Shown: positions 1-64,000 of the stretch, in pieces | Layout of the letters: every line of letters starts with the position of its first letter | Numbering within the stretch: the first letter of the stretch is position 1 | Assembly (NCBI GenBank): GCA_964016885.1 | Contig: OZ024744.1 | Coordinates: 117,428,001-117,492,000 of the forward strand | Origin: Eledone cirrhosa | Lineage: Eukaryota | DNA length: 64,000 nucleotides | Direction: 5' to 3' | Notes under the pieces: model-generated | Seen by the model: only the letters and a program-made list of their open reading frames with translations | Database searches by the model: none | Told to the model about the DNA's origin: nothing | Made by a program: the position numbers and the translations under genes

Positions 1-830
1 AGTCCTGACAACCTCCATCTGTGGGGCTCTGTGAGAGTCCTGACACTTCCATCTATGGAGCTCTGTGAGAGTCCTGACACTTCCATCTATGGGGCTCTGT
101 GAGAGTCCTGACACTTCCATCTGTGGGGCTCTGTGAGAGTCCTGACACTTCCATCTGTGGGACTCTGTAAGAGTCCTGACACTTCCATCTATGGGGCTCT
201 GTGAGAGTCCTGACACTTCCATCTATGGAGCTCTGTGAGAGTCCTGACACTTCCATCTATGGGGCTCTGTAAGAGTCCTGATACTTCCATCTATGGGGCT
301 CTGTGAGAGTCCTGACACTTCCATCTGTGGGGCTCTGTGAGAGTCCTGACACTTCCATCTATGGGGCTCTGTGAGAGTCCTGACAACCTCCATCTGTGGA
401 GCTCTGTGAGAGTCCTGACACTTCCATCTGTGGGACTCTGTGAGAGTCCTGACAACCTCCATCTGTGGAGCTCTGTGAGAGTCCTGACACTTCCATCTGT
501 GGAGCTCTGTGAGAGTCCTGACACTTCCATCTGTGGGACTCTGTGAGAGTCCTGACACTTCCATCTGTGGGGCTCTGTGAGAGTCCTGACACTTCCATCT
601 ATGGGGCTCTGTGAGAGTCCTGACACTTCCATCTGTGGGGCTCTGTGAGAGTCCTGACACTTCCATCTGTGGGGCTCTGTGAGAGTCCTGACACTTCCAT
701 CTATGGAGCTCTGTGAGAGTCCTGACACTTCCATCTATGGAGCTCTGTGAGAGTCCTGACACTTCCATCTGTGGGGCTCTGTAAGAGTCCTGACAACCTC
801 CATCTGTGGGGCTCTGTGAGAGTCCTGACA
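1..830. repeat. 34-bp (occasionally 35-bp) minisatellite, ~24 copies, truncated by window start
   Basis: Unit AGTCCTGACACTTCCATCT(A/G)TGG(G/A)GCTCTGTGAG repeated head to tail; the overlapping minus-strand ORFs are repeat translations. Confidence 0.95.
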
Positions 831-904
831 AGTCATCAAGTATTTCTGTTAATAGAAAACATGTAAAATATGAACCAATTAAGTAGAGGGTGGGGGTGGA
901 ACTA

Positions 905-1107
905 TACAAGGGTTTGTTGAAAAGTTCATTGGCTGACCAAGATACTCTCATGGAATGACCAAATGAGGTTTGCTTTTCAACATAGTTCCTGGAAAGAAAC
1001 AATACAGTTATCAATAAGGAGAGTTTAAATTAATGATATGTAAGATTTCACAGCTCTAGCATCACTCCTTCATAGTCAGCTTATGATCTTTTCAGCTGAC
1101 CCTCATA
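905..1107. mobile_element. Degenerate Tc1/mariner-type MITE
   Basis: Imperfect terminal inverted repeats TACAAGGGTTTGTTGAAAAGTTCATTGGCTGAC ... GTCAGCTTATGATCTTTTCAGCTGACCCTCATA, with TA at the ends. Confidence 0.45.
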
Positions 1108-1537
1108 GATATCATCTGACATCAATTTCCCTCTAAATTTGAGACGTTTTGTGATGCATTAATTTCAATAACAGCCAAACATTGCATATTAAATCATGCG
1201 AAACCATTTTGCTGGTTTGAGAGCTGATGAGGGTGAAGATGTGTATGTAAACATGTCTTGTACATCACCTTTCTTTATTTCATTCTTACAGTCACTTCCG
1301 TGTGTCAACACACTTCTCCTTGTCCTCCTTTTCTCAATTTTTTCTATATTTCATCTTGTGGATTTTCTCTCTGCTGACCACTGACCTCTGTCCTCTGAAG
1401 CATGTTTGCCCATTGCTGTCGTTGACAGAATTTGACTGTTTTAACAGCTGTTCTGGCGATGAGTTTTTATACGAATTCAAACATCACACTCTTTTATCAA
1501 CTTTACCTCTAAATTTTTTTTTATTTCTCTCTTTCAG

Positions 1538-1639
1538 GAAGGGTTAAAGGTCAGCATTATGAAAAAACTTGATGTCCTTTGTGAGGCCAAACAAAGTGTA
1601 GAAAGAGAAATTCTGGAAATCAACTGTTTGGGAGAAAAG
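1538..1639 (+). CDS. Shroom: Shroom-family protein, ASD2 (SD2) domain, internal coding exon
   Basis: Polypyrimidine tract plus ttcAG acceptor and GT donor at 1640. 102 nt, phase 0: EGLKVSIMKKLDVLCEAKQSVEREILEINCLGEK, matching the start of Shroom ASD2 (recalled ELIESISRKLQVLREA...N..LG.E). In frame with the next two exons. Confidence 0.85.
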
Positions 1640-2720
1640 GTTTGTTTTTTTATATTTTAGAAATTGACTTTTTTATATGCAATGTTTGTGCATCCATTCC
1701 ATGCCTCCCAGGACAGGTCGCAGGCCCTGCTACAGTATTTTTTTAACAGGCCTCTCTACCTAAGGCCAGAATGTGTCCCATGTCAACCTGCTCAAACGAT
1801 GATGGGGTATGATTCTATTTCTTATCTCTCACCATCTTGTAGTTGGTTCTTATTCATTCCAGTCATCAATCTGATACTTTCTCAAACCCATGAAGACTCG
1901 GCTTATTTGGAGGTGGCCATAGCTACATCACTGAGTTGAGCAAGATGGTTGGATAACATCCATGAGCTCAGGTGGTCTCAGGAATGAATCACTGGACAGA
2001 TTTTAAGGGAAAAACCAACTGGCAGGAGACCCAGAGGTAGACCCTGAGCAAGATGGTTGGATAACATCCATAAACATGGCTGGTTTTACTTGGGGATCCA
2101 GCTAGATCAGTTGGAAATGATTGCTTCTGAGAGGACCTACTGGAAGAAGTGTTTGAGGACTCTGCTCCCACGACCTTCTCAGGAATAAGTTGAAGATCTG
2201 TGAAGAGGTCGAGGGTCTCCAGAGTCTGGTGCTCCAGCAGCACTAGTTATTATTGTGACTCACCAATGCTGATGTGAAGACCAACCTTCAAGCTGATGTT
2301 ACTAAGATTGGTGCTGGTCATGCCTTGTCTTGTCATAGATTTTCTTTCTTTTTCTCTTTTGAGAATACATTTACTGAGAAGACATCATCATTATCATCAT
2401 CATTTAAAGCCTACTTTTGCATGGGTTAGACTGGTTGTCGTGTCCAGTGGTTAGACAAATCAGGTGACGAAATCTTCCTTATGTGTTCCATCTTTACATT
2501 TGGATTCTATGGTTGAATGCTCCTCCTATTGCCAATGCCGACCACATTACAAATTGTACATCGCTATGAAAACATAACAGTCAAGTCAGTATTAACATTT
2601 AACAGAGAGGGGGAGAGAGAGAGAGAGAGAGAGACAGATTGACAGAGAGAGATAAAGCATTAAAAAATTAATTATAAAAGTATGGTTGTAAGATAAACAC
2701 TTTAGTATTTTCACAATTAT

Positions 2721-3116
2721 GTAAAGCCTTTTTATGAAAATAACATAGTATATATAGAGTATGTAAATGTTATGTGAGATATTATGTGAGGTAAAGCCTT
2801 TACTGTGAAAATACAATAGTATATATAGAGTATGTAAATGTTATGTGAGATATTATGTGAGGTAAAGCCTTTACTGTGAAAATACAATAGTATATATAGA
2901 GTAATGTAAATGTTATGTGAGATATTATGTGAGGTAAAGCCTTTACTGTGAAAATACAATAGTATATATAGAGTAACGTAAATGTTATGTGAGATATTAT
3001 GTGAGGTAAAGCCTTTACTGTGAAAATATAATAGTATATATAGAGTAATGTAAATGTTATGTGAGGTATTATGTGAGGTAAAGCCTTTACTGTGACAATA
3101 CAATAGTATATATAGT
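2721..3116. repeat. 60/72-bp AT-rich satellite, block 1 (degenerate left edge)
   Basis: Unit AATGTAAATGTTATGTGAG[ATATTATGTGAG]GTAAAGCCTTTACTGTGAAAATACAATAGTATATATAGAGT. Confidence 0.93.
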
Positions 3117-3353
3117 GGTTTCTTTATTTGCCACTAGGGCACAAAAGGTAGGGACAGATACAAGGGGGGAAGTTTACATATAATTAACGAGTACAAAAAT
3201 ATAACAATGAAATAACAACAACAAACGAAGTCCTCAATAGGGAGGGGGCATTAACATGGGTCGCACACACCCCGGAAAAAATGTGTAACCCTTCTCCTCA
3301 GGAGCACAAAGAGTAGGTGCTTCCCTCGTCTCCGCTTTTTCCTCTTCTTTCAC

Positions 3354-6300
3354 CTACAGGCTGATATAGAGAGAAGACCCATTCACTCTGGCCATTCTCC
3401 CTACTTTCACCCACCTTTCATAAAACTTGCTGGGGTAGAGCACCTCTCTCTCCATTCTGATCCTTCTTTTAAAATGGTATTTGAAAAAGGGGACCAGTTG
3501 TTGGCCGGAGAGAAAGGTGTCTGACCTCAGCCCTTTCAGCCTCGTCCACCATACAACTTCTTTAGCCATGGCTACCACACAGAGAAAAACCGCCTCTCCT
3601 TCGTTTTTGAAAGGGGGAGGCGGTTTGATCGTGACAATGGACTCGGTGGTCAACCGGATTGGTCCCACCCTCGACAGTAGTCGTTCCACATAGCCCCACA
3701 GGTCAGCAATGCCTGGGCAGTGTACGAATGCGTGCGCAACGGTTTCGTCATCATGCACGCATCTCGGACAGATCTTATTCAAAGGATCTCTACCCAGGCT
3801 CCCATGCCTGTGGAGCTTGTCTCGAACGGGTAGAGCCCCTCGGTAGCACTGCCAAGCCAGGGACTTTTGGAAGTTGTCCATCGGTCCAGGGCCAAACGTC
3901 CTACCGAACAGACTGGCCAGTTCATCTTCCTCCATGCCTAGAGCTTCTCCGAGAGCATCGTCGCACCTGCTGCGTACCAACCCTCTATAGAATGTCGAGG
4001 TGGAGTCTCCACTGATTGCCGGGTCCGCTTTCCAGAGGGCCGTGAGCGCCTGGGCACATTCAATGTGCCAGTCGCCCACTTTTCTCGGTCTTTGCTTGAC
4101 CCAGGATTGCAGCTCGGTGAGCGAGACGAGTCTGGGAAAGGCTCGCCTCACAAACGAGGCACACACCGGTTGACCGGTGAGGAATACCTAGAGGTGCCGT
4201 AGCCTTAATGCGTGTTTACGCATCTGTAGCCACGGCATCCCCAGCCCTCCTTTCGAAGGGTGTTGACAGCAGATGGATCTCCTCACCAAAGGGGTCCGCT
4301 TGTTCCAAAGAAATTGGAACAGCGCGCACTCCATTTTGGCGAGTCTTTTCACTGGGCAAGGCACGACGGTCAAGCGGTAGTAGATGACGGATGCTATATA
4401 AGTATTCGCCACCTCCGCTCGACCTTTCAGGGATAGTTTGCACTGGGCCCACTTCTGGGTGAGTGCAAACACCCTGGCCGTTACCTCGTTCCAGTTTTTC
4501 TCCACCTGGAGGTCTGGTCCGAACCAGACCCCAAGCAGCTTCACCGGGCCCTCCGTCCAGCGTCCGACGACGTCGTTGGAGGGCATCGGTTTGCCTCTCC
4601 ATGTTCCGAGTTGCAAACCGACGGACTTGTCCCGGTTCAGCTTGGCTCCTGTAAACCTTTCATATTCCTCCAGTAAGGTGCCGATCTCACCGATTTGCGA
4701 GGTTTTCGACACCATTACTGTCACGTCATCGGCGTAGGCCGACGCCGCTTTCTGCAATCCCGGTTCCAAAGGGATGCCCTGCAACCGCTCCAACTTCCGC
4801 AGTAGTGGCTCAAGAGCCAGCACATACAGTAGGGAGGAGAGAGGGCATCCCTGTCGGATGGATCGCATGATTTGGAACGGCTCCGAGAGGTGGCCGTTCA
4901 CCTTGACCCTTGAGCAGACGTTGCTGCTGTGCATCGCAGCAATCCAACCCCTGAAAACGGGTCCGAAGCCTGCCGCCGCGAGCACCGCATCCAGGTAACG
5001 ATGGTCAACCCTATCGAAAGCTTTAGATTGATCCAAGTTGATCAGGGCCCCACCAAAGCCGGGTTCATTCCCTACCCTCTCTATGATGTATCGCATAAGG
5101 TGGAGATTGTCGTGAATGGACCTGGACGGGATTGCGCATGTCTGCGCTTCTCCCACCAGGTTTCCAACGACAAGCGCCAACCTCTTCGCTAACACCTTGG
5201 CCAAAATCTTTAACTCTGTATTTAGCAGAGTTATGGGCCTGAAGTTACTTATGTCATCCCCCTTGTTCTCATCCTTCCTCACCAGCGTAACTACGCCCTT
5301 GGTCACAGAACTGGGAATTCTCCCGTTCTGCTGCCAGCTGCAGTAGACCGCTTCGAGGATATCGGAGAACAAGTCCGGCATCGCTACATATAGCTCGTAT
5401 GGTAGACCATCGAGACCCGGGGATTTGCGTTTGCCGCATTGGCTCAGCGCCGCCCCTATCTCAGCAGCTGAAATCGTCCTTTCGCAGGACTTCGCCTCCG
5501 CGTCCGAGAGGCGCGGCAGACCGTCGAGGTATGGATTGAAATCCATAGTCTCACCCGGCGCGCCGCCCCTCTCGAACAGTCGTGCAAAGTGCCGCTGAAA
5601 GGCCGCACACATCTGCCCGGGTTCAAGGATCACACGCCCATCCTGGTCCTTCAAAGACCGAATCGTGGACTTGTTCCCACTTTTTGCCTCTGTCACTCGG
5701 GCCTAGCTTACAGCTTTGGCTCCCTCATTACCCAGAGCACGTATTTTACTCCTGACAACGCAGCCTTCATGCTTCACCTCAAAGAACTGGTCTAAGGCCA
5801 TTCTTGATGCCAGCACGCCGGCTACATTGCCACTCCTAATCGCCTCTTCTACTCTATCTACTAATTCCCTTTCCGTCTTGTTCCTATCCCTTGCTAATTC
5901 CTGACTAAAACCTATCGATTCTATTCTAATTGCTCTCTTAAGAGAGCTCCACCACCTGTTGTTGACAATTGCCCCTGTCAAACTCTGCTTAACTAACGTG
6001 CTAATCCGTTTACTGTAAGCTTTGCTTCTCGGTAAGGACAAGTTCAGCTTCCAGTAACCGGGTCCCTGTCTATGGGTTCTATCAAGGTTGGCTATGCAGG
6101 TCACTAACTTGTGATCCGAATAGTCAACCATGAACATTTTTGGACAGCTAAATGTGTCCCTATCGTTCTCGCTAACTAGGACCCTATCTAGGTACGACCT
6201 AGATGTTCCACTGCGATTGGTCCACGTCCATAGTGGTACAGTCGGAAAATCTAGTCGATATCTATCGGCCAGGTCAAATCGGCCGATTAACCTTTTGAGG

Positions 6301-6791
6301 CTTTTACACCCCCCTCTATTGGCACATGCCCCTACATAGTCCCAACGTGCATCCAGGATACCATTCCAGTCCCCCACTAAATGCAAGGAGCGGGACGTTC
6401 CCAGAAAAGTTTCCAGACGTTGGAAGTATTCCGGCCGCGCTGCCCAAAAAGGGGCGTACACAGCTATTAGTCTAAGGGCTCCACTTTCACTACTGCCGAC
6501 GTCTAAAACCACCAGTCGACCCTCCGGGTCCAGGTGCACCTTCTGTATGGCGAGGCCCAGGTGTTTTCGCAGCAGAACGACAACTCCACCCCCACCCCCC
6601 GGTTGACAGAGAGATGCGAAGATCTCAAAGTCGTCGAAGAGGGGCGCCAGTTGGTGCTCGCTGCTGATCCTGGACTCGCAAATAGCCATTACATCCATTC
6701 TATGCGACCTGAGATCGTTTAAAAGTTTGCCTTGTTTCCAAGACAGTCCCAGGCCACGTACATTCAGACACCCAACTCTTATATCAGCCAT
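3354..6791 (-). pseudogene. Tx1 ORF2 (AP endonuclease + reverse transcriptase + zf-RVT-like), two premature stops
   Basis: APE motifs LNVRGL, VGDWN, YLDRVL, SDHK; RT motifs KSPGLDG, FRPITLLN, DQSKAFD, RQGCPLS, YADD; C-terminal CPRC...ETVAHAFVHC. In-frame TAG at 5703 and 4188 where copy 3 reads W and Q. Confidence 0.92.
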
Positions 6792-6812
6792 GTTGGTTAA
6801 AAGAGGAAGGAC

Positions 6813-8555
6813 CTACCTGTTCGGCTCCTGAGGAGCAGGTTGCACAATATCCATGGGCGTATTGGAGGGGTTGTTTGGTGGGGTGTTGTTCTGTGGTGGA
6901 GTGGGGGTGTTTGGTGAGGTGTGGGTGGGGAAACGTTTCAAGAGGACGCGGTTATAGGGTCGAGTACATGTTTTCCCCACGTCCTCAGGAAAGTTCTCTC
7001 TTAGTTTTGCATAGGTGTCCATTGGGAGTCTTATCATTTTTAAATGCGGTTTGTTGGCCGCGCTTGCAAAGAATTGTCCTTCAGTTTCCACCAAAGGGTC
7101 TTTGTGTATTGTTTTTACTAGTTCTTTGTTATTTGTGTTAATGTATGTATACTGTTTTATTTGTGTTGTGTTTGTTTGTTGTTCTTGTGTGTGCTTACGT
7201 TTTGTTGTATGTGTTATGTTTTGGGGTGGGGCGGATTTTGTTTGTTCTGTTTGTTTTGTTTTTGTTGGTGGTTGTGTGTTTGTTTCGTTTGTGTTCGAGT
7301 GGTGCTTTCTTTTTTTCCTTTTTACAGGTTGGAAGGGTTCCCCCTCTTCGTCACTAGGTGCCGTTTCCGCTGGGTCCTCGTCCGTGCTGTCGGGTAGTGG
7401 TGTATTTTGGGGTTTTGTTGTATTTGTGTGTGTTTTGGGAGTTGTTTTGGGTGGGGCTGTGTCTTGTGTTATTTTTCCCTGTTGTTTTTGTTGTTGTTGT
7501 GGTGGTGGTGGTGGAGGTGGTGGTGGTGGTGGTGGTGGCGGTGGTGGTGTGTGGGGTGTAGGCAAAAGAGCCTTTTTTTTTGTCAATTGAGGACAAGCAG
7601 CCCTTAGATGACCCCTGCTTGAACAGTAGTAACATATTGTCCTCCTACCCTCGGCTGAAATATATATAAATGTTTCTCCATCGAGGGACACCCTCTGTGG
7701 TATTCTAGCGATTCGTTCTGGTCTCATTTGGACCAGAACCTCCACGCTCAAACCGCCGAAAACGTCTGTGGTGACTTCTCCTACTGAGAGGATTCCGTCC
7801 TCGTCTTCTAAAAACCCTGTTAGTACCCAGGAAATGCATGCATTTGGCCGGATTCCGGAGACCCTTATCTTCTGCGTTCTTTTCCCTAAATATGTGGGGA
7901 AAAATGTATGTAGCTTGGAAACAATTGGTGCCACAGAGTATTTCCTGGCCGTCAATTGATCCTTCATTAGGACCGTTATATTCCCATAGAGTGGCCCTTT
8001 TTGTATGAACGATATATCACTCCACTCATTTTTTAGGACCAGCTCAATCTCTTTTTGGGATAATTGAGTTGGTTTCCTTGTTATGTTGGAAATTGTTCTG
8101 AAAGATATCGTTCTTAGCGTCGTGTCTCTTTTGATTTCTTGTGGGGAGGTGATTGTGAAGTCTCCTCCTTCTTTGAAAGTTACATACTGTTTCGCTTCCT
8201 TCATCTTTTCTCTCAGAGTTGTAATGTCCAGTTGCTTGCAGGTTTGTGTTTTCCGGACCGCCTGTGCAAAGGAGGTACCAGTAGTGGGTTCGCTTTGTTT
8301 GGTGTTATCGTTATTTTTTCCTTGGTTGGTGTTGTGACTATTGCTGTTATTGTCGTTGTTGTTTTTGTCTGCGTTTATGTGACTTTCTGGGTTTTCACCC
8401 ATTTTTTCAAATTTTTCTTTTAATTCCGTGTTCCATGTTTCTTTTGCAGAAGTCAGGAGGGAAGACTTAGAGCCTTGTGCTTCTAGCTTCTCTGTATCAC
8501 CTTTCTTAGGGGGCGTGGCTTTCACGTTAGGATGAGATGTGAAAATTCCGTCCAT
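6813..8555 (-). CDS. Tx1 ORF1 nucleic-acid-binding protein (CCHC zinc knuckle, poly-Pro, basic NLS-like KRKKRK)
   Basis: CYYCSSRGHLRAAC = CX2CX4HX4C. First ATG (MDGIF) at 8555; lies directly upstream of ORF2. Confidence 0.85.
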   Translation of the reverse strand: MDGIFTSHPNVKATPPKKGDTEKLEAQGSKSSLLTSAKETWNTELKEKFEKMGENPESHINADKNNNDNNSNSHNTNQGKNNDNTKQSEPTTGTSFAQAVRKTQTCKQLDITTLREKMKEAKQYVTFKEGGDFTITSPQEIKRDTTLRTISFRTISNITRKPTQLSQKEIELVLKNEWSDISFIQKGPLYGNITVLMKDQLTARKYSVAPIVSKLHTFFPTYLGKRTQKIRVSGIRPNACISWVLTGFLEDEDGILSVGEVTTDVFGGLSVEVLVQMRPERIARIPQRVSLDGETFIYISAEGRRTICYYCSSRGHLRAACPQLTKKKALLPTPHTPPPPPPPPPPPPPPPPQQQQKQQGKITQDTAPPKTTPKTHTNTTKPQNTPLPDSTDEDPAETAPSDEEGEPFQPVKRKKRKHHSNTNETNTQPPTKTKQTEQTKSAPPQNITHTTKRKHTQEQQTNTTQIKQYTYINTNNKELVKTIHKDPLVETEGQFFASAANKPHLKMIRLPMDTYAKLRENFPEDVGKTCTRPYNRVLLKRFPTHTSPNTPTPPQNNTPPNNPSNTPMDIVQPAPQEPNR

Positions 8556-8766
8556 TTCTATTAGTTTGCCGTAATAAATTTTTAACTGGAAAATTCGCCC
8601 CAAAAAGGGGCGAAAATAAATAAACTCAAAGTTTGACGACCAAGGCAAGGGGTTAACGTATATTACAGTATAAAAAAATTAATCAAAACTCACTTTTTGA
8701 GTAAGTAAATCCGACTCGGTAGCCGAGCTTGTTCACACACGTCAACACACGTCTCTCGTATACGAG

Positions 8767-9707
8767 ATGTTATGTGAGATATTATGTGAGGTAAAGCCTT
8801 TACTGTGAAAATACAATAGTATATATAGAGTAATGTAAATGTTATGTGAGGTATTATGTAAGGTAAAGCCTTTACTGTGAAAATACAATAGTATATATAG
8901 AGTAATATAAATGTTATGTGAGATATTATGTGAGGTAAAGCCTTTACTGTGAAAATACAATAGTATATATAGTGTAATGTAAATGTTATGTGAGATATTA
9001 TGTGAGGTAAAGCCTTTACTGTGAAAATATAATAGTATATATAGAGTAATGTAAATGTTATGTGAGATATTATGTGAGGTAAAGCCTTTACTGTGAAAAT
9101 ATAATAGTATATATAGAGTAATGTAAATGTTATGTGAGGTATTATGTGAGGTAAAGCCTTTACTGTGAAAATACAATAGTATATATAGTGTAATGTAAAT
9201 GTTATGTGAGATATTATGTGAGGTAAAGCCTTTACTGTGAAAATACAATAGTATATATAGAGTAATGTAAATGTTATGTGAGATATTATGTGAGGTAAAG
9301 CCTTTACTGTGAAAATATAATAGTATATATAGAGTAATGTAAATGTTATGTGAGGTATTATGTGAGGTAAAGCCTTTACTGTGAAAATACAATAGTATAT
9401 ATAGTGTAATGTAAATGTTATGTGAGGTAAAGACTCTACTGTGAAAATACAATAGTATATATAGAGTAATGTAAATGTTATGTGAGGTAAAGCCTTTACT
9501 GTGAAAATACAATAGTATATATAGAGTAATGTAAATGTTATGTGAGGTAAAGACTCTACTGTGAAAATACAATAGTATATATAGTGTAATGTAAATGTTA
9601 TGTGAGGTAAAGACTCTACTGTGAAAATACAATAGTATATATAGAGTAATGTAAATGTTATGTGAGGTAAAGACTCTACTGTGAAAATACAATAGTATAT
9701 ATAGAGT
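8767..9707. repeat. 60/72-bp satellite, block 2
   Basis: Same unit as block 1; 72- and 60-bp variants differ by a 12-bp indel. Confidence 0.95.
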
Positions 9708-11547
9708 GGTTTCTTTATTTGCCACCAGGGCACAAAAGGTAGGGACAGATACAAGGGGGGAAGTTTACATATAATTAACGAGTACAAAAATATAACAATG
9801 AAATAACAACAACAAACGAAGTCCTCAATAGGGAGGGGGCATTAACATGGGTCGCACACACCCCGGAAAAAATGTGCAACCCTTCTCCTCAGGAGCACAA
9901 AGAGTAGGTGCTTGCCTCGTCTCCTCTTTTTCCTCTTCTTTCACCTACAGACTGATATAGAGAGAAGACCCATTCACTCTGGCCATTCTCCCTACTTTCA
10001 CCGACCTTTCATAAAACTTGCTGGGGTAGAGCACCTCTCTCTCCATTCTGATCCTTCTTTTAAAATGGTATTTGAAAAGGGGGACCAGTTGTTGGCCGGA
10101 GAGAAAGGTGTCTGACCTCAGCCCTTTCAGCCTCGTCCACCATACAACTTCTTTAGCCATGGCTATCACACAGAGAAAAACCGCCTCTCCTTCGTTTTTA
10201 AAAGGGGGAGGCGGTTTGATCGTGACAATGGACTCGGTGGTCAACCGGATTGGTCCCACCCTCGACAGTAGTCGTTCCACATAGCCCCACAGGTCAGCAA
10301 TGCCTGGGCAGTGTACGAATGCGTGCGCAACGGTTTCGTCGTCATGCACACATCTCGGACAGATCTTATTCAAAGGATCCCTACCCAGGCTCCCATGCCT
10401 GTGGAGCTTGTCTCGAACGGGTAGAGCCCCTCGGTAGCACTGCCAGGCCAGGGACTTTTGGAAGTTGTCCATCGGTCCAGGGCCAAACGTCCTACCGAAC
10501 AGACTGGCCAGTTCATCTTCCTCCATGCCTAGAGCTTCTCCGAGAGCATCGTCGCACCTGCTGCATACCAACCCTCTATAGAATGTCGAGGTGGAGTCTC
10601 CACTGATTGCCGGGTCTGCTTTCCTGAGGGCCGTGAGCGCCTGGGCACATTCAATGTGCCAGTTGCCCACTTTTCTCGGTCTTTGCTTGACCCAGGATTG
10701 CAGCTCGGTGAGCGAGACGAGTCTGGGAAAGGCTCGCCTCACAAACGGGGCCCACACTGGTTGACCGGTGAGGAATACCTGGAGATGCCGTAGCCTTAAT
10801 GCGTGTTTACGCATCTGTAGCCACGGCATCCCCAGCCCTCCTTTCGAAGGGTGTTGACAGCAGATGGATCTCCTCACCAAAGGGGTCCGCTTGTTCCAAA
10901 GAAATTGGAACAGCGCGCACTCAATTTTGGCGAGTCTTTTCACTGGGCAAGGCATGACGGTCAAGCGGTAGTAGATGACGGATGCTATATAAGTATTCGC
11001 CACCTCGCTCGACCTTTCAGGGATAGTTTGCACTGGGCCCACTTCTGGGTGAGTGCAAACACCCTGGCCGTTACCTCGTTCCAGTTTTTCTCCACCTGGA
11101 GGTCTGGTCCGAACCAGACCCCAAGCAGCTTCACCGGCCCCTCCGTCCAGCGTCCGACGATGTCATTGGAGGGCATCGGTTTGCCTCTCCATGTTCCGAG
11201 TTGCAAACCGACGGACTTGTCCCGGTTCAGCTTGGCTCCTGTAAACCTTTCATATTCCTCCAGTAAGGTGCCGATCTCACCGATTTGCGAGGTTTTCGAC
11301 ACCATTACTGTCACGTCATCGGCGTAGGCCGACGCCGCTTTCTGCAATCCCAGTTCCAAAGGGATGCCCTGCAACCGCTCCAACTTCCGCAGTAGTGGCT
11401 CAAGAGCCAGCACATACAGTAGGGAGGAGAGAGGGCATCCCTGTCGGATGGATCGCATGATTTGTAACGGCTCCGAGAGGTGGCCGTTCACCTTAACCCT
11501 TGAGCAGACGTTGCTGCTGTGCATCGCAGCAATCCAACCCCTGAAAA
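9708..11547 (-). mobile_element. Tx1 copy 2, 5'-truncated within RT, with 15-17 bp target-site duplication
   Basis: 3' 1.84 kb of the same element; 1-nt deletion frameshift near 11005; AATAGTATATATAGAGT at 9691-9707 and 11546-11562. Confidence 0.92.
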
Positions 11548-12462
11548 TAGTATATATAGAGTAATGTAAATGTTATGTGAGGTAAAGCCCTTACTGGGAA
11601 AATATAATAGTATATATAGAGTAATGTAAATGTTATGTGAGGTATTATGTGAGGTAAAGTCTTTACTGTGAAAATACAATAGTATATATAGAGTAATGTA
11701 AATGTTATGTGAGATATTATGTGAGGTAAAGCCTTTACTGTGAAAATATAATAGTATATATAGAGTAATGTAAATGTTATGTGAGGTAAAGCCTTTACTG
11801 TGAAAATATAATATTATATATAGAGTAATGTAAATGTTATGTGAGGTAAAGCCTTTACTGTGAAAATACAATAGTATATATAGAGTAATGTAAATGTTAT
11901 GTGAGGTATTATGTGAGGTAAAGTCTTTACTGTGAAAATACAATAGTATATATAGAGTAATGTAAATGTTATGTGAGGTATTATGTGAGGTAAAGTCTTT
12001 ACTGTGAAAATACAATAGTATATATAGAGTAATGTAAATGTTATGTGAGATATTATGTGAGGTAAAGCCCTTACTGGGAAAATATAATAGTATATATAGA
12101 GTAATGTAAATGTTATGTGAGATATTATGTGAGGTAAAGCCATTACTGGGAAAATATAATAGTATATATAGAGTAATGTAAATGTTATGTGAGATATTAT
12201 GTGAGGTAAAGCCCTTACTGGGAAAATATAATAGTATATATAGAGTAATGTAAATGTTATGTGAGATATTATGTGAGGTAAAGCCTTTACTGTGAAAATA
12301 CAGTAGTATATATAGAGTAATGTAAATGTTATGTGAGGTATTATATGAGGTAAAGCCCTTACTGGGAAAATATAATAGTATATATAGAGTAATGTAAATG
12401 TTATGTGAGATATTATCTGAGGTAAAGCCCTTACTGGGAAAATATAATAGTATATATAGAGT
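11546..12462. repeat. 60/72-bp satellite, block 3
   Basis: Same unit, with CCCTTACTGGG variants. Confidence 0.95.
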
Positions 12463-12699
12463 GGTTTCTTTATTTGCCACTAGGGCACAAAAGGTAGGGA
12501 CAGATACAAGGGGGGAAGTTTACATATAATTAACGAGTACAAAAGTATAACAATGAAATAACAACAACAAACGAAGTCCTCAATAGGGAGGGGGCATTAA
12601 CATGTGTCGCACACACCCCGGAAAAAATGTGTAACCCTTCTCCTCAGGAGCACAAAGAGTAGGTGCTTCCCTCGTCTCCTCTTTTTCCTCTTCTTTCAC

Positions 12700-15600
12700 C
12701 TACAGGCTGATATAGAGAGAAGACCCATTCACTCTGGCCATTCTCCCTACTTTCACCCACCTTTCATAAAACTTGCTGGGGTAGAGCACCTCTCTCTCCA
12801 TTCTGATCCTTCTTTTAAAATGGTATTTGAAAAAGGGCACCAGTTGTTGGCCGGAGAGAAAGGTGTCTGACCTCAGCCCTTTCAGCCTCGTCCACCATAC
12901 AACTTCTTTAGCCATGGCTATCACACAGAGAAAAACCGCCTCTCCTTCGTTTTTGAAAGGGGGAGGCGGTTTGATCGTGACAATGGACTCGGTGGTCAAC
13001 CGGATTGGTCCCACCCTCGACAGTAGTCGTTCCACATAGCCCCACAGGTCAGCAATGCCTGGGCAGTGTACGAATGCGTGCGCAACGGTTTCGTCATCAT
13101 GCACGCATCTCGGACAGATCTTATTCAAAGGATCTCTACCCAGGCTCCCATGCCTGTGGAGCTTGTCTCGAACGGGTAGAGCCCCTCGGTAGCACTGCCA
13201 AGCCAGGGACTTTTGGAAGTTGTCCATCGGTCCAGGGCCAAACGTCCTACCGAACAGACTGGCCAGTTCATCTTCCTCCATGCCTAGAGCTTCTCCGAGA
13301 GCATCGTCGCACCTGCTGCGTACCAACCCTCTATAGAATGTCGAGGTGGAGTCTCCACTGATTGCCGGGTCCGCTTTCCAGAGGGCCGTGAGCGCCTGGG
13401 CACATTCAATGTGCCAGTCGCCCACTTTTCTCGGTCTTTGCTTGACTCAGGATTGCAGCTCGGTGAGCGAGACGAGTCTGGGAAAGGCTCGCCTCACAAA
13501 CGGGGCCCACACCGGTTGACCGGTGAGGAATACCTGGAGGTGCCGAAGCCTTAATGCGTGTTTACGCATCTGTAGCCACGGCATCCCCAGCCCTCCTTTC
13601 GAAGGGTGTTGACAGCAGATGGATCTCCTCACCAAAGGGGTCCGCTTGTTCCAAAGAAATTGGAACAGCGCGCACTCCATTTTGGCGAGTCTTTTCACTG
13701 GGCAAGGCACGACGGTCAAGCGGTAGTAGATGACGGATGCTATATAAGTATTCGCCACCTCCGCTCGACCTTTCAGGGATAGTTTGCACTGGGCCCACTT
13801 CTGGGTGAGTGCAAACACCCTGGCCGTTACCTCGTTCCAGTTTTTCTCCACCTGGAGGTCTGGTCCGAACCAGACCCCAAGCAGCTTCACCGGGCCCTCC
13901 GTCCAGCGTCCGACGACGTCGTTGGAGGGCATCGGTTTGCCTCTCCATGTTCCGAGTTGCAAACCGACGGACTTGTCCCGGTTCAGCTTGGCTCCTGTAA
14001 ACCTTTCATATTCCTCCAGTAAGGTGCCGATCTCACCGATTTGCGAGGTTTTCGACACCATTACTGTCACGTCATCGGCGTAGGCCGACGCCGCTTTCTG
14101 CAATCCCGGTTCCAAAGGGATGCCCTGCAACCGCTCCAACTTCCGCAGTAGTGGCTCAAGAGCCAGCACATACAGTAGGGAGGAGAGAGGGCATCCCTGT
14201 CGGATGGATCGCATGATTTGGAACGGCTCCGAGAGGTGGCCGTTCACCTTGACCCTTGAGCAGACGTTGCTGCTGTGCATCGCAGCAATCCAACCCCTGA
14301 AAACGGGTCCGAAGCCTGCCGCCGCGAGCACCGCATCCAGGTAACGATGGTCAACCCTATCGAAAGCTTTAGATTGATCCAAGTTGATCAGGGCCCCACC
14401 AAAGCCGGGTTCATTCCCTACCCTCTCTATGATGTATCGCATAAGGTGGAGATTGTCGTGAATGGACCTGGACGGGATTGCGCATGTCTGCGCTTCTCCC
14501 ACCAGGTTTCCAACGACAAGCGCCAACCTCTTCGCTAACACCTTGGCCAAAATCTTTAACTCTGTATTTAGCAGAGTTATGGGCCTGAAGTTACTTATGT
14601 CATCCCCCTTGTTCTCATCCTTCCTCACCAGCGTAACTACGCCCTTGGTCACAGAACTGGGAATTCTCCCGTTCTGCTGCCAGCTGCAGTAGACCGCTTC
14701 GAGGATATCGGAGAACAAGTCCGGCATCGCTACATATAGCTCGTATGGTAGACCATCGAGACCCGGGGATTTGCGTTTGCCGCATTGGCTCAGCGCCGCC
14801 CCTATCTCAGCAGCTGAAATCGTCCTTTCGCAGGACTTCGCCTCCGCGTCCGAGAGGCGCGGCAGACCGTCGAGGTATGGATTGAAATCCATAGTCTCAC
14901 CCGGCGCGCCGCCCCTCTCGAACAGTCGTGCAAAGTGCCGCTGAAAGGCCGCACACATCTGCCCAGGTTCAAGGATCACACGCCCATCCTGGTCCTTCAA
15001 AGACCGAATCGTGGACTTGTTCCCACTTTTTGCCTCTGTCACTCGGGCCCAGCTCACAGCTTTGGCTCCCTCATTACCCAGAGCACGTATTTTACTCCTG
15101 ACAACGCAGCCTTCATGCTTCACCTCAAAGAACTGGTCTAAGGCCATTCTTGATGCCAGCACGCCGGCTACATTGCCACTCCTAATCGCCTCTTCTACTC
15201 TATCTACTAATTCCCTTTCCGTCTTGTTCCTATCCCTTGCTAATTCCTGACTAAAACCTATCGATTCTATTCTAATTGCTCTCTTAAGAGAGCTCCACCA
15301 CCTGTTGTTGACAATTGCCCCTGTCAAACTCTGCTTAACTAACGTGCTAATCCGTTTACTGTAAGCTTTGCTTCTCGGTAAGGACAAGTTCAGCTTCCAG
15401 TAACCGGGTCCCTGTCTATGGGTTCTATCAAGGTTGGCTATGCAGGTCACTAACTTGTGATCCGAATAGTCAACCATGGACATTTTTGGACAGCTAAATG
15501 TGTCCCTATCATTCTCTCTAACTAGGACCCTATCTAGGTACGACCTAGATGTTCCACTGCGATTGGTCCACGTCCATAGTGGTACAGTCGGAAAATCTAG

Positions 15601-16137
15601 TCGATATCTATCGGCCAGGTCAAATCGGCCGATTAACCTTTTGAGGCTTTTACACCCCCCTCTATTGGCACATGCCCCTACATAGTCCCAACGTGCATCC
15701 AGGATACCATTCCAGTCCCCCACTAAAAGCAAGGAGCGGGACGTTCCCAGAAAAGTTTCCAGACGTTGGAAGTATTCCGGCCGCGCTGCCCAAAAAGGGG
15801 CGTACACAGCTATTAGTCTAAGGGCTCCACTTTCACTACTGCCGACGTCTAAAACCACCAGTCGACCCTCCGGGTCCAGGTGCACCTTCTGTATGGCGAG
15901 GCCCAGGTGTTTTCGCAGCAGAACGACAACTCCACCCCCACCCCCCGGTTGACAGAGAGATGCGAAGATCTCAAAGTCGTCGAAGAGGGGCGCCAGTTGG
16001 TGCTCGCTGCTGATCCTGGACTCGCAAATAGCCATTACATCCATTCTATGCGACCTGAGATCGTTTAAAAGTTTGCCTTGTTTCCAAGACAGTCCCAGGC
16101 CACGTACATTCAGACACCCAACTCTTATATCAGCCAT
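12700..16137 (-). pseudogene. Tx1 ORF2 (APE-RT-zf), ~1145 codons, one premature stop at 13447
   Basis: 896-aa ORF continues in frame after a TGA where copies 1 and 2 read W. Confidence 0.92.
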
Positions 16138-16158
16138 GTTGGTTAAAAGAGTAAGGAC

Positions 16159-17889
16159 CTACCTGTTCGGCTCCTGAGGAGCAGGTTGCACAATATCCAT
16201 GGGCGTATTGGAGGGGTTGTTTGGTGGGGTGTTGTTCTGTGGTGGAGTGGGGGTGTTTGGTGAGGTGTGGGTGGGGAAACGTTTCAAGAGGACGCGGTTA
16301 TAGGGTCGAGTACATGTTTTCCCCACGTCCTCAGGAAAGTTCTCTCTTAGTTTTGCATAGGTGTCCATTGGGAGTCTTATCATTTTTAAATGCGGTTTGT
16401 TGGCCGCGCTTGCAAAGAATTGCCCTTCAGTTTCCACCAAAGGGTCTTTGTGTATTGTTTTTACTAGTTCTTTGTTATTTGTGTTAATGTATGTATACTG
16501 TTTTATTTGTGTTGTGTTTGTTTGTTGTTCTTGTGTGTGCTTACGTTTTGTTGTATGTGTTATGTTTTGGGGTGGGGCGGATTTTGTTTGTTCTGTTTGT
16601 TTTGTTTTTGTTGGTGGTTGTGTGTTTGTTTCGTTTATGTTCGAGTGGTGCTTTCTTTTTTTCCTTTTTACAGGTTGGAAGGGTTCCCCCTCTTCGTCAC
16701 TAGGTGCCGTTTCCGCTGGGTCTTCGTCCGTGCTGTCGGGTAGTGGTGTATTTTGGGGTTTTGTTGTATTTGTGTGTGTTTTGGGAGTTGTTTTGGGTGG
16801 GGCCGTGTCTTGTGTTATTTTTCCCTGTTGTTTTTGTTGTTGTTGTGGTGGTGGTGGTGGAGGTGGTGGTGGTGGTGGTGGTGTGTGGGGTGTAGGCAAA
16901 AGAGCTTTTTTTTTTGTCAATTGAGGACAAGCAGCCCTTAGATGACCCCTGCTTGAACAGTAGTAACATATGGGCCTCCTACCCTCGGCTGAAATATATA
17001 TAAATGTTTCTCCATCGAGGGACACCCTCTGTGGTATTCTAGCTATTCGTTCTGGTCTCATTTGGACCAGAACCTCCACGCTCAAACCGCCGAAAACGTC
17101 TGTGGTGACTTCTCCTACTGAGAGGATTCCGTCCTCGTCTTCTAAAAATCCTGTTAGTACCCAGGAAATGCATGCATTTGGCCGGATTCCGGAGACCCTT
17201 ATCTTCTGCGTTCTTTTCCCTAAATATGTGGGGAAAAATGTATGTAGCTTGGAAACAATTGGTGCCACAGAGTATTTCCTGGCCGTCAATTGATCCTTCA
17301 TTAGGACCGTTATATTCCCATAGAGTGGCCCTTTTTGTATGAACGATATATCACTCCACACATTTTTTAGGACCAGCTCAATCTCTTTTTGGGATAATTG
17401 AGTTGGTTTCCTTGTTATGTTGGAAATTGTTCTGAAAGATATCGTTCTTAGCGTCGTATCTCTTTTGATTTCTTGTGGGGAGGTGATTGTGAAGTCTCCT
17501 CCTTCTTTGAAAGTTACATACTGTTTCGCTTCCTTCATCTTTTCTCTCAGAGTTGTAATGTCCAGTTGCTTGCAGGTTTGTGTTTTCCGGACCGCCTGTG
17601 CAAAGGAGGCACCAGTAGTGGGTTCGCTTTGTTTGGTGTTATCGTTATTTTTTCCTTGGTTGGTGTTGTGACTATTGCTGTTATTGTCGTTGTTGTTTTT
17701 GTCTGCGTTTATGTGACTTTCTGGGTTTTCACCCATTTTTACAAATTTTTCTTTTAATTCCGTGTTCCATGTTTCTTTTGCAGAAGTCAGGAGGGAAGAC
17801 TTAGAGCCTTGTGCTTCTAGCTTCTCTGTATCACATTTCTTAGGGGGCGTGGCTTTCACGTTAGGATGAGATGTGAAAATTCCGTCCAT
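16159..17889 (-). CDS. Tx1 ORF1 (CCHC zinc knuckle protein)
   Basis: Near-identical to copy 1 ORF1, with a shorter poly-Pro run. Confidence 0.85.
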   Translation of the reverse strand: MDGIFTSHPNVKATPPKKCDTEKLEAQGSKSSLLTSAKETWNTELKEKFVKMGENPESHINADKNNNDNNSNSHNTNQGKNNDNTKQSEPTTGASFAQAVRKTQTCKQLDITTLREKMKEAKQYVTFKEGGDFTITSPQEIKRDTTLRTISFRTISNITRKPTQLSQKEIELVLKNVWSDISFIQKGPLYGNITVLMKDQLTARKYSVAPIVSKLHTFFPTYLGKRTQKIRVSGIRPNACISWVLTGFLEDEDGILSVGEVTTDVFGGLSVEVLVQMRPERIARIPQRVSLDGETFIYISAEGRRPICYYCSSRGHLRAACPQLTKKKALLPTPHTPPPPPPPPPPPPQQQQKQQGKITQDTAPPKTTPKTHTNTTKPQNTPLPDSTDEDPAETAPSDEEGEPFQPVKRKKRKHHSNINETNTQPPTKTKQTEQTKSAPPQNITHTTKRKHTQEQQTNTTQIKQYTYINTNNKELVKTIHKDPLVETEGQFFASAANKPHLKMIRLPMDTYAKLRENFPEDVGKTCTRPYNRVLLKRFPTHTSPNTPTPPQNNTPPNNPSNTPMDIVQPAPQEPNR

Positions 17890-18100
17890 TTCTATTAGTT
17901 TGCCGTAATAAATTTTTAACTGGAAAATTCGCCCCAAAAAGGGGCGAAAATAAATAAACTCAAAGTTTGACGACCAAGGCAAGGGGTTAACGTATATTAC
18001 AGTATAAAAAAATTAATCAAAACTCACTTTTTGAGTAAGTAAATCCGACTCGGTAGCCGAGCTTGTTCACACACGTCAACACACGTCTCTCGTATACGAG

Positions 18101-21100
18101 ATGTTATGTGAGATATTATGTGAGGTAAAGCCTTTACTGGGAAAATATAATAGTATATATAGAGTAATGTAAATGTTATGTGAGATATTATGTGAGGTAA
18201 AGCCTTTACTGTGAAAATACAATAGTATATATAGAGTAATGTAAATGTTATGTGAGGTATTATATGAGGTAAAGCCCTTACTGGGAAAATATAATAGTAT
18301 ATATAGAGTAATGTAAATGTTATGTGAGATATTATGTGAGGTAAAGCCCTTACTGGGAAAATATAATAGTATATATAGAGTAATGTAAATGTTATGTGAG
18401 ATATTATGTGAGGTAAAGCCTTTACTGTGAAAATATAATAGTATATATAGAGTAATGTAAATGTTATGTGAGATATTATGTGAGGTAAAGCCTTTACTGT
18501 GAAAATACAATAGTATATATAGAGTAATGTAAATGTTATGTGAGGTATTATGTGAGGTAAAGACTTTACTGTGAAAATACAATAGTATATATAGAGTAAT
18601 GTAAATGCTATGTGAGGTAAAGCCTCTACTGGGAAAATACAATAGTATATATAGAGTAATGTAAATGTTATGTGAGATATTATGTGAGGTAAAGCCTTTA
18701 CTGTGAAAATACAATAGTATATATAGAGTAATGTAAATGCTATGTGAGGTAAAGCCTCTACTGGGAAAATACAATAGTATATATAGAGTAATGTAAATGT
18801 TATGTGAGATATTATGTGAGGTAAAGCCTTTACTGTGAAAATACAATAGTATATATAGAGTAATGTAAATGTTATGTGAGATATTATGTGAGGTAAAGAC
18901 TTTACTGTGAAAATACAATAGTATATATAGAATAATGTAAATGTTATGTGAGGTATTATGTGAGGTAAAGCCTTTACTGTGAAAATATAATAGTATATAT
19001 AGAGTAATGTAAATGTTATGTGAGATATTATGTGAGGTAAAGCCTTTACTGTGAAAATACAATAGTATATATAGAGTAATGTAAATGCTATGTGAGGTAA
19101 AGCCTCTACTGGGAAAATACAATAGTATATATAGAGTAATGTAAATGTTATGTGAGATATTATGTGAGGTAAAGCCTTTACTGTGAAAATACAATAGTAT
19201 ATATAGAGTAATGTAAATGTTATGTGAGATATTATGTGAGGTAAAGACTTTACTGTGAAAATACAATAGTATATATAGAATAATGTAAATGTTATGTGAG
19301 GTATTATGTGAGGTAAAGCCTTTACTGTGAAAATACAATAGTATATATAGAGTAATGTAAATGTTATGTGAGGTATTATATGAGGTAAAGCCCTTACTGG
19401 GAAAATATAATAGTATATATAGAGTAATGTAAATGTTATGTGAGATATTATGTGAGGTAAAGCCCTTACTGGGAAAATATAATAGTATATATAGAGTAAT
19501 GTAAATGTTATGTGAGATATTATGTGAGGTAAAGCCTTTACTGTGAAAATATAATAGTATATATAGAGTAATGTAAATGTTATGTGAGATATTATGTGAG
19601 GTAAAGCCTTTACTGTGAAAATACAATAGTATATATAGAGTAATGTAAATGTTATGTGAGGTATTATGTGAGGTAAAGACTTTACTGTGAAAATACAATA
19701 GTATATATAGAGTAATGTAAATGCTATGTGAGGTAAAGCCTCTACTGGGAAAATACAATAGTATATATAGAGTAATGTAAATGTTATGTGAGATATTATG
19801 TGAGGTAAAGCCTTTACTGTGAAAATACAATAGTATATATAGAGTAATGTAAATGCTATGTGAGGTAAAGCCTCTACTGGGAAAATACAATAGTATATAT
19901 AGAGTAATGTAAATGTTATGTGAGGTATTATGTGAGGTAAAGACTTTACTGTGAAAATACAATAGTATATATAGAGTAATGTAAATGCTATGTGAGGTAA
20001 AGCCTCTACTGGGAAAATACAATAGTATATATAGAGTAATGTAAATGTTATGTGAGATATTATGTGAGGTAAAGCCTTTACTGTGAAAATACAATAGTAT
20101 ATATAGAGTAATGTAAATGTTATGTGAGATATTATGTGAGGTAAAGACTTTACTGTGAAAATACAATAGTATATATAGAATAATGTAAATGTTATGTGAG
20201 GTATTATGTGAGGTAAAGCCTTTACTGTGAAAATATAATAGTATATATAGAGTAATGTAAATGTTATGTGAGATATTATGTGAGGTAAAGCCTTTACTGT
20301 GAAAATACAATAGTATATATAGAGTAATGTAAATGCTATGTGAGGTAAAGCCTCTACTGGGAAAATACAATAGTATATATAGAGTAATGTAAATGTTATG
20401 TGAGATATTATGTGAGGTAAAGCCTTTACTGTGAAAATACAATAGTATATATAGAGTAATGTAAATGTTATGTGAGATATTATGTGAGGTAAAGACTTTA
20501 CTGTGAAAATACAATAGTATATATAGAATAATGTAAATGTTATGTGAGGTATTATGTGAGGTAAAGCCTTTACTGTGAAAATACAATAGTATATATAGAG
20601 TAATGTAAATGCTATGTGAGGTAAAGCCTCTACTGGGAAAATACAATAGTATATATAGAGTAATGTAAATGTTATGTGAGGTATTATGTGAGGTAAAGAC
20701 TTTACTGTGAAAATACAATAGTATATATAGAGTAATGTAAATGTTATGTGAGGTATTATGTGAGGTAAAGACTTTACTGTGAAAATACAATAGTATATAT
20801 AGAGTAATGTAAATGTTATGTGAGATATTATGTGAGGTAAAGCCTTTACTGTGAAAATACAATAGTATATATAGAGTAATGTAAATGTTATGTGAGATAT
20901 TATGTGAGGTAAAGCCTTTACTGTTAAAATACAATAGTATATATAGAGTAATGTAAATGTTATGTGAGGTAAAGTCTTTACTGTGAAAATACAATAGTAT
21001 ATATAGAGTAATGTAAATGTTATGTGAGGTAAAGCCTCTACTGGGAAAATACAATAGTATATATAGAGTAATGTAAATGCTATGTGAGGTAAAGCCTCTA

Positions 21101-21130
21101 CTGGGAAAATACAATAGTATATACAGAGTA
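18101..21130. repeat. 60/72-bp satellite, block 4 (~3 kb)
   Basis: Same unit; the ~1000-aa ORFs here are repeat translations. Confidence 0.96.
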
Positions 21131-22108
21131 AACTTTTCTTCAAGCCTCCCTAGCTTCGATAGACAGCTGCAGATCTAAACATACCAGATACCTGACAATC
21201 TACTTTTGCAGATTGTACCACTAATTGATGCACTACATTTGGGCAGTGAGAACAAAATGTTTTATGTAAAGATGGTGTGGATCTAATCACTACAGGCTGT
21301 CACCACCAGGCACAATTCTCGCAGATTTTAATCTATTTTGTGTGTTTTTTACGCTGTGTCACAACACCAATTGCGATCGTTGGTCACGTTGTAAGAATGT
21401 TGGATCATTGACTGTTGAAGATGCTAATATACAGAGAATTTCAAGAAACAACGTGTCCGACAGGGACCCTAAGATGATGACACAAGAATCGATATAAAAA
21501 AAATTCCCTTTCAGAAACTTTAATATTGATGCACCAGATCATCCCCTCAAAAAGGAAAAACACCACGCTTGACGCGATTTCTTTGAAATTTACTCAAAGA
21601 CTGTTAGACCCAACTAAGTTCAGATTCAGATAGCTGAACTGAATGATATCTAACTCTCAAAACCGAAGTATATCAATCATCACCAAGCATATTACATCAT
21701 TTTTGGTATCTCTTGCAATAACACGGTATTAGATAAACCAGATATATATATGTGTTACGATACTTGTTGAACCACTTGAGATTCAAAATAGTATGGGATA
21801 ATGTTATAAGTTCACATGAAGATATGTCACTATCTTAAAATATATAGAAATATATATTTTTGTAAATAAGACAATAAAACCATGTGGAAATGGAAGCACC
21901 AATTGAAACACAAGTTTTAAATCTCCGAAGCCGTTTATGAAAGTATTGAAGAAGACAAGAAAACACACTTCGATCTTCCGACGTGGAAGAGGCTCCTATC
22001 AGAAGAAACCGTCACCGAATCATCATTTTTCTTACCTGTTGTACAAACCTGGCTGGACACAGAACACTGCACAAACATTCTAATAGTTCTATAGAGTTAT
22101 GAAATAAT

Positions 22109-22296
22109 TGTTTCTACTTTAGGCACAAGGCCAGCAATTACCCAGTGCATTACTGGTACTTTATTTTATCGACCTTGTAAGGATGAAAGGCAAAGTCAAC
22201 CTCGGCGGGATTTGAAATCAGAATGGCAAGGGCCGTAACTCTATGCATCAAAGCATGGCGTCCAACCCTCTACCGATACTGCCAATTCACCGCCCT
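22109..22296 (-). mobile_element. tRNA-derived SINE (octopus OR-like family) with 19-bp TSD
   Basis: Minus strand begins GGCGGTGAATTGGCAG, with a B-box-like TTTCAAATCCCGCCGAGG. TSD TATAGAGTTATGAAATAAT at 22090-22108 and 22297-22315. Four more copies in the window. Confidence 0.85.
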
Positions 22297-22609
22297 TATA
22301 GAGTTATGAAATAATACATATGAATAAGCCATAGATGACGAACATCATTAAGTAATGTCAGTTTCATGAGGAGATAAAACACCTCCACCCTTTTGAAGGA
22401 AAAGAAAAAAAAAAAGAGTATAAATCCTGGAAAACTGTAAGTCCGATATTGGAAAAAAAAAAAAGAAAAAAAATCACAAGGGATTGACACTCCAAATTCA
22501 CTATTTTCCTTTTACTTTGCTCCACTTTTCAAATTAAATGACACGACGGTTCAGATATATTCAAATATTGTAAGCGCGTCCATTGAGAATATCGTCTTTG
22601 ACAAACTGG

Positions 22610-25600
22610 TCAGTTGCTCGCATGTGTGCGTGCTGAATTCTGGGTCTTTCCGCTGGGAACAACCCCTTGTTCCCCCCCCCCTTTTTTTTTTCTGTACATC
22701 CATTCACTCATTCATTTCCTGCCATTCTACCTTCCTGTGTCTCCCCCTCCATGCAGCGCCTTTTCGCTCTCGTTTTCTGGCACCTCCATATATATAGGTG
22801 AGCTATGCGGCCCTCTTACCAGCACTTTCCCTTCCATCCACACACACCAGCTACCCACCCCTGATGCCGCTCGGTGCCCCAATTTCCGGCCCCACGCCAC
22901 ATCCCCCACCCATCCAAATCAACACCTGCAGCACTACTAACAAATGGAAGAGGGGCCGGAACTGTTTGGGGTGTGGCTGCTTCCACCACCTCACCTGCGT
23001 CGGCTTGACTCGTCGAGCTTCCAATGCCCTCGCAGCGTGGAGGTGCAGGAGCTGCCTGTTCCCTACGTCTTCCCAGCCACGGCCGTCTGGCACACCACCA
23101 GATGGGACAGCGAGCTTGCTTGACACCCGAGCCTCGCTGGTCAACATCGCTCGGCTCAGGCGACTCCGGAAGATCCCACTCAGAATCCCGAGAGCGGCAC
23201 AGGTGCCGGTAGCCGATGACCTCGCTTCCTCGATTGAGAGTGCCCTGGACTCCAATCGAGCCAGTGACTGGGAGCGGCTGTTCTATTTCGCCCCACTCGC
23301 CCTCGGCCTCCCCAGTTCTGTCGCTGACCGGGGCGGCCGGTCAACAGCAGCCTTCGTCAAGGCCAATGTCTCGTCATTTGGGCGAGCGCCCATTCCAGGG
23401 ACGCCACACACCCACCCTCAGGTACCCCCTATCCTCCACCCCCAAGGCCAGCGCCAAGCGTTTGCGTGACCAGGTAAACGCAAAGCTTATCATGGGTGAT
23501 GTCTCGGCCGCAGTCAGAGTTGTTGCCTCAGAGGACACTGTCCTCCAACCCACCGAGGAGATCCTGGCTGCTCTGTGGCTCAAACACCCTGAGCCACCCA
23601 CTGATTTCAGACCCATACCCCCACCCGACCCCCACCTGCTCCTTGTGGCTACTGATGCAGATATCATGTCCGCCATCAGGTCCTTCCCAGCTAGCAGCTG
23701 CGGAGGTGTTGATGGTCTCCGACCAGGCCACCTCAAGGAGTTGACATCCCCCCTCTCTGCTGAGGCCGGGCACCGCCTTCTGAGTACAATTGTGGCGCTC
23801 ACCAATAGGCTCATTCATGGTGCTCTCGACCCTTACGCCCGAGGCCTCTTTTTTTCGGCCAGCCTCACCGCTCTCAGGAAGAAAGAGTGTGGCATACGCC
23901 CCATTGCTGTGGGCAATGTCTTCCAGAGGCTGGCTGCCAAGGTGATCTGCAAGTCCGTCACACACGAACTCGGTGAGGAGTTTAGTCCGGTGCAACTGGG
24001 TGTCGGCGTTTCCGGTGGCTGTGAGGGAGCCTCTCATGCAATCAGGCAGTTCTTCAGCAGCTGCCCATCGGTACCGGCATCCAGGGACTCCAGGCACCTC
24101 ATTGTCAAGTTGACATGAGGAATGCCTTTAACTCTTTACGCTGGGCTCATCTGCTTCAGGCCTGCCTCAGCCGAGCCCCCTCTGCCTACGCGCTGGCCTA
24201 CCTGTCATATGGAGCCCCGAGCATGCTCCTAGCTGCTGATATGGTCATACCCTCGGCTACTGGGGTCCAACAGGGCGACCCTTTGGGACCCCTCCTGTTC
24301 GCCCTTGGTATTGACCACATTACCCTGAGTATCACGGCCCCTCTCAACGTTTGGTATCTGGATGATGCTATGTTGGGTGGGCCCGTATGGACGGTCTGCC
24401 AAGACCTTCAATCGGTGATTCCTGCCCTGGCGGGAATCAGCCTCCAGGTCTACTCGGCCAAGTCGGAGGGGGTCAACGTCAGCCTCGATGCTGTGAGCTT
24501 TGCAGCCTCCGTCTTGGACGTGCGGTCCCCTCTCTGCCAGATTCAGGTGACCCCCAAAGAGGATGTCCTCATCCTCGGGTCACCGATCCACTCGCTGGCC
24601 ATCCACCATCAGGTCCAGGCTTCAACAGCTCCAGACTCTCACGAGCCAACTGGGCTTGATTGACGGCCACCCAGCTCTCTTTCTGCTGAGGAACTGCTTC
24701 GCCATGCCGAGGCTCCTCTATACACTCTGCAGCGCTCCATGCTACACCCAGACATCTCTCCTCACTGAGCTCGATACTTGTATCCGAGCAGCAGCCGAGG
24801 GGATATGCAACGTCAAGTTTGATGACATAGGGTGGCAACAGGCCACTTTACCGATCTCACTAGCTTTGCCGGCGTATCTTTCGTCAGTAACCTCATGCCG
24901 CATCCTCGTCGGCAGGGTTCTTCAAAACACAACAGAACCCTCTGTGTTCAGAGAACATGAGGCCGCCTGTGAGACGTGGGTCGGCTGGGACTTAGCCCAG
25001 TAGACGTCCCTCCTACTTCTCCCCCTGTTGACGTCAAGTCCCCCCAACGCACTTGGGATGCCATCCACTGCAGCCTGGTCTCAGACAGGCTCACGCGCCA
25101 GCTCGATCAGCACTGCCTTGCTTGTTTTCATGTGGCCTCCAAACCCCACAGTGGTGCCTGGCTCCATGCCCTGCCCTCCTTCTCCACTGGCACACAGCTA
25201 GACAACCATAACCTGCGAATCGGCATTTCCCTGAGACTCGGCCTCCAGATCTGCCAGCCACACCAATGTCGCTGTGATTCCACCGTGGACTCTTTCGGCC
25301 TCCACCCGCTTTCCTGTCGCTACAGTGACGGCCCCATTCCACGCCATACTGCTCTCAACGAGGTCATTAAGCATGGCTTGGATGCTGCAGGCTTCCCCTC
25401 CCAGCTCGAGCCGGTGGGGCTGGATCGAGGGGACGGCAAAAGGCCAGATGGCATGATCATCTTCCAGTTCTGTGGTGGCAAAGCCCTCGTCTGGGATGCC
25501 ACTTGCACCAACACTTTCTGCAGCCACAGCCTGGTCCAGACTGCGACTGACCCAGGTTCTGCTGCATGTCAGGCTGAGGGGGCCAAACTCCTCAAATACC

Positions 25601-25860
25601 GGTCGCTCTCCGACAGGTTTGCGGTCGTACCCCTGGCAGTGGAAACTTCTAGTGTCCTCAGCCCCAGGGCTGCCTCCTTACTCAGCACCATAGGGGCTGA
25701 GCTGGCCAGCCGTAGGTGTGAGCCCCGCGAGTTGGAGTGGCTTTTCCAGCGCGTCTCCCTTGCCGTCCTCCAGGGAAACGCCTTCTCCATTCTGTCCACC
25801 AGGGCTGTGGGTGGGCCCCATCACATACCAATACATTAGTTAAATACCATTCTTTCATCT
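22610..25860 (+). mobile_element. CRE-clade-like (R2 group) non-LTR retrotransposon, degenerate
   Basis: GC-rich block containing a single frameshifted RT/endonuclease ORF; ends approximate. Confidence 0.75.
22798..25839 (+). pseudogene. PHD-like finger + RT + CCHC + restriction-like (PD-D/E) endonuclease, several frameshifts
   Basis: CLGCGCFHHLTC...WRCRSC (PHD-like); GIRPIAVG, QLGVGVSGGCE, GVQQGDPLGP, WYLDD (RT); CRC...GLHPLSC, RHTALN, KRPDG...WDATC (REL endonuclease). Confidence 0.8.
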
Positions 25861-25905
25861 CATACATATATATACTGACTTTATAAAGGTGGGTTTCATC
25901 ACACC

Positions 25906-25985
25906 AATGTAAATGTTATGTGAGATATTATGTGAGGTAAAGCCTTTACTGTGAAAATACAATAGTATATATAGAGTAATGTAAA
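25906..25985 (+). repeat. Solo monomer of the 72-bp Tx1-associated satellite
   Basis: One intact unit, 4.8 kb from the array. Confidence 0.9.
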
Positions 25986-26320
25986 AGTGAAATGGTTAAG
26001 CAAGTGTCTTCTACTAGAGCTTTTAGTAGGCCAATTTTATTTTCGGGCGGGGGGGGGGGGTTAATTTGGTAAATGGAAACAGTTGTAGAGAAAAGAGTTA
26101 GTGTAAACTAAGCTATCAATAAATGTAAGATGGTAATTCATGGTAACTCATATTTCCTCTTAAATTCATGTCACTGTTTATTGTACTATTTATTTGTTTT
26201 TTCATCTGTAGTTGACCTTCTACTACATATATATGTGTATGTATATCTATATATATATAGATATACATACACAATTTCATATCAAAACCCTGCAAAATAT
26301 ATTCATAGCCATCACAGCAC

Positions 26321-26340
26321 TATATATATAATATATATAC

Positions 26341-26422
<82 letters not shown>

Positions 26423-26426
26423 ATAT

Positions 26427-26468
<42 letters not shown>
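26321..26468. repeat. (TA)n microsatellite
   Basis: Seen directly. Confidence 0.95.
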
Positions 26469-26471
<3 letters not shown>

Positions 26472-26617
26472 GGGTGTGTATGATTGTGTATAGAAGATTA
26501 TATTAATAAAAGGAATTCCAACTTTGTCTGATTTACTCGTTTTATTTATAATCCTTTAAAATTATAATGATATTATAATGAAATAGTAAGGTAGAATATT
26601 AAATGTTCAGTGTTAAT

Positions 26618-26656
26618 TGAACAAGTACTTTCATGCTTTCGCAATCTTCAGGTTCA
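26618..26656 (-). ncRNA. Minimal type I hammerhead ribozyme motif (Penelope-like element type)
   Basis: Minus strand UGAAC-CUGAAGA-U-UGC-GAAA-GCA-U-GAAA-GUAC-UU-GUUCA: 5-bp stem I, CUGAnGA core, GAAA-capped stem II, GAAA core, palindromic AGUACU stem III. Confidence 0.6.
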
Positions 26657-27149
26657 TATTCTTTGGTGACAGTCAAGTTTGCAATTTTTAACTGTAATGA
26701 GATGGGTAAATTCTGTGCCTTATATACAGTAAAAAGGGGCTACAGAATGCTAAGTTTTGCAAACTGTATTTCGACCAATCGGTTTGTAGTTTCACTGGAT
26801 TACTAAAGCTGATTGCTTTAGGTGTCACGGTTGGTTGAGCATGTCTAACGACTTCTATTTGACCCTATCCAAAGCATCAATTGTTTTGCTATTTTATAAA
26901 ACCTGCGGCTCAGTAGTAACCGATGATGTTGATCTTTTCTTCTTTTTGGGTTATAGCTACTGTCACTCAGAGAGTGGGATTGGCTCAGTGCACAGTCTTT
27001 CCTCACTTTTAAAAATATCTTCACGCACAGGCATTGCATGATAGCATTAATTAATAATTATTAATAATGGTATATCATGCAATGGCCATACTCGATAACG
27101 AGGGGGAAGCCATCATGTATATATATATATATATTTATGTATAAAGAAC

Positions 27150-27310
27150 AAAGAAAGTGTAGTAAGAAACCAGGTGGACCATAACTCACCAGAGTACCCA
27201 ATACTTAGGGTAGTAGAGTTGGTAATAGGAAAAGAGTAAGGACCCTGACTTTGGATCTAGCTGTTGAAACGCCCGGAACTCAGTCGCCGGGGTCCTGACT
27301 CTTTTCCTAT
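27150..27310 (+). mobile_element. Small (TA)n-embedded element ending in a hairpin, copy A
   Basis: Shares ~60 bp with 27955-28020 in inverted orientation; arms ATAGGAAAAGAGTAAGGACCC ... GGGTCCTGACTCTTTTCCTAT. Confidence 0.5.
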
Positions 27311-27321
27311 ATGTATGTATG

Positions 27322-27843
<522 letters not shown>

Positions 27844-27851
27844 ATATATAT

Positions 27852-28042
27852 ATAGGAAAATGTTTAACCTCGATGGTAGAGCTCAAGCCGTTTCGATGAC
27901 TATTTCTGTCCAGAAATAGCCATCGAAACGGCTTGAGCTCTACCGTCGGGGTTAAACATTTTCCTATTTCCCACTCTACTACCCTAAGTATTGAGTACTC
28001 TGGTGCGGTATGGTCCATCTGGTTCCTTACCACACCTCCTTT
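27852..28042 (-). mobile_element. Small (TA)n-embedded element with ~115-nt near-perfect hairpin, copy B
   Basis: 27852-27967 is an almost perfect palindrome; the body is the inverted homologue of copy A. Confidence 0.5.
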
Positions 28043-28819
28043 GTTATATATATATATATTTGTTTTGCGAGATTTCTTCTCTTGAAACAGATAATGTTAT
28101 ACTTTGGGAGGGTCATGCTGCCAATAGAAACACATGGTTTTTCACTGTTTTTCCGTGATGGTGTTCTGTAAATTATTCACCTGGACCTCATCATTTGTGA
28201 TGTGGTCAGATCACACCAAGAAATCCTAAGTGTGGTTCTAAGGTAACATCTATGGAAGACATCTGTTTTGTAGATTGTACACATCTTTTTCCATATCTTG
28301 CAAGCATATGTCAGCAGGGATATAGTTGAGTGTCTCACATAATGGAGGAGACTTTAAAACAGTTTTGTATTATAGAACCTGAGATGGTCTCTTGCAGGTT
28401 GGTACCAAAGGGTTAAGAACATTTTAATGACATTTTTATTGGTTTCAGAGTATCTGTCTTCACAGCTTCATCATCATGATTTTATGTCTGTTAAACCTTT
28501 TGATATCAAACAGCTTGATACAACTCCTAGATCTATAATATAGCTAAACCTTTATCTAAGAACCTTTGTTAAGTTATGTTCTAAACACGCCTGGTTCTAT
28601 CATACAGAACTGTTTATGTTAAAGTGTTTATATTTATCTAAAAACCTTCCATCATAATTTTATGTAAGAACCTTTGTTAAGTTATATTCCAAACTCCAGA
28701 TAAATATTGAGAAAATTGATTGTATTAATAGACTCAATTCAAATTTTTTCATTAGAAATCATCATCATCATCATCGTTTAACGTCCATTTTCCTCGCTAG
28801 CATGGGTCTGGAACCTGGA

Positions 28820-29896
28820 ATATGGTAATGAAAGAGTTAATGACATAGACAGTGTCTTTCATTAGAAATATGGTAATGAAAGTGTTAATGACATAGACAG
28901 TGTCTTTCATTAGAAATATGGTTATGAAAGGTTTAATGACATAGATAGTGTCTTTCATTAGAAATATGGTAATGAAAGGGTTAAAGACATAGACAGTGTC
29001 TTTCATTAGAAATATGTTAATGAAAGGTTTAATGACATAGATAGTGTCTTTCATTAGAAATATGGTAATGAAAGGGTTAAAGACATAGACAGTGTCTTTC
29101 ATTAGAAATATGTTAATGAAAGGTTTAATGACATAGATAGTGTCTTTCATTAGAAATATGGTAACGAAAGGGTTAAAGACATAGACAGTGTCTTTCATTA
29201 GAAATATGGTAATGAAAGGTTTAATGACATAGACAGTGTCTTTCATTAGAAATATGTTAATGAAAGGTTTAATGACATAGATAGTGTCTTTCATTAGAAA
29301 TATGGTAATGAAAGGGTTAAAGACATAGACAGTGTCTTTCATTAGAAATATGTTAATGAAAGGTTTAATGACATAGATAGTGTCTTTCATTAGAAATATG
29401 GTAATGAAAGGGTTAAAGACATAGACAGTGTCTTTCATTAGAAATATGTTAATGAAAGGTTTAATGACATAGATAGTGTCTTTCATTAGAAATATGGTAA
29501 TGAAAGGGTTAAAGACATAGACAGTGTCTTTCATTAGAAATATGGTAATGAAAGGTTTAATGACATAGACAGTGTCTTTCATTAGAAATATGTTAATGAA
29601 AGGTTTAATGACATAGATAGTGTCTTTCATTAGAAATATGGTAATGAAAGGGTTAAAGACATAGACAGTGTCTTTCATTAGAAATATGGTAATGAAAGGG
29701 TTAATGACATAGACAGTGTCTTTCATTAGAAATATGTTAATGAAAGGTTTAATGACATAGATAGTGTCTTTCATTAGAAATATGGTAATGAAAGGGTTAA
29801 AGACATAGACAGTGTCTTTCATTAGAAATATGGTAATGAAAGGGTTAATGACATAGATAGTGTCTTTCATTAGAAATATGGTAATGAAAGGGTTAA
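28820..29896. repeat. 48-bp minisatellite, ~22 copies, related to a MITE terminus
   Basis: Unit ATAGACAGTGTCTTTCATTAGAAATATGGTAATGAAAGGGTTAATGAC; the core matches 42773-42808. Confidence 0.93.
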
Positions 29897-30412
29897 CTAG
29901 GTCTACCAAGCGTGCTGAAGGTTGAATAAATTGGTTTTCTGTGAGTAGAAGATCAAAGAAAGTTATAAAATGTTTTCTTATGTTCCTACATAAATAAATT
30001 TGTTTTAATCTTCCTTCTGGTAAATCAATTTCTATTCCATTTTAGAAATATTTACATTCGCTAATTATTAACATGGAACACTGAGTTTCGTTGAATCTTA
30101 CAGTGTCTACAGGGTCTGTTAAACTTTACAGCTCTGGTCTTAGCAGGAGCACTGTTAAATTGCTCAGTGTTTTTATTAGTTTACACTATTGTGTTGAAAT
30201 CCTCCAGTAGATCTACAGAATTTTAGGGTCAATTAATTACTTTGTTGATGCAGGCAGATCTAACAATTTTGATTTCTAACCTTGTGATTGTATGGAGCAA
30301 TACTTTAGGCAAGTGTTTACAATCCTAGTCTTGGGTAAATGAATGCCTTATGTGTGGAGTTTAGCAGATGGTAATTGCTTGTGTGTCTGTATGAATTGGT
30401 GTAAAAATACCT

Positions 30413-30890
30413 TAATCCTTTCAAAACCACATTGCTAATGAAATACACTCAATTTTAATTAATTAATGAAGAATTTTGGGTGATTTTCTAAAATTATTAA
30501 TTATTTGATTACTAACATAGTAACTTAATGTAAGGTTCTTATATAAAATTATGTTGGAAGATTTTAATTGAAATTGGAAGCTTTTATTAATGGATGGTTT
30601 TATTTCATAGAACCAGGGCTGGTTTTGGCCAGGTGGGTAACTAAAGGGTTAAATAGGAACTCTTTATAATGGGTGGTTTTATTTCATAGAACCAGAGCTG
30701 GTTTTGGCTGGGTTGGTAACTAAAGGGTTAAATAGGAACTCTTTAAAATGGGTGGTTTTATTTGATAGAACCAGAGCTGGTTTTGGCTGGGTTGGTAACT
30801 AAAGGGTTAAATAGGGACTGTTTAAAATGGGTAGTTTTATTTGATAGAACCAGGGCTGGTTTTGGCTGGGTTTGTAACTAAAGGGTTAAA
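30413..30890 (+). mobile_element. piggyBac-like (TTAA/CCCTTT-ended) MITE with 4 tandem 79-bp terminal repeats
   Basis: Begins TTAATCCTTTC, each repeat ends AAAGGGTTAA; homologous copies at 37882 and 42223. Confidence 0.6.
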
Positions 30891-30946
30891 TGTTTTTGTG
30901 ACCCAGTTTCTTATGAATACATAGACTATGGTGTTTCAATTATCTT

Positions 30947-31018
30947 ACATAACATTTACATTACTCCATATATATACTATTGTATTTTCAAGGTAAACAC
31001 TTTATCTCACATAATATC
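30947..31018 (-). repeat. Diverged, inverted solo monomer of the 72-bp satellite
   Basis: ACATAACATTTACATTACTCCATATATATACTATTGTATTTTCA... is the reverse complement of the unit. Confidence 0.8.
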
Positions 31019-31310
31019 AAATCTGTGAGATTTTCATATTTATTTTGAGAACAATACTTTAACATCAGTATGAGTGGCTGGTTACAGCCAGTTTGAACAG
31101 AAAGAGGTGAGAGAATTCTGGATGGATATGGCCAGTTTAAATGCTAAAGGATTAATTTCGAAAATAACCAAGAATTTGGAAGAATTTAGTAAAATAACTT
31201 TTTTCATCATTAAGCTAATACTTGGAACTGAACAAAAGGTTCTTTCTTACATGAAAATATGTTGAAAGATTTAAATGTTGTTTACCTTGACATGTTGTTT
31301 ACCTTGACAT

Positions 31311-32680
31311 GTTGTTTACCTTGACTTTGCTAAGGCTTTTAATTCTGTGCCACACAAGAGACTTATGGCAAAACTCTCTGCAATGGGTGTGAGGGATGAT
31401 CTTTTCGACTGGTTGAAATCCTTCATTCTCAGCCGAAAGGAAGTAGTCACAGTTCTAGGACAGCATTCTTCACCATATGAGATGTCATCTGGTGTACCAC
31501 AGGGATCTGTTCTTGGTCCTCTTTTGTTTGTGGCATATATTAATGACATAGATGCCAACTTACAGAATGCCACGGTACTAAAATATGTAGATGACATCAA
31601 GCTGTACCTTGAAATCAAAAGGACTGATCCTGAAATTTACAACTCTTTCCTACAATCAGACCTGGACACAATGCAGCAATGGATCACAGACTGGCAACTG
31701 AAGCTGGCTGTGGACAAGTGTACCACCATGCATTTTGGAAGGAAAAATCCAGCGTCCACATACTCCCTCCACAACACTGATATCAAGAAGTCCTCTTGTG
31801 AACGTGACCTGGGCATTACTGTCAGCAGCGATTTGCGTTGGACAAAGCATGTCTCCAAGATTGTCAAGAAGGCCGAGGGTATCTTGGCATCACTCAGCAA
31901 GACCTTTGTTAGCCGCTCTCCAGCCATCTATTTAAAGCTGTATACAGCTATGGTACGACTACACTTGGAATTCGCATCATCAGTCTGGAACCCCTATCTT
32001 GCTCGGAACATTGACCTCCTGGAAACTGTTCAGAGACGTGCAACCAAGCGCATACCCTCCATCAGACACCTACCATACTCTGAACGCCTTGCTTCCCTGG
32101 GCATGGATTCATTGAAGCTCCGACGTCTGGCAATGGACTTGGTGAATACCCACAAAGTTTTTAACCATCTCGCCAACTGCAACCCTGAGCACCTCTTTGA
32201 TCTCCACGTGTCTAACACACGTGGACATGCCTACAAGATAAGAAAACAGCACAGCTCCCATGACTTTCGTAGACATTTTTTCACGCTCAGAGTTGCTGAA
32301 GCATGGAACAAACTGCCTGCGTCAATTGTTAGCTGCCGAGACACTGCATCCTTTAAGACACTCATGCTTCCCGAAATACGCCAAAACTACACCTGATGTA
32401 CCCCTTCCATACACATGCACACATGTGTGTATCATGACTCGTGCACTGTTCATTTTACTGATGTTTGTGCATTGCCCTATGTACTGTACATGCACTTTTT
32501 TGATGAGTTGTGGTGCACCTGGGCACTGTACACAATATTTCATTATTGTTATTATTATTATATCATGACTCATACACTGTTCATTTTCCTGACATTTGTA
32601 CATTGTTCTATGTACTATACATGCACCTTTGATGAGTTGTAGTGCACCTGAGCACTGTACACAATAATTTCATTATTATT
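31311..32680 (+). mobile_element. CR1-clade LINE, 5'-truncated (RT C-terminal half, ORF 31347-32396)
   Basis: LDFAKAFNSVPH, SGVPQGSVLGPLLF, YVDD, ERDLG, LETVQRRATK, TRGHAYK, AEAWNKLP. Duplicated 3' UTR with (ATT)n tail; 17-bp unit GTTGTTTACCTTGACAT triplicated at the 5' junction. Confidence 0.88.
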
Positions 32681-32996
32681 AAATTTAGACATGAACCCTT
32701 ACCTGGTGTTGTTTCAGGTAAGTTGCTTTCCAAAAAAAACAAAAAAAAACTTTAAGGTAGGTAACTGAAGGGAGGTAACTCTTTAAAAACGGATGTAACT
32801 CAAAGTGAACTAAAACAAGTAGACTCAGTATTTTGGTGAATTAAACAGGTGAATATAATTGGATATATATGTATTTCATTATATAAATGAATATACATAT
32901 AGGTGTGTTCTTTGTGTGTGTATATATATACATTTCGTTTTTGAATTTGTTTTGTAAGATTTCTTATCTGAAAACGTGTGTTGAAACAGATATTGT

Positions 32997-33302
32997 TATA
33001 CTTTGGGAGGGTCATGTTGCCAATAAAAACACATGCACCTGTTGGTTTTCACTTCATTTTGTTATAAATTTCTGGTTGGTTGGTTGGATAACTGGACACA
33101 CGCACACAACAACAAGATGGTGTAGGACAGAACAAAGGAGAGACACAAAATAAAACCCAGTCATAGAATGTGTGACAAAAGAACTTTGACAATATATAAA
33201 CAACCTTCCGGTTATAGAACCAACCAGAAATTTATAATAAATTGAAGTGAAAACCAACAGATGCATGTGTTTTTATTGGCAACATGACCCTCCCAAAGTA
33301 TA
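32997..33302. mobile_element. MITE with ~85-bp terminal inverted repeats
   Basis: TATACTTTGGGAGGGTCATGTTGCCAATAAAAACACATGCA ... TGCATGTGTTTTTATTGGCAACATGACCCTCCCAAAGTATA; a lone end also at ~28098. Confidence 0.75.
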
Positions 33303-33363
33303 TTAATATATATGTGTGTGTGTGTATATATGTATATAATAAATTTTTCTTGATATTTTTCAG

Positions 33364-33537
33364 ATTGCAAACAATTTAGAGGGATCCTGTCCAAACACCC
33401 AGGAGAAAAATAAATATAAATCATTTCTTGAAGATCGTGAAATGGTCATAAAATTGTTACTAAAACTCTCCGTCCTTCTTGCACGGGCAGAAAACACTGT
33501 GCAGTGCTTACCTGCAGGTGTTGAGGCAAGAAAAAAG
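33364..33537 (+). CDS. Shroom: Shroom-family protein ASD2 domain, penultimate coding exon
   Basis: tttcAG acceptor, GT donor at 33538, 174 nt, phase 0: IANNLEGSCPNTQEKNKYKSFLEDREMVIKLLLKLSVLLARAENTVQCL... (cf. recalled ASD2 [30 protein letters not shown]). Confidence 0.9.
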
Positions 33538-33612
33538 GTACTTTTTTTGTATCATATGTATGTATTTTTTTTGTATTATATGTATGTACATGTAAATATA
33601 TATATATGTATA

Positions 33613-34383
33613 TCGTATTTTTCGGAATATAGGACATGCTTTTTTTCTCTAAAAATTGACTCTCAAATCACTGTGTGTCTTAATAAGGCAAAGGTCAGGT
33701 TTTGGGTAATTCCCATAGTAATTTATAATTAAATTCCCAGGTAATTTATAATTAAAAACTAAGAAATATTTGGACTTTTGTTTAAATTTTCGAAAGTATA
33801 CTTTCTTGTTTGGGATCAATTTTGTACACATATAGCTGAGAATAATGTAAGGAGGGTAAAGAACTTAAACAGTGAAATAGCTGTCATACCTGGAGGAGTT
33901 CTCAAATACAACCCCTTGGTGGTTCATTAAACAAGCCTTTTATGGCACATATAACAGAAGAATGGGATAATTGGATGAAGGACTGGCAACATGAATTGAC
34001 ACCAACAGGATGTTTGAAGAGGCCTACATTTTCCCAGGTAACCCAGTGGGTGAAAAACTTATGGGATGCTGTGAAAACTGAGACAGTTATAAAAGCTTTA
34101 AAACAATGTGGCATCAGCAACGACCTAGATGGCACAGAAGATGATTTTCTGTATAATGATAGTGACACAAATGACTCTGAGAACAGAGATGACCCTGATG
34201 AATGTGAGGAAGATGATGAATTTCAGGAACTAGACGAGGGTGACAGGAAATGCGGATGACAGTAGACATGATTTTATAAGATTTGAAAGTGATTAAAATT
34301 TTAATAGTGTTAATTTCCCTTAATTTTATTTTTCCTGAATATTCATGTTAAATTTAGAGCGTCTTATATTCCGAAAAATTCAG
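33613..34383 (+). mobile_element. Internally deleted pogo/Tigger DNA transposon with DDE C-terminal remnant (33942-34259)
   Basis: TIRs TCGTATTTTTCGGAATATAGGAC / GTCTTATATTCCGAAAAATTCAG with TA flanks; peptide TPTGCLKRPT...WVKNLWD...KQCGISNDLDGTEDD is typical of pogo transposase ends. Confidence 0.8.
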
Positions 34384-34397
34384 TATATAAATAATAT

Positions 34398-34582
34398 TTG
34401 TTTCTACTTTAGGCACAAGGCCAGCAAATACCCAGTTCATTACTGGTACTTTATTTTATCGACCCCGTAAGGATGAAAGGCAAAGTCAACCTCGGAGGGA
34501 TTTGAACTCAGATCGTAAAGGGACGTAACTATGCTGGAAAACATGGCGTCCGACCCTCTACCGATACTGCCAATCCACCGCC
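34398..34582 (-). mobile_element. tRNA-derived SINE (same family as 22109)
   Basis: High similarity to 22109-22296. Confidence 0.85.
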
Positions 34583-34732
34583 TTATATATATATATATAA
34601 TATTATCAGTATATATATAATATTATCAGGATTGAACCAGTTTTAAGCTAGTTAGACCATTACTCAACAGAGTACTCGATACTTGAGATAGTAGAGCATA
34701 ACTATATTAAAAAGAGTCAGGGCCCAACGGCT

Positions 34733-36337
34733 GTGACACCTACATGTTGTGACACCTACATGACCACTTTACAGTGTGTACTGGCTACTTTTTCTTGTGA
34801 CACCTACATGACCACTTTACAGAGTGGACTGGGTGCTTTTTGTTGTGACACCTATATGACCACTTTACAGTGTGTACTGGGTGTTTTTGTTGTGATACCT
34901 ACATGACCACTTTACAGAGTGTACTGGGTAATTTTTCTCATGACGCCTACATGACCACTTTACAGTGTCAACTGGGTACTTTTTGTTGTTAAACCTACAT
35001 GACCACTTTACAGTGTGTCCTGGGTACTTTTTGTCATGACAACTACATGACCGCTTTACATTGTGTACTGGGTACTTTTTTGTCATGACACCTACATGAC
35101 CGCTTTACAGTGTGTACTGGGTACCTTTTGTTATGACACCTAAATGACCACTTTACAGTGTAGACTGGGTATTTTTGTCATGACTCCTACATGACCACTT
35201 TACAGTGTGGACTGGGTACTTTTTGTTGTGACACCTACATGACCACTTTACAGTGTGTACTGGGTACTTTTTGTCATGACACCTACATGATCACTTTACA
35301 GTGTATACTGGTTACTTTTTGTCATGACACCTACATGCCCACTTTACAGTGTGTACTGGGTACTTTTGATGTGACACCTACACTTTACAGTGTGGGCTGG
35401 GTACTTTCTGTTGTGACTACTTTACAGTGTATATTGGGTACCTTTGATGTGACACCTAGACAACCACTTTACAGTGTGGACTAGGTACTTTTTGTTGTGA
35501 CACCTATATGACCACTTTACAGTGTGGACTGGGTACTTTTTGTCATTCACCTACATGGCCACTTTACTGTGTATACTGTGTACTTTTGATGTGACACCTA
35601 CACAACCACTTTACAGTGTAGACTAGGTATTTTTGTCATGAGACCTACATGACCACTTTACAGTGTATACTGGGTACTTTTTGTTGTGACACCTACATGC
35701 CCACTTTACAGTGTGTAATGGGTACTTTTGATGTGACACCTACATGACCACTTTACAGTGTGGACTGGGTACTTTTGATGTGACACCTACACTTTACAGT
35801 GTGGGTTGGGTACTTTCTGTTGTAACACCTACACAACCACTTTCCAGTGTGGACTGGGTACTTTTTGTTGTGACACCTACATGACCACTTTACAGAGTGT
35901 ACTGGGTACTTTTTGTCATGACACTTACATGACCACTTTACAGTGTGTACTGGGTACATTTTGTCATGACAACTACATGACCACTTTACAGTGTGTAGTG
36001 GGTGCTTTTTGTTGTGACTCCTACATGACCACTTTACAGTGTGTACTGGGTACCTTTTGTTATGACACCTACATGACTACTTTACAGTGTGTACTGGGTA
36101 CTTTTTGTTGTGACACCTACATGACCCCTTTATAGTGTGTACTGGGTACTTTTTGTTGTGATACCTACATGACCACTTTACAGTGTGTACTTGGTACTTT
36201 TTGTTGTGACACCTACTTGACCACTTTACAGTGTGTACTGGGTACTTTTTGTTGTGACACCTACATGACCCCTTTATAGTGTGTACTGGGTACTGGGTAC
36301 TTTTTGTTGTGACACCTACATGACTACTTTACAGTGT
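34733..36337. repeat. ~48-bp minisatellite
   Basis: Unit GTGACACCTACATGACCACTTTACAGTGTGTACTGGGTACTTTTTGTT, diverged copies. Confidence 0.93.
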
Positions 36338-36506
36338 ATGGGTGGTGTGCAATTGCCCTAAATTGAACGTAAACAAATCTACACCCAAACAAGTAAAAGT
36401 CTGTGAATGGATATGTGTGTGTGTGTGTGTGGAAATGATTAAGATTTTTAAAGCCTTTAAATGAAATTATATATGTGTATATATATATAAAAAAAAAAAA
36501 AAAAAA

Positions 36507-37372
36507 GAGGACAAAACCCTGATTCCGTCAGGGAAATGGCCATGTTCGATATGCAGAAAAGGAACTGGCATAAATTCTATAAAATGCACACAATGTAGGT
36601 CCTGGGTACACAAGAGATGTAGCGGGATAGCAGGCAAACTAACAGGTAGGGAGAAATATGTATGCAGTAGATGTACAGGGAAATTAGACAGTAGAAGTCG
36701 CACTGATAGACACATTTTTCAAAGGCGAGAGGGCGCTATAGAAGTGGTGGATAGCTTCCGGTACCTAGGAGATCAGATTAGCATGGGAGGAGGGTGTTCC
36801 GAGGCCATAGTATCTAGAATAAGGACGGGTTGGAAGAAGTTTAGGGAGCTGCTTCCTCTGTTAACGAAGAAGGGTTTCTCCCTGCGTACGAAAGGCCGGT
36901 TGTATGATGCCTGTGTGAGGAGCGCGATGCTGCATGGTAGTGAGACATGGGCAGCTACCGCAGAAGATATGCGACGGCTGGAGAGAAATGAGGCAAGCAT
37001 GCTCCGTTGGATGTGCAGTGTAAATGTGCGTGAACGACCCAGCATAAATGTGTTGAGAGAGAAACTGTGTCTGAGAGGGATAGAATGTAGTGTACGGGAG
37101 AGGAGACTGAGGTGGTATGGACATGTGATGCGCATGGAGGATGACCGATGGGTGAAGAAGTGCCAGGAAATGCCAGTTGAAGGAAGATGTGGTAGAGGTA
37201 GACCACGAAAAACATGGGCGGAGGTGGTGAGAACAGACCTCAGATCATTGTAGCTCACGGTGGAGATGACGAGGGACCGTGACGAGTGGAGAGATGCTGT
37301 GCTGAATAAGACCCGTCCCACCCTTGCAAGCAGGGAAAAGCGGACGTAAAATGATGATGATGATGATGATGA

Positions 37373-37375
<3 letters not shown>
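36507..37375 (+). mobile_element. RTE-clade LINE 3' fragment
   Basis: CSICRKG...CTQCRSWVHKRC motif, then FRYLGD, RLRWYGHVMR, GRGRPRKTW; ends in (ATG)n. Confidence 0.85.
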
Positions 37376-37426
<51 letters not shown>

Positions 37427-37448
37427 CTCTATATATATATTTCTATAT

Positions 37449-37507
<59 letters not shown>

Positions 37508-37881
37508 CAAGAAACAAAGTGAGCTGTGTGGTTACTGTAAAGAAAGTTTAGGGTGGTAATATGGACGAAACAGGGTAAGAAATCCTTCATCAGCTGTAAA
37601 CCGTAGATCATAGATGTTTTGGCGCTCAATACAGGACATCAAAAACAATCAGTGGCGTGCCCATATATACACAGCTATATGTATACATGAAATATGGTAT
37701 TAAAAATGTGATAGACATTAAACCACACATCTGTTGTAGACTAAGGAACTATACTGTCAATTACATGTAGATGATATCTGTTGTAGTCCAATCAACTCCA
37801 TAGTCCACCGTACCAAGATGACCATATATAAATATCTGTGACTGTTGTCCCTCCTGTCGTGTCATATGACAATCTTTAATC

Positions 37882-38096
37882 TTAACCCTTTCAGGATCAT
37901 ATTTCTAATGAAATACACTCTATTTTAATTAATGAAGTATTTTGAGCGATTTATTAAAATTATTAATTATTTCATTACTAAGATAGTAAGCTTATTATAT
38001 AAAATTATGTTGGAAGGTTTTAATTTAAATAGGAACTCTTTAAAATAAGTGGTTTTATTTCATTTACCTAGGGTGACTTGAAGCAGTTTGATATCA
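37882..38096 (+). mobile_element. piggyBac-like MITE copy (same family as 30413)
   Basis: TTAACCCTTTCAGGATCATATTTCTAATGAAATACAC start; colinear with 30413-30640. Confidence 0.55.
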
Positions 38097-38164
38097 GAAC
38101 TAAACTACTACCACTACCACTACTACTACCACCACCCCTACTACTGCCACTACCACTACTACTG

Positions 38165-38197
<33 letters not shown>

Positions 38198-38444
38198 GTA
38201 ATTCATCCAGTCCTTTGTGACAATCCAACATTAACTTCCTTGGTTCTTCACCAGATAATTCTGTATCTTCTTCAGTGACACTTTTTAATGTGTTGAGAGG
38301 TCTTCTGCATTTGTATTTCACACTAGTGGGGTCTCTAGGGACATCTGACATTTGTGAGGTCTCATTGTATAAGTTTTGTAGAAAACATGACATCAAGGTA
38401 TCAAATGGGTTAAATTCTAAATATGTTCTTTTGATTCATTTCAG

Positions 38445-38711
38445 GAAATTGCTATTGAGAAACGTGACAAACTTAGTCGGCAGCACGAGGAAGCCAAACA
38501 ACTCAAGTCAGACATAGATCGTCGACAAGAACAAATCTCGAACATCTTGAAACAATATCTGTCTAACGAGGATTTAAATGATTACCATTATTACATATCA
38601 ATGAAATCCCGTCTGATTATAGAACTACAAGAGTTGGAAGACAAAATCTTCCTTGGTCAAGAACAGCTATCTGCTTTGAAGCGTAGTATTCCAACTTCTT
38701 ACCCATCATAA
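38445..38711 (+). CDS. Shroom: Shroom-family protein ASD2 domain, terminal coding exon with stop codon
   Basis: ttcAG acceptor; EIAIEKRDKLSRQHEEAKQLKSDIDRRQEQISNILKQYLSNEDLNDYHYYISMKSRLIIELQELEDKIFLGQEQLSALKRSIPTSYPS*, closely matching the recalled ASD2 end (QHEDAKELKENLDRRE...[23 protein letters not shown]). Confidence 0.93.
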   Translation, partial: EIAIEKRDKLSRQHEEAKQLKSDIDRRQEQISNILKQYLSNEDLNDYHYYISMKSRLIIELQELEDKIFLGQEQLSALKRSIPTSYPS

Positions 38712-39108
38712 CCCTTCCTAACATCATCAAACACTGATTATAATACTACTACTACTTCTACTACTACAAATACTACTACTATTACTACTATTACATACAT
38801 ACGTCTTTCATAGAAAAAACTTTTTTTCTTTTGTTTTCTCAAAACAAACACTTTTATTGCCCGAAACTTATTCCTACTTCAAGAGGAATGGATTTTCTTT
38901 CATGTATTTTTTTTTTTTTTACTTTTTCCCCCCACCCTCACACTTCCTATAGCAACCTGAAAATTCCTTTAAAATCCCTGAAAATCTTTGAAAATTCCTG
39001 AAAGTGATCTCCTGTCTTTTGTTTTGTGATTTTTTATTTTTATTTTTACCACAAACCAACCTACCCAACATTTTATTTATTTTATTTTAATCTTTCGTGG
39101 CTTATATA

Positions 39109-39157
<49 letters not shown>

Positions 39158-39555
39158 CCAACAACAATAACAAAACAGTGGAACGTCTGTGAATGCGAAG
39201 TGAAAGGTGGTTTTGGAAGAAAAGAAACAAATTTCTTCATTTCAACCATATTTTTCTTTCTAAATGTAATTTATGTATGATTCTGTCTTTATTTATAAAT
39301 TTTTATGTGACTTTATAACTTGTTGTACATGTGACATATTATTTGCATATTTTCTCCTAGCCCTACCCCCTCCACTCTTACCCCCACCCCCTCATGCACT
39401 TCGACTTATATTTTTTATTAAATTTTTAAATCCGTTATGGCAGTGTGCAGAGGTGGAATTTCATTTTGTAAGTTTTTTTTTTAATTTCTTTCTATCTTTC
39501 TAGAGACCTGTCTGCTTTACAACTATATGTATTGATTATGTATTAATTATCTCTT

Positions 39556-40014
39556 ATGTATTCTTGAGTTTTATATCGAGTAATAATAATATTTGATTCA
39601 TTTCCAAGCAAACAGCCTCATTACGCTGTGTTTTAGATGACCATTGTCATCTTGTTGTTCTAGCAGTGGCACAGAGAAACAACTGATAATATTGTTTCTG
39701 AGTTATTACCCTTTGTCAAGATTGTGTATATCTCTCCTGTCACTCACTAGAACTCTTGAGAATATATTGTATTCTCTAAATCATACAGCGGCTGATTAGC
39801 CTCATTTGCATAACGAGTTATCTTATGGCTGGTTTTGCCGAAAATTAAAAACCAAATTAGTTTTGCCCTAACAGAGCAGTTATATAATTGCATTCGTGAG
39901 TTTTATATCAAACAACAGGATGATAATGGTCATCTAAAACACAGTATAATGAGGCTGTTTGCTTGGAAACAAATTGAATATTATTATTATTTGATATAAA
40001 ATTCACGAATGCAT
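39556..40014. mobile_element. MITE/foldback with ~100-bp imperfect inverted repeats, in the probable Shroom 3' UTR
   Basis: TTTCCAAGCAAACAGCCTCATTA...GTTTTAGATGACCATT versus AATGGTCATCTAAAACACAG...TAATGAGGCTGTTTGCTTGGAAA. Confidence 0.7.
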
Positions 40015-40456
40015 TTATGTATAATTTTGTTTTTAATTATGCATTAATTATTATACTTTAATTTATGGGATTAGCTTTGTAAAATATTTATATAATTCAT
40101 AGTATTAGCAACACATCCTCCTAAAGACATTAACTTAATATTTCTATTTTTTATATATATAATATAATGTATATCTCATGATTTGAGACATAGTTAATTA
40201 AATAGGTGATTAACAAAATGAAACAAGTTGTAATAAGAACATTTTTTTTTTTTTTTTCGAAATTAAATATAGAAATTTTTTTTTTCTAAGTAAAATAAAA
40301 AATGGAATATTTTTCAACAAAAATCTACATGTCAGATTTAAATAACTTAAAATTTCATTCAATTCAATTGGAATATTTTTGTGATGGTTTTGGAACAGTT
40401 TCTTTCAGAAAATTCTCTTTTGTCTGACAGAAATAACAATATAAATACACACACAT

Positions 40457-40505
<49 letters not shown>

Positions 40506-40758
40506 GATTGAAATGAAAAACTACATAAAAAAGGTTTATCTCAGAATTAACAGTGCCAGCTAATTGTGGATCCTTCTGTTTTTTTGTTTATTTTTTTTTC
40601 ATTCCATCAGAGGATCAGGTAAATTGTTGGTGGTGAAGAATATGATGGTGTGTGTCAGCCTATCCCAGAGGCTTACAAACAAATCATCTGGAATCAAATA
40701 ACAAAATACTCAGAGTAGAGATCTGTTGCTTAATAATAACAATTATTATTATGATTAA

Positions 40759-40975
40759 GAGTGGTAGGTTGGCAGAGTCGTTAGAGCGTCGGACAAATGT
40801 GTAGTAGTATTTGTCCACGGCCTTTAAACGTTCTGTCTTCAATTTCCACTGAGGTCAACTTTGCCTGTCATCCCTTCAAGGTCGATAAAATAAAGTACCA
40901 GTAATGCACTGGGTCGATTTAATCGACTTTCCCCTTTTCCTAAATTACTGGCCCCGTGCCTAAATTAGAAACCAT
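40759..40975 (+). mobile_element. tRNA-derived SINE, older diverged copy
   Basis: GAGGTCAACTTTGCCTGTCATCC...GTCGATAAAATAAAGTACCAGTAATGCACTGGGT, inverse of the 22109 family; (ATT)n tail. Confidence 0.75.
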
Positions 40976-42222
40976 TATTATTATAATTATTATTATAATT
41001 ATATATAATCTTTCAAAACATAACAAAAAAAGAAAGCTAAGACATTTGAACAAATAAACCCAATCAATTAATTATATAAGAAAGGTGAATGTGATGCAGG
41101 CCATCTGTTCCAGCTTGGAATGAAATATCGTGAATCAGGTCTTCTTTGATTTGCTTAATTTATTTGGTATTTTTTTCAGGGATTTAAAAAAAAATTTTTT
41201 TTTTTAAAGCTGGTATCCTTAAATGTTGTAATTTTACAATTCTTTGTTTCACTGGATTTGCTGAGAGATTTTATAAGGTTCTTTTATCTTTTTTTTTTCT
41301 TTTTTTTTTTGTAAAGCAAATTTTAACATTTTTTTTGCTGTCCAAAGGAAATGTTTTTAAAATGTGAAATGAATTAAAATGAAATGAAATAAGAAAATAA
41401 TTTTCATATCTACAATTGTCTCAGAATTTCTTTGATATATTTTCTCAGAACTCAGAATTGCTACCAAATCTGTCTAAAGGCTCCTTTGCTGGGATACCTT
41501 ATTACTTCAACACACACGGAGAGGCTTTTATTTCTAATTAGTGCCTTAAAAATAAATTATGGTTTCATATTTCAACATTATGATACTCTCTTGTTACCCG
41601 AATACTTTGCTCTGTGGAAATCTAGCAAAGAATGCACTTTGTAAAAGGACTTTCTTTCAATAAACTAAAAATATGAAAATACCTCAGTCTTGGTTAATTT
41701 TTGTTTGTTTTTAATGGTAAAGTACATCTGAGGAAATTCATTTCCTGCCAACAACTTTTATTCTCTATAATCAATGTTTTTACATGTATTTTCCAAATTC
41801 ATGTTATGGTATAGCTTTCTGTAAGGTTTAAGGAAGGGCAGATTTGGCTGTATGGGAACGGACTATAAAAACCATAAATGAGAGGAAAAGCAAGTACTCT
41901 AGGGCCACAGAAAAAAGGGAGGGTGGTGGGCTATGGGCCTATGGCACATTGGTGTTGAGGCTGCACCCCATGGACAAAACTGCAAGAACATTTCTGCAGA
42001 CAATGGCCAGCGGCACAAACTACAATAGCCACCCCACCTCATGGGGCTCCTTCCTTGGCTGCTGATGTTCCAATCTTGCAGAGGAGCTCAGCAGTACTGG
42101 GTCCAAGTACACCAAGTTAAGAATGGGTTTTCTCAGAGAATTTGTTGGTTATTTTTTTACTATATTGATAATATTTTTGGCTAGAAGATTTTTCAACAAA
42201 ACATCATGCAATTCCCATTGTT

Positions 42223-42808
42223 TTAAACCTTTAGTTATCCGCCAGCCAAAACCAATTCTGGTTCTATCAAATAAAACCACCCATTATAAAGAGTTCCTAT
42301 TTAACCCTTTAGTTACCAACCCAGCCAAAACCAGCTCTGGTTCTATCAAATAAAACCATCCATTATAAAGAGTTCCTATTTAACCCTTTAGTTACCAACC
42401 CAGCCAAAACCAGCTCTGGTTCTATCAAATAAAACCATCCATTATAAAGAGTTCCTATTTAACCCTTTAGTTACCAACCCAGCCAAAACCAGCTCTGGTT
42501 CTATCAAATAAAACCACCCATTATAAAGAGTTCCTATTTAACCCTTTAGTTACAAACCCAGCCAAAACTAGTTCTATTTTTATCAAATAAAACCATCCAT
42601 TATAAAGAGTTCCTATTTAACCCTTTAGTTACCAACCCAGCCAAAACCAGCTCTGGAAATAAAACCATCCATTATAAAGAGTTCCAATTCCAATTAAAAT
42701 CTTTAAACATAATTTTATATATAATAATTTTAGTAAATTCCTTAAAATTCTTCATTAATTAATTAAAAGAGGGTGTATTTCATTAGAAATATGGTCATGA
42801 AAGGGTTA
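42223..42808 (-). mobile_element. piggyBac-like MITE (inverted) with ~5.5 tandem 79-bp terminal repeats
   Basis: TTAACCCTTT at 42301, 42380, 42459, 42538 and 42617; reverse complement of the 30413 element. Confidence 0.65.
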
Positions 42809-42897
42809 TATACTTGTGAAAAAGTCAAGTTTGTTTAGACTATTTTTTTTACAGTTAAATTTATGGGGTCGATTATTATATGGATAGTACTTTTTCA

Positions 42898-45800
42898 TCA
42901 CCTCATCACAGGCATGTTAAAGTCACACTCATCACAGGTGTGTTAAAGTTACACTCATCACAAGTGTGTTACAGTTATACTCATCATTTCATTCCAGGTG
43001 TGTTAAAGTCCCACCCACCACAGGTGGATTCCAGTCACACTCATAACAGTTGTGTTCCAACCACACTCATCACAGGTGTGTTAAAGTCATACGCATCACT
43101 GGTGTGTTAAAGTCACACTCATCACATGGGTCTTAAATTGACACACATCACCTCATCACAAGTGTGTTCGTCACACTCATCACAAGTGTGTTAGTCACAC
43201 TCATCACAGGTGTGTTAAAGTTCCGCTCATCACAGGTGTGTTCCAGTCACACTCGTCACAAGGGTGTTCCAGTCCCACTCATCACAGGTGTGTTAAAGTC
43301 CCACTCATCACCGGTGTGTTCCAGTCACACTCATTACAGGTGTGTTAAAGTCACACTCATCACGTGTTAAATTGACACTCATCATCTCATCACAAGTGTG
43401 TTCCAGTCACACTCATCACAGGTGTGTTCTAGTCACACTCATCACAGGTGTTAAAGTCACACTCATCACATGGGTGTTAAATTGACACACATCACCTCAT
43501 CACAAGTGTGTTCGTCACACTCATCACAGGTGTGTTAAAGTTCCGCTGATCACAGGTGTGTTCCAGTCACACTCATCACAGGTGTGTTCCAGTCACACTC
43601 GTCACAAGGGTGTTCCAGTCCCACTCATCACAGGTGTGTTAAAGTCCCACTCATCACCGGTGTGTTCCAGTCACACTCATCACAGGTGTGTTAAAGTACC
43701 ACTCATCACAGGTGTGTTAAATTGCCACTCATCACAAGTGTGTTCCAGTCCCACTCATCACCGGTGTGTTCCAGTCACACTCATCACAGGTGTGTTAAAG
43801 TACCACTCATCACAGGTGTGTTAAATTCCCACTCATCACAGGTGTGTTCCAGTTACACCCACCACAGGTGTGTTAAAGTCACATGCATCACTGGTGTGTT
43901 AAAGTCACACTCATTACAGGTATGTTAAATTGACACTCATCACCTCATCACAGGTGTGTTAGAGTCACACTCTTCACAGGCATGTTACAGTCCCACTCAT
44001 CACAGGTATGTTCCAGTCACACTCATTACAGGTATGTTAAATTGACACTCATCACCTCATCACAGGTGTGTTAGAGTCACACTCTTCACAGGCATGTTAC
44101 AGTCCCACTCATCACAGGTATGTTCCAGTCACACTCATCACAGGTGTATTCTAGTCACACTCATCACCTCATCACAGGTGTGTTAGAGTCACACTCTTCA
44201 CAGGCATGTTACAGTCCCACTCATCACATGTATGTTCCAGTCACACTCATCACAGGTGTATTCTAGTCACACTCATCACCTCATCACAGGTGTGTTAGAG
44301 TCACACTCTTCACAGGCATGTTACAGTCCCACTCATCACAGGTATGTTCCAGTCACACTCATCACAGGTGTATTCTAGTCACACTCATCACCTCATCACA
44401 GGCGTGTTAAAGTCACACTCATCACAGGTGTGTTCCAGTCACATTCATCACAAGGGTGTTCCAGTCCCACTCATCGCAGGTGTGTTCCAGTCACACTCAT
44501 CACAGGTGTGTTCCAGTCACACTCATCACAGGTGTGTTCCAGTCACACTCATCACAGGTGTGTTAAAGTCACACTCATCACATGTGTGTTAAATTGACAC
44601 TCATCACCTCATCACAAGTGTGTTAGAGTCACACTCATCACATGTGTGTTAAAGTTCCGCTCATCACAGGTGTCTTCCAGTCACACTCATCACAGGTGTC
44701 TTCCAGTCACACTCATCACAGGTGTGTTCTAGTCACACTCATCACTTCATCATATGTGTTCCAGTCACACTCATCACAGGTGTGTTAAAGTCACACTCAT
44801 CACATGTGTTAAATTGACACTCATCATCTCATCACAAGTGTGTTCCAGTCACACTCATCACAGGTGTGTTCTAGTCACACTCATCACAGGTGTTAAAGTC
44901 ACACTCATCACATGGGTGTTAAATTGACACACATCACCTCATCACAAGTGTGTTCGTCACACTCATCACAGGTGTGTTAAAGTTCCGCTCATCACAGGTG
45001 TGTTCCAGTCACACTCATCACAGGTGTGTTCCAGTCACACTCATCACAAGGGTGTTCAAGTCCCACTCATCACAGGTGTGTTCCAGTCACACTCATCACA
45101 AGTGTGTTCCAGTCACACTCATCACAGGTGTGTTTCAGTCACACTCATCACAGGTGTGTTAAAGTACCACTCATCACAGGTGTGTTAAATTCCCACTCAT
45201 CACAGGTGTGTTAAAGTCCTACTCATCACAGGTGTGTTCCAGTTCCACTCATCAAAGGTGTGTTCCAGTCACACTCATCACAGGTGTATTCCAGTCACAC
45301 TCATCACAAGGGTGTTAAAGTCATACTCATCACAGGTGTGTTAGTCACACTCATCACATGTGTGTTCCAGTCACACACATCACAGGTGTGTTAGAGTCAC
45401 ACTCATCACATGTGTGTTCCAGTCACACACATCACAGGTGTGTTAGAGTCACACTCATCACAGGTGTGTTCCAGTCACACACATCACAGGTGTGTTAGAG
45501 TCACACTCATCACAGGTGTGTTCCAGTCACACACATCACATGTGTGTTAGAGTCACACTCATCACAGGTGTGTTCCAGTCACACACATCACATGTGTGTT
45601 AGAGTCACACTCATCACAGGTGTGTTCCAGTCACACACATCACAGGTGTGTTAGAGTCACACTCATCACATGTGTGTTCCAGTCACACACATCACAGGTG
45701 TGTTAGAGTCACACTCATCACAGGTGTGTTCCAGTCACACTCATCACAGGTGTGTTCCAGTCACACTTAACACAAGGGTGTTAAAGCCACACACATCACA

Positions 45801-45918
45801 GGTGTGTTCCAGTTACACTCATCACAGGTGTGTTCCAGTCACACTCATCACAGGTGTGTTAGAGTCACTCATCACAGGTGTGTTCCAGTCACACTCATCA
45901 CCTCATCTCAGGTGTGTT
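42898..45918. repeat. ~26-bp minisatellite (~3 kb)
   Basis: Unit CACACTCATCACAGGTGTGTT(CCAGT/AAAGT/AGAGT) with variants. Confidence 0.95.
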
Positions 45919-46684
45919 ATCATACAATATATAAATGCTGTATTTATAATTAGTTCAGTACAATTTAAAGTTTCAAATACCAAAGTTGATTAAAATTAGA
46001 AACACAACACTACTCTCCATCAATAATTTAGTAACATTGTTCTATGTAAGGGTTGTTGACCCACAAATGTTGACCTTTTATCCTTGAAATAGTACTAGGG
46101 TCAACTTTTATATGAAGTCTATGGAAAATTCCCGATTTTTTAGCCAAAAATAGGGGCTGACTTCTACATGAGGTTCACTTTCACTCAAGTCCCTATGCTG
46201 TTAAATAAAGCTAAGAAAAAGAAAATCTTGTATGTTACAAGAATGTTTTTATCTTTCAGCTTTCAATTCAATATTCATGCACACCCTTCCATATGGTCAT
46301 AAATCACAGATACAATTACAAATACAAGTAGCCAATAGAGAGTTCTTCTGAAGGGTCTTTTGGGCAACGTCACTCGACAGAGGGCATAGCTCGAAGATCA
46401 GAGAGTCACTCCAGGTAGAGCCACTACTTCTCTGAATTGAGAGATCACAGCTCTGATACTACGACATGTGGTCATAATGTCTCAGGAAATAATCTATAGA
46501 TTGAGAGAGCACAGCTCTGATACCATGGTCATGTGGTTAGAATGTCTCATGAAAGAATCTCTGAATTGAGAGATCACAGCTCTGATACTACAGTCATGTG
46601 GTTAGAATATCTCAGGAAAGAATTACTGGACAGATTTTACTGGCAGAACCAACTTGAGAAAGATCTTTGGAGACGTTTGCTTCT

Positions 46685-47310
46685 GTGTTAGACTAGGATG
46701 TGTGTTTTGTTCTTGAACAAAACACTTCATTTCACATTACTCCAGTATACTACAGTGGAGGTATGTAGTGGCCTAGTGGTAAGGGTGTTAGACTAGGATG
46801 TGTGTTTTGTTCTTGAACAAAACACTTCATTTCACATTACTCCAGTATACTACAGTGGAGGTATGTAGTGGCCTAGTGGTAAGGGTGTTAGACTAGGATG
46901 TGTGTTTTGTTCTTGAACAAAACACTTCATTTCACATTACTCCAGTATACTACAGTGGAGGTATGTAGTGGCCTAGTGGTAAGGGTGTTAGACTAGGATG
47001 TGTGTTTTGTTCTTGAACAAAACACTTCATTTCACATTACTCCAGTATACTAGTGGAGGTATGTAGTGGCCTAGTGGTAAGGGTGTTAGACTAGGATGTG
47101 TGTTTTGTTCTTGAACAAAACACTTCATTTCACATTACTCCAGTATACTACAGTGGAGGTATGTAGTGGCCTAGTGGTAAGGGTGTTAGACTGGGTTGTG
47201 TGTTTTGTTCTTGAACAAAACACTTCATTTCACATTACTCCAGTATACTACAGTGGAGGTATGTGGTTGCCTAGAGGTAAGGGTGTTAGACTGGGTTGTG
47301 TGTTGTGTTC
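46685..47310 (+). repeat. 100-bp tandem array derived from a tRNA-SINE head (A box kept, B box lost)
   Basis: GACTAGGATG at 46691, 46791, 46891 and 46991; the unit has GTGGCCTAGTGGTAAGG and CTTGAACAAAACACTTCATTTCACATT, homologous to SINE 27516. Confidence 0.85.
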
Positions 47311-48009
47311 GTAAAATGTAAGTTTCCTTGTTGGATTGCTTATTGACATAGACGTGAGGGAAGGTCCCTCTTCTATTTACCATCTTTGTATTTACAATAT
47401 TCCTTTCGTCATATCATCAATTCCAGCAGCATGGTGTATAAATGTTATTGAGACACGAGTAACATAATAATGACTTCAACAGCAGACATTAGAGATGAAA
47501 TGTATGTTTATTTTGTTGTAGCACAAATAATTGTTTCTACTTTAGGCACAAGGCCAGCAATAACCCAGTGCATTACTGCTACTTTATTTTATCGACCCCG
47601 TAAGGATGAAAGGCAAAGTCAACCTCGGCGGGATTTGAACTTAGATCGTAAAGGGACGTAACTATGCTGCAAAGCATGGCGTCCGACCCTCTACCGATAC
47701 TGCCAATCCACAGCATAATGTTGGTCAACTTGCATAGCTGAAGTTACACATAAAAATGAGGTTACAAAAGGGAATGTGCAATTGTGCCGGAAAGCCGGCA
47801 GGCTAAGGTGCAAAATCTCACCGTCACATGTTGTACGTGTTGCTGGTTCGAAGTTCCTGGTGCGAGAGAGTTATTCTTCAAATCTTTTCGGGTAATTTCT
47901 CCCTCAGGGCGCATAGGGATACATCCTCTTCTACTGGCACTGATTGGCTGAGCTGAGCCAAATCACGCACAGAGAATGTATATGAGCCCGCGGAATGTAG
48001 GTCACTACA
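47311..48009 (-). repeat. 3' LTR of the minus-strand element (contains a SINE insertion)
   Basis: Starts TGTAGTGACC right after the PPT, has AGCCAATCAG (CCAAT-like), and ends in sequence shared with 57339-57419. Confidence 0.68.
47530..47710 (-). mobile_element. tRNA-derived SINE inserted in the LTR
   Basis: Near-identical to 34398-34582. Confidence 0.85.
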
Positions 48010-48856
48010 ATACCCCTCTTCTAGACGGAAGTCGATACGGATTATTGAATCAGCAAGAACAAATGCTGAAAGAGCACATCAGTTTAAAAAAAATAATTGA
48101 GCAGAAGGCTGCATGCAAGAAAAAAAATGAGGCACTACGGGCCGTGTTGAGCCGCTGTGTCAAATGACTAGCTGTTTTGTAGTTTATGCCTGACCACCAA
48201 AGGTCTAACAAAAACGGATAAAGTCTGACATGGGCGAAGTTGCTGTTCTTGCATTAAATGTTAATGGTAAGTGTTGTACCAGTAGCTGTGGACGAAGCTA
48301 TTATGGTAGTTTACCAGTGCTGGCAAGAAGATGATGGGTAGGCGAGAAAATGTTGGCCTCCCAGATGTATTGCCGAATGTGCTAGGGAGCCAGGAAAAAA
48401 TGGCTGGTTGCTTTGAAAAGAAAAAAAAAGCAAGATTAATCTGGAGGTGGGTTGCAGTGTATATTCCATAATTCGGGCGAATCCACAGAAGTGGTGGAAA
48501 GGGATCTCGCAGAATATTACGTTTGAAGAACATGTACCAAGAACAACACGTTGGTGTGTGACAAAGAAGTGTGTGCATATGCAAGCATGCAAAACAGCAA
48601 AGAATGTGAATGAACAAAAACCATGAGCAAGCAAATAGCAAAAGAGCACAAAACAGGTAAATGCATTCTACAAAGAAATATGTGAATGTAACAAACTGAT
48701 AATTCAAAGTGAATATAAGGGAGCAGAGAAATTAATGATCAATGATAAGTTCAAAGTTTTTCAAAGTCAAATAGTTCACACATCACCAGTGTACAGACTT
48801 TCTGACACTAGTTCTATCTGAAAACTGAAAAAGAAGTTTGTTAATGCCACTCGGGG

Positions 48857-48925
48857 TTAGATGTATATTGTTTTTGAGAGTTTTCGTGGCCATACTACTG
48901 TCCTGCCACCTCGTGTGACAAAAGG
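48857..48925 (-). pseudogene. Gypsy Pol/integrase extreme C-terminal remnant (repeated in each unit)
   Basis: PFVTRGGRTVVWPRKLSKTIYI* aligns with TTTCSGRTVHWPRKLCSNIN* at 62210-62272, the end of the + strand Gypsy pol. Confidence 0.72.
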
Positions 48926-49085
48926 TTGTGTTGCTTGTTGTTAAAGCAAAGTCAATGAATCTTCTGTAGAGTCGCAGTCGAGCGTTGAAGAACCCAGAGT
49001 CACCAATATGGCAGCCACGTCTGACGACATAATAGTGAGAAAGCTAATGTCTTAATTTCTCGAGTCCTTGTGGTAACGAGACAGA

Positions 49086-49820
49086 ATGTCTGATTTAACC
49101 AGTTCTACCATATGGGCTGTGACAGCTGCAGGTCGCGGGAAAATAAAATTCAGTTTTTTGAGCAAGACTACCAAGGAATTCGATATTTTAAGTGACACTT
49201 CCTTCCAACCCCAGAAAAGAACCATATTCTCAGGAGGGGATATAAATGCTTCATATACTTTTATAAATACCAAATCCAATACCCAAGAGATATTACCCAA
49301 GCATCTTCTTCACCTCATGGTTAGGTACTGCCAGAAATATTTGGTGTTTGACATCAACGATGATTTGCGAAAGTATGATTTTCTTAACCAGAAGAGTTCT
49401 GTAAGTCCAGCCGATTTTTTTACGATCAATGAGGACTCCAGCTTCCCGACTCCGACAGCAGCCGATTCCACACCCAATCAACACCACGGCTTACCTCTGT
49501 ACATCGTAACATTGTATAAAGTAGAGAACGCAGGCATGAGCCTAGAAGTAGGAGAATATAAGCAGAGTATAGTCAAAAGTTTCAATAATGACAGGATGAC
49601 CCATCCATATCGACACACACATGACATGCTCACAAACGGATCATTAAGCCACATTGTTAAAAATGATCAGATTTTTCAGATCATGGCCGCAATGGACTAC
49701 TTTCTGTTCTATTATAAGGAGCACGAGCTGTCTTTACTGAGAGGCACAGTCTTAACGAGATATGAAGGTATGCATATAGTTACCACAGAGAATGTAGGTC
49801 ACTACAATACCCCCTCCTAG
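49086..49820 (+). CDS. Endogenous rhabdovirus-like nucleoprotein (N), N-terminal ~235 aa, copy 1
   Basis: LPLYIVTLYKV...EYKQSI...NDQIFQIMAAMDYFLFYYKEHELSLLRGTVLTRY versus VSV N as recalled, LPLYLLGLYRV...EYRKKL...NDSNYTKIVAAVDMFFHMFKKHECASFRYGTIVSRF; similar distance from the start Met. Confidence 0.82.
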   Translation: MSDLTSSTIWAVTAAGRGKIKFSFLSKTTKEFDILSDTSFQPQKRTIFSGGDINASYTFINTKSNTQEILPKHLLHLMVRYCQKYLVFDINDDLRKYDFLNQKSSVSPADFFTINEDSSFPTPTAADSTPNQHHGLPLYIVTLYKVENAGMSLEVGEYKQSIVKSFNNDRMTHPYRHTHDMLTNGSLSHIVKNDQIFQIMAAMDYFLFYYKEHELSLLRGTVLTRYEGMHIVTTENVGHYNTPS

Positions 49821-50881
49821 ACAGAAGTCGATACGGATTATCGAATCAGCAAGAACAAATGCTGAAAGAGCACATCAGTTTAAAAATAATAATTGAGCAG
49901 AAGGCTGCATGCAAGAAGAAAAATGATGCGCTAAGGGCCGTGTTGAGCGGCTGTGTCAAATGACTAGCTGTTTTGTAGTTTATACGTGACCACCAAAGGT
50001 CTAACAAAAACGGATAAAGTCTGATATGGGCGAAGTTGCTGTTCTTGCATTAAATGTTAATGGTAAGTGTTGTACCAGTAGCTGTGGACGAAGCTATTAT
50101 GGTAGTTTACCAGTGCTGGCAAGAAGATGATGGGTAGGCGAGAAAATGTTGGCCTCCCAGATGTATTGCCGAATGTGCTAGGGAGCCAGGAAAAAATGGC
50201 TGGTTGCTTTGAAAAGAAAAAAAAAGCAAGTTTAATCTGTAGGTGGGTTGCAGTGTAAATTCCATAATTCGGGCAAATCCACAGAAGTGGTGGAAAGGGA
50301 TCTCGCAGAATATTACGTTTGAAGAACATGTACTAAGAACAACACTTTGGTGTGTGACAAAGAAATGTGTGCATATGCAAGTATGCAAAACAGCAAAGAA
50401 TGTGAATGAACAAAAACCATGAGCAAGCAAATAACAAAAGAGCCCAAAACAAGTAAATGCATTCTACAAAGAAATATGTGAATGTAACATACTGATAATT
50501 CAAAGTGAATATAAGGGAGCAGAGAAATTAATGATCAATGATAAGTTCAAAGTTTTTCAAAGTCAAATAGTTCACACATCACCAGTGTACAGACTTTCTG
50601 ACACTAGTTCTATCTGAAAACTGAAAAAGAAGTTTGTTAATGCCACTAGGGGTTAGATGTATATTGTTTTTGAGAGTTTTCGTGGCCATTCTACCGTCCT
50701 GCCACCTCGTGTGACAAAAGGTTGTGTTGCTTGTTGTTAAAGCAAAGTCAATGAATCTTCTGTAGAGTCGCAGTCGAGCGTTGAAGAACCCAGAGTCACC
50801 AATATGGCAGCCACGTCTGACGACATAATAGTGAGAAAGCTAATGTCTTAATTTCTCGAGTCCATGTGGTAACGAGACAGA

Positions 50882-51616
50882 ATGTCTGATTTAACCAGTT
50901 CTACCATATGGGCTGTGACAGCTGCAGGTCGCGGGAAAATAAAATTCAGTTTTTTGAGCAAGACTACCAAGGAATTCGATATTTTAAGTGACACTTCCTT
51001 CCAACCCCAGAAAAGAACCATATTCTCAGGAGGGGATATAAATGCTTCATATACTTTTATAAATACCAAATCCAATACCCAAGAGATATTACCCAAGCAT
51101 CTTCTTCACCTCATGGTTAGGTACTGCCAGAAATATTTGGTGTTTGACATCAACGATGATTTGCGAAAGTATGATTTTCTTAACCAGAAGAGTTCTGTAA
51201 GTCCAGCCGATTTTTTTACGATCAATGAGGACTCCAGCTTCCCGACTCCGACAGCAGCCGATTCCACACCCAATCAACACCACGGCTTACCTCTGTACAT
51301 CGTAACATTGTATAAAGTAGAGAACGCAGGCATGAGCCTAGAAGTAGGAGAATATAAGCAGAGTATAGTCAAAAGTTTCAATAATGACAGGATGACCCAT
51401 CCATATCGACACACACATGACATGCTCACAAACGGATCATTAAGCCACATTGTTAAAAATGATCAGATTTTTCAGATCATGGCCGCAATGGACTACTTTC
51501 TGTTCTATTATAAGGAGCACGAGCTGTCTTTACTGAGAGGCACAGTCTTAACGAGATATGAAGGTATGCATATAGTTACCACAGAGAATGTAGGTCACTA
51601 CAATACCCCCTCCTAG
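50882..51616 (+). CDS. Endogenous rhabdovirus-like nucleoprotein fragment, copy 2
   Basis: Same 244-aa translation as copy 1. Confidence 0.82.
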   Translation: MSDLTSSTIWAVTAAGRGKIKFSFLSKTTKEFDILSDTSFQPQKRTIFSGGDINASYTFINTKSNTQEILPKHLLHLMVRYCQKYLVFDINDDLRKYDFLNQKSSVSPADFFTINEDSSFPTPTAADSTPNQHHGLPLYIVTLYKVENAGMSLEVGEYKQSIVKSFNNDRMTHPYRHTHDMLTNGSLSHIVKNDQIFQIMAAMDYFLFYYKEHELSLLRGTVLTRYEGMHIVTTENVGHYNTPS

Positions 51617-52677
51617 ACAGAAGTCGATACGGATTATCGAATCAGCAAGAACAAATGCTGAAAGAGCACATCAGTTTAAAAATAATAATTGAGCAGAAGG
51701 CTGCATGCAAGAAGAAAAATGATGCGCTAAGGGCCGTGTTGAGCGGCTGTGTCAAATGACTAGCTGTTTTGTAGTTTATACGTGACCACCAAAGGTCTAA
51801 CAAAAACGGATAAAGTCTGATATGGGCGAAGTTGCTGTTCTTGCATTAAATGTTAATGGTAAGTGTTGTACCAGTAGCTGTGGACGAAGCTATTATGGTA
51901 GTTTACCAGTGCTGGCAAGAAGATGATGGGTAGGCGAGAAAATGTTGGCCTCCCAGATGTATTGCCGAATGTGCTAGGGAGCCAGGAAAAAATGGCTGGT
52001 TGCTTTGAAAAGAAAAAAAAAGCAAGTTTAATCTGTAGGTGGGTTGCAGTGTAAATTCCATAATTCGGGCAAATCCACAGAAGTGGTGGAAAGGGATCTC
52101 GCAGAATATTACGTTTGAAGAACATGTACTAAGAACAACACTTTGGTGTGTGACAAAGAAATGTGTGCATATGCAAGTATGCAAAACAGCAAAGAATGTG
52201 AATGAACAAAAACCATGAGCAAGCAAATAACAAAAGAGCCCAAAACAAGTAAATGCATTCTACAAAGAAATATGTGAATGTAACAAACTGATAATTCAAA
52301 GTGAATATAAGGGAGCAGAGAAATTAATGATCAATGATAAGTTCAAAGTTTTTCAAAGTCAAATAGTTCACACATCACCAGTGTACAGACTTTCTGACAC
52401 TAGTTCTATCTGAAAACTGAAAAAGAAGTTTGTTAATGCCACTAGGGGTTAGATGTATATTGTTTTTGAGAGTTTTCGTGGCCATTCTACCGTCCTGCCA
52501 CCTCGTGTGACAAAAGGTTGTGTTGCTTGTTGTTAAAGCAAAGTCAATGAATCTTCTGTAGAGTCGCAGTCGAGCGTTGAAGAACCCAGAGTCACCAATA
52601 TGGCAGCCACGTCTGACGACATAATAGTGAGAAAGCTAATGTCTTAATTTCTCGAGTCCTTGTGGTAACGAGACAGA

Positions 52678-53412
52678 ATGTCTGATTTAACCAGTTCTAC
52701 CATATGGGCTGTGACAGCTGCAGGTCGCGGGAAAATAAAATTCAGTTTTTTGAGCAAGACTACCAAGGAATTCGATATTTTAAGTGACACTTCCTTCCAA
52801 CCCCAGAAAAGAACCATATTCTCAGGAGGGGATATAAATGCTTCATATACTTTTATAAATACCAAATCCAATACCCAAGAGATATTACCCAAGCATCTTC
52901 TTCACCTCATGGTTAGGTACTGCCAGAAATATTTGGTGTTTGACATCAACGATGATTTGCGAAAGTATGATTTTCTTAACCAGAAGAGTTCTGTAAGTCC
53001 AGCCGATTTTTTTACGATCAATGAGGACTCCAGCTTCCCGACTCCGACAGCAGCCGATTCCACACCCAATCAACACCACGGCTTACCTCTGTACATCGTA
53101 ACATTGTATAAAGTAGAGAACGCAGGCATGAGCCTAGAAGTAGGAGAATATAAGCAGAGTATAGTCAAAAGTTTCAATAATGACAGGATGACCCATCCAT
53201 ATCGACACACACATGACATGCTCACAAACGGATCATTAAGCCACATTGTTAAAAATGATCAGATTTTTCAGATCATGGCCGCAATGGACTACTTTCTGTT
53301 CTATTATAAGGAGCACGAGCTGTCTTTACTGAGAGGCACAGTCTTAACGAGATATGAAGGTATGCATATAGTTACCACAGAGAATGTAGGTCACTACAAT
53401 ACCCCCTCCTAG
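52678..53412 (+). CDS. Endogenous rhabdovirus-like nucleoprotein fragment, copy 3
   Basis: Same 244-aa translation as copy 1. Confidence 0.82.
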   Translation: MSDLTSSTIWAVTAAGRGKIKFSFLSKTTKEFDILSDTSFQPQKRTIFSGGDINASYTFINTKSNTQEILPKHLLHLMVRYCQKYLVFDINDDLRKYDFLNQKSSVSPADFFTINEDSSFPTPTAADSTPNQHHGLPLYIVTLYKVENAGMSLEVGEYKQSIVKSFNNDRMTHPYRHTHDMLTNGSLSHIVKNDQIFQIMAAMDYFLFYYKEHELSLLRGTVLTRYEGMHIVTTENVGHYNTPS

Positions 53413-54473
53413 ACAGAAGTCGATACGGATTATCGAATCAGCAAGAACAAATGCTGAAAGAGCACATCAGTTTAAAAATAATAATTGAGCAGAAGGCTGC
53501 ATGCAAGAAGAAAAATGATGCGCTAAGGGCCGTGTTGAGCGGCTGTGTCAAATGACTAGCTGTTTTGTAGTTTATACGTGACCACCAAAGGTCTAACAAA
53601 AACGGATAAAGTCTGATATGGGCGAAGTTGCTGTTCTTGCATTAAATGTTAATGGTAAGTGTTGTACCAGTAGCTGTGGACGAAGCTATTATGGTAGTTT
53701 ACCAGTGCTGGCAAGAAGATGATGGGTAGGCGAGAAAATGTTGGCCTCCCAGATGTATTGCCGAATGTGCTAGGGAGCCAGGAAAAAATGGCTGGTTGCT
53801 TTGAAAAGAAAAAAAAAGCAAGTTTAATCTGTAGGTGGGTTGCAGTGTAAATTCCATAATTCGGGCAAATCCACAGAAGTGGTGGAAAGGGATCTCGCAG
53901 AATATTACGTTTGAAGAACATGTACTAAGAACAACACTTTGGTGTGTGACAAAGAAATGTGTGCATATGCAAGTATGCAAAACAGCAAAGAATGTGAATG
54001 AACAAAAACCATGAGCAAGCAAATAACAAAAGAGCCCAAAACAAGTAAATGCATTCTACAAAGAAATATGTGAATGTAACAAACTGATAATTCAAAGTGA
54101 ATATAAGGGAGCAGAGAAATTAATGATCAATGATAAGTTCAAAGTTTTTCAAAGTCAAATAGTTCACACATCACCAGTGTACAGACTTTCTGACACTAGT
54201 TCTATCTGAAAACTGAAAAAGAAGTTTGTTAATGCCACTAGGGGTTAGATGTATATTGTTTTTGAGAGTTTTCGTGGCCATTCTACCGTCCTGCCACCTC
54301 GTGTGACAAAAGGTTGTGTTGCTTGTTGTTAAAGCAAAGTCAATGAATCTTCTGTAGAGTCGCAGTCGAGCGTTGAAGAACCCAGAGTCACCAATATGGC
54401 AGCCACGTCTGACGACATAATAGTGAGAAAGCTAATGTCTTAATTTCTCGAGTCCTTGTGGTAACGAGACAGA

Positions 54474-55208
54474 ATGTCTGATTTAACCAGTTCTACCATA
54501 TGGGCTGTGACAGCTGCAGGTCGCGGGAAAATAAAATTCAGTTTTTTGAGCAAGACTACCAAGGAATTCGATATTTTAAGTGACACTTCCTTCCAACCCC
54601 AGAAAAGAACCATATTCTCAGGAGGGGATATAAATGCTTCATATACTTTTATAAATACCAAATCCAATACCCAAGAGATATTACCCAAGCATCTTCTTCA
54701 CCTCATGGTTAGGTACTGCCAGAAATATTTGGTGTTTGACATCAACGATGATTTGCGAAAGTATGATTTTCTTAACCAGAAGAGTTCTGTAAGTCCAGCC
54801 GATTTTTTTACGATCAATGAGGACTCCAGCTTCCCGACTCCGACAGCAGCCGATTCCACACCCAATCAACACCACGGCTTACCTCTGTACATCGTAACAT
54901 TGTATAAAGTAGAGAATGCAGGCATGAGCCTAGAAGTAGGAGAATATAAGCAGAGTATAGTCAAAAGTTTCAATAATGACAGGATGACCCATCCATATCG
55001 ACACACACATGACATGCTCACAAACGGATCATTAAGCCACATTGTTAAAAATGATCAGATTTTTCAGATCATGGCCGCAATGGACTACTTTCTGTTCTAT
55101 TATAAGGAGCACGAGCTGTCTTTACTGAGAGGCACAGTCTTAACGAGATATGAAGGTATGCATATAGTTACCACAGAGAATGTAGGTCACTACAATACCC
55201 CCTCCTAG
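54474..55208 (+). CDS. Endogenous rhabdovirus-like nucleoprotein fragment, copy 4
   Basis: Same 244-aa translation as copy 1. Confidence 0.82.
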   Translation: MSDLTSSTIWAVTAAGRGKIKFSFLSKTTKEFDILSDTSFQPQKRTIFSGGDINASYTFINTKSNTQEILPKHLLHLMVRYCQKYLVFDINDDLRKYDFLNQKSSVSPADFFTINEDSSFPTPTAADSTPNQHHGLPLYIVTLYKVENAGMSLEVGEYKQSIVKSFNNDRMTHPYRHTHDMLTNGSLSHIVKNDQIFQIMAAMDYFLFYYKEHELSLLRGTVLTRYEGMHIVTTENVGHYNTPS

Positions 55209-56269
55209 ACAGAAGTCGATACGGATTATCGAATCAGCAAGAACAAATGCTGAAAGAGCACATCAGTTTAAAAATAATAATTGAGCAGAAGGCTGCATGC
55301 AAGAAGAAAAATGATGCGCTAAGGGCCGTGTTGAGCGGCTGTGTCAAATGACTAGCTGTTTTGTAGTTTATACGTGACCACCAAAGGTCTAACAAAAACG
55401 GATAAAGTCTGATATGGGCGAAGTTGCTGTTCTTGCATTAAATGTTAATGGTAAGTGTTGTACCAGTAGCTGTGGACGAAGCTATTATGGTAGTTTACCA
55501 GTGCTGGCAAGAAGATGATGGGTAGGCGAGAAAATGTTGGCCTCCCAGATGTATTGCCGAATGTGCTAGGGAGCCAGGAAAAAATGGCTGGTTGCTTTGA
55601 AAAGAAAAAAAAAGCAAGTTTAATCTGTAGGTGGGTTGCAGTGTAAATTCCATAATTCGGGCAAATCCACAGAAGTGGTGGAAAGGGATCTCGCAGAATA
55701 TTACGTTTGAAGAACATGTACTAAGAACAACACTTTGGTGTGTGACAAAGAAATGTGTGCATATGCAAGTATGCAAAACAGCAAAGAATGTGAATGAACA
55801 AAAACCATGAGCAAGCAAATAACAAAAGAGCCCAAAACAAGTAAATGCATTCTACAAAGAAATATGTGAATGTAACAAACTGATAATTCAAAGTGAATAT
55901 AAGGGAGCAGAGAAATTAATGATCAATGATAAGTTCAAAGTTTTTCAAAGTCAAATAGTTCACACATCACCAGTGTACAGACTTTCTGACACTAGTTCTA
56001 TCTGAAAACTGAAAAAGAAGTTTGTTAATGCCACTAGGGGTTAGATGTATATTGTTTTTGAGAGTTTTCGTGGCCATTCTACTGTCCTGCCACCTCGTGT
56101 GACAAAAGGTTGTGTTGCTTGTTGTTAAAGCAAAGTCAATGAATCTTCTGTAGAGTCGCAGTCGAGCGTTGAAGAACCCAGAGTCACCAATATGGCAGCC
56201 ACGTCTGACGACATAATAGTGAGAAAGCTAATGTCTTAATTTCTCGAGACCTTGTGGTAACGAGACAGA

Positions 56270-57055
56270 ATGTCTGATTTAACCAGTTCTACCATATGGG
56301 CTGTGACAGCTGCAGGTCGCGAGAAAATAGAATTCCGTTTGAGCAAGACTACCAAGGAATTCGATATTTTAAGTGACACTTCCTTCCAACCCCAGAAAAT
56401 AACCATATTCTCAGGAGGGGATATAAATGCTTCATATACTTTTATAAATACCAAATCCAATACCCAAGAGATATTACCCAAGCATCGTCTTCACCTCATG
56501 GTTAGGTACTGCCAGAAATATTTGGTGTTTGACATCAACGATGATTTGCGAAAGTATGATTTTCTTAACCAGAAGAGTTCTGTAAGTCCAGCCGATTTCT
56601 TCACGATCAATGAAGACACCAGCTTCCCGACTCCGACAGCAGCTGATTCCACACCCAATCAACACCACGGCTTACCTCTGTACATCGTAACATTGTATAA
56701 AGTAGAGAACGCAGGCATGAGCCTAGAAGTAGGAGAATATAAGCAGAGTATAGTCAAAAGTTTCAATAATGACAGGATGACCCATCCATATCGACACACA
56801 CATGACATGCTCACAAACGGATCATTAAGCCACATTGTTAAAAATGATCAGATTTTTCAGATCATGGCCGCAATGGATTATTTTTTATTCCATTATAAGG
56901 AGCACGAGCTGTCTTTACTGAGGAGAGGCACAGTCTTAACGCGATATGAAGGTATGCATATAGTTACCAGTGTGGTTTTGGGGTTTTTTTTTTTTGGTTT
57001 TTTTATAACGGTAGAGACGATAGAAGAGGTGAAGGCGTGGAAGTCAACAATATGA
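56270..57055 (+). CDS. Endogenous rhabdovirus-like nucleoprotein fragment, divergent copy 5
   Basis: Keeps the full RxGT spacing (LLRRGTVLTRY) and FLFHYKEHE; C-terminal extension differs from copies 1-4. Confidence 0.82.
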   Translation: MSDLTSSTIWAVTAAGREKIEFRLSKTTKEFDILSDTSFQPQKITIFSGGDINASYTFINTKSNTQEILPKHRLHLMVRYCQKYLVFDINDDLRKYDFLNQKSSVSPADFFTINEDTSFPTPTAADSTPNQHHGLPLYIVTLYKVENAGMSLEVGEYKQSIVKSFNNDRMTHPYRHTHDMLTNGSLSHIVKNDQIFQIMAAMDYFLFHYKEHELSLLRRGTVLTRYEGMHIVTSVVLGFFFFGFFITVETIEEVKAWKSTI

Positions 57056-57325
57056 TGTGTGGTGGTTGCGTCGGTAAGGCTATGAAGCTGCCATCTCACT
57101 ATTCCCTGTTGTTGGTTAGTGGTTAAACAATGTTGTCGCTGCTGCTGCTGCTGCTGCTGCCGTTGTTGTTGTTGTTGATTGTAGACAGGACCTGTCGCTA
57201 GCCATTTTGTAATTTCCTCGTGGCGAAAAGTTTTTGAAATACTGCTAATTTTTTTTTAAATTTTAAAAGGAATATTTTGTATTTTCGTAAATTGCACTGA
57301 ACAAAAAGGCTGCGTAAAATTCTTA

Positions 57326-57337
57326 CGTCGGTCACCA
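57326..57337 (-). promoter_or_regulatory. Primer-binding site of the minus-strand LTR element
   Basis: TGGTGACCGACG begins 1 nt after the LTR-terminal CA. Confidence 0.7.
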
Positions 57338-57338
57338 G

Positions 57339-57419
57339 TGTGGTAAAATGTATGTATGTATCATAATTGGATTGCTTATTGACATAGACGTGAGGGAAGG
57401 TCCCTCGTCTATTTACTAT
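57339..57419 (-). repeat. Remnant of the 5' LTR (U5 end), cut off by the + strand Gypsy
   Basis: Homologous to 47311-47383; abuts the TG of the next element's LTR. Confidence 0.68.
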
Positions 57420-58245
57420 TGTAGTGGCTGAGATGGTCGCTTGGCAACTAGCAGTTGCCTCCCCTTAACAACCCTTCAGAGAGCGGAGGTAAAAATACAT
57501 CCGGACACAGACGCAGGTTCACTCACTCTCTTTGGACCGCAGACATGAACAGACGTGGAAAGATTCGCTCCTCAAAATATTGACGTTGTAGGAAATTTAC
57601 TAAATTATCGCATTTAATAAAATGATTATTAGATTTGATTGTTCATTTATTTATTCAACAAAGAGAAACATCCCTTTCCTTTATCAACCCTGACGATAAA
57701 GAATGAAAACGTAGCCTATTTGAATTCGCCATTCGTTTTAACGGCAATGTGGAATGGCTTAACATTTGGAATGTTCGAATCACTTAGCGTAAGTCCATAA
57801 AATTCATAATATTCCATTTGTTGAAGCACGCATACAGACAAACACAAAAATACAACACAAAAAAAAATAATTAAAAAAAAAAAAAGGATTTCTCTGGATA
57901 TAGAATTTTGCTTTCAACATTATGTGGAAATTACAAATGGAGACTCAGATATTTTGTTTTCCCGCGTTCAGCTTGTCTTCTCCAACCCAGCCATCTGATT
58001 GGCTGCATCGTGCCACATGACGGCTTCTTCATCACGGACACATTTTTAAATCAGCCATCTTGGATTTTCTTACCATTAATTTTCATAGAAAATGATTTTT
58101 TTTATTATTAAAATTTTCTTTAGAATATTTTTTTTAAAGAAAAAAAATTAGTATTTCAAAACGGCTACCACCAATTACCAGCAATCAGCAGCAACACAAG
58201 GCTAACTATTGACCAACACCAAAAAGTCATCAAATACGTGGCACC

Positions 58246-59037
58246 ATGAGTCAACATCATTTGCCGTCCTTCGCAGGCGACATCAAGTTGTGGTTTGCGC
58301 AGCTGGAATGTTTCTTCGAATTGACGAAGACAAAGGAACAGCATAAGCTGAAGGTCCTGATCAATGGCCTACCTGTTTCCTTGGCATTCTCGGTGAAGGA
58401 CGTTTTGACGGATTTAGACGCCGACGTTACCTACGGCTCATTAAAGAACGAAATTCTTCGCAGAAATACCAAGTCGGTAGAGAGCCGTTTTCAGGAGTTG
58501 TTGGAGGATGCTCAAATGGGTGACAGGAAGCCGAGCTCCTATTTGCGACATTTGCGGGAGTTGAGCGACTCCCAGGGGATTGACACCCCCTTCATAAAGC
58601 AGCTTTTTTTTTTCACGTCTACCACCAAGTGCGCAAAGGATATTGGTCAATAGTTTAGAGAAGGATTCATTAGAGCAACTTGCCGCGTCCGCGGATAAGA
58701 TACTTGAGGTGGACTCGAACAGCAGTCAGCATAATCCTTATGTGGCTTCAGCTTCCCCCCCCCCCCCCCACGCAGTTCTTCTGTGGCCGACAGCAAACTG
58801 TTGGAGTTGATTGAAGCTCTCACCAAAAAGGTAGAAGATTTGACGGTACATCACAGAGAGCCTTCTCAACGTTTGAGGTACCGTTCGCCGCCGTCCTCTA
58901 TTCATCGCCAGTACTACAACGCAGACAACAATAATTCTTCGTTGTGTTGGTACCATGCTAACTTCGGCAATAGGGCACAACGTTGTCGCACGCCCTGTAA
59001 TTACAAGAAATCGGGAAACGCAAAGCAGAGCCACTAG
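58246..59037 (+). pseudogene. Gypsy gag, frameshifted at homopolymer runs
   Basis: LWFAQLE, MGDRKPSSYLRHLREL, CWYHANFGNRAQRCRTPC. Confidence 0.85.
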
Positions 59038-59079
59038 GGGCGGCTAGTGAACTCTGGGAAAACCGACCGAACCACCATC

Positions 59080-62000
59080 TTTTCGTATACGACCTGCGGT
59101 CAAAAAAATGTTTCCTTGTCGATACTGGCGCGTCGCTGAGTATTTGGCTAGTCAGTTATCTCAAAAAAAGCCCAGCTGAATCAAATATAAATCTACGAGC
59201 AGTCAACCACACGGCCATTCGAACGTACGGGCAAATTTCGCTTCCTCTTCGGTTAAAAAATTTGCAGCGTGATTTGAGGTGGAAGTTTACTATCGCCGAC
59301 TTGCCATACGCCATTTCGGGAGCGGATTTTCTCCACCATTTTTCCTTGTTGGTGGACATTCGCAGACAACGCTTTTTGATGCTAAAACAGGCCTTTCTTT
59401 CGAGGATTCAGAGCCGGATGTCGCCACTGTCAGCCCTTCCTTTTTCTTGGCTGAAGTGGGCAACCAGTATCAAAGCCTGCTACATTCATTCCCTCAGTTG
59501 ACGCAGGGAAAGTTACGAATAACTAGCCCGGATCATGCGATTGAACACTTCATATCCACTACAGGTCCACCTGTTTTCTCACGTCCTCGAAGATTATCTA
59601 CAGAGAAGTTGAAAGCTGCACGTCTTGAATTCGACCACATGCTGGAATTGGGAATAATTCGGCGCTCCACAAGTCCTTGGGCATCGCCTCTACATATGGT
59701 ACCTAGATCTTCTGGGGATTGGAGACCGACGGGTGACTACCGACGCTTAAACGCGATTACTGTGCCTGACCGTTATCCAATCCCGCATTTGCAGGATTTT
59801 GCATCGTCATTGCAGGGTTGCAGAATCTTTTCTAAGCTTGATTTGATCCGCGCTTATAATCAAATTCCGGTTAACAAGGAGGATATCCCAAAGAGTGCTA
59901 TTGCCACTCCTTTCGGATCATTCGAGTTCCTCACTATGCCTTTCGGCCTTAGAAATGCTGCAAGTACCTTCCAACGATTTATGGATGATGTTACTCGGGG
60001 CCTGGATTTTGTGTACACGTATATCGATGACGTGTTGATTGCTAGTTCTTCCCCTCAGCAGCATTCAAAGCATCTGGATCTCGTATTTCGTCGTTTACAG
60101 AGATATAATTGTTTCTACTTTTAGCACAAGGCCAGCAATTATTCTAGTGTATTACTGGTACTTTATTTTATCGACCCGTTAAGGATGAAAGGCAAAGTTA
60201 ACCTCGGCGGGTCTTGAACTCAGTCCGTAAACAGAGATATAATGTTCGTATTAATGCTTCCAAGTGTGTTTTCGGCTCGACTTCACTAACATTTTTAGGC
60301 CATCTGATTGACGCTGATGGTATTCGACCTCTTCCTGAGAAGGTTAAGGCAGTATCGGGTTTGCCTCCGCCAAGTTCACTGCGACAATTGCGTCAATTCC
60401 TGGGCCTTGTACATTTTTATAGGCGATTCGTACCTGGTTGTTCCAAATTGCTGTTCTCGTTGACAGAGATTTTTAAGGGTTGCCGGCGTAAGAATATGGA
60501 CATTTCCTTAAATAAAACGCAGCTTGATGATTTTAAAAAAGTGAAAAAGGCGTTAGCGAACGCGTCTTTGCTCGCCCACCCAGTACCCAACGCCGAGCTA
60601 TCGCTCTGTGTTGATGCTTCGGATAGCGCCGTGGGCGCAGTCTTACAGCAGAAGTGTGATGGGGTACAGCAACCACTCGAGTTCTTTTCGAGGAAGTTAA
60701 AGCCTGCCGAAACTCGCTATAGCACCTTTGGAAGGGAGCTATTAGCAATTTATTTATCAGTGAAACATTTTGCTCATGTACTTGAAGGTAGAACATTCAC
60801 CATTTTCACTGATCATAAACCTTTGACGTTTGCTCTTCGAACTAAAGCAGTCAAATACTCGCCCAGAGAAACGAGACATCTGGACTTCATCTCACAGTTC
60901 ACGAACGACATTCAACATATTCCGGGTTCTTTGAATACAGCGGCCGATGCGCTGTCTCGCCTGCCGATCGCATCGATTTCGTCTTCCGAGGAGATAGATT
61001 TACATCGAATGGCAGCTGCCCAACCCACTCTCGAATCGTTGGATGTTACATCGCCAGAGTTTGTACATTGCAAACTGAAATACATTCCGATCTCAACTGC
61101 TGACGGACAAATACTGTGTGAGGTTTCGTTGGACTCACCACGACCTCTAGTCCCAGTGGAACATCGACGAACTGCGTTTCTCGCTTTACATGGCATTTCT
61201 CACCCAGGAGTATCAGCCTCAGTAAAACTCATAACAGCCAGATTTTTCTGGCCTGGTATGAGACGTGACATTGCTGCTTGGTGTCGTTCCTGTGTCGCTT
61301 GCCAACAAGCGAAAGTTCATAGACATGTTAAGGCTCCTCTCGGAACCTTCACCTGCCCCGATGCAAGATTTCGTCACATTCATGTGGACATCGTCGGCCC
61401 GTGGCCGGTTAGTCGTGGTTTTTCGTATCTTTTGACGATTGTTGACCGTTTTTCGCGTTGGCCTGAAGCCGTCCCTATAACAGATATCACCGCCGAAACC
61501 ACAGCCCGTACCCTCGTATCTTCGTGGATCGCTCGTTTCGGTGTACCAACCACCATAACAACGGATCGTGGTCGTCAATTTGAGTCTAACCTCTTCCGAG
61601 AGCTAACCCAAATCCTGGGGGCTACTCGAATAAGAACCACGGCTTACCACCCAGCCTCAAACGGAATGGTGGAAAGATTCCACAGGCAGCTCAAAGCCTC
61701 CGTAAGGGCTTCCATGGACTCTTCACGTTGGAGTTGTATTGTTGGGTATTCGGTCGACGGTAAAGGTGGACCTTGGGTTCTCCTCTGCCGAATTAGTTTA
61801 TGGTACGCCTCTGGCGTTACTGGGGCAAATGCTGGCCCCTTTTGACCTGACTTCGCAGGACCCCGCTTCCTACGTGTCCCGGCTTCACTCTTATTTCAAG
61901 GATCTACCACCGATGGGCACTAGGAAGCAGACTAAAAACTGCCGTCCCAAGGGATATTGCCTTGTGGACCCATGTGTTCGTTAGAGACGACGCCGTGAGA

Positions 62001-62272
62001 CCCCCTCTTCAACGGCCGTACTCTGGACCCTATCGTGTGCTTGCTCGCACAGACAAACATTTCACACTGGACATTCGGGGTTCCAGGGAAACGGTTTCCA
62101 TTGATCGTCTCAAACGAGCAAACCTGGACAATGACACTTGAAACTCAAATGCCCCCCTCTTTTTCTTTGCCACACAGGCCTATTCCCCCCCCCCCCATTA
62201 ACACACAGAACTACGACCTGTTCTGGGCGAACGGTGCATTGGCCCCGTAAGCTATGCAGTAATATAAACTGA
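59080..62272 (+). pseudogene. Gypsy pol (protease, RT, RNase H, integrase), with frameshifts and a SINE insertion
   Basis: FLVDTGA; [26 protein letters not shown]; DASD, RELLAI, TDHKPL; HPG...[28 protein letters not shown]. Confidence 0.92.
60110..60230 (-). mobile_element. 5'-truncated SINE inserted in Gypsy RT with 13-bp TSD
   Basis: ACAGAGATATAAT at 60097-60109 and 60231-60243. Confidence 0.88.
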
Positions 62273-62987
62273 ATTATTATTTTTTTTTTTTGTTTTGTTT
62301 TTTTCCTTCCAATTGTTTTTGTTGTACATTGCATTTTGTTACTTTTGGATTCTTGACTGCCTACGGCAGTGTCAATATATTGTATTTTGCGTAACATTAC
62401 GACTGTTGTCAATTCTGACACAGACCTTTTTTTTTAGTGCATTTTTATAACTATGCTACATATGGCATTTTCATTGCCTAGCAAAACATTTTTTTTCTTG
62501 TTTATCGCATCTGGGGCCCCTTTATTGCGAAGAGTGTTATCTTTTCATGCATTTTGCATCTTTTACTGTACGTTTTTTTTTTTTTTTTTTCTGTGTTAAT
62601 GCTTGCAGACATGAACCTATTTATTATTTCTTTTTAATTTGTTGATACATTCTTCTACATTTTGTAAACTACCTTCGCTTCATTGTTAACGATTTTTCGA
62701 CAAAAAATCTGCTCCGAGGTGAATGTAGTGGCTGAGATGGTCGCTTGGCAACTAGCAGTTGCCTCCCCTTAACAACCCTTCAGGGAGCGGAGGCAAAAAT
62801 ACACCCGGACACAGCCACAGGTTCACTCACTCTTTTTGGACCACGGACATGAACAGACGTGGAAAGATCCGCTCCTCAAAATATTGACGTTGTAGGAAAT
62901 TTACTAAATTATTGCATTAAATAAAATGATTGTTAGACTTGATTGTGCATTTATTTATTCGACAAAGAGAAACATCCCTTTTCTTTA

Positions 62988-63353
62988 GAGGTATGTGGTG
63001 GCCTAGTGGTAACGATGTTAGACTGGGTTGTGTGTTGTGTTCTTGAACAAGACACTTCATTTCACATTACTACAGTATACTACTGTAGAGGTATATTGTG
63101 GCCTAGTGGTAAGGGTGTTAGACTGGGTTGTGTGTTGTGTTCTTGAACAAAACACTTCATTTCACATTACTACAGTATACTACATGGAGGTATGTGGGAC
63201 CTAATGGTAAGGGTGTTAGACTGGGTTGTGTGTTGTGTTCTTGAACTAAACACCTCATTTCACATTACTCCAGTATACTACAGTGGAGGTATGTGGTGGC
63301 CTAGTGGTAAGGGTGTTAGACTGAGTTGTGTGTTGTGTTCTTGAACAAAACAC
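62988..63353 (+). repeat. SINE-head-derived ~100-bp tandem array (same family as 46685-47310)
   Basis: Same unit and orientation. Confidence 0.85.
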
Positions 63354-64000
63354 TAGAGAGGGTGGTTAAGGAACCTGGCAAGGATGGGGCCATGATCAAC
63401 TTGGATCAATCCAAAGCATTCGATAGGGTCGACCATCGGTACCTGGCGGCGGTCCTCGGGGCAGCCGGTTTCGAGCCCGTTTTCAGGGGTTGGCTCGCAG
63501 CAATGTACAGCGACATCTGCTCAGTTGTGTGGGTGAACGGTCACCTGTCGCAGCCGTTCAGCATCATGCGCTCAGTCCGCCAGGGTTGTCCCCTCTCGTC
63601 CCTCTTGTACGTATTGGCTCTCGAGCCGTTACTGCACAAACTGGGGGCGATGAGGGGCGTCCCACGCGAACTAGGATGCGGGAAATCCGAGTCGGCTTAC
63701 GCCGACGACGTCACCGTAGTGGTGTCGAGCACCAGGCACGTCCAGATGCTCGGCACCGCTCTCAAGGAATACGAAGCGGTGACAGGAGCAAAGATAAACC
63801 AGGAAAAGTCGGTGGGCTTGCAGCTCGGCACCTGGAGAGGCAAGTCCATGCCGTCCGACAGCGTCGTGGGGTGTTGGACGGACGGACCGGTTAAATTGCT
63901 TGGGGTCTGGTTCGGAGAAAAACTGGAACGAGGTGACGAGCAGGGTGGCCTCCCTCACCCAGAAATGGGCTGAGAGGAAGCTGTCCCTGAAAGGCCGGAC
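63354..64000 (+). mobile_element. Tx1-clade LINE, 5'-truncated RT fragment of a second subfamily, runs off the window
   Basis: INLDQSKAFDRVDHRYL, RQGCPLS, AYADD; similar to but clearly diverged from copies 1-3. Confidence 0.88.

What the first reader, a model, noticed from the sequence alone, without database searches (positions are those of the whole stretch)
47311..57419. The viral gene sits between the LTRs of a Gypsy element, replacing gag-pol, antisense to the LTR
Seen, reading the minus strand: LTR end (...CA at 57339), PBS TGGTGACCGACG, a leader resembling the neighbouring Gypsy leader (AAAAAAATTAG...TATTTCAAAA), antisense N, the Pol C-terminus TRGGRTVxWPRKL, a 3' UTR, PPT AGAAGAGGGG, then an LTR starting TGTAGTG whose far end matches the other LTR at 51/53 nt. 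PBS, PPT and LTR ends are retained while gag-pol is gone. Established: LTR reverse transcriptases can recombine with non-retroviral RNA (IAP-LCMV hybrids in mouse, Ty3/Gypsy-associated NIRVS in Aedes). Inference: a preserved capture product, possibly once mobilisable in trans. Element-sense transcription would give RNA antisense to viral N mRNA, the polarity expected for antiviral piRNAs.
Basis: partly seen in the sequence, partly recalled or inferred. Interest (0 to 1): 0.9.

Follow-up and report, generated by a model that had tools for sequence, protein, structure and literature searches.

The report
Virus gene captured by octopod retrotransposons
Five tandem copies of half a rhabdovirus-like nucleoprotein gene sit backwards inside a small jumping element that has no genes of its own, and similar element-virus hybrids stand at seven other places in this probably octopod genome, so these elements likely copied viral RNA into the germline again and again; whether this protects the animal is untested.

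Summary
The motifs are real (tRNA-Trp PBS, Pol-end remnant, PPT, LTR ends matching 51/53), but the reading needs three corrections. (1) The viral piece (N codons 1 to about 232, antisense) did not replace gag-pol. The host is a high-copy, 2.3-2.9 kb non-autonomous LTR family, and 699 nt stand in place of 41 nt of its leader. (2) There are five 1,796-nt tandem units. (3) Only 81 nt of the 5' LTR remain and there is no TSD. The genome search is the stronger result: 8 of 11 N loci are joined to LTRs of four Gypsy-type families, from about nine captures of diverged viruses. One chimera stands at two sites with different 4-bp TSDs. Five captures are antisense; four of them start with a cut 5' LTR. 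Best reading: template switching onto viral mRNA during reverse transcription, then local amplification. Differences between sister copies are synonymous-rich in 2 of 3 pairs, hinting at re-copying from virus variants. No RNA data were available, so the piRNA role is untested. The mechanism is known (IAP-LCMV, Aedes); this anatomy and host were not found in my searches, nor in earlier scan notes.

The parts
57339..57419 (-). 3' end (81 nt) of the 5' LTR of the non-autonomous family (famA, long LTR form); the rest is lost at the junction with the neighbouring Gypsy element
57326..57337 (-). Primer-binding site of tRNA-Trp type, with a 2-nt deletion relative to family copy L079
   Evidence: host tRNA-Trp(CCA) genes carry the complement
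56970..57325 (-). famA leader; leader plus LTR end is 94% identical to virus-free L067; a 96-98 nt piece is 93-96% identical to the leader of autonomous famC
56270..56966 (+). Rhabdovirus-like N fragment of unit 1, from the viral AUG to about codon 232; antisense to the element; open frame of 261 codons running on into the leader (stop at 57055)
56041..56100 (-). Pol C-terminal remnant (TRGGRTVEWPRKL..stop), homologous to the pol ends of famB and of autonomous famC; repeated in each unit
55174..56969 (-). Unit 1: antisense N, inner region with a ~205-nt deletion, PPT (55206-55198), 21-nt LTR stub (55194-55174)
53378..55173 (-). Unit 2 (N frame 54474-55208 on +, 244 codons, open)
51582..53377 (-). 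Unit 3 (N frame 52678-53412 on +, open)
49786..51581 (-). Unit 4 (N frame 50882-51616 on +, open)
48010..49785 (-). Unit 5 (N frame 49086-49820 on +, open); its element part is 2.4% diverged from that of units 1-4; PPT 48022-48013
47311..48009 (-). 3' LTR (about 510 nt plus SINE), starts TGTAGTG, lacks its last 4 nt, abuts a 100-bp satellite
47526..47714 (-). SINE inside the 3' LTR; also present in LTRs of several virus-free family copies
57420..62987 (+). Neighbouring, decayed Gypsy element of another family (famB: gag, protease, RT, RNase H, integrase, LTRs 248/264 identical) that cuts off the 5' LTR; no shared TSD
46685..47310 (.). 100-bp satellite flanking the compound locus (same family at 62988-63354)

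Best explanation
Five tandem copies of the first 232 codons of a rhabdovirus-like N gene lie antisense inside a non-autonomous, Gypsy-derived LTR element, likely put there when a helper element's reverse transcriptase switched from the element's template to co-packaged viral RNA and back, and likely multiplied afterwards by tandem duplication in the chromosome. Shown: the parent family lacks gag-pol, 699 nt replace 41 nt of its leader, and 8 of 11 N loci in the genome are joined to LTRs. Inferred steps: (1) co-packaging in particles of an autonomous family, probably famC, which shares the PBS and leader and is fused with famA in one chimera; (2) the switch happened during plus-strand synthesis onto viral mRNA, which gives antisense polarity (about 55%; minus-strand copying of genomic RNA is the alternative); (3) integration as an LTR element; (4) a first duplication joined at a TG microhomology between the LTR start and the left N junction, 2.3-2.4% divergence of the two units, then a recent expansion of the middle segment to five units; (5) loss of most of the 5' LTR at the neighbouring element, which most likely left this copy inert. 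An antiviral small-RNA role is possible but untested.
For: Parent without gag-pol: 16 of 20 fetched copies have two LTR starts 1,760-2,373 nt apart; the neighbour's gag/protease/RT/RNaseH-integrase found no match in 70 loci with the famA pol-end motif except the neighbour itself. Empty site in 2 copies (L067, L158): 41 nt between the two anchors; the empty site has TTGTAACT where the chimera has TGGTAACT. Recurrence: 11 N loci; 8 joined to LTRs of four families, 1 to a famA 3' piece, 2 to nothing in my four-family library; chance adjacency P about 6e-9 even if these families covered 5% of the genome. Independent viral templates: 59-73% nucleotide identity with saturated synonymous sites between most loci; 43 of 55 and 58 of 79 differences synonymous among the closest ones in different LTR families. 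Integration as a unit: 4-bp TSDs around L105, L099, L103, L104. mRNA hallmarks: L104 and L102 begin at a gene-start-like AAC(T/A)CGGATT, L102 ends at an A-run, L103 and L106 join an element T-run to a gene-end A-run, and the antisense copies in the window, L100 and the L-gene locus end at or within about 40 nt of the start codon. Helper: famC copies with a 1,066-codon pol frame in 2 of 6 fetched, PBS region 93-97% and leader piece 93-96% identical; L106 has a famA LTR start and a famC 3' LTR. Array history: units 2-4 differ at 0-3 sites; N differs at 16/696 between unit 1 and units 3-5, element part at 26/1093 between units 1-3 and unit 5. The tandem junction is in contigs of 2 of 4 laid runs.
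Against: This copy has no TSD and no intact 5' LTR, and a 41-nt replacement also fits repair of a DNA break with viral cDNA. The microhomologies at its own junctions are short (about 4 nt and 1 nt) and the exact viral template is unknown. The two LTR ends differ over their last ~25 nt more than the 2.4% clock would give, so the ends may come from different copies. L106 spans N, the intergenic bases and P, which fits genomic RNA or a rare read-through mRNA; T-run/A-run joints fit either strand. The L099 TSD lies in a TA-rich run. The 20 family copies were picked by likeness to the window's 3' region, which favours short copies. The synonymous, clustered differences between units 1 and 2 are not explained by plain neutral duplication. 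The X1 run may be the assembled animal, and X1 and X4 are one study.
Confidence: 0.78

Rival explanations
1. Viral cDNA made by another reverse transcriptase (a LINE or Penelope) was patched into a DNA break inside an already integrated famA copy; the LTR setting is incidental.
For: No TSD or complete 5' LTR here; only 41 nt replaced; L102 looks like a whole-mRNA retrocopy without LTRs, and L107 and L177 have no LTR neighbour in my library; LINEs are abundant in the window.
Against: 8 of 11 N loci are joined to LTRs; the same two junctions occur at two chromosomes with different TSDs (L099, L105); L106 repeats about 45 nt of famC on both sides of the insert while 28 of 28 virus-free copies printed have it once.
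Confidence: 0.12
2. The array is kept because the host translates the N-terminal half of N (for example as a dominant-negative decoy), so purifying selection acts on the sense frame.
For: All five frames start at the viral AUG and are open; both indels between unit 1 and the rest are 3 nt; 10 of 16 substitutions are synonymous against 4.9 expected (P 0.006). Predicted N-like proteins exist in Octopus bimaculoides and Argonauta hians.
Against: Four of the six amino-acid changes are radical (E/G, E/K, I/R, R/L); synonymous changes come in patches (5 within 15 nt, P 0.002), which selection alone would not give; no promoter is shown; several sister loci are broken.
Confidence: 0.08
3. The chimera or its five-fold repeat is an assembly artefact or contamination.
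For: Units 2-4 are almost identical, the setting is satellite-rich, and short-read contigs collapse the units, so the number five is not independently checked.
Against: The locus lies on a 136-Mb contig; contigs of two runs hold the unit-to-unit junction and the unit 2-5 alleles; the units have a coherent two-ancestor pattern.
Confidence: 0.02

Closest known systems
LTR-mediated retroposition of mRNAs (Tan et al. 2016, PMC5131818; passages read)
   Same: Foreign RNA copy between parts of an LTR element, short microsimilarity at the joints, partial copies, and some chimeras at more than one insertion site acting as non-autonomous elements.
   Different: The cargo is viral; the carriers are mostly already non-autonomous; 5 of 7 polarity-scored captures are antisense and 4 begin with a cut 5' LTR. 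The passages I read describe replacement of internal ORFs with both LTRs kept.
Ty3/gypsy-associated EVEs and vDNA of Aedes (Whitfield 2017, 10.1101/127498; Palatini 2017, PMC5497376; Tassetto 2019, PMC6797480; passages read)
   Same: Rhabdovirus N pieces dominate, are enriched next to Ty3/gypsy, are thought to come from viral mRNA by template switching, and are duplicated after integration.
   Different: In Aedes the enrichment is strongest for EVE and element in the same orientation, antisense piRNAs come from cluster transcription, and recombination was judged homology-independent. Here the host is a probable octopod, most captures are antisense to the element, whole chimeras with TSDs are preserved, and no small-RNA data exist.
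IAP-LCMV recombinants in mouse (Geuking 2009, known to me through the review PMC3205384; passages read)
   Same: An LTR retrotransposon supplies reverse transcription and integration for a negative-strand RNA virus.
   Different: Seen in infected cells and mice, with no endogenous LCMV element found according to that review; here the products are in the assembled genome and recur across four LTR families.
Non-autonomous LTR elements (TRIM/LARD type; labels recalled)
   Same: LTRs, PBS and PPT without coding capacity, 4-bp TSDs, shared cis sequences with an autonomous family.
   Different: At 2.3-2.9 kb with 400-510 nt LTRs it falls between the two recalled size classes, and this copy carries viral cargo in a tandem array.

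Membership tests
Non-autonomous Gypsy-derived LTR element (famA) | Two LTRs of one family | tested here: met
   3' LTR 93% identical to L067; 81-nt 5' remnant matches the family LTR end; the 5' LTR is truncated
Non-autonomous Gypsy-derived LTR element (famA) | tRNA primer-binding site and polypurine tract | tested here: met
   PBS complementary to host tRNA-Trp apart from a 2-nt deletion; PPT before each LTR start
Non-autonomous Gypsy-derived LTR element (famA) | No gag-pol in virus-free members | tested here: met
Non-autonomous Gypsy-derived LTR element (famA) | Target-site duplication around this copy | tested here: not met
   Both outer ends are lost; 8 of 14 scorable virus-free copies have an exact 4-bp TSD (read)
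Non-autonomous Gypsy-derived LTR element (famA) | An autonomous partner sharing cis signals | tested here: inconclusive
   famC shares PBS and leader pieces and is fused with famA in L106, but the LTRs match only 78% over about 95 nt
Non-retroviral endogenous viral element, Rhabdoviridae-like N | Homology to rhabdovirus nucleoprotein | tested here: met
   PF00945 above cut-off; the L101 copy matches nucleocapsid structures at E 8e-11; named virus relatives at 24-25% identity
Non-retroviral endogenous viral element, Rhabdoviridae-like N | Integrated in host DNA | tested here: met
   Chromosome-scale contig, host repeats on both sides, junction in contigs of 2 runs
Non-retroviral endogenous viral element, Rhabdoviridae-like N | Placement within Rhabdoviridae by polymerase phylogeny | not tested
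   L-gene pieces exist but no tree with reference viruses was built
LTR template-switch chimera (Tan 2016 type) | Microsimilarity at both joints | tested here: inconclusive
   About 4 nt (AACT) and 1 nt here, with the true template unknown; T-run/A-run and GCCAGGC-type overlaps at sister loci
LTR template-switch chimera (Tan 2016 type) | Further rounds of mobilisation | tested here: inconclusive
   Not seen for this chimera (the N DNA matches only this locus among 40 scored of 505 candidates); met for L099/L105 (different TSDs) and suggested for L101/L106 (different flanks)
piRNA-producing antiviral EVE | Antisense 24-31 nt RNAs with 1U bias and an effect on the virus | not testable with these tools
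   No RNA run listed; PIWI genes and piRNAs are reported as widespread in molluscs (PMC6128900, passages)

The most novel reading that the evidence does not exclude
Octopod LTR elements act as a running recorder of one rhabdovirus lineage: non-autonomous copies catch viral mRNA during plus-strand synthesis, so the record is written antisense; the chimeras are re-mobilised in trans, even without a PBS, and pick up fresh patches from later virus variants by homologous switching. This would explain the synonymous, clustered differences between copies that share identical junctions, and would give the animal a self-updating, heritable library of antisense viral RNA.
Probability: 0.2. Interest if true: 0.88.

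Novelty: new variant of a known kind. Interest (0 to 1): 0.62.

Why it matters
How RNA-virus sequence gets into germlines is usually inferred from proximity to transposon fragments. This genome keeps the products whole: about nine captures with readable joints, four LTR families, TSDs, both polarities and one chimera at two sites. That makes the strand, the template and the re-mobilisation of LTR-mediated capture directly testable. It also records a rhabdovirus-like lineage whose closest named database relatives are predicted proteins of other octopods. If antisense small RNAs come from these loci, EVE-based immunity would extend from mosquitoes to cephalopods.

Tried and rejected
Gag-pol replacement: rejected for this locus. 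Neighbouring Gypsy as the parent: rejected; its LTR is another family and only short leader and pol-end motifs are shared. TSD around the compound locus: none. Dispersed copies of this exact chimera: none among the 40 scored of 505 candidates. An idea that the TGGT at the left N junction is a PBS copy: not needed, since the empty leader has TTGTAACT there; not excluded. Word-indexed protein search for longer relatives: 0 hits of 737 candidates. Expression: no RNA holder listed, which is no evidence either way. RAD-seq run X6 has only 2 reads from one start inside N, and run X5 only 21-24 nt matches; neither was used as evidence. Whether the L105 insertion is polymorphic stays open. ARAGORN found no tRNA in 4 of 4 first loci; a fifth region held 4 tRNA-Trp genes. 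ADAR hyper-editing as the cause of the unit 1/unit 2 differences: changes run in both directions, so not favoured. Control against my re-copying idea: pair L101/L106 shows no synonymous excess (6 of 18, P 0.40) yet is also clustered at the 15-nt window (P 0.018), three window sizes were tried, and the unit 1/2 clustering fades at 40 nt (P 0.09). Literature searches for a prior description: searches gave none for cephalopods or this anatomy; PMC12548735 has no mention of octopus. Subscription papers and all supplements were not seen; EVE tables in supplements could list these loci. Earlier scan notes: nothing by sequence or words; the 8 notes shown by place concern other elements.
Full report
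What is at the locus. On the minus strand the sequence reads: 81 nt of LTR end (57419-57339), PBS, a 356-nt leader, then five units of 1,796 nt, then a 699-nt LTR ending against a 100-bp satellite. Each unit holds an antisense fragment of a rhabdovirus-like nucleoprotein (PF00945, E 2e-10 and 3e-8), a Pol C-terminal remnant, a 3' region, a PPT and, in units 1-4, a 21-nt stub of the LTR start. The PBS is of tRNA-Trp type: a family copy has the full form, and host tRNA-Trp genes carry its complement.

The parent element. The LTR and 3' region match a high-copy family, here famA (2,619 first-look candidates, 40 scored). I fetched 20 copies with 10 kb each. In 16 of 20 the two LTR starts are 1,760-2,373 nt apart; L070 has a pair by self-alignment and the other three are cut. 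The neighbour's gag, protease, RT and RNaseH-integrase found nothing in 70 loci holding the famA pol-end motif except the neighbour itself. Two virus-free copies have the window's leader variant. In both, 41 nt lie between the anchors that flank 699 nt in the window. So N did not replace gag-pol: it replaced a short piece of leader in an element that had no genes. The right joint falls on the A of the viral AUG; comparison with other copies shows this is the natural start codon. The left joint is at about codon 232, where the empty site reads TTGTAACT and the chimera TGGTAACT. These copies were chosen by likeness to the window, so the sample is biased to short members, but these are the relevant parents.

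The array. Units 2-4 differ at 0-3 sites. N differs at 16 of 696 sites between unit 1 and units 3-5 (17 against unit 2), while the element part differs at 26 of 1,093 between units 1-3 and unit 5, with derived changes about evenly split. The simplest history is a first duplication joined at a shared TG, 2.3-2.4% divergence, then a recent expansion of the middle segment (inference). Contigs of 2 of 4 laid runs contain the unit-to-unit joint; they are one study and cannot confirm the number five. The 5' LTR is cut by a decayed Gypsy element of another family (famB, 57420-62987) with no shared TSD, so this copy has probably lost its own promoter.

The same thing elsewhere in the genome. Protein and profile searches gave 11 N loci including this one (lower bounds). 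In element sense: L099 and L105, on different chromosomes, have the first 132 nt of the famA LTR, antisense N, the last ~120 nt of the 3' region, PPT and LTR, with the same two joints and different 4-bp TSDs (TATA in a TA-rich run; GAAC). L103 has the first 181 nt of a famB LTR whose T-run meets the A-run at the end of N, antisense N, 3' region and LTR, TSD CGCT. L104 is a famB element with both LTRs, PBS, gag and protease, in which sense N, starting at a gene-start-like motif, replaces RT, RNase H and integrase, TSD AGGC. L106 has a cut famA LTR, the pol end of a third family (famC), antisense P-like and N sequence entered at a T-run, a repeat of about 45 nt of famC, and a famC LTR; L101 is a shorter copy with other flanks. 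L100 has a cut LTR of a fourth family (920 candidates) and antisense N reaching about 40 nt upstream of the AUG. L102 is a whole N transcript, sense, behind a famA 3' piece without LTR. L107 and L177 have no neighbour from these four families. That is 8 of 11 loci joined to LTRs; with 5% genome coverage assumed the chance is about 6e-9 (loci from one event counted separately). Of 4 L-gene loci, 1 is joined antisense to a famB element and ends near the start of L. My note called the famA TSDs 5 bp; one search shows 4 bp.

Independent captures. Most N copies are 59-73% identical with saturated synonymous sites; the closest copies in different LTR families differ mostly at synonymous sites (43 of 55; 58 of 79). 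That divergence arose in the virus, so there were about nine captures. The nearest named database relatives of the L101 copy are predicted proteins of Octopus bimaculoides and Argonauta hians (42-53% identity), beside two unnamed assembly proteins, then tick, thrips and tibrovirus nucleoproteins at 24-25%. The host is therefore probably an octopod (inference).

Mechanism. LTR reverse transcriptases switch templates onto co-packaged RNA (PMC5131818, PMC6797480, PMC3205384; passages read). Sense copies that begin at the transcript start (L104, L102) point to mRNA as template. For antisense copies, a plus strand that leaves the element, copies mRNA towards its 5' end and returns explains the cut 5' LTRs in four events, the T-run/A-run entries and the exits near start codons. 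Minus-strand copying of genomic RNA explains the polarity too, and fits the N-P span of L106. I put plus-strand/mRNA at about 55%. A helper exists: 2 of 6 fetched famC copies have a 1,066-codon pol frame, and famC shares the PBS region and a leader piece with the window.

An open oddity. Copies that share identical joints should differ neutrally. Units 1 and 2 differ at 10 synonymous of 16 sites (4.9 expected, P 0.006), and L099/L105 at 17 of 31 (8.3 expected, P 0.0006), while L101/L106 is neutral (6 of 18, P 0.40). The changes cluster in N (P 0.002 and 0.01 at 15 nt) but not in the element part (P 0.60); the neutral pair also clusters at 15 nt (P 0.018), so clustering alone is weak. Either inserts were re-copied in patches from virus variants, or selection kept the sense frames, all five of which are open. 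I favour the first; neither is shown.

Function. No RNA run was listed, so expression is untested. Molluscs have PIWI genes and somatic piRNAs (PMC6128900, passages). In Aedes, rhabdovirus N EVEs are enriched beside Ty3/gypsy elements of the same orientation (10.1101/127498; PMC5497376). Here 5 of 7 scorable captures are antisense, too few to call a bias.

Verdict. A real element-virus chimera, misread in one central point and much richer in its genomic context. The mechanism class is known. The cephalopod host, non-autonomous carriers, cut-LTR antisense anatomy with TSDs and re-mobilisation were not found in six literature searches (open-access full text only, no supplements seen). New variant of a known kind; interest 0.62.

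Noticed in passing
L104 (G000:C2:336016800-336026799), 3871-7494: famB element with both LTRs, PBS, gag and protease in which a sense N copy replaces RT, RNase H and integrase; 4-bp TSD.
   Followed up: yes
L099 3989-6373 and L105 3934-5757: One PBS-less famA-N chimera at two chromosomes with different TSDs; LTR halves of L105 are 132/132 identical while the two N inserts differ at 31 sites.
   Followed up: yes
L106 4083-7701 and L101 3760-5955: Three-part chimera (famA LTR start, famC pol end and 3' LTR, antisense N-intergenic-P-like region with frameshifts); L101 is a shorter copy flanked by a 102-nt direct repeat.
   Followed up: partly
L153 7998 to L154 about 2900 (G000:C3 near 130.16 Mb): Long, stop-interrupted Mononegavirales L-gene insert, antisense behind a famB pol, ending in a short fold-back palindrome near the start of L. 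Three shorter L pieces at C23, C3 37.5 Mb and C27; the C27 one is a scrambled mosaic of short pieces.
   Followed up: partly
L102 4000-5500: Whole N transcript from a gene-start-like motif to an A-run, fused behind 182 nt of the famA 3' region, no LTR.
   Followed up: partly
L062, L067, L068, L076, L078, L079: Several famA copies carry the same SINE at the same place in one LTR but not in the other, or duplicated in tandem; suggests frequent recombination between LTR variants.
   Followed up: no
L228 (G000:C1:133585243, inside famA copy L070): The PBS complement runs on into the tRNA-Trp T-loop (21-nt match), i.e. more of the primer tRNA was copied than usual; 67 genome matches to this pattern include true tRNA genes.
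   Followed up: partly
window 57420-62987: The neighbouring famB element has lost most of its PBS, carries a SINE in RT and a famA-like piece in its leader.
   Followed up: partly
window 46685-47310 and 62988-63354: The same 100-bp satellite flanks the whole compound of two LTR elements, in different phase at the two junctions.
   Followed up: no
window 2700-21150: Repeated near-identical non-LTR elements (zinc-knuckle ORF1, endonuclease-RT ORF2) alternating with arrays of a 72/60-bp satellite.
   Followed up: no
L177 about 4915-5229 (G000:C1:314565714): A more distant, stop-interrupted N-like piece that did not match the L101 protein in tblastn at E 1e-4; possibly another virus lineage.
   Followed up: partly

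Follow-up and report, generated by a model that had tools for sequence, protein, structure and literature searches.

What is a 244-residue open reading frame, repeated every 1,796 bp, doing in this 64,000-nt stretch of DNA (the window)? The preliminary description proposed five tandem reading frames carrying a fragment of a rhabdovirus nucleoprotein (N) gene, four of them with the same translation, and both the reading frames and the repeat comparison bore this out. Four plus-strand frames at 49086-49820, 50882-51616, 52678-53412 and 54474-55208 (copies 1 to 4) encode the same 244 aa; copies 1-3 do not differ at any of the 735 nt, and copy 4 has a single silent change. The fifth, at 56270-57055 on the same strand, encodes 261 aa. 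While these ORF coordinates stood, the proposed start of the array did not, as the repeat begins ~1.1 kb earlier, at 47993. The array thus consists of five 1,796-bp units spanning 47993-56969, each containing one N fragment.

The viral identity of the fragment was upheld by profile and structure-database searches. Copy 1 scored 33.5 bits (E=3e-8) and copy 5 scored 40.6 bits (E=2e-10) against Pfam Rhabdo_ncap (PF00945), above the curated cut-off of 26 bits, which settles the profile check suggested earlier. All 12 matches at E<=1 in a sequence search of the PDB were nucleoproteins, the best being VSV N (E=2e-4), and a profile of the N family matched VSV and lyssavirus N at E ~1e-12. Comparison of a structure model (pLDDT 46) with solved N proteins, also proposed beforehand, gave a partial answer: the top 10 matches in the PDB and the top 10 in a viral library were all rhabdovirus N, but none reached E<=0.001. 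A single-sequence fold prediction was discarded as unusable at pLDDT 29. The ATG had been taken for the authentic viral start, and three other captures in the genome share the same starting methionine. Viral similarity covers residues 1-232, with sister loci running ~190 residues longer; the earlier view of an N-lobe without a C-lobe therefore holds, with the end moved from near residue 235 to residue 232. With the C-lobe almost wholly missing, the array copies do not retain both lobes of the RNA cleft. Copies 1-4 are also one codon short in the most conserved motif, which is full length in 10 of the 10 other aligned rows covering it.

The remainder of each ORF is not viral. The last 12 residues of copies 1-4 and the last 29 of copy 5, together with the stop codons, derive from a transposon. 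In copy 1, the viral part (49086-49781) runs into the LTR start and purine tract of an element that we call element A, which supply the tail and stop; in copy 5, the viral part (56270-56965) is followed by an element A tail, ruling out that tail as genuine N sequence. The N piece substitutes for ~41 bp inside this non-coding, high-copy LTR element and lies antisense to it, as the uninterrupted insertion site can be seen in empty copies (7 anchor hits, from 5 distinct copies, in a scan of 18 loci). Spacer DNA gave 86 genome matches when 40 of 2,639 candidates were scored. The identity of the N fragment, its start and the loss of the C-lobe thus survive from the preliminary description, but the array is not a free-standing gene: the ORF is antisense cargo of an LTR element. 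Absent from that description were the antisense cargo status, the transposon-derived tails and stops and the existence of nine further N loci in the genome.

Element A can be assigned to the minus strand from its LTR ends, primer-binding site and purine tract. Its 3′ LTR (47311..48009, minus, matching an empty copy's LTR at 92%) is eroded at the outer end and harbors a SINE-like repeat (47525-47714) that recurs at 22102, 34393 and 60105. On the other side of the array, the 5′ interior from the primer-binding site to the N insert (56970..57325, minus, 92% match to the empty copy) is followed by the primer-binding site itself (57326..57337, minus), of the tRNA-Trp type found in CsRn1-like elements, and by a remnant of the 5′ LTR (57339..57419, minus) cut off by a second element. 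This element B is a decayed CsRn1-like Ty3/gypsy element (57420..62987, plus) with LTR pieces at 57420-57683 and 62724-62987 (94%) and with gag at 58246 and RT at 59639; its CHCC motif at 58945-58998 is the CX2HX9CX3C Gag signature of the CsRn1 clade. A 100-bp satellite borders the block on the left (46685..47310, unstranded) and resumes at 62988-63354. As to the 4-bp target-site duplication of the CsRn1 clade, both ends of element A in the window are eroded, and other copies are embedded in runs of TA or TATG. Because tblastn with a 2,885-bp empty copy returned no significant gag/pol match (best E=0.6), element A is, on sequence grounds, non-autonomous. Its primer site shares the first 8 bases of the CsRn1 tRNA-Trp motif given in the available text of PMC2582038, a motif-to-motif comparison, and this primer site alone suggests membership of the CsRn1 clade. 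The window contains no tRNA genes. That the spacer might be the decayed remains of a viral G or env gene was considered and rejected: no Pfam family exceeded its cut-off in six frames of 47715-49085, and its DNA belongs to a high-copy repeat of the host.

The units are arranged head to tail, each reading LTR start, antisense N, interior and purine tract, with a transposon-derived share of 61%. Unit 1 holds element A interior (48010..49085, minus, purine tract ~48013-48020). In unit 2 the element A module (49786..50881) comprises a shortened LTR start (49786-49806), an intact purine tract (49810-49817) and interior, and it is followed in the same minus orientation by modules at 51582..52677 (unit 3), 53378..54473 (unit 4) and 55174..56269 (unit 5); the junction of purine tract and LTR start is rebuilt in each of units 2-5. 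The four later spacers (units 2-5) differ pairwise at 0-4 positions per 1,061 nt. In contrast, 28 substitutions and a single 1-nt gap over 1,093 columns separate the unit 1 interior from that of unit 2, and copy 5 differs from copy 1 by 16 substitutions and two gaps of 3 nt. Divergence is ~2.5% for the first spacer and for the last N, with near-identical sequence throughout the stretch between them. We infer one older duplication and a later, recent four-fold expansion of the middle unit. The amplification need not have been selected, because tandem expansions are common elsewhere in the window too, one of them a 7-kb LINE-plus-satellite duplication at 97.6%.

Near-identity of units 2-5, only 0-4 nt apart, raises the concern that the N insertion is real while its four similar units were inflated by the assembly, or that copy 5 is private to the assembled animal. 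Four sequencing runs (three contig runs and one RAD run) were compared with 55095-57420. N of the copy 1-4 type and its junction with the LTR occur in contigs of two of the three contig runs, representing two samples from one study, one of which may be the source of the assembly; the third, from another organism, yielded only scraps, and the RAD run gave two reads with one start and copy-1-4 alleles. Depth over the 3′ end of copy 5 (bin 56889-56966) was 0 in all four runs, in none of which a read or contig piece crossed the whole array, so five is a provisional count taken from the assembly. Against inflation stand the junction in two samples and the distinct sequences of the outer spacer and outer N, and short-read contigs collapse repeats and lose rare variants. 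We consider this reading very unlikely. A viral gene is joined to a host repeat on a chromosome-scale contig, with the junction present in contigs from two samples, as expected of an nrEVE.

Counting the array, the genome has ten N loci (19 matches among 26 candidates, with none added by further searches), and the nine others represent several divergent viral genotypes, often with saturated synonymous sites. Truncations, frameshifts or stops affect most sister loci; one retains a 393-codon open frame, and the longer ones score 77-81 bits against PF00945. Where an enclosing LTR element is clear, four of five captures are antisense and one is sense, and three have no clear element. For two other elements with N cargo, a pair of unlinked sites has the same junctions, so this cargo moved after capture. 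No such daughter exists for the array, whose five exact junction matches all lie inside it and whose N-specific 695 bp was found only at this locus. Other N loci carry what we take to be mRNA start, poly(A) and N-P junction signals; at two of them (L054 and L055), N is followed by an A-run, a short spacer and presumably an AAC-type start, and the downstream ORF had no Pfam match. P-like sequence was captured at one locus pair, and a search for G gave one weak match among 6 candidates (E=0.006). An L piece on another contig shows 45-52% identity to its best 120 matches, of which the named ones are all rhabdovirus-like. With regard to a candidate Alpharhabdovirinae-like (dimarhabdovirus) source virus, the piece scored 460 bits against VSV L in the PDB and 364 against the second-best rhabdovirus L there, and in a tree of 67 sequences without outgroup its branch was the longest (1.01); the piece and the array N may come from different viruses. 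Overall, the DNA evidence suggests that an undescribed rhabdovirus group repeatedly reached octopod germlines, with at least 8 N captures.

Pairs of copies that share junctions, pooled, show an excess of synonymous change (28 of 54 differences versus 13.1 expected, P=1.2e-5). Between array copies 1 and 5, nine of 16 substitutions are synonymous (P=0.005 with the spacer transition rate, 0.013 with the N pair's own), and pN/pS is 0.20. The C4/C5 pair has the same excess, and the C2/C219 pair alone does not reach significance (6/14, P=0.10). Selection on a protein offers one explanation: a translated sense ORF would yield an N-lobe-only product that poisons nucleocapsid assembly of the cognate virus, an idea for which one earlier publication (PMC6166632) reportedly provides precedent. 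The authentic start codon, five open frames, the low pN/pS, gaps of 3 nt each and the 393-codon frame elsewhere are compatible with such a counterfeit. Yet four amplified copies miss a codon in the most conserved motif, which makes the dominant-negative protein suggested earlier less likely, and the ORF opposes the direction of the element promoter. According to the available part of PMC7472042, N holds RNA between two lobes and assembles through subunit contacts, and here nearly all of one lobe is missing. Nor is selection on the array protein needed for the synonymous excess, because C4/C5 shows it too, although these copies begin exactly at the LTR start without a viral start and one is frameshifted. 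We read the open frame chiefly as evidence of youth rather than of a working protein; when 16 random changes were simulated, an ORF of this size stayed free of stops in 55% of cases. Taken together, we regard a counterfeit nucleoprotein as quite improbable.

A second way to account for the excess is that octopod non-autonomous LTR elements act as mobile, updatable cassettes of antisense virus sequence. Viral RNA would be captured, spread by re-transposition or tandem growth, and be refreshed by template switching with RNA of later strains. This would explain why differences between same-junction copies are mainly synonymous and patchy, even where the viral start is absent, and it would amount to a heritable antiviral memory tracking the virus. 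In the array pair, nine silent and two replacement changes fall inside patches versus 0 and five outside (Fisher P=0.005, with patches chosen post hoc). Two tests on C4/C5 gave the refresh model no support: only 3 of 30 differences had the same two alleles in two other captures, which is chance level (P=0.62), and the differences were not significantly clustered (P=0.10). We therefore hold the cassette idea to be unlikely. To account for the excess, antisense cargo has to be under selection or to have recombined with live virus, and each would be new for such elements within the literature searched.

Within each array copy, the 5′ 232 codons of N from an undescribed rhabdovirus lie antisense inside element A. 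We give about even chances to the explanation that this is a non-retroviral endogenous viral element (EVE), made by LTR-retrotransposon machinery, whose most probable activity, if any, is to supply antisense or piRNA-type RNA. In a germline cell, the reverse transcriptase of a CsRn1-like Ty3/gypsy element of the element B type, acting in trans, would have switched template onto viral RNA. Transcription in the direction of element A would then produce RNA complementary to viral N mRNA, serving as an antisense or piRNA-type source, and the array form would raise the dose of this putative RNA. Besides the other tandem expansions in the window, three observations weigh against the antisense explanation. 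Element A may have lost its promoter, because most of the 5′ LTR is deleted and it is interrupted by element B; the synonymous excess is not expected under a purely RNA-level or neutral model; and, unlike the array, EVEs in mosquitoes mostly share the direction of the nearest LTR element (available text of 10.1101/127498), while four of five antisense captures are too few to establish a bias. The same origin followed by silence, with expansion by routine unequal exchange in a region rich in satellites and transposons and without any selection, is possible if somewhat unlikely. The eroded ends of an element without detectable gag/pol, the freedom with which repeats expand here, the decay of most sister loci and the lack of a daughter copy all suit an inert passenger, which leaves the pooled synonymous excess unaccounted for. 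For the favored antisense explanation, the template-switch step is testable because empty and filled versions of the element reveal capture junctions to the base, and a single small-RNA library could test for cephalopod EVE-derived piRNAs because the N-specific 695 bp is unique to the locus.

The host had been judged a probable cephalopod, and the only named homologues agree: UniProt A0A0L8FVJ3 from Octopus bimaculoides (40% identity) and GAB1603531.1 from Argonauta hians (56%). Both belong to the same N family as the array, with viral lineages separate and more distant, and A0A0L8FVJ3 is already auto-annotated with a rhabdovirus nucleocapsid domain. Sequence search of large protein sets recovered no viral N, the three matches being these two octopod proteins and one unnamed sequence; longer or fused homologues numbered 0 of 1,138 candidates, a count of little weight, and neither viral contigs (0 of 4 pattern hits) nor metagenome contigs (0 of 71) contributed any. 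Titles and abstract openings in the literature searched gave no description of cephalopod rhabdoviral EVEs. Rey-Campos et al. 2023 is said to announce a cephalopod 'rhabdovirus' signal in its title, which may bear on novelty, and the array and its sister loci are a possible host-genome source of that signal.

Among known systems, the vesiculovirus, sigmavirus and lyssavirus N and L families (PF00945, PF00946) share N with the array by profile and PDB matches, and the L piece is rhabdovirus-like. Domesticated nucleoproteins of the EBLN type arose by LINE-type insertion, with a poly(A) tail and target duplication, and are expressed from an open frame orthologous across species; in contrast, both ends of the array N are joined to LTR-element sequence. 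Octopus piRNAs have already been profiled (PMC12479628, in its available part). The closest parallels are the Aedes NIRVS/nrEVEs. In the accessible portions of the reports, rhabdoviral EVEs are enriched at Ty3/gypsy elements (10.1101/127498), an LTR association that the array shares; N fragments are over-represented, some being duplicated after integration (PMC5497376); and the elements yield antisense 1U piRNAs (PMC5497376), with an antiviral effect described for one (PMC7522710). For the array, such piRNAs are a prediction. It differs in its probable cephalopod host, in cargo that sits within a non-coding LTR element, between its primer site and its purine tract, in mostly antisense captures and in the P-like capture, a kind of sequence that was not detected in PMC5497376. 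A probable rhabdovirus N EVE from a gastropod, as presented in part of PMC6085071, likewise exists as DNA in a mollusc with N only, and it produces negative-sense RNA and antisense 5′U small RNAs, which is what the antisense explanation predicts for the array. It forms no array, was placed near lyssavirus N and is compared here by description rather than by sequence. With this gastropod EVE and the mosquito duplications already reported, novelty appears lower than first supposed. Anakin, in the available text of PMC7642597, also carries a negative-strand virus gene within LTRs and spread by retrotransposition. There, one or few captures placed a chuvirus glycoprotein in BEL-Pao as a proposed env-like gene of autonomous elements, whereas here N was captured at least 8 times, mostly antisense and in a non-coding carrier. 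Elements of this kind are known, but the host group is new, and the synonymous excess is the one real oddity of the array.

The array claimed in the preliminary description was borne out: four open reading frames (ORFs) of 244 aa, all translating identically, and a fifth of 261 aa recur with a period of 1,796 bp, and the repeat extends over 47993-56969 of the window. Both ORF types scored above the Pfam cut-off for Rhabdo_ncap, confirming the proposed rhabdovirus nucleoprotein (N) identity. All 12 sequences matched in a PDB sequence search are nucleoproteins, VSV N being the best, and a profile built from 14 family stretches matched VSV and lyssavirus N at E about 1e-12. The predicted structure of the N fragment reached pLDDT values of 29 (single sequence) and 46 (with alignment), and a fold search of this low-pLDDT model returned rhabdovirus N as the top 10 in each of two libraries, none significant. 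Three other captures in the genome align from the same methionine, which upholds the suggestion of an authentic viral start. Similarity stops early, as described, but the viral part, which begins at the first codon, ends at residue 232 rather than near 235, and the ORF tails and stop codons are transposon sequence in all array copies. Copies 1-4 are one codon short in the most conserved motif. That the frames are open counts for little, because 55% of simulated N copies remained open after 16 changes.

The 1.1-kb spacer between ORFs is a host repeat with at least 86 matches (40 scored of 2,639 candidates). As read from three empty copies fetched with flanks, that is, copies elsewhere in the genome that lack N, it belongs to an LTR element of ~2.9 kb with 512-bp LTRs (element A); no gag or pol was detectable in an empty copy. 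LTR ends, purine tract and a tRNA-Trp-type primer site (57326-57337, minus strand; motif as given in PMC2582038) place element A on the minus strand. The closest empty copy has about 41 bp at the position occupied by N in the window, and N is therefore an insert, antisense to element A. The 5' LTR is cut by element B, a decayed CsRn1-like Ty3/gypsy element with a CHCC Gag motif (57420-62987), whose family probably supplied the reverse transcriptase for the capture of N, presumably by template switching. A 100-bp satellite surrounds the whole block. The 11 bases past the viral end of copy 5 (56966-56976) are identical to those where primer site and LTR of element A meet (57334-57344), and seven of them are accounted for by the empty site too. 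Elsewhere in the window, a LINE-like element with a 72-bp satellite is duplicated over 7 kb at 97.6% (2721-9707 and 12062-19077), and a third, partial copy is found between the two. By inspection, a LINE-like reverse-transcriptase frame directly follows the 100-bp satellite (63320-64000) and resembles LINE-like frames at 10-11.5 kb.

Ten N loci were found in the genome (19 matches among 26 candidates), to which two more genome searches added none; the sister loci share 56-78% protein identity with the array. Judged by their junctions and surroundings, the ten loci go back to eight captures. Between most of these, synonymous sites are saturated (dN 0.08-0.34), and in one group of four loci and three captures, between-capture dS is 0.19-0.68 and dN 0.01-0.04; this divergence is of the viral type, and thus several virus genotypes were caught. 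Where the LTR carrier is clear, four of five captures are antisense and one is sense. Sister loci also show, by comparison with the viral consensus, apparent gene signals: the start of an mRNA, a poly(A) end and a junction between the N and P genes. One LTR-bounded element in a TA run (L055:3082-6701, contig C219) contains a partial N, a gene junction and a P-like frame, and its further, unassigned frames gave no Pfam match. At L054 (C2), a 102-bp direct repeat (99%; 4061-4162 and 6356-6457) stands on both sides of an N-P-carrying piece; an integrase target duplication would be shorter. The C2a N (L007:2508-3677) lies upstream of presumably Helitron-like frames, and the C25 N (L015:2230-2745) near a presumably mariner-like transposase frame. 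Outside the genome, the only homologues were three proteins, from Octopus bimaculoides (auto-annotated in UniProt), Argonauta hians and a sequencing run, which points to a probable octopod host.

The C4 and C5 loci, on different chromosomes, have both N/element junctions in common and unrelated flanks; the C2 and C219 loci have the LTR start and N junction in common (96% over 2.2 kb), again with unrelated flanks. N-carrying elements were therefore duplicated to other places in the genome. At C219, LTR ends that lie in TA runs mark the limits of the copy. Element A copies at three loci (L047, L049, L055) sit in TA or TATG microsatellites, which suggests a target preference. At L052 and L053, the left edges of both N-carrying copies fall near LTR position 117 of 512 with differing flanks, and the other ends are precise LTR starts. 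The array cargo itself occurs nowhere else in the genome, its junction being found five times, all within the array.

Between spacers 1 and 2 there are 28 substitutions over 1,092 nt, N copy 5 is separated from copy 1 by 16 substitutions plus two gaps of 3 nt, and the array is near-identical throughout between the first spacer and the last N. This pattern suggests that a single older duplication came first and that the middle unit expanded recently. Internal junctions read, in the element direction, purine tract, shortened LTR start and N boundary, the last resembling the primer site at 6/7 bases; there are hints here of units arising by mis-aimed strand transfer during reverse transcription, and unequal exchange or a circular intermediate would fit as well. 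The junction of copies 1-4 is present in contigs assembled from two samples of a single study; among the four sequencing runs compared, none contained the 3' end of copy 5 or reads or contigs spanning the array. That the copy number is inflated we consider very improbable.

Copies with the same junctions are expected to diverge neutrally. Silent changes, however, make up 9/16 in array copies 1 and 5, 13/24 in C4/C5 and 6/14 in C2/C219, or 28/54 pooled against 13.1 expected from the spacer transition rate (P=1.2e-5; P=5e-4 at the harshest rate tried). Third positions hold 21/32 of the C4/C5 changes (P=2e-4). In the array pair the changes are clustered (P=0.002; spacer P=0.12), the silent rate (6.3%) exceeding and the replacement rate (1.3%) falling below that of the spacer (2.6%). 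One reading is selection on a protein, but C4/C5 lack the viral start, one of them being frameshifted, and the codon missing from array copies 1-4 belongs to the most conserved motif; a dominant-negative protein seems to us an unlikely role for the array. Another is recombination, patch by patch, with the RNA of related strains, which found no support in two direct tests. A third is that different isolates were captured more than once at identical junctions.

Other viral genes are represented as well. A large rhabdovirus-like L piece (L051:1-4900, C3:130160001 onward), broken up over several frames and with an internal repeat, lies antisense to an adjoining element-B-type Ty3/gypsy with a 901-codon open pol frame. 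It shares 52% identity with a sigmavirus and 51% with vesiculoviruses, and its origin may differ from that of the array N's virus; it forms the longest branch of a 67-sequence tree without outgroup, the other 66 sequences being hand-picked from 120 matches listed. Short L pieces joined in scrambled order (L046, C27:16994401-16997577), 57-92% identical to the C3 piece, represent a second L capture. Mononegaviral L matches at L044, L042 and L045 (C3:37.50 Mb; C23:16.22 Mb) probably come from other virus lineages, because they do not match the C3 piece. One weak match to a rhabdovirus glycoprotein fusion domain (L068:1465-1701, C2:14.13 Mb; E=0.006) lies near an element-B piece.

The identity, orientation, junctions, family and post-capture movement of N were directly observed, and an RNA-level role is inferred. 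We put the chance that the N-carrying element serves as an antisense piRNA source at about even. Transcription in the element direction would yield RNA complementary to N mRNA, a possible primary piRNA substrate of the type reported for mosquito endogenous viral elements (EVEs; PMC5497376, 10.1101/127498, PMC7522710) and for a gastropod N EVE (PMC6085071). The 5' LTR is damaged and the region readily expands repeats in general, both of which leave room for an inert passenger, to our minds a lesser though appreciable prospect. We found no description of cephalopod rhabdoviral EVEs in the literature searched; a 2023 paper, going by its title, reportedly concerns a rhabdovirus in cephalopod metatranscriptomes. 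The kind of EVE is already known, molluscs included. Spread of a virus gene inside LTRs is likewise known from Anakin, according to PMC7642597. Distinctive here are a non-coding LTR carrier and an antisense cargo, re-mobilised and tandemly grown, together with the silent-site excess.

Follow-up and report, generated by a model that had tools for sequence, protein, structure and literature searches.

In the genome of the octopod Eledone cirrhosa, a fragment of a rhabdovirus nucleoprotein (N) gene lies inside a host LTR retrotransposon and has been multiplied into five tandem copies, the fifth of which differs from the other four by a surplus of synonymous changes. These differences are best read as neutral decay combined with two or three short patches acquired, after capture, from another haplotype of the same virus, a reading that we hold to be evenly balanced between right and wrong. 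The finding is weak evidence for a domesticated viral protein. All coordinates refer to the window, i.e., the whole stretch of 64,000 nucleotides that was analysed (contig OZ024744.1, positions 117,428,001 to 117,492,000).

The open reading frame (ORF) corresponds to the first 232 codons, hence the N-terminal part, of a rhabdovirus nucleoprotein gene. Its protein matches the Rhabdoviridae nucleoprotein profile PF00945 with 40.6 and 33.5 bits (cut-off 26) over profile positions 94-217 of 410, and gives a weak match to VSV N (E 2e-4). It shares its start residue with a protein of Octopus bimaculoides, to which it is 39% identical over 232 aa. The viral part stops at codon 232; paralogous fragments extend about 180 aa further, and the C-terminal half is absent. 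The ORF is therefore shorter than the full two-lobed protein of about 410-450 aa, and the enclosure of RNA by a rhabdovirus nucleoprotein needs both lobes. An in-frame ATG located 26 codons before the ORF (49008, 56192) and followed by two stops could be taken as the start of a longer, broken gene; this reading was rejected because that stretch belongs to the host element, and the viral gene starts at the ATG of the ORF. A HMMER protein search with L006, a paralogous fragment from the same genome, returned 182 matches, the top four and one more being 43-60% identical. Among the 8 of 150 listed matches that were looked up, those named near the top are proteins of Octopus bimaculoides and Argonauta hians, and the nearest named viruses, Almendravirus arboretum and Yongjia tick virus 2, are 26-28% identical. 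The protein searches returned no live virus of this clade, and word-index protein searches gave no match in either length class. The virus belongs to an unsampled rhabdovirus lineage, known here from genomic fragments alone.

The viral sequence is joined to host chromosomal DNA, with host repeat on both sides. The 1.1 kb preceding each ORF belongs to a host repeat, for which 40 of 2635 candidates were scored, and the host copies L024 and L028 depart from the window sequence at the start codon, L024 rejoining it after 56965. L024 represents the empty site: the insert is enclosed by the LTRs of a single element equipped with a primer-binding site (57326-57337) and a polypurine tract (48010-48022, read directly from the sequence), where it replaced about 40 host bases of the element interior. 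Because both motifs are on the minus strand, the element itself is on the minus strand, and its RNA would carry the N fragment in antisense. The 3′ LTR of this non-autonomous element (47311-48009, minus strand), recognised from the LTR pairs of host copies L024, L027 and L028, starts with TG at 48009, while its left edge abuts a 100-bp satellite. A dispersed, SINE-like repeat of about 190 bp lies inside it (47526-47714) and occupies the same position in one LTR of L024; the LTR variant itself is therefore being copied. Beyond the insert, comparison with the host copies shows the internal region resuming on the minus strand (56966-57338), followed by a remnant of the 5′ LTR (57339-57419, minus strand) cut by the insertion of a separate Ty3/Gypsy element (57420-62987, plus strand). 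The latter, with LTRs at 57420-57683 and 62724-62987 that differ at 16 of 264 positions, carries gag-like, reverse transcriptase, RNase H and integrase sequences in broken frames; the frameshifts that the original prediction reported in the adjacent Gypsy ORFs are real, pol being split across frames. This Gypsy element is a later neighbour and not the capturing element. The bulk of the 5′ LTR and the normal end of the Gypsy right LTR are absent, which suggests a later deletion. Arrays of the 100-bp satellite (46685-47310 and 62988-63354) bracket the LTR element, the tandem array and the Gypsy element. Elsewhere in the window, positions 3354-17889 hold two to three near-identical non-LTR elements with a two-ORF layout, which we take to be of the L1/Tx1 type; each lies beside a 72-bp satellite, suggesting a target preference.

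The tandem array (47967-56969) is composed of five units of about 1796 bp, ending at 49785, 51581, 53377, 55173 and 56969, and each unit comprises the LTR edge, the polypurine tract, host internal region and the viral fragment. The N fragments all lie on the plus strand. Copies 1, 2 and 3 (49086-49781, 50882-51577 and 52678-53373) are identical, and copy 4 (54474-55169) carries one synonymous change; these four form type A, and the ORF of copy 1 continues past the tandem junction and ends with a stop at 49820. Copy 5 (56270-56965), or type B, runs for 232 codons from the viral start before its ORF enters host sequence and stops at 57055, the two types thus having different read-through tails. 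Unit 1 is distinct from units 2-5 only upstream (26 substitutions compared with unit 5), and unit 5 is distinct from units 1-4 almost only within the ORF, while units 2-4 differ from one another by 0-3 bases. This distribution points to an old copy A, retained as the upstream part and ORF of unit 1, and an old copy B, retained as those of unit 5, and the amplified unit appears to be a hybrid of the A-type ORF with the B-type upstream part. Such a hybrid fits an unequal crossing-over between the old tandem copies, probably 20-190 bases before the start codon, with multiplication later. Both host-virus junctions are common to A and B, hence there was one capture; the earlier proposal that two viral haplotypes had been captured falls with these junctions, which rule out separate captures for copy 1 and copy 5.

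As the ORFs of copies 1-4 differ by a single substitution and amount to one sequence, only two independent copies enter the comparison, and the test amounts to a single pairwise comparison of 16 changes, chosen post hoc. The codon alignment of copy 1 and copy 5 (231 pairs) contains 9 synonymous bases in 8 codons, 7 nonsynonymous bases, two one-codon (3-nt) indels and no stop, a tally identical to that of the original prediction. It corresponds to dN/dS values of 0.20, 0.24 and 0.29 at kappa 1, 2 and 4.4. The probability of at least 9 synonymous changes among 16 is 0.002-0.013 in a binomial test, 0.018 when the observed base changes are placed randomly in the ORF and 0.011-0.020 when the clusters are shifted as blocks; the excess over neutral expectation claimed at the outset is thus recovered, modestly beyond chance. 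The accompanying signs that had been invoked, the missing stops and the in-frame indels, carry little weight. A stop-free ORF has a probability of 0.48-0.60 under neutrality, meaning that the frame has not been kept longer than neutral decay allows, and 4 of 10 distinct indels in the alignment blocks of paralogous N fragments from the same genome are multiples of 3, three of these four coming from a comparison in which one copy is frameshifted as well.

The 16 difference sites of the ORF are clustered (P 0.001), as had been noticed for the synonymous changes, while the 26 sites of the flank are unclustered (P 0.09-0.12). Cluster 1 (56322-56337) comprises 3 nonsynonymous changes plus, within a T run, an indel of one codon; cluster 2 (56599-56644), 4 synonymous changes and 1 nonsynonymous change at a paralog-variable site; and cluster 3 (56878-56891), 5 changes in 14 bases, 4 of them synonymous and 1 nonsynonymous at a variable site. 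Synonymous and nonsynonymous changes number 0 and 5 in codons 1-109, as against 9 and 2 in the remaining codons (permutation P 0.019), and the split over codon positions is 6:3:7, without third-position dominance. Conservation was judged from a separate paralog comparison, because the residue table of the paralogs contains rows misaligned into host flank. On this basis, 4 of the 7 amino-acid differences place residues unusual for the family at conserved sites, two per lineage (residues 18, 44 and 23, 73), and these make up four of the five nonsynonymous changes in codons 1-109. At both indels, the amplified type also deviates by one codon from the length usual in the family.

The co-duplicated host flank serves as a neutral yardstick. 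It had been proposed to set the ORF against the non-coding divergence of unit 1 from units 2-5, and this comparison yields 16/693 (2.3%) for the ORF and 26/1093 (2.4%) for the flank (Fisher P 1.0). If the protein were under selection, dS should match the flank rate and dN should fall below it; import of viral sequence predicts dN at the flank rate and dS above it. At kappa 2, dS is 5.5% (9 changes seen for 3.9 expected at the flank rate, P 0.018) and dN is 1.3% (7 seen for 12.6 expected, P 0.067). The excess of dS over the flank rate has P 0.008-0.04 in Poisson and 0.014-0.085 in Fisher tests, and dN is marginally below that rate (P 0.05-0.09 and 0.14-0.26, respectively). In terms of lnL, the neutral model reaches -10.45, selection -8.52 and the extra-synonymous model -7.51, selection thereby standing 1.9 above neutral and 1.0 below extra-synonymous. 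Flank changes, polarised with five host copies, fall evenly on the branches (12 vs 13, 1 mixed); 4 of the 26 flank sites are split among these five copies, and the flank clock may itself be a patchwork.

These rates bear directly on the original proposal of purifying selection on the endogenous ORF, according to which the host would make a truncated nucleoprotein, for instance a dominant-negative decoy against the virus. A dN/dS well below 1, with dN about half the flank rate, is what such a protein would leave behind, the insert starts exactly at the viral start codon with both types open, type A has been amplified four times and is present in further samples, and a precedent for decoy proteins is described in yeast (PMC6166632). 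This reading nevertheless requires dS to sit at the flank rate, and it lies above it, with dN only marginally lower and total ORF divergence equal to that of the flank. The match to the nucleoprotein profile is partial, with the C-terminal half of the paralogs missing, and, relative to the promoter of the element, the ORF is in antisense; it also lacks the viral leader. Both lineages have accumulated atypical residues at conserved sites, the amplified type is the one that departs from family length, and the two types end in different tails. Selection on a host-made protein thus appears unlikely, and less likely than patches from a viral haplotype.

Chance is a somewhat more serious competitor, which we consider possible though on the improbable side. 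Both copies would have decayed neutrally with some multi-base mutation events, the synonymous surplus being a fluctuation of P~0.02 noticed post hoc. The equality of total ORF and flank divergence, the codon-position split and the unremarkable frame and indels all agree with this, and a change cluster also separates two non-coding LTR ends. However, the surplus keeps its significance with clusters left intact, and a second pair of copies described below departs from neutrality in the same direction.

The patch reading can be laid out as follows. While copying the RNA of the element, the reverse transcriptase of a helper element would have jumped to genomic-sense viral RNA close to the beginning of N, reverse-transcribed 696 viral bases and returned to element RNA, in a single capture followed by duplication to five units. 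The RNA of such a chimera would have the polarity of viral genomic RNA. If the chimera RNA were copied again while the animal was infected, short homology-guided excursions onto co-packaged viral RNA would then import patches of 15-45 bases, whose differences would already have been filtered by selection acting on the virus. This exchange between chimera RNA and viral RNA is deduced from the pattern of changes. The codon positions of the window pair count against it, as their split is unlike the 15:7:99 found between L006 and L010, where the third position dominates, as it does between viral haplotypes; dN below the flank rate and a margin of about 1 lnL are further limits. Recombination with a second viral haplotype, one of the options of the original prediction, is nevertheless the best supported of them, even though the donor of the patches was not found: the DNA search of the same genome returned the five window copies only.

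Other sources for the patches were examined. Conversion from a paralog in the assembly was set aside, as no paralog of this genome exceeds about 71% DNA identity and none agrees with either type over the full length of a cluster. For clusters 1 and 2 the window contains no local template, inverted or direct, and those for cluster 3 are AT-rich matches with 2-3 mismatches. A-to-I editing before reverse transcription was discarded on the grounds that changes go in both directions, and the flank is without such bias. Polarising the synonymous sites of the window with paralogs was abandoned, since synonymous sites among paralogs are saturated (pS 0.72-0.86).

The same genome contains 13 more N matches at 9 loci beyond the window, with 56-78% amino-acid identity and pairwise dN/dS of 0.07-0.33 among N loci, and several of these loci are inside LTR elements; many viral haplotypes have reached the germ line of Eledone cirrhosa. 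The N fragments L010 (G000:C2:55.9 Mb), in antisense, and L011/L016 (G000:C2:336.0 Mb), with L011 in sense, lie within Gypsy elements that resemble the Gypsy element of the window at 67-81% over the matched pieces. A search for the mononegaviral L gene gave 7 matches from 10 candidates, with fragments at L029/L030 (G000:C3:130.16 Mb), L031/L034 (C23) and L033 (C3) and one match on C27; the strongest contains internal stops, and its nearest solved structure is VSV L (E 7e-137).

Two further pairs of N fragments share their junctions. L006 (G000:C4) and L012, L014 (G000:C5) go back to a separate capture event, in which a related N gene entered the same host LTR family, likewise in antisense. L006 and L012 share both junctions on different contigs, therefore the chimeras were copied again after capture. 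L012 is frameshifted by a 16-nt deletion. The two differ by 17 synonymous and 14 nonsynonymous changes, with dS 6.3%, dN 1.7% and a flank at 11/567 = 1.9%; the extra-synonymous model (lnL -6.72) exceeds selection (-11.57) by 4.9, and neutrality is 7 units worse. This repeats the direction of the window pair more strongly and supports the patch reading. Among the 15 synonymous changes that could be polarised, where L010 and L011 are informative, 11 fall on L012, 3 on L006 and 1 is split. The synonymous changes of L012 are clustered (tightest P 0.003), six of them within 11 codons, and two codons are hit at two positions, yielding residues found in other family members. Such a pattern is what a short tract derived from a different viral haplotype would leave. 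The third pair, L008 (G000:C2) and L013, L017, L018 (G000:C219), sits beside an LTR piece of the same family and sets a limit on the patch reading, as it fits selection: L008 and L013 show 6 synonymous and 9 nonsynonymous changes, dS 2.4%, dN 1.1% and flank 2.7%, and selection (lnL -6.52) exceeds the extra-synonymous model (-9.64) by 3.1. L013 itself has three frameshifts, and its two flanks disagree (26/697 and 5/443). Summed over the three pairs, lnL is -34.0 for neutral, -26.6 for selection, -23.9 for extra-synonymous (2.7 above selection) and -19.6 with both free, which leaves room for a mixture of causes across pairs.

Other samples confirm that the insertion is real and common to several of them. 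Contigs of 2 samples contain the left host-virus junction, as do RAD reads from 2 out of 3 additional samples. The listing covers seven sequencing runs, none recorded as RNA. In 4 runs (2 samples, 1 study) the contigs carry the copy 1-4 type together with the tandem junction; in 3 RAD runs from a second study, the viral part is reached by 2, 0 and 1 reads, each of the copy 1-4 type. No new allele was gained from these contigs and runs. Within the ORF, the copy-5 type was not found in the contigs of the 4 runs, in which contig assembly would drop a minority variant. Its absence there, and that of the copy-5 right junction from all these contigs and reads, is what could be expected if copy 5 were an artefact of assembly or polishing. 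We consider this very improbable, since a variant present once in five is one that contig assembly drops, and since copy 5 shows, at two conserved residues and both indels, the state of the paralogs and of the O. bimaculoides protein, which errors would not produce; the even distribution of flank changes over both branches likewise argues against it. In addition, contigs of the runs X1 and X2 have the copy-5 letter at 56249. There it is joined to an ORF of the copy 1-4 type, which reflects a mixed assembly or else a crossover at another point in that sample.

If the locus has any present role, it would most likely be as a source of antisense RNA (piRNA), with which the orientation of the insert is compatible and for which no reading frame is needed. 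More broadly, it can be proposed, tentatively and with more doubt than confidence, that virus-retrotransposon chimeras in the octopod germ line keep recombining with circulating rhabdoviruses at reverse transcription, gaining patches of new strains. Such updating, if it occurs, would refresh an antisense immune memory, and would mimic purifying selection in dN/dS tests on endogenous viral elements (EVEs). Should the patch reading be correct, a dN/dS below 1 between copies of one insertion would not prove exaptation, and controlling dS and dN each against the co-duplicated flank would distinguish the cases. Whatever the origin of the patches, one genome holds a record of repeated germ-line capture of an unsampled rhabdovirus lineage, through the 9 further N loci and an L-gene fragment.

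The locus is a known kind of EVE in a new host group. In the accounts given for Aedes aegypti (bioRxiv 10.1101/127498; PMC8048955), rhabdovirus-derived EVEs lie in Ty3/gypsy elements, with a median EVE length of 620 bp, and the route accepted there is template switching involving LTR elements and viral RNA (citing Geuking 2009, Tassetto 2019). The octopod locus shares with them a nucleoprotein fragment of about 0.7 kb in an LTR element, a proposed template-switching origin, duplication after integration and an antisense orientation compatible with piRNA. Unlike those described there, it is found in a mollusc, which extends the mosquito-type LTR capture route beyond arthropods, and the capture is resolved to the base pair inside a recognisable non-autonomous element; moreover, the chimeras have transposed again, and junction-sharing copies differ by synonymous-rich patches. 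Crustacean EVEs are described as mostly independent insertions without element signatures (PMC4231630). In the literature searched, mainly abstracts to which supplements may add, there is no report of rhabdovirus EVEs in cephalopods, and abstracts of that literature likewise hold no report of an EVE re-templated by later viral strains. An ORF that is open from the viral start codon, together with a dN/dS below 1 in one comparison, recalls the exapted EBLN-1 (PMC2987831) and the decoy NIRV proteins (PMC6166632); one of these papers itself cautions that an intact EVE ORF may mean a recent insertion. As those cases are presented there, the octopod fragment stands apart from them in being truncated, young (about 2.4% between its oldest copies), antisense to its carrier and known from sequence alone, and in having a dS that exceeds its neutral yardstick.
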